From assembly GCA_021399395.1 (NCBI GenBank), contig JAAFKJ010000001.1, positions 7,357 through 71,356 of the forward strand: a DNA stretch of 64,000 nucleotides, in the 5' to 3' direction. This document shows positions 1-64,000 of the stretch, piece by piece. The notes below the pieces were generated by a model. The model was not told the origin of the DNA. It made no database searches and was given only the letters and a program-made list of their open reading frames with translations. A program made the position numbers and the translations under genes. This DNA comes from Candidatus Heimdallarchaeota archaeon. Its GTDB lineage: Archaea; Asgardarchaeota; Heimdallarchaeia; Heimdallarchaeales; Heimdallarchaeaceae. The number at the start of each line of letters is the position of its first letter. Position 1 is the first letter of the stretch.

Positions 1-939
1 TTTTTCTGGAGCAACAGCTGCAGGAGCACTAAAAACCAAGAATCCGTTGGATTTTAGTACTTTTCGAGCGTCAATCAAGAACTCATAAACTAAATCAGAT
101 AAATCCGCACCATGAGTAGAAGACTGTAGAGAATACGGAGGATCTGTTGCTATTGCGTCTACAGCCTTAATAGCTAGATAACGAGAATCACCACGATAGA
201 TTGATGTGTTAAAATTCTTAAATTGAGATAAATTCTCTTTAGAACCTTGAATTGCAAAACCGTCTAAATCACTCCCAATTGAATAAGCTCCCAGCTCAAA
301 TGCTTCTAACAGAAAACCTCCACCTCCACAAAATGGATCAAAGAAAGTATCACCTTGCTTAACTCTGGAAAGATTAACGATTGCTCTCGCAAAATCTGTT
401 CTCATAGCTCCTGGCCTAAAATAATCTCTCACCCCTGGTTCTCTTACTGCATATTTTTTTCTATCTTGAGACCAGAGTTCTAATCCTAAAAATAATTTCT
501 TCTTGAGTAAAACAGCTATAAATGAATAATATGGTGCTTTAAGATTCGCATCCAATTTAGCTTCCTCAAATTTGTGATAAATATGACCCCCTAGAATTCG
601 TTCAAGGTCAACTGATCGAAGTTTAATCTCTTTTCTACCTATTTTGCGCACTCTAACTGCAAAAGATTTGTTTGGTTCTATTTCTAGATGATTGTGTTCA
701 GCCTTAAAGTGGACTTTATCTTCAACAACCTCCCCCACATCAGTAAGAAGTATCAGTGCATGTAAAAACGCACATCTTGCAGCTGCTACCGTTGGATCTT
801 TTTCTGAATCAAAAATAATTATCTGATTTTCCTCGAGGACATTTTTGCATACAATTCCTTCGGCTTCTAAACAGGCATAGAATTCCTCATAGCCTATAGG
901 AAGAAAGTGTCCACAGATAAAGGCAAGATATTTTTTCAT
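1..939 (-). CDS. tRNA (guanine-N2)-methyltransferase, Trm11/Trm-G10 family (N-terminal THUMP-like region + class I SAM MTase); C-terminus runs off the window edge
   Basis: Absent from the ORF track because it has no stop in the window. My minus-strand translation from ATG 939..937 gives MKKYLAFICGH...PGAMRTDFARAIVNL...KQGDTFFDPFCGGGGFLLEA (SAM motif I) and ...DAIATDPPYS (DPPY motif IV). The frame stays open to base 1. The ATG overlaps the prs stop (ATGA). Confidence 0.8.
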   Translation of the reverse strand, partial: MKKYLAFICGHFLPIGYEEFYACLEAEGIVCKNVLEENQIIIFDSEKDPTVAAARCAFLHALILLTDVGEVVEDKVHFKAEHNHLEIEPNKSFAVRVRKIGRKEIKLRSVDLERILGGHIYHKFEEAKLDANLKAPYYSFIAVLLKKKLFLGLELWSQDRKKYAVREPGVRDYFRPGAMRTDFARAIVNLSRVKQGDTFFDPFCGGGGFLLEAFELGAYSIGSDLDGFAIQGSKENLSQFKNFNTSIYRGDSRYLAIKAVDAIATDPPYSLQSSTHGADLSDLVYEFLIDARKVLKSNGFLVFSAPAAVAPEK

Positions 940-1826
940 AAGAATTTGTCCTTAATAAATTTACTAGCAGCTGAACTAATTTCAATTTGTTCAATATCAG
1001 ATCGAGTTATTGTATTAGTAGAAATGACCTTATCTACGCCTATTTCCTTTATCTTGACAAATACATCAGGTTTAGCTATTGCATGTATAACAAGGAAAAA
1101 TAGAGATTTAGGTTTTCTGCTAAGAATAAGCTTACATGCATCAATTGCTGTCCCTCCAGAAGTGATGACATCATCAAGAAGTATGACATTCTTGTCTTCA
1201 ATATCCAACCCTGTATCCGTCATTGTTATTTCATGTGTCTCTGGGTCTCTAAATTTATCTAGAGAATTGAAAGGTATTGTCAATTCATCAGAGAAATATT
1301 GTAATTCATTAGTGATACCTCTATCTGGTCCTACAATCACAAAATTTTCATCAACTATATCCTTGAGATAGTCTCTGATTTCAGGTAAAATACTAATATC
1401 ATATTTCTCTAATTCTGGAACTAATGAAGTAAAAGCTTCTCTATTATGAACATTAAAGGTAAGAACAGAATCCACCCCCGATTTATAGAGCAATTCAAGT
1501 GTAACTTTGTGAGAAATGATTTCTTTTGCTATTCTTCTCCTATCTGCTCTAGCATAACAAAGATAGGGTGCAAAAAGATATACCTTTGATGCTTCAAACT
1601 CTTTCAATGTTGAAGCAATTAGCATAATCTCAATAAGGCGCTTCTCTTGGTTAGGAAAAGTGTTTTGGACAATCATAACCTCTTCATTCTCAACTTCACC
1701 ATCAATCTGAAGATAAGTTTCACCATCAGTAAATAATTTATTTTCCAAATTAATCAGAGACAAATTTAGTTCATTTGCAATCTTTTTACCCAGTTCAATT
1801 GAAGCAGGACCAGCTAATATTTTCAT
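936..1826 (-). CDS. prs: ribose-phosphate pyrophosphokinase (PRPP synthetase)
   Basis: 296 aa. N-terminal MKILAGPASIELGKKIA, the YLCYARADRR motif, and the PRPP-binding loop ILLDDVITSGGT. Confidence 0.92.
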   Translation of the reverse strand: MKILAGPASIELGKKIANELNLSLINLENKLFTDGETYLQIDGEVENEEVMIVQNTFPNQEKRLIEIMLIASTLKEFEASKVYLFAPYLCYARADRRRIAKEIISHKVTLELLYKSGVDSVLTFNVHNREAFTSLVPELEKYDISILPEIRDYLKDIVDENFVIVGPDRGITNELQYFSDELTIPFNSLDKFRDPETHEITMTDTGLDIEDKNVILLDDVITSGGTAIDACKLILSRKPKSLFFLVIHAIAKPDVFVKIKEIGVDKVISTNTITRSDIEQIEISSAASKFIKDKFL

Positions 1827-1857
1827 TGTTAGTAAGAAGTAGAAGATAACTAAATTA

Positions 1858-1873
1858 AAGCATTTTCATGCTT
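1858..1873. promoter_or_regulatory. palindrome AAGCA-ttttca-TGCTT upstream of prs (relaxed variant, GCA-N6-TGC core)
   Basis: Read directly. It lies about 32 nt upstream of the prs ATG (1826, minus strand). Confidence 0.3.
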
Positions 1874-1988
1874 ATTAAAAGTAAATAGCGCACTTCTGTA
1901 ACGATAGAATTTTGACCTAAAACATAGCTTTATTAACGCAAGTAACCCTTTTCTTTTGAAAATACTACTAGTGTTATTTGTGATAATT

Positions 1989-3926
1989 ATGGCTTCTAAA
2001 AAAGGAACTGGCAGTAAAAAGAAAGCCAAAACAAAAAAAGAACCGATTCTTGACATAGATTTCAAAGATACTAGTGAAATCTCCGTACCACCTCGATTAA
2101 TTGATCAGGTGATAGGACAAGAAACAGCTTCTGAGATAATTAAGAAGGCTGCTTTGCAAAGAAGACATGTACTGCTTATCGGAGAACCGGGAACAGGTAA
2201 AAGTATGCTAGGTGTAGCTATGGCAGAACTTCTCCCAAAAGAAGAGTTAGTCGATATTCTTTGTATCGCTAATCCAAAATATCCAAATCAACCCAGAATA
2301 GCAACCCTACCTGCAGGACATGGTTCTAGAAAGGTTGAAATGGATGCTGAAGTTGCTAGGAAAAGCGGAAACAAGAGGTTCATAATTTCAATTGCCATAC
2401 TTTTAGCAATAATTGGTTACGCTTTAATAGCAACAGCTGGTCGTCCAGACCAACAACCTACAACTCTTTTGATGGCAATGTTTGTAGGATTTTTCATATT
2501 CTTTATGCTCAATCAATCCAGATCAAAAACAGAATCATTAGTTCCAAAATTACTAGTAGATAATAATAAAAAGGACAGAGCGCCATTTAACGATTCAACT
2601 GGGAGCCATGCTGGTGCATTACTAGGAGATGTACGCCATGATCCATTTCAAAGTGGAGGATTAGGCACTCCTCCTCACGAACGTGTCGAAAGTGGTTTAA
2701 TCCACAAATCTCACTTAGGAGTTCTTTATTGTGATGAAATTGGAACTCTTGAAATGCGAACACAGCAAAAACTACTAACCGCAATGCAAGAAGGAAAACT
2801 GCAAATTACAGGACAATCTGAACTAAGTAGTGGAGCAATGGTTCGTTCAGAACCCGTACCTTGTAGATTTGTTTTAATTGCTGCAGGAAATATCGAAACT
2901 ACTCGAAACATGCATCCTGCACTAAGGTCAAGAATCCAAGGTTCAGGTTATGAAGTTTACATGGGAGACACAATGCCAGATCTTCCAGAAAATCGAAGAA
3001 AACTAGCAAGATTTTGTGCTCAAGAGATTTTTAATGACAGGAAAATCCCACATTTCACAAAAGAAGGTGTGGAAGAGATCATCTATGAAGCTCAGAGGAG
3101 AGCAGATAAGAAAGAGCATCTAACACTTAGATTGAGAGAGCTTGGAGGTCTAATAAGAGCTGCTGGAGACCTTGCTAAAGAACGAGGAGAAGACTTGGTT
3201 TCAGCTGAAACTGTCAGATCATCAAAAGTAATCGCACGAACCTTAGAAAATCAAATGAGTGATGCATATGCAGATTCAAGAAAGTTGTATAAGATCTTCA
3301 AGACTGAAGATGCTATGGTAGGTAGAGTTAATGGTTTAGCTGTAATCAATCAAAGGTCAGGAATAGTAATGCCTATCGAAGCAGAGGTTGTTCCAGCTTT
3401 CAGTCGAAGAGAAGGTAAAATCATAGCTACAGGTCAATTAAGGGTCATTGCGAGAGAGGCAGTTCAAAATGTTTCTGCAATAGTTAAGAAATATGTTGGA
3501 AAGGATATTTCTGATTTTGATTATCATATACAATTCGTTGGAGCATATGCAGGAGTTGAGGGTGATTCAGCTTCTATTTCCATTGCTGTCGCCATAATTT
3601 CAGCATTAGAAAAAGCACCAATACGCCAGGATACTGCAATGACTGGTAGTTTAACAGTTAGAGGAATCGTAATTCCTATTGGAGGAGCTACTGCAAAAAT
3701 CGAAGCAGCATCTGCAGCAGGAATTAAAAGAGTAATAATTCCAGTTCAAAACATAGATGATGTGAAACTTGAGGAGAGATACAAAGGCAAAGTAGAAATA
3801 ATTCCGGTTTCAAATTTCCATGAAGTTTTAAGAGCTGCTTTGCCTGAAGAATACCACTCTATAGCTAAAAAATTCGAAGATTTAGCTAACGAAAAATCAG
3901 AAATTCCTGCTAAGGGAGCAAAATAA
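1989..3926 (+). CDS. lon: archaeal membrane-bound Lon protease (LonB type)
   Basis: Walker A GEPGTGKSM and Walker B LYCDEIG. Two hydrophobic helices (FIISIAILLAIIGYALIATAG, LLMAMFVGFFIFFML) are inserted in the AAA+ module. C-terminal protease domain has GDSASIS. I prefer ATG 1989 (MASKKGTG...) over the track's TTG 1956. Confidence 0.9.
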   Translation: MASKKGTGSKKKAKTKKEPILDIDFKDTSEISVPPRLIDQVIGQETASEIIKKAALQRRHVLLIGEPGTGKSMLGVAMAELLPKEELVDILCIANPKYPNQPRIATLPAGHGSRKVEMDAEVARKSGNKRFIISIAILLAIIGYALIATAGRPDQQPTTLLMAMFVGFFIFFMLNQSRSKTESLVPKLLVDNNKKDRAPFNDSTGSHAGALLGDVRHDPFQSGGLGTPPHERVESGLIHKSHLGVLYCDEIGTLEMRTQQKLLTAMQEGKLQITGQSELSSGAMVRSEPVPCRFVLIAAGNIETTRNMHPALRSRIQGSGYEVYMGDTMPDLPENRRKLARFCAQEIFNDRKIPHFTKEGVEEIIYEAQRRADKKEHLTLRLRELGGLIRAAGDLAKERGEDLVSAETVRSSKVIARTLENQMSDAYADSRKLYKIFKTEDAMVGRVNGLAVINQRSGIVMPIEAEVVPAFSRREGKIIATGQLRVIAREAVQNVSAIVKKYVGKDISDFDYHIQFVGAYAGVEGDSASISIAVAIISALEKAPIRQDTAMTGSLTVRGIVIPIGGATAKIEAASAAGIKRVIIPVQNIDDVKLEERYKGKVEIIPVSNFHEVLRAALPEEYHSIAKKFEDLANEKSEIPAKGAK

Positions 3927-3971
3927 TCTTGATATGATTCACATGTTAGTTCATCAAAGGTGCGAACATAA

Positions 3972-4292
3972 ATGACAACTGCAGGTTTTTACCATTATTA
4001 TTGTGGAATAACAGCACAACCTAATGATGAAGAACAATATGAAGACTTGGGGGAATTTGATTTACACATACAACTTGTTCAGACTGAACTGACTGAAAAA
4101 GAACCTAAAAGACAACCTAGATTTGAAACAGGATATTTTCAAGCTGAATGGATTGAAATAACTTTTATCTTCAGAGCATCTTTTAGAGATAATAATGAAG
4201 AGATTTACAGATACATTGATTTGGTTACAGAAACATTGGAGGAACAATTAAACATTACTATTGTCAATTTCCAAGTAGAGTCAATAATCTAA
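3972..4292 (+). CDS. hypothetical acidic protein (106 aa)
   Basis: Fills the spacer without overlapping neighbours. No motif recognised. Confidence 0.4.
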   Translation: MTTAGFYHYYCGITAQPNDEEQYEDLGEFDLHIQLVQTELTEKEPKRQPRFETGYFQAEWIEITFIFRASFRDNNEEIYRYIDLVTETLEEQLNITIVNFQVESII

Positions 4293-4297
4293 AAGAA

Positions 4298-5335
4298 TTA
4301 TTTGAAAATAATATTTAATTGTGTTTCACATTTATTACAATTTCCAGTTAAAGAAATTCTTCTAAGTTCAGTCACAGTTGAAGATCTCTTAATCAACAAT
4401 TCATTACAATTTGGACAATAAGTGTTATTGGAATCATGATCTGGGACATTGTCTAAGTAAACAAAATGCAATCCTGCATCTTTTGCAGCTTTGAATGATT
4501 CTTCTAGAAGCACAATAGAAGTTGGAGATAGTTCTTTTAGTCTGTGTGCTGGAAGTAATCGGGCTAAATGCAAGGGAACTGAAGGTGACAATTCGGTTTT
4601 TATCCAGTCAGCTAATTTTCTAGCTTCTTCTACACCATTTCCTAGTTTCTCATGAATTACAAGATTGAGTTCCAAGAGCTTTTCTTTTTCATGAATAAGT
4701 TTAATAATTGATTTTATTTGCCCAAAATTTCCTCTCCGACAATTGCTTTCGTAGCCTTTGTCTGAAATTGATTTAATATCAATAGTTACCGCATCAACAT
4801 ATTCCAAAATTTCTTCAACGGGTTCTTTGTTAAAGTAACCATTTGTTCTAAGTAAAATTTTTAATCCTCTATCTTTTGCTAACTTAGCCGAATCTCTAAA
4901 CCATTCAAAAGAAATTAGTGGTTCTGCCTCTCCAAAACAGATAACCTTGGAACCTGAAGCCATTCCAAACATTGCTACTTGATCAGGAGCTAATTTCTTT
5001 CCCATGTATTTTTCAGGATCTGAAAATGCCTTATCCGGCATTGTACAATAGTCACAATCCAAGTTACAATTGTATGTTGAAAATGTTTGTGCTCTAGAAT
5101 TAGGTAGAAAATGATAAACATGCTGTTTTTCAATCATGTCTATTTTCATATCTGTTGCTCCGTAAGTGAGAGAATACAGTTTACCATCAATGTTTTTTCG
5201 TGCTAAACATTTACCTGTTTCCTCCCTTAGAAGTGTACACTCAATTGGACACAGTTTACATTGAATAACTTGGTTGTCTTCATCAAGAATTTCATAATAA
5301 TCTGCTTCGTGCAAAGTTTGAGACATCGGCTTCAT
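4298..5335 (-). CDS. radical SAM protein, divergent AmmeMemoRadiSam (AmrS)/PFL-activase-like
   Basis: CX3CX2C cluster YNCNLDCDYC, N-terminal auxiliary Cys motif QCKLCPIECT...GKC, C-terminal CPNC...CNKC ribbon. Collinear with the paralog at 20620..21645, but the usual CQNW after the cluster reads CTMP. Confidence 0.75.
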   Translation of the reverse strand: MKPMSQTLHEADYYEILDEDNQVIQCKLCPIECTLLREETGKCLARKNIDGKLYSLTYGATDMKIDMIEKQHVYHFLPNSRAQTFSTYNCNLDCDYCTMPDKAFSDPEKYMGKKLAPDQVAMFGMASGSKVICFGEAEPLISFEWFRDSAKLAKDRGLKILLRTNGYFNKEPVEEILEYVDAVTIDIKSISDKGYESNCRRGNFGQIKSIIKLIHEKEKLLELNLVIHEKLGNGVEEARKLADWIKTELSPSVPLHLARLLPAHRLKELSPTSIVLLEESFKAAKDAGLHFVYLDNVPDHDSNNTYCPNCNELLIKRSSTVTELRRISLTGNCNKCETQLNIIFK

Positions 5336-5503
5336 GACAATCTTTGAGGTTCATTATTAAAGTTTATTAAACCAACAAATACATGAACAAACAAACAATC
5401 TCGATAGATATTAATAAGATAAAATTCGGTCTACTTTTCCATAAAGCAAAAATCTTGAGAAATGAGCAAAAAGTATTTCTAATCTAAAACTATTTTTCTC
5501 ATA

Positions 5504-6649
5504 ATGTGGTCTCTTCTTCGTAAAGATGTCATGACAGTTTGGCAACAAGTTGAATTGAAGGAAAGGTTAGTTCGATATAGAGAGATTTTCCAAGGAAAGC
5601 GTATTCCAAGGTATAAGCTTGCCAGATTATTTTTTGTTCCATTTGACGAATATAAAGATAGGGGGGAATTATTGGACATTCATGAGCATTATCACACAAA
5701 ATTCAAAGCATGGTTAGAAGAGAAGCAATCCTTACCATTGGAAAAAGTGGAACAGGAAGTCTATACTAAGCATACAGAGACCGAGATAGTAAACAACAAT
5801 TATTTGAAACTAAAATCAATAATTCTAAATGACATTTTATCCTCGTGCGAGTTCTGTGAAACAAGGTGCAAAACTAATCGTTCTGAAGGTAAAGTTGGAA
5901 AATGTGGAGTAGATGGAGAAGCGTATGTCAGTTCATCGTTTATTCACATGGGGGAAGAAAGTCCAATTATACCTAGTGGAACAATTTTCTTCTATGGATG
6001 TACAATTGACTGTCAATTTTGTCAAAATTGGGATATAAGCCATGAATTTGATCTACAAAGGTTTAAAGGACGAGGAACATCTTCTGTTGAATTAGCTAGT
6101 ATGTTTTATTCTCTTGTAAAACAAAATGCAAGAAATATCAACTTTGTAGGTGGAGAACCAACACCAAACCTTCATGTGATTTTTGAAGCTCTTCTCATTA
6201 CACAAGTAGATGTACCAATGTTGTGGAATAGTAATATGTACTTAACCGAGACAAGTATGAAACTAATCTCGGACATATTTGATATTTGGTTACCTGATAT
6301 GAAATATAGTAACAATGAATGTGCTTCAAAATATTCCAAAGCACCAGTATATTGGGATGCTTTGAAACGAAATATGAAGATGATAGAGCAAAGAGGAAGT
6401 GGAGAATATGTTATACGTCATCTTGTAATGCCAAGCCATACAAAGTGTTGTTCACTACCTATTTTGGACTGGGTTAATGAGAATTTGAAAACACCATTAA
6501 TCAATATCATGGCACAATATCATCCAGACTACAAAGTACTTCAAACAGATAGATTTCCAGAGATTGGAAGAAGAGTATCTACAGGTGAAATGCATGAAGT
6601 TAGAAGTTATGCAGATAAACTTGGTCTCTACTGGAAAAGTGTGTCTTAA
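5504..6649 (+). CDS. radical SAM protein, PflX-like putative activating enzyme
   Basis: GCTIDCQFCQNWDISH (CX3CX2C followed by QNW), an upstream Cys-rich stretch CEFCETRCK...GKCG, and NFVGGEPTP. Confidence 0.75.
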   Translation: MWSLLRKDVMTVWQQVELKERLVRYREIFQGKRIPRYKLARLFFVPFDEYKDRGELLDIHEHYHTKFKAWLEEKQSLPLEKVEQEVYTKHTETEIVNNNYLKLKSIILNDILSSCEFCETRCKTNRSEGKVGKCGVDGEAYVSSSFIHMGEESPIIPSGTIFFYGCTIDCQFCQNWDISHEFDLQRFKGRGTSSVELASMFYSLVKQNARNINFVGGEPTPNLHVIFEALLITQVDVPMLWNSNMYLTETSMKLISDIFDIWLPDMKYSNNECASKYSKAPVYWDALKRNMKMIEQRGSGEYVIRHLVMPSHTKCCSLPILDWVNENLKTPLINIMAQYHPDYKVLQTDRFPEIGRRVSTGEMHEVRSYADKLGLYWKSVS

Positions 6650-6659
6650 GAGCAATATA

Positions 6660-7148
6660 TTATTGGATACTCATTTCCCAGAGTAATCTTTTGGTAGTAT
6701 TTCTTTCCCACTTATTTAATGCGCTTCGTGCTGCTATAGTTTCTGATAAGAATTTATGTTGGAAATCAGATATAAAATCAATCAGTTTCTCAATTTCTGA
6801 CACTTTTTCAAGTAAAGCTTGGGAGATATAGAATGTAATAGAAAATCCTGGTTCAGGTTCTTTTTGTACAATCCCTGTAGATTCATACAAAGCTAGACTC
6901 AATCTTCTTAATAGCATATCATCAAATGGGTCTCTTAATTCTAGAATTAAGGAAATTAAGCTAGAGTTTCGTGTTTTTTCAATGAACCCATTCTTTAGAG
7001 GAAACTGCTTTAGATCCATTTCTCTACATTCTTTACAGATCACACATGGATAGTTTATCTCCCTATGAGGACAAACATAGCGTTGTAATCTTAGAGCCTC
7101 TCTAATTTTATCCTTATCTTCCAAAAATTCGGGTTGACCAGAACTCAT
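6660..7148 (-). CDS. hypothetical protein with CPH-x7-CVICKEC putative metal-binding motif
   Basis: 162-aa ORF filling the spacer. Only the Cys/His motif was recognised. Confidence 0.45.
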   Translation of the reverse strand: MSSGQPEFLEDKDKIREALRLQRYVCPHREINYPCVICKECREMDLKQFPLKNGFIEKTRNSSLISLILELRDPFDDMLLRRLSLALYESTGIVQKEPEPGFSITFYISQALLEKVSEIEKLIDFISDFQHKFLSETIAARSALNKWERNTTKRLLWEMSIQ

Positions 7149-7220
7149 TACCTAACACAGAACATGTTATGTTTTTAATATTTCTTTTGTCCTACTCAAA
7201 AAAAACTTAAGAAATTGGAT

Positions 7221-7667
7221 CTAAATCTCAAAAACATCACTGTTTTCAAAATAAGTTGAATTTGCTTGTTTCTTCTCAACAAAAGCTGGCATAATTGACG
7301 AGATTGTCTCTTTGAGTTTCCAATAATACTTGTAGCTCTCTACTGGTTTCTTCCTAAAAAGTGCTACTGAATCTTTTGAATTCATTACTGTTTCATTAAG
7401 TAATGTTATTGCTTTGGGAAGGGAGCTAGTGCCTTTAAGATTATCCAGATAGATTTTTTGCCACCTTTCTTTTCCATCTTCTTTTTCCAATACCACTTTA
7501 AATTTGATGGCTATCATTTCTAATTCAGCTCTCAGATCCCAGATGAGATTTTCAATCCCATTCATAGGTGTTTTTGCTGTCTTTGAGATGATTTTCTCCA
7601 GGTTTTTGTTTATTGCCTGAATATTTCTCAAGAGATCTTCTTTAGTGAGTACTGAATTTTCTTGCAT
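7221..7667 (-). CDS. hypothetical protein (148 aa, helical-looking)
   Basis: ORF with no competing frame and no motif recognised. Confidence 0.45.
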   Translation of the reverse strand: MQENSVLTKEDLLRNIQAINKNLEKIISKTAKTPMNGIENLIWDLRAELEMIAIKFKVVLEKEDGKERWQKIYLDNLKGTSSLPKAITLLNETVMNSKDSVALFRKKPVESYKYYWKLKETISSIMPAFVEKKQANSTYFENSDVFEI

Positions 7668-7706
7668 CTTGTGTAGGGAAACTTAAGTTCTTTAAAAAAA
7701 TGGTGT

Positions 7707-8939
7707 TTGGAAACAAAGTTTAAAATAAAGAATTTTTTATCTCTCCTAATGTCCTTTAGGAACAGTTTCGGATTAGATTTTCATTTTTCTGAGAATGAAA
7801 TTTATCTAGATTCTGCTACTTCAGGTAAGTTACCAGTTACTTCTCTTGAAACCATGAATCGCTATTATACAGATTTGGGCGGTGGACTTAACAGAGGTAC
7901 TCACAAAAAAGCATTGAATGCCAATAGAATTTTAGAAAGATCTCGCTCCACTATCGCACATATCTTCTCAATAGAACCTTCTAATCTTTCTTTTCTCCCT
8001 TCAAGAGAAACAGCAATAACAAATTTCCTTTCATCGGGAATATTTTCAAGTGAAGATGAAGTTATTGTTAGCTCATTAGATGACCACTCAGTTATTGCAC
8101 CACTGCTCAAGATAAAATCATTATATAAGACTAACTTAAATTTCGTATCTTTAAAGGAAGAAAGTAATCTGGCTGAATCAATAAAAAATAAGATATCAAA
8201 CAAAACTAAAGCAATTGTTTTATCTTCCCTGACATTAGGAATGGGTATTAGTAGGGATTGGAGAGAATTAGCTAAGATAGCTCAAGATGCTGAAATACTA
8301 TTCTTACTTGACATAAGTAACGAAGTTGGTCATAAGAATTTTAATTTCAAAGAAATTATGCCCGATATGGTTATTTCTTCAGGCAATATTGGCGCACTAG
8401 GACCTCAAGGAACCGCTTTTCAAATCTTAAAAGAAGATATGATCAAAAAATTCGATCCCATACTTGTTGGTGGTGGATCTGTTATATCGCTTACTAAGGA
8501 CAATTTCAGACTATCTTCTACTATTTCAAAATATGAACCGGGAACTTTGAATATCGCTGGAATTTCTGCTTTAGCGAACAGTTTACATTCATTATCTGAG
8601 ATAGGGTTTGAGACCATTTCAGAACATGAGAAAAATCTTAGAAGGTTTCTTGTTAATGGATTATCAGAAACAAGTAAAATTGATATCATCGAACATCCAA
8701 AATTAAATTATGGTCCGATTCTTTCCTTTAAGAGCGAAGAAATAGATGCTCATGATATAGCAATTATTTTAGAAGATTTAGGAAATATCTATTTGAGAAG
8801 TGGGGCACTCTGTTCTCACTTATTTATGGAAGAAGTAAAACAAGAATCACTTGTTCAAGTTTCAACTCATCTTTATAATACTAAAGAGGATATTGAAATA
8901 TTCTTAGAAACTCTAAACTCAATAATGACAGAGATTTAA
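7707..8939 (+). CDS. class V aminotransferase-fold, SufS/CsdA-like cysteine desulfurase homolog apparently lacking the PLP lysine
   Basis: Aligns by eye along the whole length to SufS: IYLDSATSG, VGGGSVI, YEPGTLNIAG, RSGALCSHLF (active-site Cys loop), STHLYNTKEDIE. SGHK is replaced by SGNIG (8379..8393). TTG start. Confidence 0.75.
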   Translation: METKFKIKNFLSLLMSFRNSFGLDFHFSENEIYLDSATSGKLPVTSLETMNRYYTDLGGGLNRGTHKKALNANRILERSRSTIAHIFSIEPSNLSFLPSRETAITNFLSSGIFSSEDEVIVSSLDDHSVIAPLLKIKSLYKTNLNFVSLKEESNLAESIKNKISNKTKAIVLSSLTLGMGISRDWRELAKIAQDAEILFLLDISNEVGHKNFNFKEIMPDMVISSGNIGALGPQGTAFQILKEDMIKKFDPILVGGGSVISLTKDNFRLSSTISKYEPGTLNIAGISALANSLHSLSEIGFETISEHEKNLRRFLVNGLSETSKIDIIEHPKLNYGPILSFKSEEIDAHDIAIILEDLGNIYLRSGALCSHLFMEEVKQESLVQVSTHLYNTKEDIEIFLETLNSIMTEI

Positions 8940-9116
8940 AATAATCGGTCACCTAAGCTTCTTTCTGACATCGCTTTACGCTTTACCAAATGCCTTCCGA
9001 TCATTCCGATATATGTCAGTTACCAATTATATATACAAAAGTTTCTATGGATGAAAGTATTTATTTTTTGAACTAGTAAAATTTTAATACAGAATAGAGA
9101 ATAGAAAAAAGAAACT

Positions 9117-10313
9117 ATGTCATCAAATACTCATTTCGGGATTGATTTCAACATTAAACCAGGCCAAATTTATCTGGATTCAGCAACAATAGGCAAAATG
9201 CCCATTTCTTCAATAGAAACTATAACTAATTTCTATTCGAATGGAGGAGGTGTTCCAGTTAGAGGGATGTATAATGAAATATCTCAAGCGAATAATATCC
9301 TAGAATCTAATCGTAGAGAACTGGCTAGTATGTTCCAAATAGATCCCATACAGATATCATTTTTCTCTTCTAGAGAAGTTGTTTTGACAAATACATTATA
9401 TTCTCTTCCAGATCTAAAGGATAGGAGAATCGTTTCTAGCATTCTTGAAGAACATTCAGTCATAGCCCCAGCAATAAGAGTAAACAATGATGTAGGAACA
9501 AAAATTGAATACTTAAATCTAGATGATGAAATCGATATTCTTGATAGTATTAATGAAAAAATCAATTCAAAAGAAGATATACTTCTGCTATCATCTCTAA
9601 CTGCAACTAATGGAGTAAAAAGGAATTGGTCAGAAATCACCAAAATATGTCAAGATAATGGTGCAACCTTTATTCTGGATATGAGCTATTCAGTAGGACA
9701 TGAAGAAATACTCTTAAAGGACAATATGCCTGACATAGTCTTTTCATCAGGATGTATTGGTGCGCTAGGACCCCCTGGAACAGCTTTTCAAATAACTACT
9801 AATGAGATATATCCAGATATGGACCCCTTAATTGTTGGGGGAGGTTCCATAATCACTTTAGAAGAAGAATATTATCTTTTGAATTCTGCTGGATCAAAAT
9901 TTGAGACTGGATTGCTAAATATTGCCAACATATCTTCGATGACGAATAGTCTGAAGCTCTTATCTGAGGTGGGCTTCACAAAAATCCAGCAGCATGAAGA
10001 AACACTAATTTCTCACTTGCATAAAGGTCTAAAGGACATAGAAGGTATTGAAGTTAATGAACTCGAGAATGCTGAATATGGGTCTATTGTTTCATTTGGT
10101 AGCGAGCTAATTGAAGCACATGATTTTGCTCTTGTTCTCGAAGATTTGAAAAACATCCAAGTTCGAAGTGGTGCCCTTTGTTCTCATCTGTTCATGTATG
10201 AATTGAAATATTCTGATATAGTAAGGATATCGACACATCTCTATAATACTAAAGAAGAAATAACGATATTATTAGAAACAATATCTTCTCTACTCAAACA
10301 GATGCAAATTTAA
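9117..10313 (+). CDS. second SufS/CsdA-like paralog, also apparently lacking the PLP lysine
   Basis: IYLDSATIG, VGGGSII, FETGLLNIAN, RSGALCSHLF, STHLYNTKEEI. The SGHK position reads SGCIG (9747..9761). Confidence 0.75.
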   Translation: MSSNTHFGIDFNIKPGQIYLDSATIGKMPISSIETITNFYSNGGGVPVRGMYNEISQANNILESNRRELASMFQIDPIQISFFSSREVVLTNTLYSLPDLKDRRIVSSILEEHSVIAPAIRVNNDVGTKIEYLNLDDEIDILDSINEKINSKEDILLLSSLTATNGVKRNWSEITKICQDNGATFILDMSYSVGHEEILLKDNMPDIVFSSGCIGALGPPGTAFQITTNEIYPDMDPLIVGGGSIITLEEEYYLLNSAGSKFETGLLNIANISSMTNSLKLLSEVGFTKIQQHEETLISHLHKGLKDIEGIEVNELENAEYGSIVSFGSELIEAHDFALVLEDLKNIQVRSGALCSHLFMYELKYSDIVRISTHLYNTKEEITILLETISSLLKQMQI

Positions 10314-10368
10314 TAGATATACAGTTAGAGAAAATATTAAAAGCAATTCTTCTTAGGATAGGTTAAGA

Positions 10369-10442
10369 GCACGCATAGTCTAGTGGTAGGACCGAGGCTT
10401 CCCATGCCTCTAACCCGGGTTCGAGTCCCGGTGCGTGCACCA
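10369..10442 (+). tRNA. tRNA-Gly (anticodon CCC), CCA encoded in the genome
   Basis: Acceptor stem GCACGCA/TGCGTGC. Anticodon stem GAGGC/GCCTC with loop TTCCCAT. T arm CCGGG-TTCGAGT-CCCGG. Ends ACCA and is followed by a T-run. It is a G+C-rich island in AT-rich DNA. Confidence 0.9.
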
Positions 10443-10547
10443 GTTAGCTTTTTCCTCTTTCACTCTAATTTAGTTAAATTTCTTGACACAAAGCATTAAT
10501 TTTTAATAGATGAGAGCATATTTTGATGTAGAAGAAGGTGATTTTGG

Positions 10548-10772
10548 GTGGCAAGGTGTCCCGATTGCGGTGGTGAAGTCAAATACAAAGCTCCTTTCAT
10601 GGTCTGTTTGGATTGTGGTTTATCCATGAAAAGATGGGATTTTGACGAACAAAGTAAGAAAATCAAAGCAGAATTTAAAAAAGAAATGGGAGAATCAGAA
10701 GAAGAATCTGATCGAAAAGAAAGACAAAAGAAACGTGATTATCATGATTGGATCATGAAAAAGGAGGATTAA
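10548..10772 (+). CDS. small zinc-ribbon protein with a charged C-terminal tail
   Basis: CPDCGG-x13-CLDCG. GTG start 5 nt after AGGTGAT. Confidence 0.55.
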   Translation: MARCPDCGGEVKYKAPFMVCLDCGLSMKRWDFDEQSKKIKAEFKKEMGESEEESDRKERQKKRDYHDWIMKKED

Positions 10773-10776
10773 GGGA

Positions 10777-11034
10777 TTGACATTAATCGCTCAACACTTA
10801 AAATGTGATTTCAGAGATAGATGTGCGTCATGCAGTAAATATCTGTGGCCACCTAAACAAAAAGGAAGATACTTCTACTGCCCAGACTGCAAGTCAGACA
10901 TTCTCTGTGATCGAGGTCTGATACAAAATTTTACTACTGACAAAGATGGAATCATTCAGAAAAAGAATCTCTGCATGAAATGTAATAATGAAGTAGTAGA
11001 AAGAATGTGGCCAGAAGACGCTTTTGAAATATGA
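10777..11034 (+). CDS. small Cys-rich (zinc-finger-like) protein
   Basis: CASC...CPDC...CMKC pairs. TTG start about 10 nt after AAGGAGGA. Confidence 0.45.
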   Translation: MTLIAQHLKCDFRDRCASCSKYLWPPKQKGRYFYCPDCKSDILCDRGLIQNFTTDKDGIIQKKNLCMKCNNEVVERMWPEDAFEI

Positions 11035-11046
11035 AAAAATAAAATC

Positions 11047-12432
11047 CTATTGGATTATAACATATAATCCAGGATCATCCATGATGTAAATTATTTCATC
11101 AGGTTTTTCAGACATGTAATTTGTTATTTCTCTTCTGAGTGCATCAACTGGTGATTCTTCTGGTTTTTTAATGGGATTAACTCTGTAGTAATCACGTAAT
11201 TGATCAGCATCCCAGTCTGCAATCATTTTTAGGTTACCTTCTCCGATTAATTTGACTATCCTCATAGTATCAACTGGTTTTTGGTTTCCAATTTTGAAGG
11301 TTTCAGTTGTACAGTAATTGTCTAAGATATATTCTAAGCCTTCTTGAAGTGGCATTTCACCTGTTTCTTTCATGACTTGTTCATAATTAGCATTACCGAC
11401 ACCATCTGGAAGAGGTGCTACAGCTATAATTATTCCTGTACCATCTTGCTTTACTGCATTCCAAGCTGCATGTATGCCTTTCCCTGCTTGGTATAGGTTG
11501 ATACCCCAGCTTTGCATTCCACTAACAACAATACCTCCTGCTTTTGGAAGTTTGACTGTTCTCATTTTTACAATGAGATTTTTAGCTTCATCGTGAAGTT
11601 CTACTAGATCTCCAGCATTGAGGTAAACTATTTTACCTTCAGTTACAATTGTATCAATTCCGAAAATTGGTACTTTAGTTTTTAAGATATTTACCATGTT
11701 CTTAATATCTGAAATCACAGGATTATCTTCTGTACTACCTAACCTGCATCCTGGAACAAAACCTAGTTTTCTATCAAACATTCTAGGATGATTTTGTCTA
11801 ACAGTATCTCTGCCTGCTATTCCAGGGCATATTTCTTTTATAGTCCCAGCAACTCCTGCAAAATAGTGCAATTCACTATCTGTTATGGGAACTATGATAG
11901 ATGCTTCAAAAACCAATTTATCAAAAGTCATAGGTGTTCCAGCATCACTAATTCCAATATTAACTCCTTCATCATCACAATCATGTGATACTATATTTGC
12001 TCTATAGTTTTCATAAACAAATTCGCCAACCATCTTTGTTGGATATTCTTCTTCTTTTGGCTCACGATGGGTTCCTGTTGCAATTAAAACCCTAAAATCT
12101 TCTTTTGCTACACCAAGAGAAAGGATTTTTTCTATCATTAAAGGTAATATGATTTTTGTATGAATGTTAGGTCTAGTATAGTCATCAACTGCAAAAACGA
12201 TCGGTTTTCCTTTTTGATACTTTTGCTTTACTAGTTCTTCAAAAGAAATATCATAACCAATTGGATTTTCTAATTTCTTCATTAAAGCTTCCTTTACAGT
12301 TCCTTCAAACATTGGCTTCTTCGAAAACTCAGGAGGATGTAAGAATTTAGTCTGATCCATATATCTGGAGGGAACAAAATTATTTATTGTTTCTGCACCC
12401 CAAGATATTGGTGTGTCTAGATATTCTGTCAT
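11047..12432 (-). CDS. LarA-like (DUF2088) nickel-pincer-cofactor-dependent racemase/epimerase family protein
   Basis: VDDYTRP, ATGTHR, LHYFAGVAGTIKEICPG and RQNH motifs, matching the LarA family as I recall it. Confidence 0.75.
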   Translation of the reverse strand: MTEYLDTPISWGAETINNFVPSRYMDQTKFLHPPEFSKKPMFEGTVKEALMKKLENPIGYDISFEELVKQKYQKGKPIVFAVDDYTRPNIHTKIILPLMIEKILSLGVAKEDFRVLIATGTHREPKEEEYPTKMVGEFVYENYRANIVSHDCDDEGVNIGISDAGTPMTFDKLVFEASIIVPITDSELHYFAGVAGTIKEICPGIAGRDTVRQNHPRMFDRKLGFVPGCRLGSTEDNPVISDIKNMVNILKTKVPIFGIDTIVTEGKIVYLNAGDLVELHDEAKNLIVKMRTVKLPKAGGIVVSGMQSWGINLYQAGKGIHAAWNAVKQDGTGIIIAVAPLPDGVGNANYEQVMKETGEMPLQEGLEYILDNYCTTETFKIGNQKPVDTMRIVKLIGEGNLKMIADWDADQLRDYYRVNPIKKPEESPVDALRREITNYMSEKPDEIIYIMDDPGLYVIIQ

Positions 12433-12528
12433 AAGCTAACCAATTCTAAAGTGTATATAAAATATATCCTTTCGACAAAAAAGCATACCAACAATTAGTT
12501 TTTAATCATCTGAGTTTTTTCTCTTTTC

Positions 12529-14040
12529 ATGGCATTACATGAGATAGCTCTTCACCCCTCTAGAAAAATAAATATTCGTGTTCTAGTGTTTGCTAACCTC
12601 ATTAATGGTCTGATTACAGGTTTTTATAACGTTATTCTCCAACCTTTTATTGTAGAATTAATTCAATTAAATGGCAACAATATCAATCCTGAAGAAACTC
12701 TTGGAACTATAATGACCCTAGCTTCACTAATTATGATATTACCAATGATTTTTGCAGCTAAGCTTAGTGATAAAATTGGTAGAAAGAGGGTGATTCTTGG
12801 AAGTTTCATTTTTCTTCCAATAGCAATGCTCTTTTTAGGAATAGCAGGGCTACTACCCTTAAAGCAGCCCATGTCTTTCTTTACTTTACCAGATGGGCTC
12901 TTAATCGAAATCACGAATTATCCCCATTTCATTAAAAATGGTCTTTCTATTACATATGCACTTGCTGTTGCATTTCTTGGTCTGAGTTGCTTCTCTTTAG
13001 GGATAGGTTTTGGTGATCCAGCAACTGGTGCTTTAACAGCTGAGAGTGCAGAGAAGAAGAAAACCGCATCTTCTTTCAGCTTGATTAATATGGCTTTTTA
13101 CGCAACTGGTTTGATTGGTCCTCTTGTTATAAGAATTTTTACTAACAAAATAGAAATTTGGGTTTACTTCTTTATTCTTGCAGCTTTAAGACTAATCATG
13201 TTTATCTATCAATTGTTTGCGTTAAAGGAACCTCATGTTATCAAGGATTATAGTTCAAGTATCTTCAAACAATTCATCCAATCCTTGAAAGCCATCTATT
13301 TACTGTTTGTTCAGATGTTCAAATCTATATTCCTTTATCTTTCAGTTCCAGTCTATTTTGTTTTAAGAAGAAACAAAGAAAAAGAAAGAGGTAATTACTA
13401 TAGAGATGTTGAGACAAATCTGAATCTTCTAAAAGAGATCTTTCGTAATCCTGGAGTACCTTACGCAATAGGATTTTTCATGTTGGATGCTTTAACCTGG
13501 GGATTGAGCATAAGTATATTCTGGGGTAGTTTAGTCACTCAATATAATTTTGATGAAGGAAATATAGCTGTACTGAATCTCGTTTTCTATTTGAGCACTC
13601 TCATTTTCTTTATTCCAGTAACAAAGATATCAGATAAACTACGTAAACCACAACTCCTTCTCCTAAGTCAACTTACAGGTGGGTTGTTCTTTGCATCAAA
13701 CATAATTGCATATTTTACACTTCCACAGTATAGATTATACATAATTCTAATAGGATGGATCGGGATGGGTGCTAGTGTTGCTTTTTGGATGCCAGGAATA
13801 ATGTCCATACTTACAAATTTTGACAAAAAAAGAAGAGCTGAAGCCTATGGTTTAGTACAGGGATTACATAATCTTGGATGGTTACCAACCTCTTTTCTAG
13901 CTGGGATCATAATTTCAAGAGTCAACTTTCTTGCAGTCTTTATCATTAGTCTAGTTCTCCTTCCATTTAATCTTCTTATGGCTTGGAAGTTTCCTATAAA
14001 AGAAGAGCAGGAAGAAGAGAAATTGAAAGTTGAAAGTTAA
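12529..14040 (+). CDS. MFS-type transporter
   Basis: About 12 hydrophobic segments. The loop motif LSDKIGRKRV is MFS D-R/K-x-G-R-R/K-like. Confidence 0.7.
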   Translation: MALHEIALHPSRKINIRVLVFANLINGLITGFYNVILQPFIVELIQLNGNNINPEETLGTIMTLASLIMILPMIFAAKLSDKIGRKRVILGSFIFLPIAMLFLGIAGLLPLKQPMSFFTLPDGLLIEITNYPHFIKNGLSITYALAVAFLGLSCFSLGIGFGDPATGALTAESAEKKKTASSFSLINMAFYATGLIGPLVIRIFTNKIEIWVYFFILAALRLIMFIYQLFALKEPHVIKDYSSSIFKQFIQSLKAIYLLFVQMFKSIFLYLSVPVYFVLRRNKEKERGNYYRDVETNLNLLKEIFRNPGVPYAIGFFMLDALTWGLSISIFWGSLVTQYNFDEGNIAVLNLVFYLSTLIFFIPVTKISDKLRKPQLLLLSQLTGGLFFASNIIAYFTLPQYRLYIILIGWIGMGASVAFWMPGIMSILTNFDKKRRAEAYGLVQGLHNLGWLPTSFLAGIIISRVNFLAVFIISLVLLPFNLLMAWKFPIKEEQEEEKLKVES

Positions 14041-14055
14041 ATAATATCTGTTTAA

Positions 14056-14904
14056 TCAGAATGGTCTCTTTCCTACTTCGAGATGAAGAATTTCTGAGAG
14101 TTCATCTCCAATTTCATCTAACATAAGATGAATTTGCTCCTCTGCAGTTGGTTTGTAGTAGAAGTATCCGACTAACCAGAAATCGCTCTCTCTACCTGCT
14201 AATTGTTTCAAATACCATCCTTCATTAATCCCTAAAGTATCAATTTGAGAACTTACTAACCTTGTTTTTTCTTTTTCAGTTAAAGAAGACCTCACGAAAA
14301 TATTGCTATCTATTGAAAATGCTGTTAAAAGTTCAGAAAATAATGTGAGACTATTTTTCTCTCGCAATTCATTTTTATTTACTAAACTTAGAACCTTACC
14401 TTGATCAATGTCACCTATGAATAGATCAGCAATAAATAATTTCTCCTCATCTTCCATGTATTTGATTTTTCTGAGGATTTTTTCTAAAAATTCTTGTTTT
14501 ATACTATCCGTTGGGAAATTTTGTGTATATTTTGTGATATCTTGTACTCTAAAGCTAACATCTGTAGGTGGATTATAAAGTTCAAATGATATAAATGGTG
14601 ATAGAACTTCAAAGATAGCTTGTCCTTTAGTTTCTAAATAGGAGTTATTGTCATAAAGGTCAGTAAAGAATACAAATCGTAAAGGATTATTTTCACCTAA
14701 TGGTGAGTAGAGATATATTTTGATATCCTCTAGGGCAGCATTTACTAATGATCTTTCACTTCCTGTACATTCGCTAACAAAGTTGTTCAAGGCACTAATC
14801 ATCGGCCAAATAAGTTCTTCACTTATTTGTATTGAATTATCGTCATAGATGGTTCTACCTAATCCAGTTTCAATATCCATGAAAGCTGCTAAATGTATCA
14901 TCAA
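14056..14904 (-). CDS. hypothetical protein (282 aa)
   Basis: Long ORF with no competing frame and no catalytic motif. Confidence 0.5.
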   Translation of the reverse strand: MMIHLAAFMDIETGLGRTIYDDNSIQISEELIWPMISALNNFVSECTGSERSLVNAALEDIKIYLYSPLGENNPLRFVFFTDLYDNNSYLETKGQAIFEVLSPFISFELYNPPTDVSFRVQDITKYTQNFPTDSIKQEFLEKILRKIKYMEDEEKLFIADLFIGDIDQGKVLSLVNKNELREKNSLTLFSELLTAFSIDSNIFVRSSLTEKEKTRLVSSQIDTLGINEGWYLKQLAGRESDFWLVGYFYYKPTAEEQIHLMLDEIGDELSEILHLEVGKRPF

Positions 14905-15007
14905 GTATCCGAAAGTCTTATTCTAAATAAAACTATTCCCTCGTATCAGATTAAACCATAAGCTTATTAATTAAGTTTAAAACTTTAATAAAAATGCCGA
15001 TGATATT

Positions 15008-15457
15008 ATGCAACTAGAGACTTCTGCGGGGATTGTCGTTTACAATTCTGGTCATTATCTACTACTTAACTACGGACGAAGTCGCATAACAGAGAACCGA
15101 TGGGGTTTGACAAAAGGTCGTATTGAAGAGAATGAAACTGTTATGCAAGCAGCACTAAGAGAGACTTTTGAAGAAACAGGTATTTCAGACATATCCATCT
15201 TAGAAGAATTTCAGCATAAGATAATTTACTATTTTTCCCGAGGATCACACAGAATAAAGAAAACTGTAATTTATCTAATCGGGATATCTCCTGTTAAAGA
15301 AATAACGATATCTAAAGAACATATAGGTTTTCACTGGGCGAAGTACGAAGATGCTTTGGAAATGTTAACTTTTGAAAATACTCGAAAGGTTATAAGAGCC
15401 GCAGAAAGGTATCTGCGAGATAACGAATTAGCGAAAGAACCTTCAGAGGAGAATTGA
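15008..15457 (+). CDS. NUDIX hydrolase
   Basis: Nudix box GRIEENETVMQAALRETFEETGI (GX5EX7REUXEEXGU). Confidence 0.85.
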   Translation: MQLETSAGIVVYNSGHYLLLNYGRSRITENRWGLTKGRIEENETVMQAALRETFEETGISDISILEEFQHKIIYYFSRGSHRIKKTVIYLIGISPVKEITISKEHIGFHWAKYEDALEMLTFENTRKVIRAAERYLRDNELAKEPSEEN

Positions 15458-16024
15458 TTGGCACTTACAGAAGAAGATCTTATATCTAAAACTCCAACTA
15501 TCAAAAAACCAAAAACCTTGAATCCTCTAGGAGCAGTAATTTTTGGTTTGCTATTAGGAATTGGTCATACTCTTATCTATTCTAGTTTGCTTAGAATAAG
15601 GTACTATTGGTATTTCAGTATCTTTGGATTTCTACTAATCGCATTGTCAGTTCTTGTTATAATTGTAGTCATATCTTTAACATCAAAGTCCATATTATTC
15701 ACTCTTAAAATCGAAAAAGTGAAGACTCCTCCAGCACTATCAGTATTACAAATTCTACTATTCTACCTAGGATTCGTACCCATATATGGGTTCAGTATTA
15801 TGTATCTAGAACAAACAATCGAGTTCTGGGAAATTATGGTTACTACTGCAATCGTAGTCGTTCTTTTTGCACTTGCTCTTTTATTGAACATCTTTCTAAT
15901 CAAGAAGGAAAAAGCCAGCCTAGGTCATTTAAAGAAATTTTTCTATCAACCAAAAAAATTACTACTAATAGGTATAGGTATAATGATCTCTTCAATTGTT
16001 ACAGCAATTATTTTCTTGTTTTAG
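15458..16024 (+). CDS. integral membrane protein (about 5 TM)
   Basis: Hydrophobic segments throughout. The start abuts the NUDIX stop. Confidence 0.5.
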   Translation: MALTEEDLISKTPTIKKPKTLNPLGAVIFGLLLGIGHTLIYSSLLRIRYYWYFSIFGFLLIALSVLVIIVVISLTSKSILFTLKIEKVKTPPALSVLQILLFYLGFVPIYGFSIMYLEQTIEFWEIMVTTAIVVVLFALALLLNIFLIKKEKASLGHLKKFFYQPKKLLLIGIGIMISSIVTAIIFLF

Positions 16025-16031
16025 CACATTA

Positions 16032-16412
16032 TCATTGCATAATTCGAAAACCTTCAGCTGTAATTTCTTCTTTGAGCCTTTGAAAAGTTTTAATCGATTC
16101 ATCAAAGTCTACTTTGTTTGAAATAGTTTCAACTCCCTTTAAAGTAGAACCTTTGAATTTCCACATTTCCACGCTATATACGTAAGTGTCAGGTTCTGGT
16201 ATGTGTAAACCACTTCTGTCATAGACATATCCTGATCTTTGTCCAAAAGAGAGCATTAGAATGAACCAATAGTGTGGTCTAGGGTCATCATCATCATCTG
16301 ATGGTTTCTCTAGAGTTATTGTCTCTTCGACAGTTCCACTTTTAGTGTCCGCAGACAGTTTAAGTTTTTGTAAATTCTTATACACATCTGGGTGTAATCT
16401 TTTCGATGACAT
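16032..16412 (-). CDS. hypothetical protein (126 aa)
   Basis: ORF only. It contains a DDDDD acidic run. Confidence 0.45.
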   Translation of the reverse strand: MSSKRLHPDVYKNLQKLKLSADTKSGTVEETITLEKPSDDDDDPRPHYWFILMLSFGQRSGYVYDRSGLHIPEPDTYVYSVEMWKFKGSTLKGVETISNKVDFDESIKTFQRLKEEITAEGFRIMQ

Positions 16413-16599
16413 CTATCAACAGTATCAAAATACACTAATCAGTTAAAAATTTAACTCTTAATTTTAACGAATTTATATATAAAAAACCATTTGCTTAAGT
16501 AAGTGTTATCAAAAAATGGCTGTTAGTATTTAAAAAGGGTTTAAATAATACGGAAGGAATAATCTTCTACATACGGCTCATTACAAGTGTGATTTAGAG

Positions 16600-19221
16600 A
16601 TGTCTGAACAACCTTCTCCACTGAAATGCGTCATAATTGATATAGATTTTTTTATTCAAGAGAAGGAAAAAGAGATTGAAGAACCTATTATACGAATTCG
16701 TGGTAAAACAAAAGAGAATCAACCCCTAATTGTTCATATCTCCGGATTTTACCCTTATTTCTTCATTGATGACATTCCAACTACTACAGATGCAATACAG
16801 AGTTTGCTATATACAGAAAAAGAGTTTGGAAGTTGGATTAAAGATCACTATCCTCTAACTAAAAACAAATACTATCAACACAAACCAATTTATCTGCATA
16901 AAATCCTTGGAAGAAATCCGTGGAGGATTCTTAGATATAGTAAGAAATTGAAAGATATAGGTATTAAGAGCTATGAGAACGATATTTCTTATGTATCAAG
17001 ATTCTTAATTGACAACAATATCAAGGGTTTGAACTGGATAGAAATATCTAATTTTAAAGAGAAAACCGATAAAAATGGTGTAAGAGTAGTAGAAACAAAC
17101 ATAGAAAACATAAAACCTATAGAAGATGAAATAGAATTTCCACTCAATATCCTTTCTCTAAGCATAGTGATTAATTCTATCACAAAAGAAGGTAAGAAAA
17201 TAAAGAATTTTTCTAGTGTCTTTGAGGAGAAAGAAAATCGAATAGTTTGTGCAAGTATCGCTTGGGGGAAAAACATAGAAGAAACTAAGAGCAAAAGCTT
17301 TATTCTTGAGAAAGACGATGCAGAAAGTGAGCGTAAGCTTCTTTTTGATTTGATTAAAGAGATTCACGCAATTTCCCCTGAAGTTATAGTAACATTCAAT
17401 GGTAATCAAATTACATTACCTTATTTGATTGCAAGGATGGAAAGATTAGGCTTAAATCCAGCTACTTTAGGACCATATCAAGATGTAAAAATTAAATCGC
17501 CTATTGGCTATCTTGGTTATAGAATACCTGGGTACATAGTTTATGATTTAGTAAAGAGCACCAGATGGCTAAGAACAAGAACAGGAAGAAAGAGACTTTC
17601 TGATTTTGCTAGGGAACTTCTAAATATTGAGAGAGAAGGAGGATATGATAAAGCAAATAATATGTGGTTTAATTCGGTTATAAGGGGAGAAGAAAAACTT
17701 AGTAAGAAACTTAAAAAATTATGTGATCTTGACGCGATAATCGTTCATAATCTATTCTTTGAGATGGGTTTAGAAGAGTATTTGCAAATCGTAAAACTAG
17801 TTGGTATTCGACCCTCTGAAGGCATCTACTCCACTCCAAGACACATTGGAGAGTTTCAACTTTTCAGAGTTCTGCATCACAAAAACACCCTAATTCCCGC
17901 TGAACCTACACGAGAAGAATTAGCTTTTCGTAGGAGTACAAGATCTCAAGCAATTGGAGGTTTTGTTCTTGTTCCTAAAGGAACACTCCATGAAGCCGTT
18001 CTTATTGCTGATTTTCGTTCAATGTTTCCTTCAGTGATGGTTGCATTCAATGTTGGTGGAGAAGGTTACAATGGCGCTGTTGCCCTTCCCGAAAAGAAGT
18101 TTCGAGATGAACCAGATTCAGGTTTAAGAATAATGATGAGAGGATTACTGAAAGAGAGAAAGAAAATCAAACAACAAATTTATGATTTAGAGACATATCT
18201 TCGTACTTTTGAAGACTCAAAGAAGAAAACAGAACTAGGTATTAAGCTTCATAAGTTGAAGACAAAGTCAAGTGCACTAAAGATAACTGCAAATTCTCTA
18301 TATGGCAGTCACAACTATGTTGGGAGCCGTTTTTACGATACAGAAATCTCAAATGCCATTACAAGCATTGCTAAAGATTACATTAAGAAAGTAGACAAAT
18401 GGACTCAAGAGTTCTCAAGTAACCGTTGTCAAGCAATCTATGGTGATACTGATAGTATCTTCATTAAACTATCAGACAAGGATAAAGTCTTTGAAATAGC
18501 ACAGAAAGTAAAAGATGGTGGAGTATTTTCTTTAGAAGAAGTACCTGAAGCTGTTGCTCTATTTGACTTTTTTGAAACAAAATTACCTAAAGAGATGGAG
18601 CTAGAATTTGTTGATTTAGCAACAAGAATCGTTTTTGCTCCTGAAACCAAAAAGAGGTACAGTTACATAAGCGCTGTTACTGGAGAATTAACTATCACAG
18701 GTTTTGAAGCTATCAGAAGTGACACTTCTCCATTTGCTAAAGAGGTTCAGACCGAAGCTCTACAATGCGTTTTAGCTGATGGAAATGTCGACAAAGCAAG
18801 AAAAAGAGTTATTGAGTTGGGATTAGAATTCAAACAAATATCAGAGCAAGAATTACTTGATAAAACCACTATTTTAGGTCCAATTAGAAGGAATCCAAAA
18901 GACTATAAATCGAAGACTCCTGCAGTTGGAGCACTTGAGCATTTTACCATCAGAATGGGTTTGAATATTAATGAAATTTGGAAAGATTATGAAAGATTTC
19001 CATATGTAATTATGGAAGGAGATTCAGCACTGTATAAACGTGCACAACATCCTTCTTTAGCAGATTCTTCTAAAATTGATAAAAACCATTATCTTTTGGA
19101 AGCAGTACGTGATGTTCAGAGAATAGGAGTCAAAGTAGAATTAAGAGATCTTCAATCCTCAAGTCAAAAAACACTTGATTTTTCGTCATTACATGCTAAT
19201 GGAAAAAATGAAGAAGATTAG
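16600..19221 (+). CDS. polB: family B DNA polymerase with intact polymerase motifs but degenerate 3'-5' exonuclease motifs
   Basis: Motif A DFRSMFPS, motif B KITANSLYG, motif C YGDTDS. The Exo I position reads SIV, the Exo II position NGNQIT and the Exo III position LCDLD. Confidence 0.92.
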   Translation: MSEQPSPLKCVIIDIDFFIQEKEKEIEEPIIRIRGKTKENQPLIVHISGFYPYFFIDDIPTTTDAIQSLLYTEKEFGSWIKDHYPLTKNKYYQHKPIYLHKILGRNPWRILRYSKKLKDIGIKSYENDISYVSRFLIDNNIKGLNWIEISNFKEKTDKNGVRVVETNIENIKPIEDEIEFPLNILSLSIVINSITKEGKKIKNFSSVFEEKENRIVCASIAWGKNIEETKSKSFILEKDDAESERKLLFDLIKEIHAISPEVIVTFNGNQITLPYLIARMERLGLNPATLGPYQDVKIKSPIGYLGYRIPGYIVYDLVKSTRWLRTRTGRKRLSDFARELLNIEREGGYDKANNMWFNSVIRGEEKLSKKLKKLCDLDAIIVHNLFFEMGLEEYLQIVKLVGIRPSEGIYSTPRHIGEFQLFRVLHHKNTLIPAEPTREELAFRRSTRSQAIGGFVLVPKGTLHEAVLIADFRSMFPSVMVAFNVGGEGYNGAVALPEKKFRDEPDSGLRIMMRGLLKERKKIKQQIYDLETYLRTFEDSKKKTELGIKLHKLKTKSSALKITANSLYGSHNYVGSRFYDTEISNAITSIAKDYIKKVDKWTQEFSSNRCQAIYGDTDSIFIKLSDKDKVFEIAQKVKDGGVFSLEEVPEAVALFDFFETKLPKEMELEFVDLATRIVFAPETKKRYSYISAVTGELTITGFEAIRSDTSPFAKEVQTEALQCVLADGNVDKARKRVIELGLEFKQISEQELLDKTTILGPIRRNPKDYKSKTPAVGALEHFTIRMGLNINEIWKDYERFPYVIMEGDSALYKRAQHPSLADSSKIDKNHYLLEAVRDVQRIGVKVELRDLQSSSQKTLDFSSLHANGKNEED

Positions 19222-19224
19222 TGC

Positions 19225-19911
19225 TTACAATTCGTGAAGCTCTTCATGAAGGAGTGAGAGTAAATCTCCAGCTCTTTCTCTTGATTTTTCGTTTTCAGAC
19301 ATTTTTTTGACAGAATTTAGAATTGAAAGATTAGAGAAAAGTACTATTAAATTCCAAAGTTTTTCATCTATTTCCAATCCATAATCATCTTTCAAAGAGT
19401 TCATGGATTCATGAGCAAAGTCAATCATATCCTTAACAACAGAGGTTAGAAGCTCGATCTTGAATTCATTTACATCTTTAAAGATTTTATCAGCCATTTT
19501 TCTTACAATTCTCTGAATAGGACGTTCGGGTAGTGGAACTCTTGATTGTAATTCTGTAGGTTCAATTTCATCGAGAGGAGCCCATAGAAGTAAGTTAATA
19601 GCATCAGGTTTATAACTAGCACGATAGTATTTTATTGTCTTAGCCATGTTTTTAATGCTCTCTTCTCTAACTACGACTATCAATTTTGATTTTTCTAAAA
19701 TTTGGAGATGATGATAAACAGCTTGAGGAGTACTATCGATTTTTTCAGCAATTTCAGAGAGGTTCAACTCATTTTCAGAAAGGTGTTGTAAAATGGTTAA
19801 TCGTTTGGTTGAACCTAAAGCCTTGCTGATATTAACAGTTTCGCCTTTTTTCAACTTGATAATATTCACATCTTTTATGCCACTTTCATCTGAACTTGGT
19901 TTTTCTGTCAT
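19225..19911 (-). CDS. ArsR-family winged-helix transcriptional regulator with a C-terminal helical domain
   Basis: RLTILQHLSENELNLSEIAEKIDSTPQAVYHHLQILEKSKLI. Confidence 0.7.
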   Translation of the reverse strand: MTEKPSSDESGIKDVNIIKLKKGETVNISKALGSTKRLTILQHLSENELNLSEIAEKIDSTPQAVYHHLQILEKSKLIVVVREESIKNMAKTIKYYRASYKPDAINLLLWAPLDEIEPTELQSRVPLPERPIQRIVRKMADKIFKDVNEFKIELLTSVVKDMIDFAHESMNSLKDDYGLEIDEKLWNLIVLFSNLSILNSVKKMSENEKSRERAGDLLSLLHEELHEL

Positions 19912-20031
19912 TTACGACTTTACCACACCTAAAAACCGTATTTCTGCCTTTTTTATCTTTTGGTAGAAGTTAATCGAATTTGAGTAACAGAAATATGAGA
20001 ATTGTTCAAAAAAAAGAGTAAGATAAACCAA

Positions 20032-20406
20032 TTAATCTATCTTAATTGATTCAGTTTGTTTGAAAGGATCTTCACCGATAATTGGAATATGAACAACTAA
20101 TAACCCTTCATTATAATGCGCAACAGTTTCTTCTGGATCAGCATCCATTAAGAATGGGTATTCATTGACAAATTCGGAATATTGATCCCTTCTTGCATTT
20201 AGTCGCAATCCATTTTTTACTACTTTGATGGAGATATTTTCCTTCTTAACTCCAGGAAGTTCGTATATCAACCGATACTCATCTTTAGTATCTGCACATC
20301 CTTCTTCATGATTCTTTGTTTCTGTTCCACAATCACAACCACAGTGAACGTGGGGATTGATCCAATACTTTCTACTTCTAATTTCATTAGTTTTACTTTT
20401 TGCCAT
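20032..20406 (-). CDS. small heat shock protein (Hsp20/alpha-crystallin) with a Cys/His-rich N-terminus
   Basis: YRLIYELPGVKKENISIKV...GLLVVHIPI alpha-crystallin core. N-terminus has HVHCGCDCGTETKNHEEGC. Confidence 0.8.
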   Translation of the reverse strand: MAKSKTNEIRSRKYWINPHVHCGCDCGTETKNHEEGCADTKDEYRLIYELPGVKKENISIKVVKNGLRLNARRDQYSEFVNEYPFLMDADPEETVAHYNEGLLVVHIPIIGEDPFKQTESIKID

Positions 20407-20619
20407 TTTAATTCCTCTAAAAATTGAATAGAATTCAAAACAAATTAGTGTTAAATATAAGTAGATTGATTTATCCTTTTAAGACTACTCTTCTACCAAA
20501 AATAATTCTAAATTGAATGTATTTGAAGATTGGCCATTAATTTTAATAAAGCCAACCATCGACATGTTTATAGTTAAATATACTTCCTTCTTCTTGCTTA
20601 TCGGTATTTGATTCACTGA

Positions 20620-21645
20620 GTGATTTATTTGACATTGTATGAAGCAGAATACTATGAAAGACGAGAGGGAAAAGATGTTCAATGTTTATTATGTCCAAGA
20701 AAATGTATCATTAAATCTGAGGATTTAAGTGACTGCAAAGCTAGAAAGAACATAGACGGTAAACTCTATGCTCTTGGATATAATCGGTTTACATCTGTCC
20801 ATGCTGATCCAATTGAAAAAAAACCTGTCTATCATTTTAAACCAGGAACTAATTCCATGAGTTTTGGTGCAGCAGGTTGTAATCTTCATTGTGCTCATTG
20901 TCAAAATTGGAGTATCAGTCAGATTTCTGCTGAGAGTAATAATCTCATAACTGTAACCCCCCAAAATGCAATGGATATCATTCGCAAAAACAACTGTGAT
21001 ACTATCGCTTACACATATAATGAACCACTCATTAACTTTGAATGGATAAAAGATACAGGAAAACTTGCTCATCAAAATGGCTATGCCAATATTCTGGTCT
21101 CCAATGGTTTGATAAATGCTAAACCGTTGCAAGAATTGTTACCTATTATTGACGCAGCAAATATTGACATCAAAGCTTTTACAGAAGATTTCTATAAAGA
21201 TGTAACTGGTTTTCCAGGATTAAAACATATTAAGAAAAATGTAGTCACGATGCTGCAAGAAGGTATTCACATTGAACTTACAATGTTATTAATCCCTACA
21301 CTCAATGACAGCCCAGAAGAGATAGAAGCTTTTGCAAACTGGGTAAAAGAAACATTGAACTCCAAAGTACCTATACACTTCAGTAGGTTCTACCCTCATT
21401 ATAAGATGCAACATCTTCCCCCAACCCCCGTAGAAACAGTTTTGAATGCAAAGAAAATTGCTGAGAAAGTGGGTTTGAGATATGTTTATACAGGAAATTT
21501 ACCTTATTCTGAGATAAATACAACTACATGTCAGAACTGTGGATCTACATTAGTTGAACGTGTTAATTATACTGTGAAAATAATTGAATTAGGGATAGAT
21601 GGTAATTGTAGAAAATGTGGAGAACCATCTGATTTTCATCTTTAA
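20620..21645 (+). CDS. AmmeMemoRadiSam-system radical SAM enzyme (AmrS)-like
   Basis: QCLLCPRKC...DCKARKN, GCNLHCAHCQNWSIS, C-terminal CQNC...CRKC. GTG start; nearby TTG alternatives are possible. Confidence 0.85.
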   Translation: MIYLTLYEAEYYERREGKDVQCLLCPRKCIIKSEDLSDCKARKNIDGKLYALGYNRFTSVHADPIEKKPVYHFKPGTNSMSFGAAGCNLHCAHCQNWSISQISAESNNLITVTPQNAMDIIRKNNCDTIAYTYNEPLINFEWIKDTGKLAHQNGYANILVSNGLINAKPLQELLPIIDAANIDIKAFTEDFYKDVTGFPGLKHIKKNVVTMLQEGIHIELTMLLIPTLNDSPEEIEAFANWVKETLNSKVPIHFSRFYPHYKMQHLPPTPVETVLNAKKIAEKVGLRYVYTGNLPYSEINTTTCQNCGSTLVERVNYTVKIIELGIDGNCRKCGEPSDFHL

Positions 21646-21710
21646 ATCCTTCTAGTTTGAATATTGTGCTACAATTATCCTTATATGTTTATAGAAAAAC
21701 GAAGGAGCGT

Positions 21711-23108
21711 ATGTTAGACACCTTAGAGGAAATAATAAATGGTGTATCTCTATCGAACAAAGATTTTCTAGATATACGCTATGCATATGCTATGGGAGAA
21801 TCTTTTACTGTTCGAAATGGACGTTTTGATAGTATCAGCAATCAAACTACTGGAGGGATAGCTATTAGAGCTTTAATAGATAATGCTTGGGGTTTCACCA
21901 CAATAGTCGATACTGATAAAGAATCAATTCTCAAGGCAATTAAGAAAGCAATAAAGATGGCTAAAGCTGGATCTAAATACACCAAGCAAGAAAGAACAAT
22001 CAGCGATAATTGGGTATTTGAAGGAAGTGGAACAACTAAACTTGAAATAGATCCGAGAGAGATAGATAAAGAGACAAAATTCAATAAAATAATTCAAACA
22101 GAAAAGACTGCTAGGGAATACTCAGATACAATTGCCGAAGCTTCTTCAACCTATCAAGAATCTCATGGTAAAGAATTTATTGTAAACAATAAAGGAACAA
22201 AAGTTAGCAATGAAGAACATGTTATTCGGTTGATGAAAAATATTGTAGGGAGACAGGGGACAAAAATGCAAAGTGTTTTTGACTCTATTGGAGGTGCCGG
22301 TGGTTGGGAATTAGTTGAAAAATGGGATCCTGAAAAGGAAGGATTGAAAGCTGCAGTTCTAGTTGAAAAATTATTACTGGCTAGAGAGCCTCCATCAGGA
22401 AAAATGAATGTAATCATGGATCCCTCACTAACCGGAGTTTTCATCCATGAAGCATTTGGGCATGCTTGTGAGGCTGATGGAATTATCGCTAAAAATTCTA
22501 TTCTGGAAGGGAAGATAAACAAACGTGTTGGTGTTGAAGGAATTAACGTTTATGATGATCCTACCATTCCCCAATTGCGAGGTTCATTCGAGTATGACTC
22601 CGAAGGAACAAAAGCTCGTAAGAGGGTTTTGGTAGAAGATGGAATTCTAAAAGAATATTTCCATACTCTAGAAACTGCAACAGCATTAGGAATGGAACCA
22701 AATGGTGCTGGGAGGGCTATGAATTTTAATGTTACACCTCAAGCTCGTATGGGGAATACATATGTTGCTAGTGGTGACATGAAACTTGAAGAAATAGCAG
22801 AAAAGGTAAAAGATGGAGTATATCTCAAAGACTCATATGGGGGGTATGTTGTACCTGCTAAAGGTCAATTTTACTTCACATGCCAACTAGGCTATTTTAT
22901 CGAAAATGGTGAGATAACTGACATGATGGGTAATGTCGGGATGTCAGGTATGACTCTAGAAGTATTGCAAAACACTTTCGCAATTGGTGAGAAGTGGGAA
23001 CCAGCTTTTGAGGGAACGTGTGGCAAAGGTGGACAATGGGTTCCAGTAATTGGTGGAGGTCCAAATCTAGGGGTTTCAGATTTAGTTGTTGGAGGAACAG
23101 AACAATGA
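21711..23108 (+). CDS. tldD: TldD-family metalloprotease
   Basis: HEAFGHACEADG (HExxxH), C-terminal GGGPNLGVSDLVVGG. ATG 21711 is preceded by GAAGGAG. Confidence 0.9.
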   Translation: MLDTLEEIINGVSLSNKDFLDIRYAYAMGESFTVRNGRFDSISNQTTGGIAIRALIDNAWGFTTIVDTDKESILKAIKKAIKMAKAGSKYTKQERTISDNWVFEGSGTTKLEIDPREIDKETKFNKIIQTEKTAREYSDTIAEASSTYQESHGKEFIVNNKGTKVSNEEHVIRLMKNIVGRQGTKMQSVFDSIGGAGGWELVEKWDPEKEGLKAAVLVEKLLLAREPPSGKMNVIMDPSLTGVFIHEAFGHACEADGIIAKNSILEGKINKRVGVEGINVYDDPTIPQLRGSFEYDSEGTKARKRVLVEDGILKEYFHTLETATALGMEPNGAGRAMNFNVTPQARMGNTYVASGDMKLEEIAEKVKDGVYLKDSYGGYVVPAKGQFYFTCQLGYFIENGEITDMMGNVGMSGMTLEVLQNTFAIGEKWEPAFEGTCGKGGQWVPVIGGGPNLGVSDLVVGGTEQ

Positions 23109-24454
23109 CATCAAAAGAAGATTTACATGAACTAGCAGAATTCATCATAAAACAAGGGTTGAAACTAGGAGCAGATCAAGTAGAAGCTTATACATTATAT
23201 GGTTCAGCTAAGAGCGTTCAAGTTGAAAGAGGCTCAATTAGAAAGTTTACCGACATTAGCAACTCTGGTTTAGGAATCCGCATCATTAAGGACAAATCTA
23301 TAGGTATGGCTTCAACAACAATTTTTACCAAAGATAGCATAGAAAATTGCGTTAATAATGCATATGCTTTAGCTAAAGTAAGTCCGCCTGATCCAAATTT
23401 TGATTCTTTACCTGTAGATGAAACACCTACACCAGAGATACAGGACAGATATGATCAATCTGTTATCGATTTAGATGTTGAAGAATTTACTGAAATTATC
23501 TTACAATCCATTCAAGAAGCACAAAAGTATGAAAAAGCTATAATTGGAGGGAACTTCACAGCTGGTTATGGTGAAAGGTTTATCGTTAATTCACAAGGTA
23601 TTGATCGAACATCTTCTCAAACATCCGTCAGTGGATATCTGAGCGTTAAGCTAGAAGAAGGAGAAGATATCGGTAATGCGTATTATTATGATGCTTCAAC
23701 AGTTCTTTCTAAGTTTAAGTATGAGCAAATTGGAAAAGTAGCTGGGGAAAGAGCTAAAAACATGTTAGGATCTAAGAAAATAGAAACTACATCTTTGCCA
23801 ATTCTACTTGACCCCGACAGCACATATGGAACAATCGAACCTATCCTTTCGAACGGTATTAATGCTTTTAGCGTGTTTAACAGAACTGCATTCTTTGTTG
23901 ACAAAATTGGAGATGCAATAGCAAATGAGAAATTGAACATCACAGATGATCCTTTCTATCCAGGTGGGACAGATTCAGCCCCCTTTGATGATGAGGGTGT
24001 TGTTCCCAAAAAACTGAAATTGGTTGAAAATGGAATACTGCAGACCTATATCACTGACTCATATTCTGCGCCATTAGTTGGTTTAGAAAATACCGGTCAT
24101 GCTTCAAGAGGTTCATTCGCTTCTAGACCTAGACCAGCGCCTTATACACTCAGTATCGAACCTGGAACCATTTCTAAAGATAATCTAATAGCTGATATGA
24201 AAGAAGGAATCTTAATGATTGGTTCACCTCTCCATTCAAGAGGTAATAATCCTCAAATCTCAGCACAAATCAATCAAGGTTTTCTTGTTAAGGATGGAGA
24301 GATACAATACCCAATTAAAAATGCTGTAATTGGTTGTACTGTTTTCGATGTTTATCAAAAAATAGATAAACTAAGTAAAGAAATAGAAAACCGTAATGGC
24401 CATAAAGCACCTTGGATGTTATTAAAAGCATTACAAGTAAGTGGAGGCAAGTAA
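23105..24454 (+). CDS. pmbA: PmbA/TldE-family protein, partner of TldD
   Basis: Homologous TldD/PmbA fold without HExxxH. ATG 23105 overlaps the tldD stop (ATGA), so the track's upstream extension is rejected. Confidence 0.88.
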   Translation: MTSKEDLHELAEFIIKQGLKLGADQVEAYTLYGSAKSVQVERGSIRKFTDISNSGLGIRIIKDKSIGMASTTIFTKDSIENCVNNAYALAKVSPPDPNFDSLPVDETPTPEIQDRYDQSVIDLDVEEFTEIILQSIQEAQKYEKAIIGGNFTAGYGERFIVNSQGIDRTSSQTSVSGYLSVKLEEGEDIGNAYYYDASTVLSKFKYEQIGKVAGERAKNMLGSKKIETTSLPILLDPDSTYGTIEPILSNGINAFSVFNRTAFFVDKIGDAIANEKLNITDDPFYPGGTDSAPFDDEGVVPKKLKLVENGILQTYITDSYSAPLVGLENTGHASRGSFASRPRPAPYTLSIEPGTISKDNLIADMKEGILMIGSPLHSRGNNPQISAQINQGFLVKDGEIQYPIKNAVIGCTVFDVYQKIDKLSKEIENRNGHKAPWMLLKALQVSGGK

Positions 24455-24521
24455 CCTCCCAACCCACTATTTTTTGAAATTTAATCAAAAACTTTATTGG
24501 TATAGTATAAAGAATCTAACT

Positions 24522-25403
24522 ATGCCTAAAATCAGTTTGACTTCGATTGCGAATATTCTTTCAATTGGAGTAAATTCTTTACTTATTATTCTTAAACTGG
24601 TAATAGGATTTCTATTTAATTCAATCAGTCTAATAGCTGACGGATTTGATTCTGTTATGGATGTAGTCTCAGCTTCTATTGCTGGGGTTGGTGAAAGGAT
24701 AAGTAGAAAACCTCCTGATCGAGATCATCCATTTGGTCACCAGAAATTTCAACTTATCTCAAGTCTCGTAATTGTTCTTACAATGTTTATCTCATCTTAT
24801 TTTATTGCACAAGAATCAATTAATCGACTAATTGAAGCAACATCTTACGATTTAGAAATTTGGATATTAGTAGCTGCAAGTGTATCATTGGTCACTAAAT
24901 TATCAATTTCCATAGCTTTAATGAAAATAGGAAAAAAACTCAAGTCTACTGTCTATATAGCAAACGCAAAAAACTACAGAACAGATGCTATTTCGTCAAT
25001 TTTTGTAATTATTGCATATATTGGAGGTAGATTTGATGTGTGGTGGTTAGATCCAGCGTGTGCATTTGTTATTGTTGCATTGATTCTCTTTACAGGTTTT
25101 GAGATAGCCAAAATGTCTCTTCCAGAACTTCTCGATAAAGGTCCATCTTTGGAAATTGTTGAGGAACTAAAATCTACTGCACTTGCATGTCCTGAAATTA
25201 AAGAAGTGCACGTAATACGACTGAGATCAATTTTAGGTTCTTATACAGGAGATTTCCACATACTTGTAGACCCCGAGTTATCCATTCTTGAAGCACATGA
25301 AATCTCAGAAAGAGTTAAAGCGAAACTTGAATCTACAGGACACTTTAGAGACTTGTTAATTCATATAGAACCGTATATTCCTGAAGAAAGTTTGGAAGGT
25401 TGA
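24522..25403 (+). CDS. cation diffusion facilitator (CDF) metal efflux transporter
   Basis: TM2 motif LIADGFDSVMD, HPFGH, and TM5 YRTDAISS with a cytoplasmic C-terminal domain. Confidence 0.85.
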   Translation: MPKISLTSIANILSIGVNSLLIILKLVIGFLFNSISLIADGFDSVMDVVSASIAGVGERISRKPPDRDHPFGHQKFQLISSLVIVLTMFISSYFIAQESINRLIEATSYDLEIWILVAASVSLVTKLSISIALMKIGKKLKSTVYIANAKNYRTDAISSIFVIIAYIGGRFDVWWLDPACAFVIVALILFTGFEIAKMSLPELLDKGPSLEIVEELKSTALACPEIKEVHVIRLRSILGSYTGDFHILVDPELSILEAHEISERVKAKLESTGHFRDLLIHIEPYIPEESLEG

Positions 25404-25892
25404 TTATTCTTCAACAAGAGATCTGTTCTTTCTCTTCCAAGCAGTTAAAATGAAACCTAGTTCTCCTCCATGTTGATTAAGATGATGAATATACTCGAAT
25501 AACCAATCTTCGACAGAGATGCTATATTCTTTATATGTTCTCATCTCACTCAGCTGTTTATCAACAATATTTGCTAGTTCCTGTTCTACTTTGGAAACCA
25601 TTTCATCATACCCTTCAATCAAATCATCCAAAGTTAATCCCTCAGGTTTTTCCTCGAAATGATACCCTTCTTCATCATTATTTAGAATGACATTTACAAT
25701 CCAGATCTGATCATGAATTAGATGCTCTATTATCCATCCAGAGGTATACATTGTATCATGTACTTTCCAAGCTAGAATGTCTTCAGGTAGATGAGTTAAA
25801 TATTCTCGGAACGCTTCGTGTGATCTTTTTATAATTTCAAGATAGAACTGTGATTTTTGATTTAGAGTCATGATTATGAACCAAAAACCCAT
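25404..25892 (-). CDS. hypothetical protein, possibly DinB-like four-helix bundle
   Basis: Spaced His residues (EHLIHDQ, YIHHLNQHGGE). Weak call. Confidence 0.4.
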   Translation of the reverse strand: MGFWFIIMTLNQKSQFYLEIIKRSHEAFREYLTHLPEDILAWKVHDTMYTSGWIIEHLIHDQIWIVNVILNNDEEGYHFEEKPEGLTLDDLIEGYDEMVSKVEQELANIVDKQLSEMRTYKEYSISVEDWLFEYIHHLNQHGGELGFILTAWKRKNRSLVEE

Positions 25893-25975
25893 CTTCTATT
25901 TAAGATGTAGGTTTTGTAGAAATTTTCTGGGTTCTGATGAAAGATTTTTATTTATCATCGAATAGAGAATGTTGA

Positions 25976-27331
25976 ATGAGAAGTTTAAGCATAAATACCG
26001 ATGTTCTAATTGTTGGTGCTGGTCCAGCTGGTGTGAGTTTAGCAATTAATCTTGGTAAAAGAGATATCTCAACTATCGTTGTCGATCAAAAACAGAAAAA
26101 GAACATAGGTTACAAAGCTTGTGGAGATGCGTTATCACCAAATTCAACACGGAAACTATATGAATTTTCAGGGATTAAACAACCTTATGGAGATGAAATA
26201 GCTGAAAATTTGAAGACAGCTCATTTTCGACCAGTTAGTGATTTTGAATTATCTCTTGATTTCGTTTCACAAACAGTTGACCGTTTAAAATATGGTCAAC
26301 GTCTTTTAGAATCCCTAAAAGAATATTCTTCAATAGATGTGAAAACAGAACACAAAGTTGTAGGAACAATAGTTGAAGAAAACCAGGTAATTGGGTGTAA
26401 AGTAAGACAAAAAGATGGTAAAAAGTTCAATATTTATGCAAAAATTGTTGTTGATTGTTCGGGTATTACTGGTATTGTACGAAGAGGAATCCCAGTTTCA
26501 GTTTGTGACAAATTCCCAAATAAACTCAAGAAAGAAGAAACCATTGTTTCCTACCGAGAGATTATAGAAACTTCTGAACCTCACGAATATCAATATCAGA
26601 TGAGGATAGAATATCATGATGAAATGCCTCCTCCAGGTTATTTTTGGATTTTTTCCAAAGGTGAAAAGAAGCTAAATGTGGGTGTTGGTTGGTTACTTAA
26701 TGATAATAATAAGAAAGCAAATGTGAAAACCATACATGAAACTATCAGAAAGAAAATTTTTCCCAGCGCAAAAGTTTTGGATGCTGTTGGAGACACTTTA
26801 CCAGGTCGTTTACCATTGTATTCAATGGTCTGTAATGGTTTTCTGACTTGTGGAGATGCTGCTACACTTGTTAATCCTATTAGTGGAGAAGGGCATGGTC
26901 CAGCTTTGTTGAGTGCGTATCATGCTGCGGATATCGTGGAAAAAGCCATTAGAAATAACGATAACAGCGAAGAAGCTCTATGGGAGTATAACATTAAGAT
27001 TTGGAATTACTATGGATATGAGGGCGGATTAGGTATAGCTGTCCATAAACTTCTAGCTGCTGTTCCCTTCAGCGATTTCTCTTTTCTCTTCGAAAAAGGG
27101 ATAATAACACAAGAAGATGTAGATGCAATAATGGGATCTACAGCTGTTAAATTGCCAATATTCCAAAAAGTAATCAAAGGGATGAGGAAGCCAAAATTGC
27201 TAATCAAAGTAGCAAAAGGATTGTTACTAGCTGAGAGAATAAAGAAACTATCCACGAAATATCCTTCTAAACCAAATAGATTTTACAGGTGGAAAAAGAA
27301 GATAGAAAAAATTGAAAGGAAAAGAATCTAA
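25976..27331 (+). CDS. geranylgeranyl reductase family FAD-dependent oxidoreductase
   Basis: VLIVGAGPAGVSLA dinucleotide fold, KACGDALS, GDAATLVNPISGEG. Confidence 0.8.
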   Translation: MRSLSINTDVLIVGAGPAGVSLAINLGKRDISTIVVDQKQKKNIGYKACGDALSPNSTRKLYEFSGIKQPYGDEIAENLKTAHFRPVSDFELSLDFVSQTVDRLKYGQRLLESLKEYSSIDVKTEHKVVGTIVEENQVIGCKVRQKDGKKFNIYAKIVVDCSGITGIVRRGIPVSVCDKFPNKLKKEETIVSYREIIETSEPHEYQYQMRIEYHDEMPPPGYFWIFSKGEKKLNVGVGWLLNDNNKKANVKTIHETIRKKIFPSAKVLDAVGDTLPGRLPLYSMVCNGFLTCGDAATLVNPISGEGHGPALLSAYHAADIVEKAIRNNDNSEEALWEYNIKIWNYYGYEGGLGIAVHKLLAAVPFSDFSFLFEKGIITQEDVDAIMGSTAVKLPIFQKVIKGMRKPKLLIKVAKGLLLAERIKKLSTKYPSKPNRFYRWKKKIEKIERKRI

Positions 27332-29199
27332 GTAACAACTACTTTTCCGTCACCTATTCTAATCATCCTATCACATATTTTTGCAACTTCAAGATCATGG
27401 GTAACTAGAATAACTGCCGTACCTTGTTCTTTGGCAAATCTATTGATTAAATCAATTACAACTTTTCCTGTTTGAGAATCAAGATCTCCAGTTGGTTCAT
27501 CTGCGAAAAGAACTGCAGGATTGTTAATCATGGCCCTGGCTATGGTTACGCGTTGCATTTGCCCCCCAGATAGTTTGATAGGATATTGATTCTGAAATCG
27601 TTCAAGTCCTACTTCCCTAATGAGTTCTAATGCACGCTTTTTAACATCTCTTCTAGGGTTTCCAATCATCAAACCCGGAAACATTACATTTTCAAGTACT
27701 GTCAATTGAGGTACTAGATTATAGTATTGGAAGATGAAACCCATATTTCTTCTTCTGAACATGGAAACTGCAGAATCAGTCATAGTGTCAATGTTTGTAC
27801 CTAATAGAAAAACTGCACCTCGATTAGGTGTATCTAACCCTGAAAGTAAATTTAGAAGTGTTGTCTTTCCACTTCCGGAAGGTCCAATAATTGCTACCAT
27901 CTCACCCTTCTTGATTTCCATATCTACTCCTCTGAGTGCATAAACAGTTGATCCCACCAAACGATAGGTTTTGAAAAGCGAAACCCCTTTTAGAATAGTT
28001 TCTTCTTCAACGTCAATTGTTCGCCGGTTTTCAATTCCGATATCTGTAGGTATGGATTGAAAATAAGCTACATCCCTGAATTTGTCTGCAAAATATTTCA
28101 GTAGTTGAATCTCTGTCAATGTTTGAGTGAAAATATTGGCTAGAAAGTCAATTTGCTCAATTTCCTTTTCTGGAAGATCTTTATATTTGTTGATTATATT
28201 CAGTAGGGACTGATAGACTTTCTTAACATTTACTTGCAGATGATTCAAACGCGAAGTTGTATCTTCACAGTTTGTCATCGTTTCAACCATCATCAAATAA
28301 TCCATTAGTGTACCATATTCTAGCTTTTCTACCTCTATTTTTAGTTCTTTGTTAACCTCTGAAACTCGTTTTAATTGTTTTAGTAGAACAGAGATAGCTT
28401 GTTGTGTTGATGATAATAGACCAAATACAACACGCAAAGTTCTCCATAATTTATCACTCATTTGATCTTCTAGAAGCCTCACATTTTCTTCTATGAGTAT
28501 TAATTCTTCTAACTTATGGATTGCTACTTCATTTGATGCTAAGATTGAATTGAGATTATTGGAGCAGGCTTTTCCAAATTGAGCAATTAGAAGATGTTCT
28601 GCGATTAATCTTAGAGGCACGTTAGAGGTCTTATCTTCAACTTCTCGCTTCAATATAAAATCAGGAAACATTATAATATCTGGATAATCATCTGGAAAAT
28701 CCCATATAATTAAGAATGTTTTCAGTAGAACATCACTTACTCTTTCAATGACTTGATCATCTATTGTTTTTGCTTTTTGTACAATTCCTTCTATTATACC
28801 TGAACTATTTTGAGCGCCAGAACTTTTTACAAGATTAGTAAGCATTTGTGTAATATCTTTAATCTCAACATTTTTTCTTATTTCTTTGGAATAATTTGCA
28901 CACTCACCTTTACAATAATTTTGAACAATACTTTCTAATTTTTGTATAACCTCTTTTCTTTGTTCACCAGATTCTACTGAAGCTAAAGGAATGCTACATT
29001 TCACGAAAAGAAAAGTATTAACCTCAAGGACATCAAAGGAGCTCAGAGAGGAAGATGGTGTAAGTTTGGATACAAACTTTTTTAATTTTCGAATCAGAAG
29101 ATTCAGAGAATCTCTGTTTAATTTGTTTATGAGTACTCCCATCGTCATCTCTACGAATTTTTCTTGTGTTGGAAATTCTGTTGGTGTTTTTTCACTCAT
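27328..29199 (-). CDS. ABC transporter ATP-binding protein (MacB/LolD-like NBD) with a ~400-aa N-terminal domain of unknown function
   Basis: C-terminal GPSGSGKTTLLNLLSGLD, LSGGQMQRVTIARAM, LFADEPTGDLD, THD. No motif recognised in residues 1 to ~397. Confidence 0.85.
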   Translation of the reverse strand: MSEKTPTEFPTQEKFVEMTMGVLINKLNRDSLNLLIRKLKKFVSKLTPSSSLSSFDVLEVNTFLFVKCSIPLASVESGEQRKEVIQKLESIVQNYCKGECANYSKEIRKNVEIKDITQMLTNLVKSSGAQNSSGIIEGIVQKAKTIDDQVIERVSDVLLKTFLIIWDFPDDYPDIIMFPDFILKREVEDKTSNVPLRLIAEHLLIAQFGKACSNNLNSILASNEVAIHKLEELILIEENVRLLEDQMSDKLWRTLRVVFGLLSSTQQAISVLLKQLKRVSEVNKELKIEVEKLEYGTLMDYLMMVETMTNCEDTTSRLNHLQVNVKKVYQSLLNIINKYKDLPEKEIEQIDFLANIFTQTLTEIQLLKYFADKFRDVAYFQSIPTDIGIENRRTIDVEEETILKGVSLFKTYRLVGSTVYALRGVDMEIKKGEMVAIIGPSGSGKTTLLNLLSGLDTPNRGAVFLLGTNIDTMTDSAVSMFRRRNMGFIFQYYNLVPQLTVLENVMFPGLMIGNPRRDVKKRALELIREVGLERFQNQYPIKLSGGQMQRVTIARAMINNPAVLFADEPTGDLDSQTGKVVIDLINRFAKEQGTAVILVTHDLEVAKICDRMIRIGDGKVVVT

Positions 29200-29912
29200 T
29201 TCTGCTCATCTCCTTTATCAACAATTTCACCATCTACAATTCTAATTATCCTATGACAGAATGAAGCGATATATTCGGAATGCGTTACAACAAGAAATGT
29301 TTGTTCGTAGTTTTCGTTTATTGAAACGAATAAATTCATTATTTCAGTTGAAGTATCTTGATCTAAATCTCCTGTGGGTTCATCTCCAAGTATAATAGCA
29401 GGATTCATCAGCAGTGCTCTGGACACTGCAACTCGTTGTTGTTCTCCTCCACTTAGCTGATTTGGTAAGTGAAAGATTTTATCTCCCAAACCCATTTGAC
29501 GAAGCATCATTTTAGCTTCTTCCTCTGCTTCTAAACGGGATATATTGGTTAGCAATAAAGGTAAAACTGTGTTATCTAGAGCTGATATGAATTCAAATAG
29601 ATTGAATAATTGAAAGATATAACCTATATTGTGCAGTCGAAATTCTGTCATTTCAATATCAGCTAATTCACTTACATCTTGACCTTGGATGAAAATCTCT
29701 CCTTCTGTGGGTTGATCTATTCCTCCTAGAAGATTTAATAGAGTAGTTTTACCGCAACCTGAAGGACCCATGATAGCGACCATTTCACCTTTCTTAATCT
29801 CAATATCAAGTCCTTTAAGAGCATGAACCTCTAGGTCTGTACCTTCAGCGTATGTTTTGTGTAGATTTGTTGTCTTTAGTATAATTTCTTCGTTCATGTT
29901 ATCATCCCACAT
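29196..29912 (-). CDS. ABC transporter ATP-binding protein (MacB/LolD-like)
   Basis: GPSGCGKTTLLNLLGG, LSGGEQQRVAVSRAL, ILGDEPTGDLD. 4-nt overlap with the downstream ATPase gene. Confidence 0.9.
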   Translation of the reverse strand: MWDDNMNEEIILKTTNLHKTYAEGTDLEVHALKGLDIEIKKGEMVAIMGPSGCGKTTLLNLLGGIDQPTEGEIFIQGQDVSELADIEMTEFRLHNIGYIFQLFNLFEFISALDNTVLPLLLTNISRLEAEEEAKMMLRQMGLGDKIFHLPNQLSGGEQQRVAVSRALLMNPAIILGDEPTGDLDQDTSTEIMNLFVSINENYEQTFLVVTHSEYIASFCHRIIRIVDGEIVDKGDEQK

Positions 29913-32900
29913 ATCTTATTGCTTCAGCTGGAGTTATCTGACTCGCTCTTATTCCTGGTATTATCGACGCTATGAGTGCTATTCCGAGCATTATACCCGT
30001 ATAGAGTAACAATTTAAGTAATGGAATTACCAATCTCCAGTCATAAATATTCGAGAACGACCATCCTAGAATGAGACTGTTTATGAATCCCATTACTAAG
30101 CCTAAAATTGCCAGAATAAATAATTCCAGCATTATTGACCCAATTATTTGTCGTTTCTTAAAGCCTATTGCTCTCATCATTCCTATTTCTCTTCTTCTTT
30201 CTGATACATTCCTCACGGCAATAATTATCATCCCAAGCGCACCAACAACCAAACCAAAACCAACGAAATATTCTAGAAAGGCAAATGTTTTCACTTGGAA
30301 GTCAACTAATTGAAGCATTTCATTCCAATAAGAATCTGCATCAGCAGCAACAAAATCTTCACTCAGTACAAGTAATGATTCATTACCGTTGAAGTATTCT
30401 TCAATTCTTTCAGCAAGTTCATAGTTTTCATCAGTTCTGAAATTTAGAGATGTTTGTACTAGAAACCTTGTATACTTTGGATATAAAACAAAATTATCTC
30501 TTAATATTGGATAAAAGTCAGGTGTAATAATTAAACTTGGTAATCGTGATTCGAATGCAAATGGATACTGCATAACAGATGCAATTACTATTACCTGTCT
30601 TGGGGAATATCCTAGTCCGTGTAAGTTAAAAACAAATCCTGGTCTAAGAAGAGGTGTAGTTGAAATTACTGTTTCGAAACCATTGTCATTATCTACATAT
30701 CCTTCTGCATTGAATTTTGTTCGGTTATAGAAGAAATCCCAGATTTCGTGACTATATTCTCGTTGATACTCTTCTGAAGCTCCTGGTTTGTATTTTTTTG
30801 TAAATTGACTGATAGATTGTTCAAAAATGAAATCAAATGTATAATCACTGCCATTTTTGAAAGTATCTTCATAAATCATATCCACTCCAGCAGGTAGGAT
30901 TTCTGACGGTATCTCGAACTCATACCCTTCTACTTGCGTGATGTAAATAATCGTAGAATTTATTCCTTTTACGTAGGTGATTGCTTCATCCACCGAATAG
31001 AGATCTTTCTCTACTTCAACTAAAGATGAGTTTGCGATAGGTGTATCCAATTCGATAAATATTGGAGCACCACCACTAAAGAACTCCGCTGATTCTAACG
31101 TATTGTAGGAATATGTTGATTGGTAAATACCAGCGAAGATATTCATTGTTAGAACAAGTGCGAAAATACCGAATGTTAATGTACTCCGAATAGATTTTGA
31201 TGTCATATATTTACTTGAAATCAAAGAAACTCCTTTTTTCAATCTAGTTCTATATAGCATGTTTCTGAGAGAATTTGTAACAGCTGAAAGATTGACACCT
31301 ACAACTATTATTGACCCCAGTGCCAAAACGACAGCGAGAGTTGCCAAAATTTTAGTGTTTTCTGTAACTTCCTTTAGCGCGGGTAGTGAGGTTAGCAACA
31401 TAACAATAGCTACTCCCATAAAAGTAAGACCAATACCATTCCCCATTATTTTCTTAGAAAATAGATATCCTAGAATTATACTTACTCCAATTAGAACAGC
31501 CGCACTAGCTCCCATAAACATCCATTGTTCCAATGATGTATCCCAGCCTTCAGGTACAAAGAATGATCCATATAGTAGATACTGTGAGACAAAAATTCCT
31601 ATCCCACCTACGATAAATGTTAGACCTAAACCTAGAGAGAATGTTCCAGTCCTTTTTGGTTTTACTTTCTTAATTCCTCTAATTACTTCTATAACATCTA
31701 CTCTTGCAGCTCTTATCGCTGGAAATACACCTGCACCTACAGAGAGGATCAGTCCTAATACTATTGAATAAATGACAGCTCCACTCGTAACTGTTGGTTG
31801 AAGTATAATTGCACCTTCAAAAAATGTCTGTCCTATTTGGTACACTAAGAAAACGGACATACCATATCCCCCCGCTACACCCATAAACGAGCCAAAAATA
31901 CCTAGTACTGTTGATTCAATTAAGAACAGTTGAACAATCTCTCTTCGTTTTGATCCAATTGCTCTTAGAATTCCCAATTGCTGAATCCTATCTTCTACTT
32001 GAATAAGTTGAATATTCACCAATAGGAGAACACCAGCAAAGATAATTAGTGCCCCAAACAGGTTGAAAGCGATTAAAACATCAGCAAGAATTTCTTCAGA
32101 AACCTCAAGTATCAATGCACGAAAAGCTATGATAATCAACCCATTGGATCCTGTTGGATCTAGAAGTTCTTTAAGTTCTAATTCTACTTGTTTAGCATAT
32201 TCATTATCTACTGGATTTTCTTCGTGATTAGCACTTAGTGCAATATTAATATCAGTACAAACATCAGGATCTAAACCAAGAATTGACCTTATATTGTCAA
32301 TACTTGTCCAGAGAGCTCTTCCTCCGAGCTCCTTTCCCTTACCTAAATCTGATAAGAAGTCTACTACTTTCAAATCATAGGTTTTGTATTCATATCTCAG
32401 GGTGCCAGTTTGATTGAGTTCGCCTATTCTTATTTTAATAATGGACCCAACAGTAACGTTTAGGTCTTCTTGTAAATCAGATCCAAGAAGAACATGAGAT
32501 TCATTTGAAAATATGTCTGAGAGTTGAACTTGAGAGATTTTTGTTTCATTCTCGAAATGAAATTGCCCAAACACTGGATCTTCATCCAGTTCAACACCGA
32601 CAAAACTTACACCCTTTTCTAAATCTCCCGTTTCTAAATTGTAAACAGCAACGTCCTGCGTTACTCTCGCATTTATAGCTGCGAATTCGATATCCGAAGC
32701 ATATATCTGATCAATAATGCCTTCATAATCTTGAATTGGAAAACCAAATCCACTAATAATTATGTCATTTTCTCCTATAGCATCTGCAAAAAACTTCAAT
32801 GCTTCAGTTGAAAAACTTGTGATAGTAATCTGAACTCCCACCATTAAAGAAACGCCAAGGGAGATAGCAATCAAAGTACCGATGTTCTTTCCAAGTCTTC

Positions 32901-32940
32901 GTTTGAATGTTTTTTGGAAAAGATTTGTAATATAACTCAT
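29902..32940 (-). CDS. ABC transporter permease with two FtsX/MacB-type modules and large extracytoplasmic domains (1012 aa)
   Basis: N-terminal TM followed by a long soluble segment and a 3-TM FtsX-like block (RAIGSKRREI). The pattern repeats in the C-terminal half (RAIGFKKRQI). Confidence 0.85.
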   Translation of the reverse strand: MSYITNLFQKTFKRRLGKNIGTLIAISLGVSLMVGVQITITSFSTEALKFFADAIGENDIIISGFGFPIQDYEGIIDQIYASDIEFAAINARVTQDVAVYNLETGDLEKGVSFVGVELDEDPVFGQFHFENETKISQVQLSDIFSNESHVLLGSDLQEDLNVTVGSIIKIRIGELNQTGTLRYEYKTYDLKVVDFLSDLGKGKELGGRALWTSIDNIRSILGLDPDVCTDINIALSANHEENPVDNEYAKQVELELKELLDPTGSNGLIIIAFRALILEVSEEILADVLIAFNLFGALIIFAGVLLLVNIQLIQVEDRIQQLGILRAIGSKRREIVQLFLIESTVLGIFGSFMGVAGGYGMSVFLVYQIGQTFFEGAIILQPTVTSGAVIYSIVLGLILSVGAGVFPAIRAARVDVIEVIRGIKKVKPKRTGTFSLGLGLTFIVGGIGIFVSQYLLYGSFFVPEGWDTSLEQWMFMGASAAVLIGVSIILGYLFSKKIMGNGIGLTFMGVAIVMLLTSLPALKEVTENTKILATLAVVLALGSIIVVGVNLSAVTNSLRNMLYRTRLKKGVSLISSKYMTSKSIRSTLTFGIFALVLTMNIFAGIYQSTYSYNTLESAEFFSGGAPIFIELDTPIANSSLVEVEKDLYSVDEAITYVKGINSTIIYITQVEGYEFEIPSEILPAGVDMIYEDTFKNGSDYTFDFIFEQSISQFTKKYKPGASEEYQREYSHEIWDFFYNRTKFNAEGYVDNDNGFETVISTTPLLRPGFVFNLHGLGYSPRQVIVIASVMQYPFAFESRLPSLIITPDFYPILRDNFVLYPKYTRFLVQTSLNFRTDENYELAERIEEYFNGNESLLVLSEDFVAADADSYWNEMLQLVDFQVKTFAFLEYFVGFGLVVGALGMIIIAVRNVSERRREIGMMRAIGFKKRQIIGSIMLELFILAILGLVMGFINSLILGWSFSNIYDWRLVIPLLKLLLYTGIMLGIALIASIIPGIRASQITPAEAIRYVG

Positions 32941-33072
32941 AGTTTTAACCTTAACTTACGTAAATCAATGAATTTACTATATTTTCTAACTATATAAATG
33001 GTTATTTTTGTAAAAAATAGATATCATATGTAACTGTTTTAGATACTGCTCAATATTCAGATACTTTTAAAA

Positions 33073-34707
33073 ATGCCACAGATGGTTGTTCATAAATTGG
33101 TGAATTTTGACATGTTTGGAAAAAGAGAATCCTCTTTAATGGAACTTGGCAAGAGCTCAAAGTTCGCTATAGCATTTTTTGTTTCTTTTGCACTTGCAAA
33201 ATTGATAGGTCTTGCTTTTACTAAGATATTCACCAACACATTATCTGAAGCTGATATGGGTCAATATACTGTTATCGCTTCAGCAATTGCACTATTAATT
33301 GGATTCTCATCGTTTGGTTTTACTTCTTCAGTCAACCGATATACCATTAAGTATAAGATTTCGAAAGAACTTGATACTTTCAAGAATTTCATTTTCACAG
33401 GAATTCTAATTTATATTATTGCAGAAGTGGTTGTAATTGTATCAATTCTTATAGTGTTTTTTGTTACAGGACAAGGACCGTGGTTTCTTCAAGTAGAAAA
33501 TTACCTTATTATCATTCTGTTGATAGCTCTCATTGTATTTGCCCAAATTTTTAGTACAATATGTTACACAATAGCCACATCATTACAAAACAGTCGATAT
33601 TATGCTAACATCATTATAGCAAGAGTCTTACTCCAAATACCCTTCGGCATTATCTTTGTAATTTTCTTTGATTTAGGATTATTTGGTTTAGTTATTGGTT
33701 TAGCAGTGTCCGAAACAATTGTAGCCATTTATAGCATTTTTCATATTTTCAAGGATATTGGTATTGGTAGATTTTCCCTTACTGAGTTCAAGAAGATAAT
33801 GATTTTCTCACTTCCTTCATACTATGTTGGTATTGTTTGGCAAGGCTTCAACATATTAGTCTTATTGCTTGTTGAATACTTCTTCCCCCTGACTGGAACT
33901 GAGACAATTGCTCTTTATAGGTATGGTGCTTTACTTGTAACAAATTTAATCTTAGTTGCAGGTAATATGGTTACTATGGTGTATAGACCTGTGATTTACA
34001 GATTATTTGAGCGAGAAGAACATGATCGAATTCAACTTGTTTCTCAAAAAATCCTCAAGATATTCCTTATTATATTAGCTGTTTTGAGTATAGCTTTGTA
34101 TGCATTTTCTCCTATTCTAATAATATATTTCACTAATAGCAATTATCTTCCAAGTATATTCATTATTCCTTTCCTACTTGGAGCCGTTGTTTTCAAATAT
34201 CTTCAGGGTATACTGGCTTTTGGTCACAGTTTGTACTTCAAGCTATATTGGAATGCTATTTTTGTAACGATTGCATTTGGAGCTGCATTTGTTATTGCTT
34301 GGTTTGTTATTCCTTTGAACCCATTACTTGGATTAGCAGCTGCTTTCTTTGTAATCAGAGCGGTTTACTCTGCAGGAACGATTCTTATATCCCGACGATA
34401 TTACAAACTGAAATATGACATAAAGGGGTTGATTCATTTAGTTGTTATTTTCTTGATCTCAGCTGGTGTTGGAGTAGTTTGCTATTATCTTGCTTTTGAT
34501 TTCTTGGGGATTTACAACGTTACTCTATCTTTCTCAATCTCACTAGTTCTATTTGTTGCTGGTATTTTGTTAACTAAGCAAATAAGAAGAGATGATATAA
34601 CCTTCTTTACTACCTTATTCAAGGAATATTTCAAGAAATATAAAAAGCCTAAAGATAAAACTGAAAAAGTTTCTGATACAATCGAAGAGGCAACAGATCT
34701 TGATTAA
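33073..34707 (+). CDS. polysaccharide/oligosaccharide flippase-like (MOP/Wzx superfamily) membrane protein
   Basis: About 14 hydrophobic segments. Context of glycan-modifying enzymes. The start is uncertain, with an internal Met at residue 23. Confidence 0.6.
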   Translation: MPQMVVHKLVNFDMFGKRESSLMELGKSSKFAIAFFVSFALAKLIGLAFTKIFTNTLSEADMGQYTVIASAIALLIGFSSFGFTSSVNRYTIKYKISKELDTFKNFIFTGILIYIIAEVVVIVSILIVFFVTGQGPWFLQVENYLIIILLIALIVFAQIFSTICYTIATSLQNSRYYANIIIARVLLQIPFGIIFVIFFDLGLFGLVIGLAVSETIVAIYSIFHIFKDIGIGRFSLTEFKKIMIFSLPSYYVGIVWQGFNILVLLLVEYFFPLTGTETIALYRYGALLVTNLILVAGNMVTMVYRPVIYRLFEREEHDRIQLVSQKILKIFLIILAVLSIALYAFSPILIIYFTNSNYLPSIFIIPFLLGAVVFKYLQGILAFGHSLYFKLYWNAIFVTIAFGAAFVIAWFVIPLNPLLGLAAAFFVIRAVYSAGTILISRRYYKLKYDIKGLIHLVVIFLISAGVGVVCYYLAFDFLGIYNVTLSFSISLVLFVAGILLTKQIRRDDITFFTTLFKEYFKKYKKPKDKTEKVSDTIEEATDLD

Positions 34708-34709
34708 TT

Positions 34710-35537
34710 TCACTTATTTTTATCCCAAATCGAAACATCTAATCCTGTTAGGTCTGCTAGTTTCCTATTATGATCTATGAAGTAATGTTTCAATTCCTCT
34801 TTTATTTCAGGAGAGATTTTAGTGTATCCAGGTTTTTTTCTCTTGATTGCAAGAAATTGTATTCCTTTATGAATTAGAGATTTTTCATGAAAGATTTCTG
34901 AAGACTTTCTCAATAAACGAGGTATTCTAGGTATTATTGTTATGTTCCTTATCTCATCTTGATATTCAAAATTATTGAATGATACTCTTAGAAATTTGAA
35001 TAATCCTTTCATATTCTCTACTGGATTCCTTACAAAGTCTTCAAAGATCATAAAATACATCTGTTTCTTATCAAAGAAATTTAGGTATCTTTCAATCTGT
35101 TCAGCGTAGATGCTTCTCTTTAGATATCCTTTCCAAACATCTTTCTTTAGACGTTCAGGTTCTTTTCTCACTGCTTTATCAAAACTATAATTTTCTCGCC
35201 CAGACTTGACAGCATGCCAATAGTTTGAATAAGATCTACTTAAAGGGTTCCGAAAAATCCATACTAATTTTATATCAGATTTATACTCATAAATTCTTTC
35301 AGGAACTTTTTCTAAATAACTGTATGTTGGAGTCTTTTCACCGATTATGTTCTCTGGATTGCAGTCTTTGAAAATACCCTCATACCACTGTATACCTTTG
35401 TTGTAGTTTTCTTCATTGTTAAAATAATGTACTTCTTTCAAAGGGATACAAATCTGTGGATTGTGTTTGAGTTGAAATGCCAGACTTGATGTACCAGCTT
35501 TCATAGCGCCTACTATTATGAAATCAAGTTTTTTCAT
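34710..35537 (-). CDS. PAPS-dependent sulfotransferase family protein
   Basis: 5'-PSB-like IIVGAMKAGTSSL and 3'-PB-like IFRNPLSRSYS. Confidence 0.8.
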   Translation of the reverse strand: MKKLDFIIVGAMKAGTSSLAFQLKHNPQICIPLKEVHYFNNEENYNKGIQWYEGIFKDCNPENIIGEKTPTYSYLEKVPERIYEYKSDIKLVWIFRNPLSRSYSNYWHAVKSGRENYSFDKAVRKEPERLKKDVWKGYLKRSIYAEQIERYLNFFDKKQMYFMIFEDFVRNPVENMKGLFKFLRVSFNNFEYQDEIRNITIIPRIPRLLRKSSEIFHEKSLIHKGIQFLAIKRKKPGYTKISPEIKEELKHYFIDHNRKLADLTGLDVSIWDKNK

Positions 35538-35547
35538 GATTATCGCT

Positions 35548-36063
35548 CTAATGGAATTTTTTCTCTTCCTTCAATTTGTAGTAGTGATCTTTATCACGAT
35601 ACTTGAAGGTTTTAGCAGGATGTCCTCCTGCGATTCCACAAGCTGGTATATCTTTTATCACTACACTGCCAGCTTGAATAATTGCACCTTCACCTATTGT
35701 CACACCACCAGCAATAATACATCTAGCTCCAATCCACACATTGTCTTCGATTACGATTTTCTTTCGTATATAGGTCTCATCATATGGTATCTTTGTACTT
35801 TCATAGTTGTGATTTCGAGTGAGAAAGAGTATATCAGGACCACTGTGAAAATTGTCACCAATGACAACCTCACCATCACCTCTGATTGCTACTCCGTTAA
35901 AAGTTACATTGTTACCCAATGTTGTATTTTTATTAACATTTGATTTGAAATTGACACTAAGTCCATCACCAACTTCTAGTGCAACCTTCTTCACTTGAGA
36001 TCGATACATTCGGCGCTTAGTATTTCTTAGGACTGTTTTGACTACCCCATAGATATTAACCAT
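35548..36063 (-). CDS. hexapeptide-repeat (LbH) sugar O-acetyltransferase-like
   Basis: Repeated [LIV]-G-x4 hexapeptides ([27 protein letters not shown]). Confidence 0.8.
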
Positions 36064-36179
36064 ATATAAACACTCAAACTATTTATTATTCCTAGATATT
36101 TAAGCCTTTTTTCTTTTGATTACACTATGATAAAAGACAAAGAAGTTTATATATATATGTAGATGAGTATCTCACAATT

Positions 36180-36857
36180 ATGAAAGATAGATTGCTAAAA
36201 AAAATACGAACCCTTCCTAAGAAGCTTAGAGAGAAATTATTTTTTAGTAAATTAACTCATAAGCAAGCTCTAACATATTGGTCTGAACCCAATGATGGTT
36301 CTAATAAACCTGAAGGATATTTACAACTAGAAAAAACAAAAAGATCTCAACTACTTCTGAAGCTTCTTGAAATTGCTGACATTCCCAAGAACGCTAAGAT
36401 TCTAGAATTAGGACCAAATGCATGTAGAAATCTAAATTTCTTGTACAACAATGAGTATGTAAACTTATTTGGTATTGAAATATCAGAAAACGCTTTAGAC
36501 TTAGCTAAGAAGAGCTTTCCAAGTCAAATTAATAAAATTACTTTATTAAATGCACCAGTTGAATCAATTCTACCACTATTTTTTACAAAGTTTGATGTAA
36601 TTTTTACAATGGCGGTATTAGAGCATATTCACACTAAAGCCTCAAAAGAAATATTCAAACATATTTCTAAATTGACTAATATTCTAATTACAATTGAAGA
36701 TGAATTTGGGGTTTCAGAACGGCATTTCCCTCGCAATTATCAAAAAATATTTGAGTCCTTGGGTTTTAACCAAATTCATGTAGAAGAAGATGTAACAAAC
36801 CACCATTTTAACAAAAGTTTCAGAGCTAGGATTTTTGTAAAAAAAGAACATACTTAA
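36180..36857 (+). CDS. class I SAM-dependent methyltransferase
   Basis: ILELGPNACRN (motif I-like) and DVIFTMAVLEHI (motif II/III-like). Confidence 0.65.
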   Translation: MKDRLLKKIRTLPKKLREKLFFSKLTHKQALTYWSEPNDGSNKPEGYLQLEKTKRSQLLLKLLEIADIPKNAKILELGPNACRNLNFLYNNEYVNLFGIEISENALDLAKKSFPSQINKITLLNAPVESILPLFFTKFDVIFTMAVLEHIHTKASKEIFKHISKLTNILITIEDEFGVSERHFPRNYQKIFESLGFNQIHVEEDVTNHHFNKSFRARIFVKKEHT

Positions 36858-37037
36858 GATCTTTGCCGACAGAGAATAAGAGAAGGAATTTATGATAATT
36901 TTTTTCGCATTTACTTCTCAAAATTTCATTTTAGTTATTTTAGCATGTTTTTGGTTTTAATTACACAAATTGACTACCTCTATCAGTTATATCCTCTTTA
37001 TCCAAAAATTCTTAAGATAAGAAAACAAAAATTGCCT

Positions 37038-37610
37038 ATGTCCGACATTTACCATACTAAATCACCTTTTATCGGAGAAAAAGTGAAATTACGTCCTTTA
37101 GAAAAAGAGGATTTAGATGACATTATGGAACATTGGAACACATATGAATCTAGAATAGGTTTAGGTTTGTTAATACCTATGTCCTCAATGATGGAAGCTG
37201 AATTTATTGAAAGTGCTCATAGTATGGCAAAAAGCGGAAAAGAGTATGTTTTGGCAATTGAAGAAATTTCAACTGGAAATTTCCTTGGAACTTGTGGAGT
37301 AGGTAAGATCAATTCTGTAAGCAGATCTGCTGAACTAGGTATTACCATTCACAATCCAGCTAATCACAGCAAAGGTTATGGTACTGATGCTATGAAGTGC
37401 CTTCTGAAATTCGGATTCAATATTCTCAATTTCCATCGTATAGAACTCTGGGTTATGGAGTATAATGAACGAGCTATCCATGTTTATAAGAAAGTTGGAT
37501 TTAAGGAAGTTGGAAGAAAAAGAGAAGCACATTACTTACAAGGTAGTTATCACAATGTAGTGGTAATGGACATCTTAGAAGAGGAGTTTAGGGAGAAGTA
37601 CAAGGACTAG
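37038..37610 (+). CDS. GNAT family N-acetyltransferase (RimJ/RimL-like)
   Basis: KGYGTDAMKCLLKFGF, HRIELWVMEYNERAIHVYKKVGF. I prefer internal ATG 37038 over the track start 36945. Confidence 0.8.
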   Translation: MSDIYHTKSPFIGEKVKLRPLEKEDLDDIMEHWNTYESRIGLGLLIPMSSMMEAEFIESAHSMAKSGKEYVLAIEEISTGNFLGTCGVGKINSVSRSAELGITIHNPANHSKGYGTDAMKCLLKFGFNILNFHRIELWVMEYNERAIHVYKKVGFKEVGRKREAHYLQGSYHNVVVMDILEEEFREKYKD

Positions 37611-37663
37611 CCGAAACTTACACAAATCTTATAATTAACTAGTTTAGACACATCCTATCTCAA

Positions 37664-39229
37664 ATGAATGAAACTGTCAGTGAAAAAGCAGAAGAAAAGG
37701 ATTCTATCAAAGTTTGGGTGCTTATTTCTGCAACAGGAATTGGAGCATTTTTAGCTTCTCTCGATGGGACCATTGTAAATATTAGCTTACCTCAAATGAT
37801 GGAGAGTTTAGATGTAGCACAGCATCAAGTACAGTGGATTGTTCTAAGCTATCTACTAACCATGATTGCATTTACAACAGTTTCTGGAGACTTGGGTGAC
37901 AGAATTTCAAATAAACTGATCTTCCAGATTGGGATGGTCATTTTTTCAGTAGCATCACTATTATGTTTCTTTGCGAGATCTCTAGGTGTTTTAGTCTTGT
38001 TTAGAATCTTACAAGGGATTGGAGCCACAGGATTAGTTGCCAATGGAATGGCAATAATTACCAGGTTCACATCAAGAGAAAACAGAGGGTTAGCAATAGG
38101 TTTGAATTCTTTACTTATTGCATTAGGGATTTCATTAGGACCTATTCTCGGAGGTGCGCTAACCGAATTTCTTGATGGTGTTCTTAATGGATATTCAGGT
38201 TGGCCTTTTATATTTCTCATCAATGTACCAGTTGGTTTAATTGGCTTTTTCTGGGTTCAGTACATTATTCCTCCAACTCCCCCTCTTACAGATAGTCGTC
38301 GTAAAGCTGATATACTTGGATCATTATTCTTGTCCGGTTTTCTGTTCTTGCTGGTATTTTGTTTCAGTGTTTTTGCTAGTATATTCGATCACACATATTT
38401 TGGACCGAATAAATCACATTGGCCTGGAGGTGTAGTAGTTCCATACTTTAAAACGGAAGTTGGTACGTTTGGACCTTTTGCAAAGCTTCTATCAGGATTA
38501 AGTTTGGGATTTAGTATTATCTTTTTGATAGCTTTTATCTTCTGGGAAAAACATACCAAACATCCTGTTATTGATTTATCTATGTTCAAAAATAGAAGGT
38601 TTACAGTAGGTATTTTCTCTGGGGTGTTAGCTTATCTTGGTCTATGTGTAATCATATATCAACTTCCATTCTTTGTTCAACAAATTTTGCACTATACTAC
38701 ATTTCAAACAGGAGTTGCTATCATGGGTACGCCTATAGGAATGGCTCTTGCAGCAGTCCTTTCGGGTGCGGTATCAAACAAGATTGATGTTAAATATCTT
38801 TCCACGGCTGGCATAGGTATCATGATGTTATCACTCGTGTTGGGTGCATTGTTTATTACCGAACAAGTACCAATTTATGTAATTATAATTATAGCAACAA
38901 TCATTGGGATATCACTGGGCATATTTATTGCACCAAATAATACTTCTGTAATGTCATCAGCACCCGAAAAGAAACTTGGTATAGCAAACAGTATGTTAAG
39001 TCTCTCTACCAATGTCGGTTTCAGCTTAGGGACAGCATTAGCAACAGCTGTTTTTGTTTTTTCACAAAATAAATATCAAAGTATCAATGGTGGAAGAATA
39101 GAAGATGTTATCAATTATGTACCAGCAATGAGGGTGTTATTTGGCGTGTTCGCAGGATTCATGCTGTTCTCAACAATATTCTCTTATTTTAGAGGACCAA
39201 AACCAAAAATAGAAATAAACAAAACTTGA
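37664..39229 (+). CDS. MFS transporter, 14-TM DHA2 (EmrB/QacA)-like
   Basis: LDGTIVNISLPQM, GDLGDRISNK, LFRILQGIGA. About 14 hydrophobic segments. Confidence 0.8.
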   Translation: MNETVSEKAEEKDSIKVWVLISATGIGAFLASLDGTIVNISLPQMMESLDVAQHQVQWIVLSYLLTMIAFTTVSGDLGDRISNKLIFQIGMVIFSVASLLCFFARSLGVLVLFRILQGIGATGLVANGMAIITRFTSRENRGLAIGLNSLLIALGISLGPILGGALTEFLDGVLNGYSGWPFIFLINVPVGLIGFFWVQYIIPPTPPLTDSRRKADILGSLFLSGFLFLLVFCFSVFASIFDHTYFGPNKSHWPGGVVVPYFKTEVGTFGPFAKLLSGLSLGFSIIFLIAFIFWEKHTKHPVIDLSMFKNRRFTVGIFSGVLAYLGLCVIIYQLPFFVQQILHYTTFQTGVAIMGTPIGMALAAVLSGAVSNKIDVKYLSTAGIGIMMLSLVLGALFITEQVPIYVIIIIATIIGISLGIFIAPNNTSVMSSAPEKKLGIANSMLSLSTNVGFSLGTALATAVFVFSQNKYQSINGGRIEDVINYVPAMRVLFGVFAGFMLFSTIFSYFRGPKPKIEINKT

Positions 39230-39231
39230 AA

Positions 39232-40287
39232 TCAAATCTTACAGAAATTGGTTACAAGCTTTATTGTTTTGAGAATATCATCGATTAACAGTAATCCTGC
39301 GTTAGCATGTATGTATCTACATGGAACAGAAACAACTCCCGAAGGAACACCTGCACGTGTTTTAGATATTGAACCAGCATCAGTCCCACCATAAGTTGGT
39401 TTTTTGTATTGCCATTTGATATCGCCCATTACTGCCGCTTGCTTAATCCTTTCAAGTATTTTCTTAGGCACAATTAACGATCTATCTGCAGCTGTAACAG
39501 CTGGTCCATCACCAAGGCTTGTAACTATTTTTTGGCTCGGAACACCAGGAACATCACTTGCGATAGTATTTTCAAGAGCTAGAGCTATACTTGGTTCTAA
39601 AGTATAACCGGCAACTATTGCACCTCTTGTACCTACTTCTTCTTGTACTGCGAAATTTATCAGTAATGTATGTGGTATCTCTACTTCTTTTAGCTCTTCA
39701 AGTACATGCAAAATCACATTACAAGCTGTTCTATCATCAAAAGCTTTACCAAGAATTGTTTCCTCATTTAGCAGGATACACTCAGTATAAAAAGTACCAA
39801 CAGAACCTATGTCCAAACCCAAAGCTAATACTTCTGCCCGATTCTTACATCCTATATCAACGAACATTTCATTAATTTCAGGAACTTTATCTCGCTCATC
39901 AGGTTTTGTTACATGTGGAGGAGCTGCCCCTACTACACCTATAATTCTTTCACGAAAATCATTTTGGAATTGTAGTAAAGCTCCTAACATGAGTCTTTTA
40001 TCAATTCCTCCCAGGTTTTCTATTGTAAGAAAACCTTCTTCGTGAACATGTGATATCATAAATCCTACTTCGTCTACGTGAGCATCAAGCATTATTCTTA
40101 ATCCGTTTGGATTTGTTCCCTCTTTTATAGCTAAAACATTTCCTAGGGGATCAATCCATGCTTTATCGACACCAAGTTTTTCTAACTTCACTAAAACATA
40201 ATCAGTAACTTCTTCCTCATGTCCTGGGACACCAATAAGGTTACTTAACTCAATTTGAGTTTTAATAACACTGTCTCTATTGACCAT
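39232..40287 (-). CDS. M42 family metallopeptidase (TET/FrvX-like aminopeptidase)
   Basis: GVPGHEEEV, LDAHVDEVGFMI, FAVQEEVGTRGA, PCRYIHA. Confidence 0.85.
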   Translation of the reverse strand: MVNRDSVIKTQIELSNLIGVPGHEEEVTDYVLVKLEKLGVDKAWIDPLGNVLAIKEGTNPNGLRIMLDAHVDEVGFMISHVHEEGFLTIENLGGIDKRLMLGALLQFQNDFRERIIGVVGAAPPHVTKPDERDKVPEINEMFVDIGCKNRAEVLALGLDIGSVGTFYTECILLNEETILGKAFDDRTACNVILHVLEELKEVEIPHTLLINFAVQEEVGTRGAIVAGYTLEPSIALALENTIASDVPGVPSQKIVTSLGDGPAVTAADRSLIVPKKILERIKQAAVMGDIKWQYKKPTYGGTDAGSISKTRAGVPSGVVSVPCRYIHANAGLLLIDDILKTIKLVTNFCKI

Positions 40288-40403
40288 TTTAATTCCAAAA
40301 ATACTATGAGAGATTTTTATTAAATGTTTCCGTCCAAATGTGGATTATGAACGTATATATTTGATAAGTAGTAAACTTTATTTAATCCAACCTTTCAGTT
40401 TCG

Positions 40404-41240
40404 TTGAGTACTATGAAGATTATTGTGTTTATAGACCAAATCGTAAGCACACAAGTCAAGCTTCAAGGTGTGGATTTCTTTGATCCCTCCAAGGTTGACG
40501 ATGTTGACTTGGTTATTAATCCTACAAGCAAAAATGCTATTGAAGGAGCACTGAAACTCAAAAACACTTTCGATGCTGAGAAAGAAGAAGAGGAAGAAGG
40601 TGCTAAAGTAACCGCAGTGTGTGTAAGAGGTTTGAAACCAATCAAAGCTTTAAGAGAAGCTATTGCAATGGGGTGCACTGATGCAATTGAAATTGCAGAT
40701 GATACACTCTATACAGAAGATCCTTTGCTTTTAGCGAAAATTTACGTTGGAGCATTGGAGAAAATTGGTGATTTTGATTTAGTTTTCCTAAGTGCTGAAG
40801 AACAGTCTTCTAGTTCCTATGCAGTAGGAGCTATGTTAGCAGAAAAACTTGGCCTCCCAAGTGTTCTTTATGCAGAAGAAATAGAAAACATTGACGGTGG
40901 ATTTAGAGTTGGACATGTTCTAGAAGGTGGAAGAAAAATAGTTGAGGTACCACAAAAGGCTTTGATTAGCACAAGTGATAGCCAATACTTCACTCCTAGA
41001 TATACATCCATGAAAGGTATTCTAAACGCTAAACGAGCAGTAATACCTACTTGGACAGCAACAGATTTGGGATTGAGTGCAAATGTTGTTGGTAAAGAAG
41101 CCGCATCGTTACAACAAGTTTCCCTAACCAATATTGTGATTGAAAAGGAAAGCTATATCATTACTGAAGGAGAACCTGAGGAAATGGTAGACAATCTTCT
41201 TTCGAAATTAAAAGAAGATGAGGTAAAACTAGGAGCGTGA
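40404..41240 (+). CDS. etfB: electron transfer flavoprotein beta subunit (EtfB/FixA)
   Basis: INPTSKNAIEGALKLK, LVFLSAEEQSSSSYAVGAMLAEKLGLP. Confidence 0.88.
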   Translation: MSTMKIIVFIDQIVSTQVKLQGVDFFDPSKVDDVDLVINPTSKNAIEGALKLKNTFDAEKEEEEEGAKVTAVCVRGLKPIKALREAIAMGCTDAIEIADDTLYTEDPLLLAKIYVGALEKIGDFDLVFLSAEEQSSSSYAVGAMLAEKLGLPSVLYAEEIENIDGGFRVGHVLEGGRKIVEVPQKALISTSDSQYFTPRYTSMKGILNAKRAVIPTWTATDLGLSANVVGKEAASLQQVSLTNIVIEKESYIITEGEPEEMVDNLLSKLKEDEVKLGA

Positions 41241-41245
41241 AATAA

Positions 41246-42202
41246 ATGAAAATATTAGTATTTGGACAAATTAGAGATAATGCAATTGAAGAAAACGTTC
41301 TAGGTATTCTCAACAAATTATCTGAAGTTTTTGCAGATAGTGAAATCAGTTTAGCACTCCTAGCTAATCAAATTAATAATGATTGGGTTGAAGAACTTGG
41401 AAAACATGGAGCTAAGAAAGTTTATACTGTCGAAGCATCAGAATTAGAGAATTATCTCAGTTACCCTTATGTAAAATCTATGCTTGAGATTATTGAAAAA
41501 ACTGAACCTTCTTTGGTTCTAGCAGCTGGAACTGTCTTTGGAGAGGATCTTATTCCAAGACTTGCTGTTCATCATGGAATATCCTGTGCCCAAAGAATTG
41601 TTGACATCTCTTTAGATATCGATAACATTCTTTTCCACACTCCAGTTAGAGATGATCAAGCCATGAGAGTTACTAAGCTAGTAGGAGCAATTAAATTCGC
41701 TACTACAAGAACTGGAGCCTTCTTCATAAATGAAAATCCATCAGGTAAATCTCCAGAAGTAGAAAAGGTAGAAGTTACTTTTGAAGCAGAAGATATGTTA
41801 GTAAAACACATTGAGATTAAGAAAGCAGAACGAACTGTAAATCTTAAAGACGCTAAACTCATTGTCGCTGGAGGTAGAGGAGTGGGAGGAAAAGATAATT
41901 TTCAGATTTTAAAGGATCTTGCTACACTGCTAAATGGAGAAATTGGTGCAACAAGAGCTTGTACTGATCTTCATTGGATTGAAGAAACTTATGAAATCGG
42001 GCAAACTGGTCAATCAGTATCTCCTGACATTTACATCGCTGCCGGGATTTCTGGTGCTCCACAACATTTGAGTGGAGTTAAAGCTAAGACTTTAATTTCT
42101 ATCAACAAAGATGAAGGTGCTCCAATATTCAATTATTCTGATTATGGGATTGTTGGAGACTTACATGAAATTCTACCAATACTTAAGAAGAAGTTAGAGT
42201 AA
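41246..42202 (+). CDS. etfA: electron transfer flavoprotein alpha subunit (EtfA/FixB)
   Basis: VAGGRGVGG, GATRA, IGQTGQSVSPDIYIAAGISGAPQHLSG. Confidence 0.88.
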   Translation: MKILVFGQIRDNAIEENVLGILNKLSEVFADSEISLALLANQINNDWVEELGKHGAKKVYTVEASELENYLSYPYVKSMLEIIEKTEPSLVLAAGTVFGEDLIPRLAVHHGISCAQRIVDISLDIDNILFHTPVRDDQAMRVTKLVGAIKFATTRTGAFFINENPSGKSPEVEKVEVTFEAEDMLVKHIEIKKAERTVNLKDAKLIVAGGRGVGGKDNFQILKDLATLLNGEIGATRACTDLHWIEETYEIGQTGQSVSPDIYIAAGISGAPQHLSGVKAKTLISINKDEGAPIFNYSDYGIVGDLHEILPILKKKLE

Positions 42203-42275
42203 AACTTCTCTTTCTATTTTATTTTTTATGTTCTAAATCCCCAATACTTATAAAATTAAAATTTGCTATCTATTT

Positions 42276-42962
42276 GTGAAGGGAATATTCAGAAACGAAA
42301 GAGCTACAGAAATAGCAAACGGTAGAACTCCTATCAAATTCTTAGATAATGCTAAACTTATTCTTCACTTAATTGCAGGAGAATCTTCTACAATAGATAA
42401 GAATTACAACATCGAGATTATTTCTAGAAATCCTAAATTCCTTAAACCTATCAAATATATGGGGATGGAACTTAGTCATACGTTTGATGGGTTCCTTACT
42501 TATACAACTGATTTATCTGGTGTAGCTAGATCATATGTCCATCTTTACAGAAAAGGTATTATTGAAGCAGTGGAAGGAAGTCTCTTGAAACCTATTGCAT
42601 CAAAATTAGAAATCCCAAGTGTTTCGTTCGAAGAAGAAATTCTTAAAGCTCTCCCCGATTACATTGAAGTGTTCAAAAGAATTTCAGTGAATCCTCCTTT
42701 CAGTCTATATTTGACTCTAGTTCAAGTTAGAGATTATGAGATGAAGTTAAACAAAGATATTCTTGGTGTTAATCCAGTTCCAATCGATAGAGATGAATTG
42801 AAGTTTCAAGAGATTTTTATTGAGGATTACTCACAAACCGAAAACATTCCTCTACTTGTTCAACCCTGGTTTGACGAAATATGGACTGCGTGTGGAATGT
42901 TTAAATCATTCAATTATGATGAAGATGGTAATTGGGGATATGGCTTAAATTCAGATAAATAG
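42276..42962 (+). CDS. hypothetical protein (228 aa) between etfBA and fixCX
   Basis: GTG-start ORF on the same strand as its neighbours. No motif recognised. Confidence 0.5.
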   Translation: MKGIFRNERATEIANGRTPIKFLDNAKLILHLIAGESSTIDKNYNIEIISRNPKFLKPIKYMGMELSHTFDGFLTYTTDLSGVARSYVHLYRKGIIEAVEGSLLKPIASKLEIPSVSFEEEILKALPDYIEVFKRISVNPPFSLYLTLVQVRDYEMKLNKDILGVNPVPIDRDELKFQEIFIEDYSQTENIPLLVQPWFDEIWTACGMFKSFNYDEDGNWGYGLNSDK

Positions 42963-43020
42963 TGTCTGTAATTTGCCAAGTAGCATTATTTATAAAGCGA
43001 TATTTTGAACTCATTTCATA

Positions 43021-44316
43021 ATGTCAGAAGAATATGATTTCGATGTTGCAATCATAGGAGCTGGTCCAGCAGGTATTGCAGCAGCTTTAACACTAGCAAG
43101 AGCTGGTATAGAAACTGTTGTTCTTGAAAGAGGTCAATATCCTGGTTCAAAGAACGTTAGTGGAGCCGCACTTTATGGTCCTGTATTGCATAAATTAGTC
43201 CCAAATTACTGGGAAGATGACAAATCATTTGAAAGATATCTAACAACAAAAAAAATTACTCTTCTTTCTGAAACACGTTCAGTTACAATTGATGCTGATC
43301 TGAGGAATTTTGCTCAAACCCCATACAATGGTGTAACTGTCATAAGACCAAAATTCGACAGATGGTTAGCTGAAAAAGCAGAAGAAGCAGGTGCAATGAT
43401 TCTTCCAGATACAATGGTTGAGGATTTGGTTTGGAAAGATAAACAAGTTGTTGGAGTTAAATCAGGTGATGAGGAACTTAAAGCTAAATTGATAATTATT
43501 GCTGAAGGAGCTAATAACCTCTTAGTTGAAAAAGCTAATTTAATGAAAAAACCCAAAGCCAAACATTATGCCTTAGGTATGAAGGAGACCTATGAATTAT
43601 CAAAAGGTAAAATCGAAGAGAGATTTCATCTAGATGAGAACGAAGGTATAAGTAACGAAATTCTTGGTCATACTAAAGGTATTCCAGGTGGAGGTTTCTA
43701 CTATACTAATAAAGAAACTGTCTCTTTCGGTTTGATACTCAACATGGATGTCTTAGCTAAGAAAAAACTTGAAGCACCAGCTGTTTTTGAAGAATTTAAA
43801 AACCATTCATATATCAGGAAACTTCTCAAAGATGCAAAAATGATTGAATACTCTGCCCACATCATTCTAGAAGGCGGATTTAAATATATGCCAAAATTAT
43901 TCGGTAATGGAGTATTAGTTGTTGGTGATGCCGCGGGTATGACTCTTAATGCAGGTCTTTACATAGAAGGAATAAATTTTGCCCTACAATCTGGAATAGT
44001 TGCTGCTGAATCAGCAATTGACATTCTTAAATCTAATACATACACCAAACGAAGCACAAAGATTTATAAGAAGAATCTAAAGAAAAGCTTTGTTTACAAA
44101 GATTTGAAGACATTTAGAAGAGCAGGTCATTTTCTAGAAAATGAGCACATGTATACAACTGCCCCAGATCTTGTTACTGTATTAATGGAAAAATTACTGA
44201 GAAATAATGGACAACCAAGAAAAAGAATTGTTATGACAGCTATTTGGCACATACTCCGAAAAACACCTCTTTGGGCTATGTTCAAATTGTTAATAGGAGC
44301 GGTGAGATCACTATGA
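43021..44316 (+). CDS. fixC: FixC-like FAD-dependent oxidoreductase (ETF-quinone oxidoreductase family)
   Basis: DVAIIGAGPAGIAAALTLA, VVGDAAGM. Sits next to etfBA and a FixX-like ferredoxin. Confidence 0.85.
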   Translation: MSEEYDFDVAIIGAGPAGIAAALTLARAGIETVVLERGQYPGSKNVSGAALYGPVLHKLVPNYWEDDKSFERYLTTKKITLLSETRSVTIDADLRNFAQTPYNGVTVIRPKFDRWLAEKAEEAGAMILPDTMVEDLVWKDKQVVGVKSGDEELKAKLIIIAEGANNLLVEKANLMKKPKAKHYALGMKETYELSKGKIEERFHLDENEGISNEILGHTKGIPGGGFYYTNKETVSFGLILNMDVLAKKKLEAPAVFEEFKNHSYIRKLLKDAKMIEYSAHIILEGGFKYMPKLFGNGVLVVGDAAGMTLNAGLYIEGINFALQSGIVAAESAIDILKSNTYTKRSTKIYKKNLKKSFVYKDLKTFRRAGHFLENEHMYTTAPDLVTVLMEKLLRNNGQPRKRIVMTAIWHILRKTPLWAMFKLLIGAVRSL

Positions 44317-44624
44317 GTAAAGCAAAACAATCCAAATCTATAGAAGAGAAATTAGATCTAACAAAGTTTACATCAGATCAAAATTATGCACACATAACTA
44401 TCAATCCAGAAATATGTAAATCAAAATGTACAACATACCAATGTGTATACGGATGTCCAGCTAGTTGCTACAAATTTACCGAAGGTGACGAAGCAGAAGG
44501 ACCAGTTTCTTTTGATTATATTTCTTGTCTTGAGTGTGGTACTTGTAAACTTGTCTGTCCCCATGAGAGTGTTGATTGGCATTATCCTAAAGGTGGATTT
44601 GGCGTAGAGTTCAAACATAGTTAA
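44313..44624 (+). CDS. fixX: FixX-like ferredoxin-like protein
   Basis: CKSKCTTYQCVYGCPASC and CLECGTCKLVCP. ATG 44313 overlaps the fixC stop (ATGA). Confidence 0.8.
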   Translation: MSKAKQSKSIEEKLDLTKFTSDQNYAHITINPEICKSKCTTYQCVYGCPASCYKFTEGDEAEGPVSFDYISCLECGTCKLVCPHESVDWHYPKGGFGVEFKHS

Positions 44625-44694
44625 TGCTATTATTCTTTCTTTTTTTCCATCCTTAAATATTCAAAAATATCCATTTTCTCAACGAATCCTATAA

Positions 44695-45942
44695 GTGATG
44701 AATATGAAGGTTGAGAAGATTCAAGCAAAAACTCTTGTTAGAACAAGTAATAGAAGCCCTCACCATATCCACATGAATCTCTATCAAGGTTGTTATCACA
44801 ATTGTGCTTATTGTAATGGAACTTCAGATAACTATCATATGCATGATGATTTTGGTGTGACCATTAAGGCAAAAATCAATGCACCTGAACTATTCGAAGA
44901 ATATCTTGTTAAGAAAGGATTAGTCCCTTTCAACAGAAACGGAACAACAACCTTGGATGAATTTATTGAATCCAAGAACAACTCTCTAACTAAGTATCAG
45001 ACACCAAAATTCTTACTCAGCCTATTTGGCAATGTATGTGACATCTACCAACCAGCTGAAGAGGAACTGCAGCTTACGAGACAATTATTGCTAATAGCCT
45101 ACGATTATGGAATACCAGTTAGGTTGCTGACAAAGAGCGATTTAGCCTTAAGAGATCTTGATATCATCAAGAAGATACATGAAACCTCTTTTGCTCGTGT
45201 TGCTTTCACTGTTACTCTCATGAACGAAAATGATCAAAAAAATATCGAACCAAATGCTAGCTCTACTTTTTCAAGAATTCAAGCAATCAAAGAATTTCGG
45301 AATGCAAGCATACCTTCTGGAGCATATATTACCCCAGTTATTCCTTTCATAGGTGACACTGAGGAAAATCTTGAAAATATTTTTGCTGAACTACACAGAG
45401 TCAATGCAGAATTTGTCATAACAGGCGGTCTAACCCTTAAACCCCGAAGAAATAAAGATGTTTTTATGCAAGTTATTCACGAAAACTATCCCTCCATCTT
45501 TAACAAAATGCTTGAACTTTATTCTAACAATATCTCATACGGACAACCTGATCCTGAAATTGCACACAATTATCAACTTCTCAAACCTGTTTCAGAAGGT
45601 TATCATCTTGCAAAAAAGCATAGAATAAACTTTTTTGAACCGAGATACATTCCAAATGTTAAATTCCGAAAGAATCTAGAAACAGCAACTTATCTGGCAA
45701 GAATAGGTTTTCTCATGAGAGAAGTGTTCTTTGAAAGAATATCAATAGCTCATCAATTCCGACAAGCTGCAGCTGAACTAGAGTGTCTGGAATCAGATAT
45801 TTTAAAGATGTCAGATTCACAATTACAGAAACTGCCCATATCTCAAGCTGTTATCCCAACTATTAGGGAGATATTGGTTGAGGGAAAAAGTACATATCTT
45901 GAAGACAAAGGAGATTTTGGTGAACTTTTGTATAGCAAATAA
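44695..45942 (+). CDS. radical SAM protein (SplB/DNA-repair-photolyase-like COG family)
   Basis: GCYHNCAYCNG (CX3CX2C) near the N-terminus. The function is not determinable from sequence. Confidence 0.65.
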   Translation: MMNMKVEKIQAKTLVRTSNRSPHHIHMNLYQGCYHNCAYCNGTSDNYHMHDDFGVTIKAKINAPELFEEYLVKKGLVPFNRNGTTTLDEFIESKNNSLTKYQTPKFLLSLFGNVCDIYQPAEEELQLTRQLLLIAYDYGIPVRLLTKSDLALRDLDIIKKIHETSFARVAFTVTLMNENDQKNIEPNASSTFSRIQAIKEFRNASIPSGAYITPVIPFIGDTEENLENIFAELHRVNAEFVITGGLTLKPRRNKDVFMQVIHENYPSIFNKMLELYSNNISYGQPDPEIAHNYQLLKPVSEGYHLAKKHRINFFEPRYIPNVKFRKNLETATYLARIGFLMREVFFERISIAHQFRQAAAELECLESDILKMSDSQLQKLPISQAVIPTIREILVEGKSTYLEDKGDFGELLYSK

Positions 45943-46009
45943 CACCCTTACTTACTCAATCGGCCATTTCTTTGCGATAGATTTTTGAATAAAGATAATT
46001 TATACATTC

Positions 46010-46879
46010 TTGAGTTTAATGAGCGGGATTGAACAACTTAAAGAAATTATTCCAGATGTTATTGCAGGTTTTGTTCGTTATGCTGATTTTAGCATGATAC
46101 CTGAAATTTCTCCTCTTAAAAATAAAAATACACTCTTGCCTATACTTAAACGTATGAAAGAAGGAGGAGCTAATGGATGTTTATTCTATCTTTATGATGA
46201 AGATATGGCTCAATTTCTAAATACCGTAAATGCAGAAATCAAAGACTTTCCCATTATGATTGTAGTTCGTTCTGCAGAAATAGGAAAAACCACTACTTTA
46301 TTGCAAAACTTAGAATTCAAACCACTTGTTATTTTCTTAGATTATGCTATTGCAGATCAAAGAGATAATGAGATTGTTAACAAGTACTTACACACTTTAG
46401 CAAAATATACCGAACATTTTGGTCTTTTCAGTATAGAACCTATTGGAACAGTGTCTTTTTTCATTACGCAGAATCCACTTATCAACATCTATCTAATTCC
46501 CTTCAACATGTTAGGATTTGGTGTTCAAAACAGAAGTTTGCTTGAAATGATTGTAAACTCATCAGAGAATGTCTACTTGACAATGAATCCTCTTGCTCAA
46601 GGTAGAATTAAACCAAGACAAGCCTTCGATTATATAACTACTCATAAAATCCATGGATCGATGGTTGAGATTGCAAATGTAGATATTAATTTAGAAGCAA
46701 TCAAGTTTGCAAAATACTTCTTCGAAACACATGATTTCTTACAAATAGCTTTAGAGTTTGAGGATCACGCAGAAGTATGTGAAAACTGTGGGATAGGTAT
46801 GTATAGATATTTTCCACCTTCTGGTGGTAGTGGGTTCTACTGCCCTCAGTGTCAAGCAACAAGAAATCTACCAAAATAA
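46010..46879 (+). CDS. hypothetical protein with a C-terminal zinc ribbon
   Basis: CENCG-x15-CPQC at the C-terminus. The rest is unrecognised. Confidence 0.5.
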   Translation: MSLMSGIEQLKEIIPDVIAGFVRYADFSMIPEISPLKNKNTLLPILKRMKEGGANGCLFYLYDEDMAQFLNTVNAEIKDFPIMIVVRSAEIGKTTTLLQNLEFKPLVIFLDYAIADQRDNEIVNKYLHTLAKYTEHFGLFSIEPIGTVSFFITQNPLINIYLIPFNMLGFGVQNRSLLEMIVNSSENVYLTMNPLAQGRIKPRQAFDYITTHKIHGSMVEIANVDINLEAIKFAKYFFETHDFLQIALEFEDHAEVCENCGIGMYRYFPPSGGSGFYCPQCQATRNLPK

Positions 46880-46890
46880 TTATCTAACGG

Positions 46891-47463
46891 GTGAGTAAGA
46901 TGAAATCATGTCCTTTCTGTGAAAGGTCTATTCCAGAAATTTCTGTTTTTTGTGCTTATTGTGGTAAAAAGGTTAAAGATATTGAAGTAAGCGAATCAAA
47001 ACAATCTAATTTTGAATCAGGCTTTCAAAAATCTTTGAAGAAAATGAAGAAGCAAGTATCAACCTTTGTTTCAGGTTTAAACACCAAAGTTGAGAATTCT
47101 GAATCTCTCTCTTTTGTTAATAAACAAAGGATTCTTGGCATTCTCAATCAGCTTCAGATTCAAGACCAAAGAGAACTAAGTGAAGATAAAGAAGAACTAG
47201 CTATTTGGGTTGAGAAAGTAGAAGAAGCTATATCAGGAGACAAATGCATTATTTGCTTGCAAGAATTCGAAGTTAAAGAAAATGAAGAGCTAAATGTTAT
47301 TTTATGTCCTTCATGCAATTATGCTGGCCATCCAAACCATTTCATAACTTGGTTAGACACAAAAAACAACTGTCCTATGTGTAGAAGCGAGTTAACTAAA
47401 AAGAGCTTATTACGTGGTCATTTAACAATCAAAGAAGAGCAATTGACTTTCATACAAGATTGA
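46891..47463 (+). CDS. zinc-ribbon + RING-like (cross-brace) zinc-finger protein
   Basis: N-terminal CPFC-x10-CAYCG. C-terminal CIICLQEFEVKENEELNVILCPSCNYAGHPNHFITWLDTKNNCPMCRSEL closely resembles RING-H2 E3 domains. Confidence 0.65.
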   Translation: MSKMKSCPFCERSIPEISVFCAYCGKKVKDIEVSESKQSNFESGFQKSLKKMKKQVSTFVSGLNTKVENSESLSFVNKQRILGILNQLQIQDQRELSEDKEELAIWVEKVEEAISGDKCIICLQEFEVKENEELNVILCPSCNYAGHPNHFITWLDTKNNCPMCRSELTKKSLLRGHLTIKEEQLTFIQD

Positions 47464-47477
47464 ACCTTCAAGAATTA

Positions 47478-48281
47478 TCATTGGGAGTTTTTCTTTTCTC
47501 TCATTTCCAATTTGTATTTTTTCAGGAGATTTTTATATTCTTCTGCTTTTTGTCCCGGATCATCAGAATAAACAATTGGACCTCCAACACAGATCATTGC
47601 ATTGTCATCAAAATTGTAAATTACACTTTTTACGATCAGGTGTTCGCTCCCATAAATAGGTGTTAAGGCAAGGATTTTCGATCCTATTGTTTCTTTCATT
47701 TTCCTAACATCTTTAACATCGATATGCTCTGCATTCCCTATCCAAAATCCATCTACTTGAGCTTTCTTACATCTCTCAGCGACATATAGATAGAGAGGTT
47801 GTTCACTTATGGTAGCAATCTTATAGAACATAGATTCTGGATTCGATAACAAGGTAAGAACAATTATTCCTAGTTTTCTTTGTTGAGCAAGAAGTGATGC
47901 CTTAGCTATATTAGCACTAAAAGGAGAAAATGTAAATGCATCAAAATTCTCTTCTTTGAACCAAAAAATCGCGGAATCATTTGAGGTGTCAATGTCACCT
48001 AGTTTATGGTCAATTATTGAAAGCATATTATTCTGGTGAATCAGAATATTGATTGATCTTATTTCATCAGATGTTAATCCGATTAAATATTGTCTATTAA
48101 GCTTGATTGCACAACTGTAAGGAGCAACATTTTTGATTATCCTTTTCATGAAATTAACTCTATCATCATCTAACATTACAGACCTTGAACGTTGAGATGG
48201 TAGAGCTGGATCTAAACTCACACAGAGCAAACTATCTTTGCTCTTAGAGATTGCAAGATATTGCTGGAGAAACTGTGACAT
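47478..48281 (-). CDS. orotidine-5'-phosphate decarboxylase-like paralog with degenerate C-terminal motifs
   Basis: LCVSLDP, AIKLN and IIDHKLGDID (DxKxxD) are retained. PG[VI]GAQGG reads TPIYGSEH, and VGRxI reads VGGPI. Confidence 0.7.
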   Translation of the reverse strand: MSQFLQQYLAISKSKDSLLCVSLDPALPSQRSRSVMLDDDRVNFMKRIIKNVAPYSCAIKLNRQYLIGLTSDEIRSINILIHQNNMLSIIDHKLGDIDTSNDSAIFWFKEENFDAFTFSPFSANIAKASLLAQQRKLGIIVLTLLSNPESMFYKIATISEQPLYLYVAERCKKAQVDGFWIGNAEHIDVKDVRKMKETIGSKILALTPIYGSEHLIVKSVIYNFDDNAMICVGGPIVYSDDPGQKAEEYKNLLKKYKLEMREKKNSQ

Positions 48282-48351
48282 CTATTAATTCCCATGGAGT
48301 TCATAGGAATCAACGTTTATAATTTTTATTTTTGTTTTCTCCATCATTTTT

Positions 48352-48367
48352 TTGCAGTGAAATGCAA
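48352..48367. promoter_or_regulatory. palindrome TTGCA-gtgaaa-TGCAA in the pyrF-like / pyrBI divergent spacer
   Basis: Read directly. It is the third exact copy of the same half-sites and spacing. Confidence 0.5.
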
Positions 48368-48442
48368 TAAAAACCCCTTTTTTCCTAAGAAATCGCATGA
48401 TTTATAACTGAAAATTTCTTTACTGAATTGGAAGATACGAGA

Positions 48443-49360
48443 ATGAATCTCGAACACTTATTTACAATAAGAAGAATGTCCAAAAATCTTATGGAGGACA
48501 TTTTCGATTTAGCTTCTTCTATAGAAGAAAAACCGGATTCTTTTGCTGAAAAATGCAAAGGAAAAATACTAGCTGCTCTCTTTTTTGAACCAAGTACCAG
48601 AACAAGATTATCCTTTGAAAGCGCTATGTTAAGACTTGGAGGACAAATTCTTGGGTTCTCAAGTGCAAAAGTAAGTAGTTCATCTAAAGGAGAGAGTATC
48701 GCTGATACCTTTAGAATGTTAAATCACTACGCGCACATAGCAGTAATTCGGCATTACATCGAAGGGATTGGAGAGATTGCTAAGGAATTTGCTACAATCC
48801 CAATGATATCTGGAGGTACAGGAACACAAGAACATCCGACTCAAGCACTGCTTGATCTTTATACCATAAGGAAGGAACTAGGAAAGGTAGACGATATAAC
48901 GATTGGAATCATGGGAGATTTACTCTATGGAAGAACAATACCCTCTCTTCTTTTTGGTTTAGCTAAATATGATAATGTGAAAGTTCATCTAATTTCTCCA
49001 CCAGCACTACATATACGTAAAAATGTAAAACTGCGCCTGGAAGAAAATGGTCTTGCTTTCAGAGTAACAGAAAATCACAAAGAAGTAATAGATGAACTAG
49101 ATGTGCTGTATGTGACACGCTTACAGAAAGAACGATTTCCTGACCCAACAGATTATGAGAGACTAAAAGGAGCATATCAGATCCGTAAATCTGATTTGAG
49201 AAAAGCAAAAGATAGCATGATAATTTTGCACCCTCTTCCAAGAGTAAGTGAGATTCCTTTTGAATTGGATGAACTAAAATATGCTAAGTATTTTGACCAA
49301 GCAAAAAATGGAGTATGGGTACGAATGGCTCTAATTCTTAAATATCTAGGAGTGGATTAA
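48443..49360 (+). CDS. pyrB: aspartate carbamoyltransferase catalytic subunit
   Basis: FFEPSTRTRLSFE, HPTQALLD, HPLPR. ATG 48443 is preferred; the track's TTG 48428 is possible. Confidence 0.92.
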   Translation: MNLEHLFTIRRMSKNLMEDIFDLASSIEEKPDSFAEKCKGKILAALFFEPSTRTRLSFESAMLRLGGQILGFSSAKVSSSSKGESIADTFRMLNHYAHIAVIRHYIEGIGEIAKEFATIPMISGGTGTQEHPTQALLDLYTIRKELGKVDDITIGIMGDLLYGRTIPSLLFGLAKYDNVKVHLISPPALHIRKNVKLRLEENGLAFRVTENHKEVIDELDVLYVTRLQKERFPDPTDYERLKGAYQIRKSDLRKAKDSMIILHPLPRVSEIPFELDELKYAKYFDQAKNGVWVRMALILKYLGVD

Positions 49361-49831
49361 ATGAATGAAGATAAGAATAAATTGATTGTAAGAAAAATAG
49401 AGAATGGAACAGTGATTGACAGAATTCCTCCAGGTAAAGCTTTGCGCATACTCGAGGTTTTAGGAATAGATGCAAATTACCCATATACAGTTGCACTCGC
49501 TATACGTGTTCTTTCCAAAAAAATGTCTCTTAAAGATGTAGTAAAAATCAAAGGTAAGGAATTAACAGAAAATGAAGTTCATAAGCTCTCATTTATTGCT
49601 CCAGGAGCATCTGTAAATATCATTCAGAATTTCGAGGTTCAGAGAAAAATACAGTTAGAAATTCCTGACCATGTTGAAGAATTTATCAAGTGTCTTAATC
49701 CAAATTGTGTTTCTAATTCCCATGAACCCATAACCTCATCATTTGATATAATTTCTAAAAAACCTTTGATTCTTAGATGTATCTACTGTGATAGAGTTAT
49801 GGAGGACAAATATCTAAGTGGAAAACTATAG
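49361..49831 (+). CDS. pyrI: aspartate carbamoyltransferase regulatory subunit
   Basis: LIVRKIENGTVIDRIP, C-terminal zinc domain CLNPNC...CIYC. Starts 1 nt after pyrB. Confidence 0.9.
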   Translation: MNEDKNKLIVRKIENGTVIDRIPPGKALRILEVLGIDANYPYTVALAIRVLSKKMSLKDVVKIKGKELTENEVHKLSFIAPGASVNIIQNFEVQRKIQLEIPDHVEEFIKCLNPNCVSNSHEPITSSFDIISKKPLILRCIYCDRVMEDKYLSGKL

Positions 49832-51079
49832 GTAGGTACCAATGTCTTTTCTGTAGAAAAGATTCCCTTTTATTTGTGTAATCTTCCTATCATTTTCAAT
49901 TTTAGCAGATTCCAGGTCATCTCCCTTTGTTACAAGAGCTATAGCTCTACTGGATGTTGTTCTGATGGTGCTTTTATCTCGATAAACTGAAGCATAAAAA
50001 ATATCCTTATTTATGGCTGGATCAACCTCCACCGGTTCCTCTTTTACAGGATTTTGTGGATATCCTTGAGGAACTAGATAAGTACATACGGTAGCTTGTT
50101 TCTGAAACTCTGCTTTTGATAAATTCCCGTCTATTATTTGAGAAGCAATTTGCAGGAAATCAGTTTGTAATAATTTTAGAACATTTAGTGCTTCTGGGTC
50201 ACCAAATCTTACATTATATTCAATTAAAAATATACTATCTTCCGTTTTCATAAATTGTCCATACAGAATCCCTTTGAATTTTTCACCTGTGTTCTGATTT
50301 AATGCTTTCAGGGTTTTCTTTATTATATTCAGCGCATCCTTGTAATCCTTCTTTGAAAGGAATGGTAAATTGTGATCAGGAAGACTATATGATCCCATGC
50401 TTCCAGTCAAGGGTCCTTCCTCATTCTCGTATGCTCTTTTATAATCTCTTACCAAAGGCATAGGTAGAATGTTTGAACCATCTGTAAAAACCTGTAAGGA
50501 GAATTCTTTACCCTTCTTCTTCTCTTCAATCAAGTATTCACCTTCGCGGTTAATTAAGGTTTTAACGTACTTTGTTGCTTCATGAATATTTGTTAAATGA
50601 TCACCATAAACTTTTACACCCTTACCCCCAGTTAATCCATCGGGTTTGATGACAAAATCAGTTCCAAATTCATCTACAGCAACATCAAGATCCTCAACTG
50701 ATTTACCAATCATATAAGATACATTTCCAGGAACATTATAAATGTCCATCAAGTAACGAGTAAAAATCTTGCTACTTTCAATTTTTGCTACATTCTGTCG
50801 AGGACCACATGTTGGAATCCCTAGTTTATCTTCTAGATAATCAGTAATGCCATTTGCAAGAGGATTTTCAGGACCAATGATCGCAAAGTCTACATTTCTG
50901 TATTTCTTTAATTTCTCAAAATTATTTAGATCTCCAATACTAAATTTTTTTGATAAATCTGCAATACCAGGATTCTCTCTAGACATATATGAAAAAAGTT
51001 TGGCATCATTCTCTACAATCTTCATTGCAATGGAGTGTTCTCTTGCCCCATTTCCTACAAGTAATACTTTTAACCCCAT
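49826..51079 (-). CDS. purD: phosphoribosylamine-glycine ligase
   Basis: KVLLVGNGAREHSIA, ATP-grasp VIKPDGLTGGKGV, EYNVRFGDPE. Confidence 0.92.
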   Translation of the reverse strand: MGLKVLLVGNGAREHSIAMKIVENDAKLFSYMSRENPGIADLSKKFSIGDLNNFEKLKKYRNVDFAIIGPENPLANGITDYLEDKLGIPTCGPRQNVAKIESSKIFTRYLMDIYNVPGNVSYMIGKSVEDLDVAVDEFGTDFVIKPDGLTGGKGVKVYGDHLTNIHEATKYVKTLINREGEYLIEEKKKGKEFSLQVFTDGSNILPMPLVRDYKRAYENEEGPLTGSMGSYSLPDHNLPFLSKKDYKDALNIIKKTLKALNQNTGEKFKGILYGQFMKTEDSIFLIEYNVRFGDPEALNVLKLLQTDFLQIASQIIDGNLSKAEFQKQATVCTYLVPQGYPQNPVKEEPVEVDPAINKDIFYASVYRDKSTIRTTSSRAIALVTKGDDLESAKIENDRKITQIKGNLFYRKDIGTYL

Positions 51080-51081
51080 GT

Positions 51082-52479
51082 TTAGACCTCTTCATAGTGG
51101 CTTCTGCTTACTAATTCTCCATTCAAGTATCTTATCCGTATTTCTTGTGCATGTTCAGTAGGATAACTACCTGAAAGACATGCAGTACATAAGTCAGAAA
51201 ATCCGATAGATTTTTTCAAAGATTCAATGTTTTGATAGTATAATTCATCCACATCCAGAATTTGTTTCATTTCTTCAATTTTGTATCCGGAAGCGATCAG
51301 TTCATCATCAGTAGGAAAATCAATTCCATAATAACAGGCAAATCTAATAGCAGGACAAGTGACAGCTAGATAGATCTTTTTTGCACCTAGTTTTCTAAGG
51401 TCCTTAATGATTTTCTGGCTTGTTAATCCTCTTACAATGGAATCATCTACAACAAGGATATTTCTATCTTTAATGAAAGTTGGAGTGTAGAGATATTTTC
51501 TCTTAGCTACGCTTGTTCTCTCTTCCTTACTTTTCATAATGAAAGTTCTCTGAAGATATCTGTTTTTGATAATTGCTTCTCTAACCGGGATGTTGAGAAC
51601 CTCTGATAGACCTTGGCTTGCAGGTCTAGATGTATCTGGAACAGGTACAATGAAATCAATTTCAAGTTCAGATTTCTGAATTCTATGTCCTAACTCTCTA
51701 CCAAGTTCTAACCTTACATCATACACTAACCTCTGTTCAATATATGAACATGGATGTGCAAAATAAACAAACTCAAACATACAATGAGCATGATCACGTT
51801 GAACTATACTGGTATGTTTAACATCGTTTTTATTGATAAAAACTAATTCACCAGGTTTAACATCTTCGAATTTCTCTATTCCTAAATTTTGAAGAACGAC
51901 GCTTTCTGATGTAACTAGAGACACATTTTCAAACTTCCCCATTACTAGAGGTCTCAAACCTCTTGGATCTCTAAATGCAAACAATTGATCATTAAGAATA
52001 CCAATAATTGAATAACTTCCATCTATTGATTCCATAAATGCTCTTACTGCCGCTTCAATATCTCCTTTCATTTTATTAATTTGCATCCCTAAGAAATCAA
52101 CAACAAATCTAGCATCTGATTCGTATGATTGTTGTGTTAGAGAGGAGAGATTGGTAACATTTCCATTATGTACAATCGACAAGCTTCCAGATTCTGTTTC
52201 AAATGAGAATGGTTGTGCATATGTTTCTATATTGGAACTATCGGTTCTTGTACCAAAAGTAGGATATCGTGTTGCACCAAGTAGAGATCTAGTTTCTATT
52301 TTCTCATCTATTTCAAGTAAATCGGGATAACTATCTGATTTAGAAGTAATCAGACTAGCTGTGGATTCATCATACCAAGCTAAACCACTGGCATCCTGAC
52401 CTCTGTGTGTGAGCATCTGAAGCAGTATTCGGCCTTGTCCCAAGGTTGTTAATCCTTTGATTCCTAAAACTCCACACAT
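51082..52479 (-). CDS. purF: amidophosphoribosyltransferase
   Basis: N-terminal MCGVLGI (Ntn Cys), HRGQDASG, PRT loop ILVVDDSIVRGLTS. Confidence 0.93.
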   Translation of the reverse strand: MCGVLGIKGLTTLGQGRILLQMLTHRGQDASGLAWYDESTASLITSKSDSYPDLLEIDEKIETRSLLGATRYPTFGTRTDSSNIETYAQPFSFETESGSLSIVHNGNVTNLSSLTQQSYESDARFVVDFLGMQINKMKGDIEAAVRAFMESIDGSYSIIGILNDQLFAFRDPRGLRPLVMGKFENVSLVTSESVVLQNLGIEKFEDVKPGELVFINKNDVKHTSIVQRDHAHCMFEFVYFAHPCSYIEQRLVYDVRLELGRELGHRIQKSELEIDFIVPVPDTSRPASQGLSEVLNIPVREAIIKNRYLQRTFIMKSKEERTSVAKRKYLYTPTFIKDRNILVVDDSIVRGLTSQKIIKDLRKLGAKKIYLAVTCPAIRFACYYGIDFPTDDELIASGYKIEEMKQILDVDELYYQNIESLKKSIGFSDLCTACLSGSYPTEHAQEIRIRYLNGELVSRSHYEEV

Positions 52480-53085
52480 TTATTCCACTATCCTAGCTTT
52501 ATTACTATATACCTGTATTTTCCCTAAAGAGAAGAGTGAAATTGCTTTAGGTAGTAACACATGTTCTTCTCTCAAAATCCTATCAGCAAGTTCTTTCTCT
52601 GAATCCTCACTGTATACCTCAACACATTTCTGCAGAATAATGGGTCCTTCATCAACTGTTTCAGTTACAATATGAACAGTACAGCCTGAGATTTTCACAC
52701 CAAAGTCTAATGCTTGTTTTTGCGCTTTTAGCCCAGGAAAAGAAGGAAGTAGGGAGGGATGTATATTGATGATTTTGTTCTTATACTTAGATATAAAATT
52801 CGAGGATAAGATCTGCATGAATCCTGCGAGAACTATGAACTCAATTTTATTGTGTTCAAGTATTTCTAAAATTTCGCTCTCTTGTTCACAATAATCAAGA
52901 TTCTTTTTATCGACAATAGCTGTTTGTTTGTGACTTCTTTGAGCAATTTCTAATCCTTTTGCTTCAGGATTGTTTGATAGTACTAAAACAATTTTAGTTT
53001 TCCCCAAGCTCTTCTCTTCTTCTGCTTTCAGAATAGCTTCAAGGTTTGTTCCTCTTCCAGATATTAAAACAGCTGTTCTCATCAT
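52480..53085 (-). CDS. purN: phosphoribosylglycinamide formyltransferase
   Basis: AVLISGRGTNLEAIL, INIHPSLLP, GCTVHIVTETVDEGPII. Confidence 0.9.
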   Translation of the reverse strand: MMRTAVLISGRGTNLEAILKAEEEKSLGKTKIVLVLSNNPEAKGLEIAQRSHKQTAIVDKKNLDYCEQESEILEILEHNKIEFIVLAGFMQILSSNFISKYKNKIINIHPSLLPSFPGLKAQKQALDFGVKISGCTVHIVTETVDEGPIILQKCVEVYSEDSEKELADRILREEHVLLPKAISLFSLGKIQVYSNKARIVE

Positions 53086-53086
53086 C

Positions 53087-54121
53087 TCACCTCGTAAATA
53101 TCACATTATAGTCTTGAATTTTAACAATAGGATCCGTGATAATCTCACCGATTATTAGCGAATCAAAGTGTTTTGAAAGAGTTTCGAGAGCTTTTTGAGC
53201 ATTATTTTTGGAAACAATGACAACGAAGCCTATACCCATGTTGAATATGGAGAACATTTCTTGGTAGTCTATATTCCCTACAGATTGAATCTCATGAAAT
53301 ATTTGTGGGATGTTGCACCATTTGTCGATTTGAAAACCAAGATTTGTTATTCGAAATAGTTTCTTAAAACCTCCACCTGTGATATGAGCAAGTCCATTTA
53401 TTTCGCAATTTTCTGATAAGTCTTTAATTGCTTCAGTGTATATTCTTGTAGGAATTAGCAATTCCTCTCCTACATTTGTTCCCCATGGAAAACTTTCATT
53501 GTATTCATATTTAATAGATAAAACTTTTCGAAGTATAGTAAAACCATTAGAATGAATCCCACTACTTGTTATCCCTATGATTACATCTCCAACTTTTATT
53601 TTAGAACCATCTACAATTTCTTTGATATCAACTATTCCGAGTGCAGTACCAGCAAGATCAAAAGAATTGATGTTAGTTGATAGAAGCTCTGGTATTTTCG
53701 CCAGCTCACCTCCTATCAGAGGTATTTTTGCCAGCTCACAACCTTTCAAAATTCCTTGCATGATACCATCTATAACATCTTCTTGAAAGTCTGAAACTGC
53801 TAGATAATCAACAAAAGCACTTGGTTGAATTCCCATTGCTAGAAGATCATTAACATTCATTGCAACACAATCTATACCCACAGTATCAAACTTTCCAGTT
53901 TTTTGGGCTATAAGCAGTTTAGTTCCAACTCCATCAGTTGCTAAGGCCAGTCCATAATCTCCAAATTTAATCAGATTAGCATAATGACCTTCTTTAGATA
54001 CAACATTTCCAAGTTCAAAGCTACTTTTCACATACTTGTTGATATTCTTCAAAATCCTAGCTTCTTTAGATAAATCTATTCCAGCCTCAGCATAAGTATT
54101 AGGTATATTCTTTTCAGTCAT
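53087..54121 (-). CDS. purM: phosphoribosylformylglycinamidine cyclo-ligase (AIR synthetase)
   Basis: YAEAGIDL, LATDGVGTKL, GIDCVAMNVNDL, SSGIHSNGF, AHITGGG. Confidence 0.93.
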   Translation of the reverse strand: MTEKNIPNTYAEAGIDLSKEARILKNINKYVKSSFELGNVVSKEGHYANLIKFGDYGLALATDGVGTKLLIAQKTGKFDTVGIDCVAMNVNDLLAMGIQPSAFVDYLAVSDFQEDVIDGIMQGILKGCELAKIPLIGGELAKIPELLSTNINSFDLAGTALGIVDIKEIVDGSKIKVGDVIIGITSSGIHSNGFTILRKVLSIKYEYNESFPWGTNVGEELLIPTRIYTEAIKDLSENCEINGLAHITGGGFKKLFRITNLGFQIDKWCNIPQIFHEIQSVGNIDYQEMFSIFNMGIGFVVIVSKNNAQKALETLSKHFDSLIIGEIITDPIVKIQDYNVIFTR

Positions 54122-54140
54122 TGAATTCCATCTCCCATAA

Positions 54141-54539
54141 TTATCTTACATTATTGAAATTGATAAGCTTAAGAATTCGAATCGATAGATATGCAGCATT
54201 TTCTCCGTTATCAATCCCTACTGTTGCAACAGGTACCCCTTTAGGCATCTGAACCATGGACAATAGTGCATCCATCCCATTCAATGCTGCCGACACTGGA
54301 ACCCCTATTACTGGTTTTTTTGTCAAAGATGCTACAACTCCAGGTAGAGCTGCTGCTAAACCAGCTATGCAAACGAAAATATGTGCTTTAGAATTTTCTA
54401 CTTTAACTACTAATTTATCGTGATCTCTATGAGCAGAAATATAGCTCACTTTGAAATCGATTGAGTGTTTTTCCAAAACACTTGTAACTTTTTTAACTAT
54501 TTTTTCATCACTTTTGCTTCCCGCAATTATTTCTATCAT
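54141..54539 (-). CDS. purE: phosphoribosylaminoimidazole carboxylase catalytic subunit / N5-CAIR mutase family (short, 132 aa)
   Basis: [31 protein letters not shown]. No purK in the window. Confidence 0.88.
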
Positions 54540-54540
54540 A

Positions 54541-56718
54541 TTATTCCTCCATAAATCTTGAAATCGCTTTTGACCAGCTTTCCCTTAGTTCTTTCAGATC
54601 AATACTAATCTCATCATCAATTCTAATTTCAGGTGTAGAAATTGTTTTTCCGAGAATCTTATAATCGTCATCTTTCTTCAAATTCTCTTTAATATACTCT
54701 AGTTTTGATTGTGATATTTCTACAACATATCTAGTTGGAGCTTCTGCAAAAATAAACTCTTCAATGGATAGATTCTCCTCTTCTAGAACATTGTTTAAAG
54801 ATAATTCCACACCAATATTTTTATCAAAAGCCATTTCAATGAGAGATGTAATTAGCCCCCCATTTGATATATCGTGGCAACTTAAAATGAGTTTTTCATT
54901 ATTTAATTTCTCGATAATCTGCCTTGATTTCATTTCTTTATCGAAATCATAAGTTGAGATTTTTCCCTCTATTTTACCATGATTATATCTCAGATATTCA
55001 GAACCATTCAAGTTTCCATCATTAAATCCAATCGAGATAATTATGCTATCTTCACTCTGAAAACTGTTCTTGATAAGTTGATTTGGCTCTTCAATTATTC
55101 CAATCATACCTATTGTGGGTGACGGATTAATGCGATCCTTCTTTCCAGCAATTGAAGATTCATTATAGAATGAGACATTCCCACCAACTATCGGTAATGA
55201 AAAATCCTTAGAAAATTGTCCCAATCCTTTTACAGCTTCTACAAATTGCCAATACGAATCTGGGTTTTCTGGATTACCAAAATTTAAGCAATCGACAATA
55301 GCTAATGGTTTGGCACCTACACATACGAGATTCCGCATCGCTTCTGCTGCATTGTTTGCAGTTCCATTGAATGGGTCTAGATAAGTCATGAAAGAATTAC
55401 AATCCAAAGATAGGGCTATGTATTTTTCATTTTCCAATTTTAACACAGCAGAATCAGATCCTGCAGCGATTACTGTCTGAGTCTGTACATGTTGGTCATA
55501 TTGTTGATAAACCCAGGATTTATCTCCAATATTTGGTGAAGACAATAGCTTCAAAATCTCTTCTTTGATATTTGGAGAGATTGGCACAGTGTATGATATC
55601 TCATCAGACACATAATCAGGAATTTCAAGAAGTCTTTCAGGTTCTGGGCAACCTTCAACAACTAGATCTACTGGCAATTCCACGACTTTATTTCCCTCAA
55701 AGAATGCGATATAATGACTATTGTCTGTAACCTCTCCTATTACTGAAGATTGTAAATCATATTTATCCAAGATTTCGCACACTTTTGATAGTTTCTCAGA
55801 ATCTACAATTGCAAGCATTCTTTCCTGAGATTCAGAAACAAGGATTTCCCAAGGTTCCATGTTTTTCGCTCTTAAGGGAATATCTTCTAATCGTATTATT
55901 GCACCAGTTCCTCCTCGAGAACACATTTCAGTTACACCGCAACTCAATCCACCTCCACCTAAATCCTGCAAACCAGCAAGTAGTTCTTCTTCTACTAGCT
56001 CAAGCGTAGCATCAATGAGGATTTTTTCCATTAGTGGATCCCCGATTTGAACTGCAGGTCTATCTTTCTCGCTTTTATCACTTAGATCCTTTGATGCAAA
56101 AGAAACACCATGAATTCCATCTCTTCCAGTTGACGAACCATACAGAACGAGGAAACTTCCAGGTTTTGATGCAATACTTCTAACTACTTTTTTCTTATCT
56201 ATTACTCCCACACACATTGCATTAACTAAACAGTTTTCTTCAAAAGGTTGAGCAAATTCAACTTCTCCTCCTAAAGTTGGTATTCCGCAACAATTTCCAT
56301 AAAATGAAATTCCTCTCACTACATTTTCAAATAGATGTTGAGACCTCTTAGATTCTAATTCTCCAAATCGAATAGAATCTAATAGTGCTACTGGTCGACA
56401 TCCTTGAGAAAGTATATCTCTAATTATTCCACCTACACCTGTTGCAGCACCATCATAAGGTGAAATTGCTGATGGGTGATTGTGACTCTCCAAACCCAAA
56501 CCAACTAAAAATCCATCTCCAATATCAATTAAACCTGCACCTTCACCAATTCCCAGTTCTAAGTATGGAGCTTCTGTATTGAATAAATGAAACCACCTCT
56601 TAGATGATTTATAGGAGCAATGCTCAGACCACATTGCTTCAAATACAGCTATTTCAGCTTCGTTTGGTTCCCTTTCAAGAGAATCTTTAATTGTACCATA
56701 TTCTTCAACAGTTAGCAT
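54541..56718 (-). CDS. purL: phosphoribosylformylglycinamidine synthase subunit II
   Basis: [30 protein letters not shown], 725 aa. Confidence 0.93.
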
Positions 56719-57401
56719 GTCAATTCCTCTTTTAAATTTTCAAAAATTATTTTTCCATCTTCTGATCCTAAATACAGAAAGCTGGCTCTTTCGGGATGGG
56801 GCATCATGCCTAACACATTGCCAGTTTTGTTAACTATCCCAGCTATATTTTCCAATGAACCATTTGGATTGCTTTCCTCATTAATTTCCCCCTGTTCATT
56901 GCAATAACTAAAGGCTATCTGATTATTATTTCCTAGCCTCTGGATGTTCGCTGGTTCGGAATAATAACGGCCTTCATAATGAGCAATTGGGAGCTTGAGT
57001 TTTTTATTTTCCATGCCTTTAAGTAAGGAGCATGAAGTTTGTTCAGTAGAGATATTTACCCACTTGCAGATGAATTTTGTAGAAGTGTTTGTAGTAAGTA
57101 TTCCAGGCAGTAATCCTAATTCACAGAGTATCTGAAAACCATTACAGATACCAATTACAAATTTGCCTGATTCAACATACTCTGGAAGTTTTTTTGCTAT
57201 AGGTGAATGAGATGCTATTGCACCTGGTCTTAGATAATCACCATAAGAGAACCCTCCTGCAATTATCAAAGCATCAACTTCTTCTAGAAGTTCAGAGTTA
57301 TTGGGAAAGATGTACTCATACCGAAGTCCCAGTGAACTTAAAACCCTAGCTACATCTTGTTCGTTATTTGTTCCTGGAAATTTAGTTATACCAATTTTCA
57401 G
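56712..57401 (-). CDS. purQ: phosphoribosylformylglycinamidine synthase subunit I (glutaminase); the start appears to be a non-canonical CTG
   Basis: GICNGFQIL (Cys nucleophile) and MPHPERA. The frame upstream of the track's ATG (57269) stays open and encodes (L)KIGITKFPGTNNEQDVARVL...DALIIAGGFSYGD, the conserved PurQ N-terminus. An in-frame TAA lies directly before CTG 57401..57399, and GGGTGAT lies 4 nt upstream. Confidence 0.85.
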   Translation of the reverse strand: MKIGITKFPGTNNEQDVARVLSSLGLRYEYIFPNNSELLEEVDALIIAGGFSYGDYLRPGAIASHSPIAKKLPEYVESGKFVIGICNGFQILCELGLLPGILTTNTSTKFICKWVNISTEQTSCSLLKGMENKKLKLPIAHYEGRYYSEPANIQRLGNNNQIAFSYCNEQGEINEESNPNGSLENIAGIVNKTGNVLGMMPHPERASFLYLGSEDGKIIFENLKEELTC

Positions 57402-57406
57402 TTATA

Positions 57407-58390
57407 TCACCCTTCGTTAGATGTCTCGAAATATTCCATGGATAACTTGGTTTCTTCAATCAAAGGATTTGAGAGAATTCTGTTGGATATTTCTTGTGTT
57501 TTTTTGTAAAGTGATTCAGAAGGAACGGATGAAAACTTGATACTAGCGTTTTTACCAAGTCTAACTGATTCAATATTCTCATATTCATTCCGTTTTAATG
57601 ACCTAAAAGTAACTTCACCGGCTGGGTCGAGAACTGAATCCTTTAGAGAAATCCGAATATTGGTTTTGGTGTTGAACTCTATATTAGGAAGTTCTGTGAT
57701 TGTTTCCAATCTTTCAAGTATATCCTTATAGTGTTGAATGACATCTCCAAGATCTTTTCGATATCTATCCTTATCCTTAATTTCCCCAGTATTAATTTCC
57801 CATAACCTCATTGTATCAGCTGAAATTTCATCTGCTATAATCAGTTTACCCTCATGACTTCTACCAAATTCAAGCTTAAAATCCACAAGTACAAGTGAGA
57901 TTGACTTGAATATATTTCTTAGAATATGATTCACTGCTAAAGTAACAGCTTTAATTATAGTTGCATCTTCACCCGATAGGTAGTTCATCAAGATTGCTGC
58001 TTCTTCTGTAATTAATGGATCATGTAATTCATCTTCCTTCAAAAAGAACTCAACTAAAGGTTGATCGAAGTTTGTTCCAATCTCAATCCCATATCTTCTA
58101 CAAAAACTTCCAGCAGCTATATTTCTACAAACTATTTCTACGGGAATTATATCGACTTTTTCACAAAGTAAATCTCTACTCGATATACTCTTGAGATAAT
58201 GTGTTTCTATATTATATTCATTCAAAATCTCAAATAGTTTTGCAGAAGTTCGGCAGTTAACTTCACCCTTATTCAGAAGTTCTTCTGTTTTTTCTCCATC
58301 AAATGCAGAAATCGAATCTCTAAAATGGATTTTAACTTCCTTTTCATCCAGAAGTTCTATATCTTTTGCTTTTCCAGAGTATCTCTCCAA
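57407..58390 (-). CDS. purC: SAICAR synthetase fused to a C-terminal PurS domain
   Basis: Residues 1 to ~235: YSGKAKDI, DSISAFDG, LVDFKLEFG (PurC). Residues ~241-327: IRISLKDSVLDPAGE...VRLGKNASIKF...ILSNPLIEE, matching PurS (compare VSLKESVLDPQG...VRIGK...LLANTVIED). TTG start. Confidence 0.88.
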   Translation of the reverse strand: MERYSGKAKDIELLDEKEVKIHFRDSISAFDGEKTEELLNKGEVNCRTSAKLFEILNEYNIETHYLKSISSRDLLCEKVDIIPVEIVCRNIAAGSFCRRYGIEIGTNFDQPLVEFFLKEDELHDPLITEEAAILMNYLSGEDATIIKAVTLAVNHILRNIFKSISLVLVDFKLEFGRSHEGKLIIADEISADTMRLWEINTGEIKDKDRYRKDLGDVIQHYKDILERLETITELPNIEFNTKTNIRISLKDSVLDPAGEVTFRSLKRNEYENIESVRLGKNASIKFSSVPSESLYKKTQEISNRILSNPLIEETKLSMEYFETSNEG

Positions 58391-58403
58391 ATTTTACACC
58401 ACT

Positions 58404-58419
58404 TTGCATTATTTTGCAA
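58404..58419. promoter_or_regulatory. palindrome TTGCA-ttattt-TGCAA (extends to TTTGCA/TGCAAA), just upstream of the purC-purS start
   Basis: Read directly from the sequence. It lies 13 nt from the TTG start of the minus-strand pur operon. Confidence 0.55.
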
Positions 58420-58548
58420 ATTAATGACTTTTTGAAACTGGGAATTTTAGTATGTATAGTTTTTAAACTTTCTGGATAATACTATTAAAAAACCTATAGA
58501 ATCAACTTAAGGGTTTATGAAAATACACAAATATAAAAAGATAAGTTC

Positions 58549-58564
58549 TTGCACAGTAATGCAA
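58549..58564. promoter_or_regulatory. palindrome TTGCA-cagtaa-TGCAA upstream of the HTH-PRTase gene
   Basis: Read directly. It lies about 9 nt downstream of the TATA-like ATATAAAAAG (58531..58540) and about 50 nt upstream of ATG 58614. Confidence 0.55.
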
Positions 58565-58613
58565 AACCTTTTCAATGATATGAAAAGGACTATATTGAAA
58601 AACAAGTGATATT

Positions 58614-59393
58614 ATGTCAAATGCAAGCACACCTGATAGTTATATTGATGCTCAAGAGAAACTAATGACACTTAATCTTCTTCAGATGGCCTTTAAAAAA
58701 TTCGACACTCTTGAAACATGCAGATCATTTCTTCAAGAACATGGGGTTGAGGTTTCTGTTGCAAACCTTTCTAGATATATCAACGGGAAAGCAATTCCAA
58801 AATCAAAACTCAAAAATTCTTTGCTCAAAGTCCTGATAGACAACAAAGAACTTGGTTTAACAATTAAAGAGCTCATAATCAAACACTTAGATATCAAGAC
58901 CGATGAAACAGGTATGATTACAGTAAACAATACCTATTTGCTAAATGACTCAAAAACCTTGAAAGCGATTTTATTTCTAGCAATCCAACAAGGCATTATT
59001 CCAAGAGAGGTTGATAAAGTGATAACTGCTGAAGTTGATGGAATTCCAATTGCAATGACTCTTGCTCATCTTCTTAACATTGATTGTGTTTATGCAAGGA
59101 AGAAGAAACCCATTGGTACCTCTGAGTTTCATAGTGAGGATATTATTTCAGCGAATACTAGTAGAATGGAGACAATCTATTTTCCAGATAAATTCATCAG
59201 AAAGAATGAGAGGGTTATAATCATCGATGACATTATTCGCTCAGGTGCAACACAAACGGCACTAGTTAATCTTGTAAATAAATGTGAAGGAATTCCTCTA
59301 AAAATCATCATACTAACTGGTGTTGGAGGACACTGGGAAAAAACTACTAAATTAAAGTTTACTGATTTCAAAACTCTAGTTACTCTAAAATAA
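58614..59393 (+). CDS. XRE-type HTH domain fused to a type I phosphoribosyltransferase domain; putative nucleotide-biosynthesis regulator
   Basis: N-terminal VSVANLSRYINGKAIPK (Cro/C1-like HTH recognition helix). C-terminal PRPP-binding loop VIIIDDIIRSGATQ. It lies divergent from the pur operon, 16 nt upstream of purP. Confidence 0.7.
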   Translation: MSNASTPDSYIDAQEKLMTLNLLQMAFKKFDTLETCRSFLQEHGVEVSVANLSRYINGKAIPKSKLKNSLLKVLIDNKELGLTIKELIIKHLDIKTDETGMITVNNTYLLNDSKTLKAILFLAIQQGIIPREVDKVITAEVDGIPIAMTLAHLLNIDCVYARKKKPIGTSEFHSEDIISANTSRMETIYFPDKFIRKNERVIIIDDIIRSGATQTALVNLVNKCEGIPLKIIILTGVGGHWEKTTKLKFTDFKTLVTLK

Positions 59394-59409
59394 CGGCAGA
59401 TGGTGTTAT

Positions 59410-60492
59410 ATGATTCAAGAACTGATAAAACAATATGATTATGAGAACATTAGTGTAGGAGTAATTGGATCCCACTCTGCTCTCGATATATTAGATGGTG
59501 CAAAAAAAACAAGATTCAAAACCACAGTAATTTGCGAAAAAGGAAGGGAAGAGCCCTATACAAGATTTGATAGGATCATAGATAATTTGATAATTTTAGA
59601 TAAGTTCTCGGACATATATTCAATCCAAGAGGAATTAAGAGAAGAGAATTGCATTTTCGTACCAAATCGTTCTTTTGCCGTGTATTGTAATACAAACCGA
59701 ATTGAAAAAGAATTTAGAGTGCCTTTGTTCGGTTCAAGAGAACTCCTAAAAGTTGAGGAAAGGGTAGGACTGCACAATTATTATGAAGTACTAGATGCAG
59801 CAAAAATAAAATATCCTAAAACTTTCAAAAATCCAGAGGAAATTGATTGTCCAGTCATATGCAAAATGCCTCATGCTAAACTTGAAGTTGAAAGAGGTTT
59901 CTTTGTAGCAAAAGATAAAGAAAATTTTTTTGAGGAATTCAATAAGCGTGTCGAAAATGGTACAATAAGAAGAGGTGATCTTTCTAAGGCATCGATAGAA
60001 GAATTCATTTCTGGTGTTACATTCAATTTCAATATCTTTTACTCCCCGATATATAATCGAACAGAATTAATTGGGATAGACCGTCGTTTTGTTACAGATC
60101 TAGATGGAATTGTACGTTTGCCTGCGGAACAACAACTTCAACTAGAACTTGAAGAAGAAATGAAAGAGATAGGCAACTATGCTGTTACTTTAAGAGAATC
60201 AATGTTAAGACACGTATTTCCAATGGCAGACGACTTCGTTAAAGCAACAAAGAAACTCTATCCTCCGGGCATTATTGGCCCATTTGCGCTTCAAACCATG
60301 ATAACTAAGGATTACGAATTCATAGTATTCGATGTATCCATGAGAATGGGTGGTGGAACAAATAGTTTCATGGGGACAGGCAGTCAATATTCAGCTGTTT
60401 ATTGGGGAGAACCAATCTCAGCAGGTAAGCGAGTTGGAATGGAAATAAGAAGAGCCGTTGAACAAAACAGATTGCAGTATATTGTAACTTGA
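59410..60492 (+). CDS. PurP-family ATP-grasp protein (5-formaminoimidazole-4-carboxamide ribonucleotide synthetase family), divergent paralog
   Basis: VIGSHSALDILDGAKK, VPLFGSRELL, PPGIIGPFALQ, GGGTNSF. Confidence 0.8.
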   Translation: MIQELIKQYDYENISVGVIGSHSALDILDGAKKTRFKTTVICEKGREEPYTRFDRIIDNLIILDKFSDIYSIQEELREENCIFVPNRSFAVYCNTNRIEKEFRVPLFGSRELLKVEERVGLHNYYEVLDAAKIKYPKTFKNPEEIDCPVICKMPHAKLEVERGFFVAKDKENFFEEFNKRVENGTIRRGDLSKASIEEFISGVTFNFNIFYSPIYNRTELIGIDRRFVTDLDGIVRLPAEQQLQLELEEEMKEIGNYAVTLRESMLRHVFPMADDFVKATKKLYPPGIIGPFALQTMITKDYEFIVFDVSMRMGGGTNSFMGTGSQYSAVYWGEPISAGKRVGMEIRRAVEQNRLQYIVT

Positions 60493-60526
60493 GAGTACTA
60501 ATAATCGTAAAAAGAAAATGAAGAAT

Positions 60527-60576
60527 ATTCAACATTCAAAGGATTACACTGAAGAATTCTTCGAATGATGTTGAAT
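60527..60576. repeat. nested inverted repeat between the two purP paralogs
   Basis: Outer arms ATTCAACAT (60527..60535) and ATGTTGAAT (60568..60576). They enclose the perfect 12-bp palindrome GAAGAATTCTTC (60551..60562). Confidence 0.6.
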
Positions 60577-60616
60577 GTTAGACTAAAGAAATAAAAACAG
60601 TTTCAAAAACTACGAT

Positions 60617-61621
60617 GTGAATAACTTGATAATCTCAACCATAGGAAGTCATTCCGCACTTCAAATATTATTTGGAGCTAAACAAGAGAATTTCAATACC
60701 AAAGTATATTGCTTAAAGGACCGAGATAGTCTTTACCGAAGATATCCCGTCGCAAATGAAATAGTCACACTTGATTCTTATGAAGATCTTCTAGAAATTG
60801 CTGCTGATTCCCAAGAAATTTTTATTCCTCATGGTACTCTGATTGCGGCTCTAGGAGACAAATTAAGGGACATTTCTATACCTATGTTTGGAAATAGAGA
60901 GGGGATGTTGTGGGAGATGAATCGAGCAAAGAATCAAAAACTTCTGGAAACTGCAGGAATTAGAGTTCCTCGAACACTGAAATCTGATGATATCACCGAG
61001 TTAGCGATCGTGAAATTTCCAGGAGCTATGGGTGGTTCAGGGTATTTTGTTTGCTCCTCCTCTGATGAATTCGATACCAAAATTAATGATTTAGTCTCTC
61101 AAAATAAGATCTCAGATTATGACATTAAAAATGCCCAAATTCAAGAGTATGTAACTGGAGTAACTATGTATCCCCATTACTTCTATTCTGGGATCTATGA
61201 AAGAGTTGAGATGCTTGGAATAGATAGGAGATATGAAACCAACGTAGATGCGCTAGGTCGATTATCTCAGAACGATCATCCAGTTGAACCCTCATATAAG
61301 GTAGTTGGGAATCAACCTTTAATTGCAAGAGAATCTCTATTACCACAAATCCTAGAACATGGTGATAAATTGAGGGAAGCTTCAACAAATCTTTTTGCAC
61401 CAGGTTTGATAGGTCCATATTGTATAGAAATGGCCATTACATCAGAAGAGATAGTTGCTTTTGAATTTACTAGCAGAATTGTAGCGGGTACAAGTTTGTA
61501 TGTAAACGGTTCACCTTATTCAAAGATCTTATTCAATGAAGAAATGAGTATGGCTAAGCGTATTGCAAGGGAGATAAAAATGGCAATGGGGCAAAGAAGG
61601 CTGCAGGAGTTCCTTACATAA
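60617..61621 (+). CDS. purP: 5-formaminoimidazole-4-carboxamide-1-(beta)-D-ribofuranosyl 5'-monophosphate synthetase
   Basis: STIGSHSALQILFGAKQ, IPMFGNRE, VKFPGAMGGSGYF, ARESLLPQ, APGLIGPYC, MAKRIAREIKMA. GTG start. Confidence 0.85.
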   Translation: MNNLIISTIGSHSALQILFGAKQENFNTKVYCLKDRDSLYRRYPVANEIVTLDSYEDLLEIAADSQEIFIPHGTLIAALGDKLRDISIPMFGNREGMLWEMNRAKNQKLLETAGIRVPRTLKSDDITELAIVKFPGAMGGSGYFVCSSSDEFDTKINDLVSQNKISDYDIKNAQIQEYVTGVTMYPHYFYSGIYERVEMLGIDRRYETNVDALGRLSQNDHPVEPSYKVVGNQPLIARESLLPQILEHGDKLREASTNLFAPGLIGPYCIEMAITSEEIVAFEFTSRIVAGTSLYVNGSPYSKILFNEEMSMAKRIAREIKMAMGQRRLQEFLT

Positions 61622-61632
61622 AAGGTGATGAA

Positions 61633-63141
61633 ATGGATAAAATCGGAGTATTTGATTTTGGTGGCCAATATTGCCATCTTATTGCTAGAAGGATTAGAGA
61701 TTTAGGTGTTTATGCTGAGATAATCTATGAACCTTCTCAGGAGTACAAAGGTTTCATTTTATCAGGGGGACCGGGTAATATCTCTGAAGAAGAAGCACCC
61801 CAATTACCAGAAGAATTCTTCAATGAGGTGGAAGTACCAGTTCTTGGGATATGTTATGGTCATCAAATGATTGCACAGACTTTTGGAGGAAAAGTTGAAA
61901 GAGGGAGAGAAAGAGAATACGGGAAGAAAACAGCCATTCTTGAAAACTCTTCTTCTTTGTTTAAGGGTTTGAATAAGGAGGAACAAGTCTGGATGTCACA
62001 TTATGATCAAGTTACGATTCTACCTGATGATTTCGATGTCATTGGTTCAACTGACATCTGTGGAATAGCAGCATATCAAAACATCCACAAAAATATTTTT
62101 GGGGTCCAATTTCATCCAGAAGTCATTCACACTATAAATGGCACTAAAATTCTTAAAAACTTTTTAGATATTATTGGATGTAAGAGAGAATGGAAACTAA
62201 GTCAATGGGTGGAAAAGAAAATACACGAACTGCAAACAGAGATAGGTTCTAACAGAGTAATCATGGCAGTTAGTGGAGGAGTAGATAGTACAGTAGCTGC
62301 TGCACTTCTAACTAAAGCTAAGATAAACGCTCATTTCATACATGTAGACACTGGTCTCATGAGATTGAATGAATCAGAGGAAGTAGCAAAAATTTTCGAG
62401 GATTTGGGCACGGAAAACCTTCATATTGTAGATGCTAAAAAAAGATTTTTTAAGAGATTAGAAGATATCTCTGATCCAGAATTAAAGCGGAAGATAATTG
62501 GAAACCTCTTTATCGATATTTTTGAAGAAGAATCTGATAGATTAGACAATTTTGATTTCTTAGGACAAGGAACAATATATCCAGATAGAATAGAAAGCGC
62601 TCAACCAAGTAAACATGCAAGTGTAATCAAAACCCACCATAATGTTGGTGGTCTTCCTGAAAGAATGAAGTTAAAATTAATTGAGCCTCTCAATGAGCTT
62701 TACAAGGATGAAGTCAGAAAAATAGGCGAGATGTTAGGTCTTCCAAAGAGATACATTGATAGACACCCATTCCCAGGTCCGGCTCTTGCAATCAGGATCT
62801 TAGGCATAGTTACTGAAGAGAGAGTGGATATATTAAGAAAAGCTGATGCGATTGTTACACAAATCATAGAGAATAATGGTATTTATGATTCTCTTTGGCA
62901 AGTTTTTCCTGCACTCATCCCTGTTAAATCTGTAGGTGTGATGGGAGATAAAAGAACATATGAATATATCTTAACCATTAGAGCTGTTGAATCAGTAGAC
63001 GCGATGACAGCTGATTGGGCAAGATTAGATTATGATGTTTTAGAAGAAATATCCACAAAGATCATCAATAAAGTAAATGGTGTGAATAGAGTCCTATATG
63101 ATATCACCAGCAAACCCCCAGGTACAATTGAATATGAATAA
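61633..63141 (+). CDS. guaA: GMP synthase (glutamine-hydrolysing), with GATase and ATP-pyrophosphatase domains fused
   Basis: GICYGHQ, FHPEV, SGGVDSTV (PP-loop), C-terminal KPPGTIEYE. ATG is preceded by AGGTGATG. Confidence 0.93.
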   Translation: MDKIGVFDFGGQYCHLIARRIRDLGVYAEIIYEPSQEYKGFILSGGPGNISEEEAPQLPEEFFNEVEVPVLGICYGHQMIAQTFGGKVERGREREYGKKTAILENSSSLFKGLNKEEQVWMSHYDQVTILPDDFDVIGSTDICGIAAYQNIHKNIFGVQFHPEVIHTINGTKILKNFLDIIGCKREWKLSQWVEKKIHELQTEIGSNRVIMAVSGGVDSTVAAALLTKAKINAHFIHVDTGLMRLNESEEVAKIFEDLGTENLHIVDAKKRFFKRLEDISDPELKRKIIGNLFIDIFEEESDRLDNFDFLGQGTIYPDRIESAQPSKHASVIKTHHNVGGLPERMKLKLIEPLNELYKDEVRKIGEMLGLPKRYIDRHPFPGPALAIRILGIVTEERVDILRKADAIVTQIIENNGIYDSLWQVFPALIPVKSVGVMGDKRTYEYILTIRAVESVDAMTADWARLDYDVLEEISTKIINKVNGVNRVLYDITSKPPGTIEYE

Positions 63142-63160
63142 AATGATAAAGGTTAGAAAA

Positions 63161-63769
63161 ATGAAAGCAAATTTGCAAGAACTGACAAAGCAGATTATTA
63201 AGCAGGGAATTTTGAAGTTTGGCGATTTTACCTTGAAATCAGGTAAAAAATCCTGGTTCTATCTCGATTTAAGATTGATATCATCTTTTCCAGATACTTT
63301 TAATTTCGTAATCAAATGTTATAAAAAGAAATTAAAAGAAATAGGTAAATATGACGCTGTAGTAGGTGTAGCTGTAGCTGGTGTGCCTTTTTCTGCTGTT
63401 TTGGGTTACACTTTGAACATTCCCTCCTTAATTATAAGGACGCAAAAAAAAGATCATGGTTTGAGGAATAAAATTGAGGGGTTTCTTCCAGAAAAATCAA
63501 CTATTGTTCTCATAGATGATTTAATAACGACAGGTTCTAGCAAAATTCCTGGCATACTTGCATTACGTGAAATGGGATATGTTGTAAAAGATATGTTGGT
63601 TTTAGTTGACCGAAGCCAAGGTCATAGTGGTCAAATTGATCAACTAGGAGTAAAACTTCATTCATTTGCTTCAATTGAGCAGATATTTACAGAAAGCCTA
63701 CATCTTGATGATGACATTTTAGATGAGAAAACAAGAGAAATTATAGCTAAAAATCTTAGAACCGATTAA
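63161..63769 (+). CDS. pyrE: orotate phosphoribosyltransferase
   Basis: GDFTLKSGKKSWFYLDLR, PRT loop IVLIDDLITTGSS. Start is ATG 63161 or 63143; the track's 63098 overlaps guaA. Confidence 0.88.
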   Translation: MKANLQELTKQIIKQGILKFGDFTLKSGKKSWFYLDLRLISSFPDTFNFVIKCYKKKLKEIGKYDAVVGVAVAGVPFSAVLGYTLNIPSLIIRTQKKDHGLRNKIEGFLPEKSTIVLIDDLITTGSSKIPGILALREMGYVVKDMLVLVDRSQGHSGQIDQLGVKLHSFASIEQIFTESLHLDDDILDEKTREIIAKNLRTD

Positions 63770-63795
63770 GCAAGATACCTTCATGAACAAATCCG

Positions 63796-64000
63796 TTATT
63801 CATTGAACTGTTTTTGGAATTGCGCTGCAATTTCAGCTGGATTTTCTGAATAGATAATAGATCTTCCAACATTTATCATTAAGTTTCTATTGAATCTTCT
63901 TATGATATCGTTCGCATCCCCACCTTGAGCACCAACTCCGGGAACAAGTAAGAGCATATTTTCATCTATCGAATTTTTAATTAGTTCTAAATTTTCTAAT
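63796..64000 (-). CDS. pyrF: orotidine-5'-phosphate decarboxylase, C-terminal fragment (N-terminus beyond the window edge)
   Basis: Absent from the ORF track. My minus-strand translation gives ...MLLLVPGVGAQGGDANDII...LMINVGRSIIYSENPAEIAAQFQKQFNE*, with canonical PGVGAQGG and VGRSI motifs. Stop at 63796..63798. Confidence 0.8.
   Translation of the reverse strand, partial: LENLELIKNSIDENMLLLVPGVGAQGGDANDIIRRFNRNLMINVGRSIIYSENPAEIAAQFQKQFNE

Follow-up and report, generated by a model that had tools for sequence, protein, structure and literature searches.

The DNA analysed here (64,000 nucleotides from the MAG of a Candidatus Heimdallarchaeota archaeon, hereafter the window) carries palindromes of the form TTGCA-N6-TGCAA. 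Judging from comparative sequence evidence, these are most likely real, conserved control sites of the nucleotide-synthesis genes of Heimdall archaea, bound by the regulator that is encoded beside them. The motif is significantly enriched, conserved in related genomes, held in a fixed geometry at the purC promoter and restricted to pur and pyr loci. The neighbouring gene encodes a 259-aa protein with a predicted HTH and a PRTase domain, which, by analogy, seems to be an archaeal equivalent, apparently not yet described, of PurR, the purine repressor of bacteria.

Palindromic sites next to pur and pyr genes

Two exact copies of the palindrome had been predicted in the spacer between a pur operon and a divergent HTH-PRTase gene, and their coordinates (58404..58419 and 58549..58564) and sequences are as described. 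Copy 1, TTGCAttatttTGCAA, occupies positions 58404-58419, with arms extended to TTTGCA/TGCAAA at 58403-58420; 13 nt separate it from the TTG start (58390) of a purC-purS fusion gene (57407-58390, minus strand; Pfam and NCBIfam). Pfam and NCBIfam agree with the original prediction that this gene is the head of an eight-gene minus-strand operon, composed of purC-purS, purQ, purL, purE, purM, purN, purF and purD (49826..58390; Pfam), which is the proposed target of the site. The purQ reading frame extends as far as a CTG immediately behind the purC-purS stop, and the N-terminus that it specifies is typical of PurQ; the apparent 137-nt gap ahead of purQ is an ORF-caller artefact.

Copy 2, TTGCAcagtaaTGCAA, is found at 58549-58564, 8 nt past the TATA-like sequence ATATAAAAAG (58531-58540), and the ATG (58614) comes 49 nt farther on, in agreement with the distances of about 9 and 50 nt given previously. 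This ATG opens the gene for the 259-aa HTH (Cro/C1-like) and PRTase-domain protein (58614..59393, plus strand; Pfam Pribosyltran), the proposed regulator. Downstream, on the same strand, are two purP paralogues (purP1 and purP2), guaA and pyrE (59410..63769; Pfam and NCBIfam), and the gene order regulator-purP1-purP2-guaA-pyrE is kept across Heimdall loci. These four genes are proposed targets of copy 2 and of a further site at the purP1/purP2 junction. This one-mismatch copy, TTGCAgtatatTGTAA, at 60472-60487, falls in the last part of purP1, ahead of purP2, and probably represents a fourth site.

A third exact copy had been claimed in the pyr promoter region, and it was found there: TTGCAgtgaaaTGCAA, at 48352-48367, lies in the spacer between pyrB and a divergent pyrF-like gene, a pair located about 10 kb left of the purC/regulator spacer. 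Its proposed target is pyrB-pyrI (48443..49831, plus strand; Pfam), encoding aspartate carbamoyltransferase, whose ATG at 48443 agrees with the 305-aa database protein P0062. The pyrF-like gene (47478..48281, minus strand; PF00215) is an OMP-decarboxylase-family paralogue that scores under the pyrF NCBIfam cut-offs. A second paralogue of this family is located beyond the window.

An exhaustive scan of both strands of the window returned the same three exact copies as the earlier scan by eye (at 58404, 58549 and 48352) and no more. Three copies are far above the chance expectation of 0.14 (first estimated at less than 0.1), and none of 100 dinucleotide-preserving shuffles of the window gave three. 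With one mismatch allowed, nine matches were obtained against 3.6 expected, the copy at 60472-60487 being among them.

In the Heimdallarchaeial sites, the consensus element is an 18-bp palindrome, tTTGCA-nTATAn-TGCAAa, with half-site centres 11 bp apart, about one helical turn. The window was ranked with a scoring matrix built from other genomes alone, the window sites being left out. Its top four positions were 58403 (23.8 bits), 58548 (17.6 bits), 48351 (17.6 bits) and 60471 (16.2 bits), and these four matches of at least 15 bits compare with 0.13 in 200 shuffles. They correspond to four putative operators, none assigned to a strand: the purC-proximal site A (TTTGCATTATTTTGCAAA, 58403..58420, an exact match), the regulator-proximal site B (CTTGCACAGTAATGCAAA, 58548..58565, exact core), the pyr site in the pyrF-like/pyrB spacer (TTTGCAGTGAAATGCAAT, 48351..48368, exact core) and the candidate fourth site (ATTGCAGTATATTGTAAC, 60471..60488), which extends over the final codons of purP1 and precedes purP2 by 129 nt.

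In an AT-rich genome, a motif that specifies only 10 bases could arise as chance matches in intergenic DNA. The probability of this explanation is negligible, and it was rejected on the ratio of three copies to 0.14 expected, the 0/100 shuffles, the ranking by a window-free matrix and the conservation of position across about 20 genomes.

Conservation in Heimdallarchaeia

Twenty-three Heimdallarchaeial loci of up to 20 kb were compared, each encoding an orthologue 50-88% identical to the 259-aa protein. The exact motif was present in 11 of these loci (16 sites), all of the sites lying 50-235 nt upstream of the regulator orthologue and nowhere else. With at most one mismatch, two sites 129-164 bp apart were found in every locus with divergent purC and regulator genes; across about 20 related Heimdallarchaeial genomes, divergence of purC and the HTH-PRTase gene always goes with retention of both sites. 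In 15/15 loci of this layout the site A orthologue has the same position, and in every one of them site B is conserved, 50-170 nt ahead of the start of the regulator gene. The two-site pattern was repeated in three loci that were reached independently via PurC (L097, L100 and L098). One of these, L098, comes from a distant lineage with a diverged regulator, and has TTTACA-N6-TGTAAA-type sites, changed in both arms, at both standard positions.

The sites also accompany the regulator gene in another setting. In L002, this gene adjoins a pyrF-like gene, not purC, and two exact sites still lie upstream of it; the regulator gene is there part of a pyrimidine cluster, in which the pyrF-like gene is divergent from it and a convergent pyrD, pyrK and a pyrC-like amidohydrolase gene follow. 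No good site was found upstream of the regulator in six loci where it stands beside a pyrF-like gene (L016-18, L020 and L022-23), so self-regulation is not universal. A distant Heimdall lineage whose pur operon has no regulator gene next to it (L099) gave no site ahead of purC.

Heimdall loci totalling 414 kb were scanned, and the matrix hits that reached 14.5 bits fall in the purC/regulator spacer, at the purP1/purP2 junction or in the pyrF-like/pyrB spacer, with the sole exception of L002:2056, upstream of an MFS transporter gene; apart from these, the motif is absent from the coding DNA and the unrelated promoters of these loci. The 804 kb of non-Heimdall loci from distant relatives contained one matrix hit of at least 13 bits. 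Distant members of the PRK08558 family (Bathyarchaeia and others, L024-L080) gave no matrix hits and are not linked to pur or pyr genes. The recurring palindromes upstream of the genes in L024-L080 are tRNA-arm-like only, plus ATGAG-N2-CTCAT in three loci.

Orthologues of pyrB were collected by a metagenome scan with pyrB, which yielded one close relative (L081), and by protein look-ups for the rest. The site upstream of pyrB has an exact core in L081 and L094 and is degenerate in L093 and L096. Since the upstream neighbour of pyrB in L093 and L094 is not the pyrF-like gene but an unrelated co-directional gene, the pyr site belongs to pyrB. No site was found at the pyrD-pyrK-pyrC-pyrF operon just beyond the window. 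The element at the purP1/purP2 junction is also present in L001, L004, L006, L013 and L097. Coding constraint confounds the window copy at 60471 because it overlaps the last purP1 codons. In L007, L009, L011 and L012, the purP1-purP2 site is intergenic and forms a conserved island within an otherwise variable spacer. Altogether, the comparison of about 20 related genomes gives strong phylogenetic-footprinting support to the reading first proposed from the window, namely an operator common to purine and pyrimidine promoters that is probably bound by the local HTH-PRTase protein, itself under its own control.

Position of the sites relative to the promoters

The predicted purC TATA box, TTTAAAAA in the purC sense, lies at 58460..58467 (minus strand). 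The corresponding purC-sense box, TTTATTAA, TTTATAAA or TTTATATA, ends 39 nt before site A in 13 of the 15 loci, and the gap is 40 and 41 nt in the remaining two. On the other side, a GGTG-type purC Shine-Dalgarno is located 0-3 nt past the site A 18-mer. With the distance that usually separates TATA box and start in archaea, site A would lie at about +18 to +35 from the predicted purC transcription start, and copy 1 would belong to the DNA that is transcribed first rather than to the region ahead of the promoter. The two sites bracket the purC core promoter, site B being located about 100 bp before the TATA box and site A 39 bp after it.

This predicted transcription of site A, together with its abutting the Shine-Dalgarno, could point to a hairpin in the 5' leader RNA, an alternative that the original prediction had allowed for copy 1. 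Such palindromes would affect translation or attenuation and might be bound by the PRTase-domain protein, as in Bacillus by PyrR, an RNA-binding attenuator of the PRTase family (PyrR is mentioned in PMC10838023). Most single-arm variants at sites A and B are indeed G-U compatible in the sense strand. Over 38 sense-oriented sites, however, the covariation score was 0.086 against 0.091 for shuffled sites, and pairing was 91.7% against 91.6% expected from column composition. Independent single-arm changes were split about evenly between wobble-compatible and stem-breaking ones, and the arms are conserved as sequence rather than as pairs. The stem is broken in site A of L015, in the four intergenic purP2 sites and in L093 and L096, and the stems consist of 5-6 AU-rich pairs with an MFE of 0 to -4.6 kcal/mol. 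Moreover, some sites are unlikely to lie within the leader of the same transcript, and the protein has a predicted HTH. An Rfam scan of the window detected one tRNA only and no family at the palindromes. For lack of covariation, for broken and weak stems and for want of an Rfam family, RNA hairpins, riboswitches and PyrR-type attenuation were rejected as explanations, and we consider a leader-RNA function very improbable.

At the regulator gene, a T-rich TATA-like box, CTTTTCAA (58568..58575, plus strand), lies directly downstream of site B and is a candidate regulator promoter. In most orthologous loci, site B is likewise followed by a T/A-rich TATA-like box within 2-12 nt. In L003 and L005, a TTTATATA box is located 22 nt before the regulator ATG, an arrangement suggesting that the transcript is leaderless and that the operator covers the BRE. 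The alternative candidate for the regulator TATA in the window is ATATAAAAAG, at 58531-58540 and 8 nt upstream of site B. The original prediction that copy 2 occludes the regulator start depends on the latter box being the TATA box. Since the feature that recurs in the orthologues is the TATA-like box directly downstream of site B, the site may overlap the BRE instead of occluding the start.

The operator positions thus vary from about +18 at purC, through abutting the TATA box or BRE at the regulator gene, to about -60 to -70 at pyrB, where 21-33 nt separate the site from the TATA-like box that follows it, and to a distance of over 100 nt ahead of purP2. Because they differ between promoters, a single simple occlusion mechanism cannot account for all of them. 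Operators directly upstream of a TATA box are typical activator positions in archaea, and SurR and TrmBL1 have a dual function depending on position. By this standard, the local protein might activate some or all of the promoters, or act in both ways by position, with copy 2 and the pyrB site recruiting TBP/TFB instead of blocking them; in its favour, a TATA-like box comes right after site B in most orthologues, and the pyrB site likewise precedes its own TATA box. Lactococcus PurR has been cited as an activator (PMC10838023). We nevertheless think this reading rather unlikely, given that the purC operator is placed like a repressor site, with a constant 39 nt from the TATA box to site A, and that site B in the window also lies between ATATAAAAAG and the predicted start. 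Co-repression is, in addition, the simplest reading of biosynthetic operons with a common operator.

The putative regulator

The C-terminal two-thirds of the 259-aa protein correspond to a type I PRTase domain (Pfam hit), and its nearest solved relative by sequence is B. subtilis PurR. The PRPP loop is intact (VIIIDDIIRSGAT, aligned with VLIIDDFMKAGGT of PurR), and residues D206, G211 and T213 are invariant across the regulator family. An AF2 model of the protein (pLDDT 92) shows an N-terminal helical bundle, with helices at 33-42 and 49-56, and a PRTase fold. Foldseek matched this model to the human, E. coli and Yersinia APRTs (E about 1e-13, TM 0.80-0.85 normalised to target; adenine-PRTase fold TM 0.84). 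The protein scores far under the cut-offs of all APRT equivalog models.

The N-terminus of the window protein matches HTH_3 (PF01381) with E = 0.11 and 12.9 bits, against a gathering score of 23. In the aligned columns of distant homologues, HTH_3 scores 31.1 bits, above the gathering score, in P0057 and 20.5 bits in P0058, and the HTH residues L52, R54, Y55, G58 and P62 are invariant in the alignment with P0057-P0060. From these matches and the structural model, the 259-aa protein is predicted to have a Cro/C1-type HTH joined to an APRT-like PRTase domain. By sequence, the Heimdall proteins are read as a divergent, pur/pyr-linked branch or sister subfamily of the PRK08558 family.

A model of pur and pyr control

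We consider it likely that a dimer of the 259-aa protein binds the sites, represses purC, regulates its own gene and senses PRPP or a nucleotide. The protein was proposed originally as the binder and as an autoregulator. We infer the first role because the sites lie directly upstream of its gene in both layouts, purC-adjacent and pyrF-like-adjacent, and because the diverged regulator of L098 comes with sites changed in both arms. The second is backed by the same upstream sites, but is limited by the six loci without a good one.

These observations also bear on the possibility that the palindrome does serve the nucleotide regulon as an operator but is bound by another transcription factor encoded elsewhere, the local HTH-PRTase protein being an enzyme or a regulator with different targets. 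The assignment of the binder to the local protein is made by association, six loci have the regulator gene and no upstream site, the HTH of the window protein is by itself under Pfam significance, and NCBI models call the protein family adenine phosphoribosyltransferase. This possibility is nonetheless improbable in view of the two sites directly upstream of the regulator gene, beside purC as well as beside the pyrF-like gene, of the correspondingly diverged half-site of L098 (TTACA/TGTAA, in both arms and at the same positions), and of the domain logic that the protein shares with PurR and GfcR.

In the model that we favour, with the local protein as binder, a dimer of the HTH-PRTase protein (58614-59393) would bind the 18-mers. 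The 11-bp spacing of the half-sites suits a dimer that inserts one HTH domain into each of two successive major grooves; both PRTases and PurR form dimers (PMC8789054). Binding at site A would block RNA polymerase recruitment or early elongation and so repress the eight-gene pur operon. Site B, abutting the predicted core promoter of the regulator-purP1 transcript, would confer self-control on the regulator, the sign of which is uncertain. Through the pyrB site and the one at the purP1/purP2 junction, pyrBI, and probably purP2-guaA-pyrE, would come under common control. Being too far upstream for simple occlusion, the pyrB and purP2 sites may serve as loop partners, read-through roadblocks or activating sites. 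The PRTase domain would act as a sensor, for which PRPP is the leading candidate by analogy with PurR and a purine nucleotide or base the other, and the ligand would alter the affinity for DNA. Bacillus PurR provides a precedent for PRPP-controlled DNA binding (PMC8789054), and GfcR one for an archaeal HTH-PRT regulator (PMC10838023).

A more far-reaching version of this model is possible but, in our opinion, doubtful. Heimdallarchaeia may have independently fused a Cro/C1 HTH to an APRT-like PRPP sensor, giving a PurR-like master regulator of purine and pyrimidine synthesis. With operator pairs about 150 bp apart, two dimers could loop the DNA and shut in the promoter, and the isolated pyrB and purP1/purP2 operators would be loop partners or read-through roadblocks.

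Almost nothing is known of gene-specific transcription control in Asgard archaea, which among prokaryotes are the closest relatives of eukaryotes. In the literature searched (most subscription journals being outside its coverage), no description was found of this regulator, of its operator or of its family, nor of a purine regulator for any archaeon. The system described here offers a testable module, made of an 18-bp operator, a purifiable candidate regulator and a plausible ligand (PRPP or a nucleotide), with a fixed promoter geometry set on a transcription machinery (TBP/TFB/RNA polymerase) like that of eukaryotes. If the model is true, the annotation of a widespread family named adenine phosphoribosyltransferase would be corrected, and the regulator would be a second, independent example, following PurR and parallel to GfcR, of a transcription factor that uses a PRTase enzyme fold as its sensor domain.

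Comparison with known systems

In E. coli, PurR, a member of the LacI family, represses both pur and pyr genes via a 16-bp palindromic operator and acts at some targets as a roadblock downstream of the start. It is composed of a LacI HTH and a periplasmic-binding-protein domain, and its corepressors are hypoxanthine and guanine. Its fold is unrelated to that of the Heimdall protein, and no such domains were detected by Pfam in the window protein.

Bacillus PurR (TIGR01743; PDB 1O57, 1P4A and 7RMW) resembles the Heimdall protein in having a DNA-binding domain and a PRTase-like effector domain with a PRPP loop, in the linkage of its gene to the pur operon and in the paired operators of the pur control region. 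In B. subtilis, DNA binding by PurR is relieved by PRPP (PMC8789054). However, the N-terminus of PurR is a winged helix and that of the Heimdall protein a predicted Cro/C1-type HTH, and no Pfam hit to the winged-helix PurR DNA-binding domain was obtained in any of 20 family members. The domain arrangement also differs, full-length superposition on 1O57 and 1P4A giving an rmsd of about 13 A. Against TIGR01743, the 259-aa protein scores 58.7 bits for a cut-off of 258.7, with only the PRTase part aligned. The PurR operator consists of two 14-bp PurBoxes with a central CGAA, 16-17 bp apart and upstream of the -35 (PMC8789054), a definition that the 18-bp tTTGCA-N6-TGCAAa palindrome of Heimdall archaea does not match. 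The proposed Heimdall regulon, unlike that of Bacillus PurR, includes pyrBI.

Among archaeal proteins, the PRK08558 / NF006328 family shares the two-domain architecture from end to end, residues 15-240 of the window protein aligning to model positions 9-218 of 238. The window protein scores 129.7 bits and the other Heimdall proteins 112-143, under the cut-off of 184, whereas relatives from Helarchaeota and Bathyarchaeia pass it at 269-289 bits but are not next to pur or pyr genes and are without the motif. The NCBI models for this archaeal HTH and PRTase family name adenine phosphoribosyltransferase, and no tested function for PRK08558 / NF006328 was found in the literature searched. GfcR of Haloferax volcanii is an archaeal protein with an N-terminal HTH and a PRTase-like domain in which catalysis is lost or may be lost (PMC10838023). 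It is PyrE-like, activates sugar catabolism and senses sugar phosphates, whereas the Heimdall protein is APRT-like and pur/pyr-linked, and scores 17.9 bits on the GfcR model NF045507 for a cut-off of 300. Membership in the Bacillus-type PurR, GfcR and strict PRK08558 families was rejected, the protein being under the curated cut-off of each.

Taken together, the DNA-binding domain, the operator, the regulon (pur and pyrBI) and the host lineage all differ from those of known systems. The putative Heimdall regulator is functionally most like Bacillus PurR and architecturally closest to GfcR, and it is a member of neither family.

Palindrome within pyrB and start of pyrB

The window carries a weaker palindrome, TTTGCTGAAAAATGCAAA, which is located within pyrB (48542-48559), 191 bp from the pyr site in the pyrF-like/pyrB spacer, and which scores 13.3 bits. 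Its counterpart in the related Heimdall locus L081 (1420-1437) has a spacing identical to that of the window. The palindrome is missing from two other Heimdall loci, L093 and L094. This element could be a second operator, the two sites bracketing the pyrB promoter; alternatively, it could merely be conserved coding sequence, specifying FA[ED]KCK. As for the start of pyrB (region 48428-48445), ATG at 48443 is more likely than TTG at 48428, judging from the length of P0062 (305 aa), the identical database protein.

OMP-decarboxylase paralogues

The genome encodes two OMP-decarboxylase-family paralogues, with a mutual identity of 48%. The first (47478-48281, minus strand) is divergent from pyrB and fell under every pyrF cut-off. 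The second (10699-11478 of L101, just past the right end of the window) belongs to a pyrD-pyrK-pyrC-pyrF operon, and no operator site was found in this operon.

Start of purQ and organization of the purine genes

In the minus-strand pur operon, purQ was called as a truncated 185-aa ORF with a TTG start at 57269. Its frame remains open beyond this codon, up to a CTG at 57404 that immediately follows the purC-purS stop and is preceded, 4 nt upstream, by a GGTGAT Shine-Dalgarno sequence; this additional part of the frame (region 57269-57409) encodes LKIGITKFPGTNNEQD. The length of the purQ orthologues, 229 aa vs 185 aa as called, indicates that the start codon is probably non-canonical.

Paralogues of purP (formate-dependent FAICAR synthetase family) form a tandem pair at 59410-61621, an arrangement kept across the Heimdall loci. 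The promoter-like spacer and putative operator found between them suggest that they are under separate control. The guaA and pyrE ORFs, as called, overlap by 44 nt (63098-63141), and the true pyrE start may be further downstream.

Related and distant loci

In the Heimdall locus L002, TTTACATTATAGTGGAAA (2056-2073) scores 15.5 bits and precedes an MFS transporter gene by 38 nt. This gene and a class-III aminotransferase gene are divergently oriented. The MFS gene may be an additional regulon member, e.g. a nucleobase transporter. In locus L100, an MFS gene is likewise found near the regulator gene.

The sole Rfam match in the window is one tRNA gene (10369-10439). Among the loci of distant PRK08558 homologues (L024-L080), several from Bathyarchaeia contain, 170-220 nt before the homologue, the tRNA-like arms AGGGGATTTGAACCCCT and CTGGGTTCAAATCCCAG. 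Moreover, ATGAG-N2-CTCAT is present at -18 to -30 in three loci (L037, L066 and L070), and may represent a different operator for that PRK08558 branch.

Follow-up and report, generated by a model that had tools for sequence, protein, structure and literature searches.

Several regulators of bacterial and archaeal metabolism resemble the protein described here. [quoted passage not shown] Bacillus PyrR also has a PRT fold, senses metabolites of the nucleotide pathways, and controls pyrimidine biosynthesis genes; it lacks a DNA-binding domain, binds hairpins of leader RNA, and keeps UPRTase activity. In the archaeon Haloferax volcanii, GfcR (NF045507, NF002620) carries an inactive PRT-fold sensor in a design that works with the archaeal transcription machinery; it switches on genes of sugar catabolism, and its ligands are KDPG, FBP, and similar compounds rather than PRPP (PMC10838023). 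Little is known about transcriptional control of nucleotide synthesis in archaea. Our literature search found no dedicated archaeal regulator of purine or pyrimidine genes, only global factors, such as TrmB, that touch haloarchaeal purine genes.

We analyzed a 64,000-nucleotide stretch of DNA from Candidatus Heimdallarchaeota archaeon (the window), in which the original prediction had picked out a 259-aa protein, here called REG, as a fusion of a helix-turn-helix (HTH) and a type I PRT domain. The open reading frame is present (Table 1), and PF00156, the AlphaFold model, and HTH_3 matches in relatives all agree with this architecture. The protein is 100% identical to NCBI GOP50_00330, from a Candidatus Heimdallarchaeota MAG. 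Its AlphaFold model (pLDDT 91.3) consists of an N-terminal five-helix bundle and a PRT fold.

Table 1. Features of the REG locus, in window coordinates.
Feature	Position	Strand	Basis or remark
REG, candidate regulator, HTH-PRT protein, 259 aa	58614..59393	+	ORF; NF006328/PRK08558 match, E 1.2e-37
Predicted XRE/Cro-type HTH domain, N-terminal, residues ~6-76	58629..58841	+	AlphaFold helices, family invariants, HTH_3 in relatives
PRT domain, type I (effector), C-terminal, residues ~93-259	58890..59390	+	PF00156, Foldseek, phmmer
PRPP-motif loop VIIIDDIIRSGATQ, residues 201-214	59214..59255	+	Ungapped alignment to PurR 1p4a/1o57
Site B, palindrome TTGCACAGTAATGCAA	58549..58564	.	50 nt 5' of REG ATG; candidate autoregulatory operator; conserved in nine-genome alignment
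Site A, palindrome TTGCATTATTTTGCAA	58404..58419	.	14 nt 5' of purC-purS start (58390, -); candidate pur operator
Third exact palindrome TTGCAGTGAAATGCAA	48352..48367	.	pyrF(-)/pyrBI(+) spacer; pyrB-upstream in L081, L082
TATA-like box TTTAAAAA, preceded by purine-rich AGAAAG	58460..58467	-	Conserved; likely purC operon promoter
Putative target operon purC/S-purQ-purL-purE-purM-purN-purF-purD	49826..58390	-	ORFs, NCBIfam; order kept in L003-L008
purP, purP', guaA, pyrE, 3' of REG, probably co-transcribed	59410..63769	+	Order kept in L001, L003-L008
pyrF-like gene, putative pyrimidine target	47478..48281	-	NCBIfam
pyrB-pyrI, putative pyrimidine targets	48428..49831	+	NCBIfam

REG belongs to the pan-archaeal HTH-PRT family NF006328/PRK08558, whose members are routinely named 'adenine phosphoribosyltransferase'. 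The NF006328 model aligns over positions 9-218 of 238 with REG residues 15-240 at 129.7 bits, below its 184-bit cut-off, which marks REG as a member of a divergent Heimdallarchaeaceae branch. All of 60 diverse relatives match both NF006328 and PF00156, with the HTH preceding the PRT domain in proteins of about 230-260 aa; REG shares with the family this architecture, a similar length, and the RY..G...P and DD..R.G.T invariants. The family extends through Asgard archaea, Bathyarchaeia, Thermococcales, and other archaea, and includes Pyrococcus furiosus AAL81859.1, P. horikoshii BAA30803.1, and Thermococcus gammatolerans ACS34449.1. Identity between REG and a Thermococcus member is 32% over 225 residues, HTH included (E 2e-32), and the UniRef name of the T. 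gammatolerans protein is 'Adenine phosphoribosyltransferase, fused to N-terminal DNA binding domain (PurR)'. We found no experimental study of any family member in the literature, including Brown et al. 2011 and the P. furiosus transcription-factor census, so the family name is uninformative about function. The remark that no archaeal purine regulator of this type is known to have been characterized agrees with our search, but it needs qualification in that REG belongs to a large known family and that GfcR has been characterized (PMC10838023).

Evidence on the N-terminal domain comes in part from the family. When REG alone was scanned against Pfam, PF01381 (HTH_3) gave no match at E<=1; the same model, however, matches 38 of the 60 full-length relatives, with a best E of 1.1e-8. 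In the AlphaFold model the HTH helices span residues 33-42 and 49-56, and the stretch ANLSRYINGKAIP of the HTH region occupies residues 50-62 (nt 58761-58799). An S-R-Y-x-x-G-x-x-x-P motif of REG aligns with the HTH_3 hallmark, and across the family R54, Y55, G58, and P62 vary little or not at all. Searched on its own with Foldseek, the domain has XRE/lambda-repressor-like proteins as nearly all of its top matches, each of them weak (E>1), and a profile searched against the PDB likewise gives weak matches to HTH proteins (E 0.04-1). The PuR_N winged helix (PF09182) has no match in REG (E<=1) and is not among the families listed for the 60 relatives (E<=0.01). Overall, the profiles of the relatives, the model, and the weak structural matches suggest that the N-terminal domain is an XRE-like HTH, as had been anticipated, and of a type unlike that of PurR. 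Because the DNA-binding domains differ in type, the REG and PurR fusions appear to be independent, which is also what the original prediction had supposed. REG is most likely a one-component transcription factor in which an XRE-type HTH is fused to a PurR/XPRT-type PRT sensor.

The C-terminal domain is matched by PF00156 (E 2.4e-9), and Foldseek superimposes it on APRT with a TM score of 0.83; PurR is matched too. By sequence, its closest solved relative is the effector domain of B. subtilis PurR (phmmer against the PDB, E 9e-11), which bears out the proposed parallel in layout between the two proteins. The alignment runs without gaps for 108 residues (1P4A/1O57), and the TIGR01743 (PurR) model scores 58.7 bits on residues 125-231 (E 4.4e-16; cut-off 258.7). 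The predicted PRPP loop is present. Could REG then be mainly an active adenine or xanthine PRTase, its N-terminal helices serving oligomerization or some other nonregulatory end, or a bifunctional protein like PyrR? Source annotations do call it 'adenine phosphoribosyltransferase', the PRPP motif is intact, and the core, including the flexible-loop region, is gapless relative to the PurR/XPRT type, with XPRT models scoring about as well as that of PurR. Purine salvage would also suit a purine gene cluster. Nevertheless, REG falls far below the curated cut-offs of the enzyme equivalogs: 40.3 versus 185.9 bits for TIGR01090 (apt), 55.5 versus 164.5 for TIGR01744 (XPRTase), and 44.2 versus 200 for NF040646 (HPT_Archaea). 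The 'APRT' names have apparently been propagated from a model name, and we found no assay in the literature. Moreover, the N-terminal domain is kept across archaeal phyla, with its HTH_3 matches and its R54-Y55...G58...P62 residues, unlike an inert extension, and conserved palindromes flank the gene. An enzyme as the main identity of REG, or a bifunctional REG, is therefore improbable in our judgment. A role in defense or as a toxin-antitoxin component was also considered and rejected: PADLOC gave only weak local matches on the PRPP loop, and the gene context is biosynthetic.

Gene order supports a link between the proposed transcription factor and nucleotide synthesis. ORFs and NCBIfam matches confirm the prediction that REG is transcribed divergently from the purCS operon and heads a purP-purP'-guaA-pyrE string, the gap from its stop codon to purP being 16 nt. 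A pur or pyr cluster surrounds the family gene in 17 of 17 Heimdall loci, and among the annotated genes of these clusters REG is the only recognized DNA-binding protein. Outside Heimdallarchaeaceae the family gene is without pur or pyr neighbors and adjoins an mtnA-like isomerase gene in 36 loci. Within the family, only the Heimdallarchaeaceae branch sits in pur/pyr clusters with TTGCA-N6-TGCAA sites.

These sites are strongly overrepresented. The window contains three exact copies of TTGCA-N6-TGCAA, against 0.14 expected, all of them in pur/pyr spacers, and pooled DNA of related Heimdallarchaeaceae, 329 kb in total, holds 13 exact copies against 0.55 expected, with none outside the REG, purC, pyrF, and pyrB spacers. 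The motif ranks first when compared with 60 composition-matched control palindromes. In an alignment of nine genomes, sites A and B stand out as invariant islands in an otherwise diverged purC/REG spacer, while N6 varies freely; site A is kept as TTRCA-N6-TGYAA in L001, L003-L008, L011, and L013. At locus L002 the gene adjoins pyrF rather than purC, and two exact palindromes are still there. The pyrB-upstream copy is exact in L081 and also in L082, where the upstream gene differs. Gene and palindrome occur together in the nine purC/REG spacers and in L002, but the pyrF/REG spacers of L009, L010, L012, and L014-L017 lack the palindrome. Upstream of pyrB it is degenerate in L083 and missing from the more distant, Heimdallarchaeum-like L084 and L085. 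A census of 60 upstream regions of non-Heimdall family members revealed no common palindrome beyond tRNA-derived repeats. The motif is confined to a subclade of Heimdallarchaeaceae. 'Master regulator', the scope originally suggested for REG, is a putative reading of three candidate sites in one 64-kb window.

Further candidate sites occur at the purP genes. A copy with one mismatch is found at 60472, in the 3' end of purP1, with counterparts in L001 and L003. It was rejected as an operator, since it overlaps a conserved C-terminal peptide and coding constraint may explain its conservation. An intergenic purP1/purP2 palindrome is present only in L004, L006, and L008.

The spacer alignment also contains an invariant block, TTAATAAA/TTTTTAAA, at the TATA-like box. 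From the presumed orientation of this purC TATA element and the transcription start derived from it, site A would fall at about +18 to +33. The original prediction had put a palindrome over REG's own transcription start. A copy does lie 50 nt upstream of the REG ATG (Table 1), but the TATA-like elements suggest that it probably abuts the promoter. Site B would therefore be just upstream of the REG promoter, and site A downstream of the purC TATA box. This ambiguous promoter geometry does not discriminate between repression and activation.

The tie between REG and the palindromes is one of co-location, and another factor could bind the candidate sites. The palindromes might instead work at the RNA level, folding into hairpins in the leaders of purC and REG; in either case REG would control something else, such as only itself or ribose-phosphate salvage, and the family does have different genomic contexts elsewhere. 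In the purC-sense RNA the palindrome can form a hairpin that, when extended, also engages the GGUG Shine-Dalgarno sequence (-8.1 kcal/mol, z -2.6), and two of three variant classes retain pairing in the sense RNA through G-U. The folding z-scores of the palindromes are nevertheless modest (-2.6, -1.7, and -0.1), the last being that of the pyr palindrome, which has no folding signal. Both arms are conserved in sequence and not just in pairing, while the loop or spacer varies; no compensatory double change is seen among the variants, and the L011/L013 class breaks a pair in the sense RNA. Searching positions 47000-64000 against Rfam (E<=1) returned only a spurious snoRNA match, so no known riboswitch or RNA family explains the conserved spacers. 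As for another protein, the half-site spacing of 11 bp suits a dimeric HTH protein, and the annotated genes of the clusters offer no second recognized candidate beside REG. Binding by a different factor, or action as RNA, thus seems very improbable.

If REG is the protein that acts at these sites, what would it sense? D205/D206, R209, G211, and T213 of REG align with D203/D204, K207, G209, and T211 of PurR, and across the family these positions show little or no variation. At the pyrophosphate loop, a position that is Lys in PurR and Arg in APRT is Asp142 in REG. Binding of PRPP specifically is therefore uncertain. In PurR, D203 lies beneath the PRPP ribose, and D203A cuts PRPP competition 100-fold; T211 grips the 5'-phosphate, K207 is Arg in other PurRs, and ppGpp is also accepted by the pocket (PMC8789054). 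It is by this conserved ribose/5'-phosphate loop that we infer PRPP as a candidate ligand.

REG could instead regulate the same operons in response to a different effector, either an NMP co-repressor (IMP, GMP, AMP, UMP, or OMP) or a phosphorylated ribose such as ribose-1,5-bisphosphate. The ribose and 5'-phosphate portion is the only part of the pocket that is demonstrably conserved, and at the pyrophosphate loop REG has the nonbasic Asp142. The pocket of PurR also takes ppGpp (PMC8789054), and GfcR binds KDPG, FBP, and glycerol-3-phosphate, with PRPP binding not expected (PMC10838023). In other archaeal phyla, the neighbor at the 36 loci mentioned above is an mtnA-like ribose-phosphate isomerase. 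Against this, the putative regulon includes purF and pyrE, and PRPP is the substrate common to both pathways; PurR, the solved protein closest to the PRT domain, takes PRPP as its effector; and REG has no positive sequence sign of a base-binding pocket. On balance we consider an effector other than PRPP rather unlikely.

Type I PRTs are usually dimers. In a REG dimer the two recognition helices (residues 49-56) would each contact one half-site of TTGCA-N6-TGCAA; the half-site centers lie 11 bp, one helical turn, apart, which would match such a protein. With candidate sites adjoining the purC start, REG, and pyrF/pyrBI, we propose that in this clade of Heimdallarchaeaceae REG regulates itself and coordinates the de novo synthesis of purines and pyrimidines. 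A ligand in the conserved phosphoribosyl pocket would alter DNA binding; PRPP, used by both PurF and PyrE, would be the most economical ligand, and the likeliest logic, by analogy with B. subtilis PurR, would be repression relieved by PRPP. We lean somewhat toward this model, in which REG is a dimeric, autoregulated factor for the de novo pur and pyr genes that senses PRPP or a related phosphoribosyl ligand.

A broader possibility, which we put forward tentatively and hold at a little less than even, is that the gene and its TTGCA-N6-TGCAA motif give the first defined regulon for XRE-HTH/PRT one-component factors, a pan-archaeal family mis-annotated everywhere as APRT, whose members sense PRPP or a related phosphoribosyl metabolite and in Heimdallarchaeaceae coordinate purine and pyrimidine de novo synthesis. 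If so, a family labeled as an enzyme in essentially every genome would consist of metabolite-sensing transcription factors, a widespread annotation error would be corrected, and from this locus the family would gain an operator motif and a set of targets for the first time. Because orthologs exist in cultured Thermococcales (Pyrococcus and Thermococcus), a test of the hypothesis needs no Asgard culture.

How, then, does REG compare with the known systems? Like PurR, it has a DNA-binding domain N-terminal to a catalytically derived PRT domain, with the Asp pair, the Gly and Thr of the 5'-phosphate loop, and a basic residue at K207 in common, and both genes are tied to purine biosynthesis and are probably autoregulated. 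The DNA-binding domain of PurR is the PuR_N winged helix (PF09182), whereas that of REG appears to be an XRE/Cro-type five-helix HTH, and the domain orientations differ (Foldseek superposition, rmsd 13 A over ~260 columns). The PurR operator is a pair of PurBoxes, while the candidate REG operator is a 16-bp palindrome; the putative REG regulon, unlike that of PurR, includes pyrimidine genes; and REG, being archaeal, must work on a TBP/TFB/RNAP promoter. A PyrR model gives even a marginal match in only one of the 60 family members. GfcR shares with REG an archaeal N-terminal HTH joined to a PRT-fold sensor, but its PRT domain is orotate-PRT-like and belongs to a different subfamily: the GfcR model NF045507 scores 17.9 bits against REG (E 0.0017; cut-off 300) and the PyrE-like model NF002620 scores 38.3 (cut-off 115). 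If our reading is right, REG would be a third case, independent of bacterial PurR and haloarchaeal GfcR, in which a PRT sensor became joined to a DNA-binding domain, and this design would have arisen repeatedly with different DNA-binding domains.

The proposal that the 259-residue helix-turn-helix (HTH)-phosphoribosyltransferase (PRT) protein regulates nucleotide synthesis is strengthened by independent comparative evidence, all of it computational. We named its neighbours with NCBIfam and by inspecting translations. As the original prediction had it, the gene is divergent from the pur operon, with the purC-purS to purD cluster directly upstream, and heads a purP-purP'-guaA-pyrE string; both peptides quoted from the protein were found in its translation (Table). 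The protein is identical to GOP50_00330 of a Candidatus Heimdallarchaeota MAG, which marks the window as Asgard archaeal DNA; window G+C is 34%.

Table. Coordinates of features in the window; L081 to L083 are other Heimdall pyrB loci.
Feature	Position	Strand	Remarks
Regulator ORF	58614-59393	+	259 aa
HTH peptide ANLSRYINGKAIP	residues 50-62
PRPP-motif peptide VIIIDDIIRSGATQ	residues 201-214
purC-purS fusion, purQ, purL, purE, purM, purN, purF, purD	58390 to 49826	-	NCBIfam, translations
purC-purS ORF	57407-58390	-	327 aa; PurC residues 4-214, PurS residues 242-319
purP, second purP, guaA, pyrE	16 nt past regulator stop codon	+	NCBIfam, translations
purP1; purP2	59410-60492; 60617-61621	+
pyrE, mechanical ORF	63098-63769	+	shares 44 nt with guaA end (63141)
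pyrB-pyrI, divergent from pyrF-like gene	left of pur cluster	+ (pyrB-pyrI), - (pyrF-like)	NCBIfam, translations
Site A	58404-58419		14 nt from purC start codon
Site B	58549-58564		50 nt 5' of regulator ATG
Third palindrome copy	48352-48367		pyrF-pyrBI spacer
One-mismatch copies in coding DNA	48543-48558; 60472-60487		about +100 in pyrB; last purP1 codons
Invariant TATA-like box	58460-58467	-	AGAAAG-TTTAAAAA; relatives AGTAAAA-TTTATTAA
Presumed regulator TATA	58534-58543		ATATAAAAAG
8-bp inverted repeat	58567-58588		CCTTTTCA-atgata-TGAAAAGG; directly 3' of site B, 26 nt before regulator ATG
Imperfect inverted repeat, purP1-purP2 spacer	60526-60578		ATTCAACATTCAAAGG...GAAGAATTCTTC...ATGTTGAAT
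~190-aa protein	46891-47463; L081 1885-2457; L082 3392-3925; L083 3326-3910	+ (window)	weak zf-RING_2 and zinc-ribbon Pfam matches

The purC-purS fusion is a single ORF, kept in related Heimdall loci. Both purP paralogues, which lie in tandem and encode formate-dependent AICAR formyltransferase, fall under NCBIfam equivalog cut-offs; archaeal purP duplication is without established explanation (PMC3261824). Because OPRT homology begins near residue 33 of the pyrE ORF, translation probably starts at an internal ATG. Several Heimdall genomes conserve the ~190-aa protein in the Table, and likewise an unannotated protein of ~286 aa, just upstream of the pyrF/pyrB region; neither has an NCBIfam match.

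The claimed C-terminal type I PRT fold with its PRPP loop was borne out. PRT is the sole Pfam domain in the protein (PF00156, residues 125-236, E 2.4e-9), and a confident AlphaFold model built with 22 homologues (pLDDT 91.3, pTM 0.88) has helices at residues 6-27, 33-42, 49-56, 64-74 and 84-89, then a Rossmann-like PRT fold that Foldseek likens to adenine PRTases (TM 0.83 on target). Foldseek also matched full-length Bacillus subtilis PurR over 240-268 columns at an rmsd of ~13 A, implying that both domains match but are differently oriented. In sequence comparison, the closest match among solved proteins was the PurR effector domain (E 9e-11; next match 1e-6), in an ungapped alignment of 108 residues in which query residue n+2 is PurR residue n, so that D205/D206, R209, G211 and T213 correspond to PurR D203/D204, K207, G209 and T211. 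In PurR, D203 sits beneath the PRPP ribose and D203A makes PRPP competition 100-fold lower, K207 is Arg in some members, and G209 and T211 are part of the 5'-phosphate loop (PMC8789054). The window protein's counterparts are invariant or near-invariant across the family, and this conservation of ribose and 5'-phosphate residues argues that the 5-phosphoribosyl pocket is retained. As to which PRT residues are kept, these positions are; the PPi-loop position, basic in PurR and in APRT, is Asp142.

A Cro/C1-like HTH had been claimed for the N terminus, and the relatives support it. The window protein alone falls under every Pfam HTH threshold; among 60 diverse full-length relatives, 38 match HTH_3 (best E 1.1e-8) and 7 match HTH_31. 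The family-invariant R54-Y55-x-x-G58-x-x-x-P62 fits the hallmark of a Cro/C1 recognition helix and the next turn. A separate model of residues 1-95 was confident (pLDDT 91.3), and its top Foldseek matches, each weak (E>1), were nearly all lambda-repressor-like or XRE; they included EspR, HigA2, MqsA, POU, TP901-1 CI, SinR, P22 c2 and DdrO. An N-domain profile gave weak PDB matches (E 0.04-1), mostly to HTH proteins. PF09182, the PurR N-domain, was detected neither in the window protein nor among the families listed for its 60 relatives. A PurR-like sensor joined to a non-PF09182 N-domain indicates that, as judged from sequence, the sensor is of the PurR/XPRT type and the DNA-binding domain of a different class from PurR's, which agrees with the earlier suggestion of a differing HTH and a convergent architecture, arising by independent fusion.

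The protein belongs, as a divergent member, to a large archaeal family that is experimentally uncharacterised. Its best NCBIfam model, NF006328 (PRK08558, named 'adenine phosphoribosyltransferase'), matches full-length at E 1.2e-37 and 129.7 bits, under the 184-bit cut-off, and all 60 relatives match it (best E 2.8e-86). In an exhaustive profile search, 2,816 cluster representatives passed E<=0.001 and 115 passed E<=1e-30, for the most part as full-length matches of 230-260 aa. In a pattern scan with one genome per species, at least 401 relatives were confirmed among the matches listed, from Heimdall-, Hod-, Odin-, Jord-, Njord- and Baldrarchaeota, Bathyarchaeia, Methanomethylicia, Methanomicrobia and Thermococci. 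In a separate listing of Thermococcales, every cultured member listed has the protein. In their source records the relatives are named 'adenine phosphoribosyltransferase', 'phosphoribosyltransferase family protein' or 'helix-turn-helix domain-containing protein'; a Pyrococcus MAG entry has 'purine operon repressor', and UniRef calls the P. horikoshii member 'HTH cro/C1-type domain-containing protein' and that of T. gammatolerans 'Adenine phosphoribosyltransferase, fused to N-terminal DNA binding domain (PurR)'. Annotators had thus already noticed the architecture; our literature search found no experimental work on the family, which appears to be generally mislabelled as an enzyme.

The palindrome TTGCA-N6-TGCAA provides the candidate operator. 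The window holds three exact copies against 0.14 expected, a number reached in 0 of 100 shuffles. The divergent purC-regulator arrangement recurs in related Heimdallarchaeaceae (L001, L003-L008, L011, L013), where both sites are found as TTRCA-N6-TGYAA with 141-164 bp between them, while the N6 spacer and surrounding DNA have diverged. In the nine-genome alignment of this spacer, 37 invariant columns cluster at site A with its T-rich flank, at a TATA-like box and at site B. Two exact palindromes also occur in L002, where the regulator is divergent from pyrF. Among pyrB loci fetched through PyrB homologues, the upstream palindrome is exact in L081 (pyrF-pyrB) and L082 (another upstream gene) and degenerate in L083. 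Across 329 kb of pooled related DNA we counted 13 exact sites against 0.55 expected (maximum 3 in 200 simulations), all 13 within regulator, purC, pyrF or pyrB spacers, and the motif ranked first among 60 composition-matched control palindromes (runner-up 6 copies, median 0). Half-site centres lie 11 bp apart, which would suit a dimeric HTH protein on one helix face. An RNA stem is disfavoured: the arms are conserved in sequence with single transitions only and no compensatory changes in the related loci or the nine-genome alignment, which argues for protein recognition, and the region has modest folding signals and no Rfam match.

Other repeats lie nearby. The one-mismatch coding copies have counterparts at corresponding positions of L081 and L001/L003, and could be auxiliary operators or mere coding constraint. 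The purP1-purP2 repeat folds at -20.9 kcal/mol (z -2.9) and matches no Rfam family; L004, L006 and L008 have a one-mismatch palindrome there instead, TTACATGGATTTGCAA or TTACATAGTTTTGCAA.

The invariant TATA-like box would make a good BRE/TATA pair facing purC. Site A would then span about +18 to +33 of a purC transcript starting near 58437, with a conserved GGTG Shine-Dalgarno sequence right after it, and this position looks repressor-like. The original prediction had put the palindrome over the regulator's own transcription start, which the comparison does not favour. The presumed TATA is not conserved in the relatives, and immediately past site B there is a TATA-like element, weak in the window but clear in L004-L008 (TTTATAAA), so site B more probably abuts the BRE/TATA. 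The direction of control could be repression or activation, by analogy with PurR proteins: that of B. subtilis is a repressor, and Kilstrup and Martinussen are said to have described an activator in L. lactis in 1998. The 8-bp repeat beyond site B, matched in position by analogous CTTTTTC...GAAAAA(G) repeats in L001 and L002, may serve as a hairpin in the leader or as a second protein site.

Co-occurrence of regulator and palindrome holds for L001-L008, L011 and L013 and fails in the short pyrF-regulator spacers of L009, L010, L012 and L014-L017. More distant Heimdallarchaeum-like contigs also have no palindrome upstream of pyrB. Five of the short pyrF-regulator spacers (L009, L010, L012, L015, L016) share a conserved 40-nt block with a perfect 11-bp palindrome, AACAATTTGTT, beside a ATATTTAA box, which may be a different operator or just the promoter. 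In the Heimdall pyrF-regulator loci, pyrK and pyrD lie just downstream of the regulator, and all 17 Heimdallarchaeaceae loci place it among nucleotide-biosynthesis genes, a consistent link within this lineage. Outside it the family gene has no pur/pyr neighbours, and we found no common upstream palindrome. There, an mtnA-like S-methyl-5-thioribose-1-phosphate isomerase adjoins it, at +1/+2 and usually convergent, in 36 loci (among L020-L080) from Bathyarchaeia, Baldr-, Odin- and Hodarchaeota and Methanomethylicia; tRNA-splicing endonuclease (endA) and a 444-aa protein, read by eye as hisS, are also among its most conserved neighbours, as is dCTP deaminase, which lies just upstream in ten non-Heimdall loci. 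The mtnA-like and dCTP deaminase neighbours hint at an ancestral role in ribose-phosphate or nucleotide salvage. The specific operator is lineage-specific, and perhaps the regulon too.

In the mechanism that we consider most probable, the protein would act as a dimeric XRE-HTH/PRT transcription factor and bind TTGCA-N6-TGCAA at pyrF/pyrBI, at the purC operon and at the purP-guaA-pyrE operon that it heads. A phosphoribosyl ligand, PRPP being the most economical candidate, would modulate DNA binding. That this protein is the factor for these sites we judge somewhat better than an even chance; PRPP specifically as the ligand we would put lower. The idea of a regulator is unsurprising given PurR and was hinted at by annotators; what is concrete and testable is the operator, the family-wide annotation problem and a target set that joins pur with pyr genes. 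The window protein is analogous to PurR but lies outside the PurR family. It is likewise analogous to, but outside the family of, GfcR of Haloferax volcanii (model match only E 0.0017), the one characterised archaeal HTH-PRT regulator, a member of the PyrE-like subfamily that regulates sugar catabolism and has sugar phosphates as its ligands (PMC10838023).
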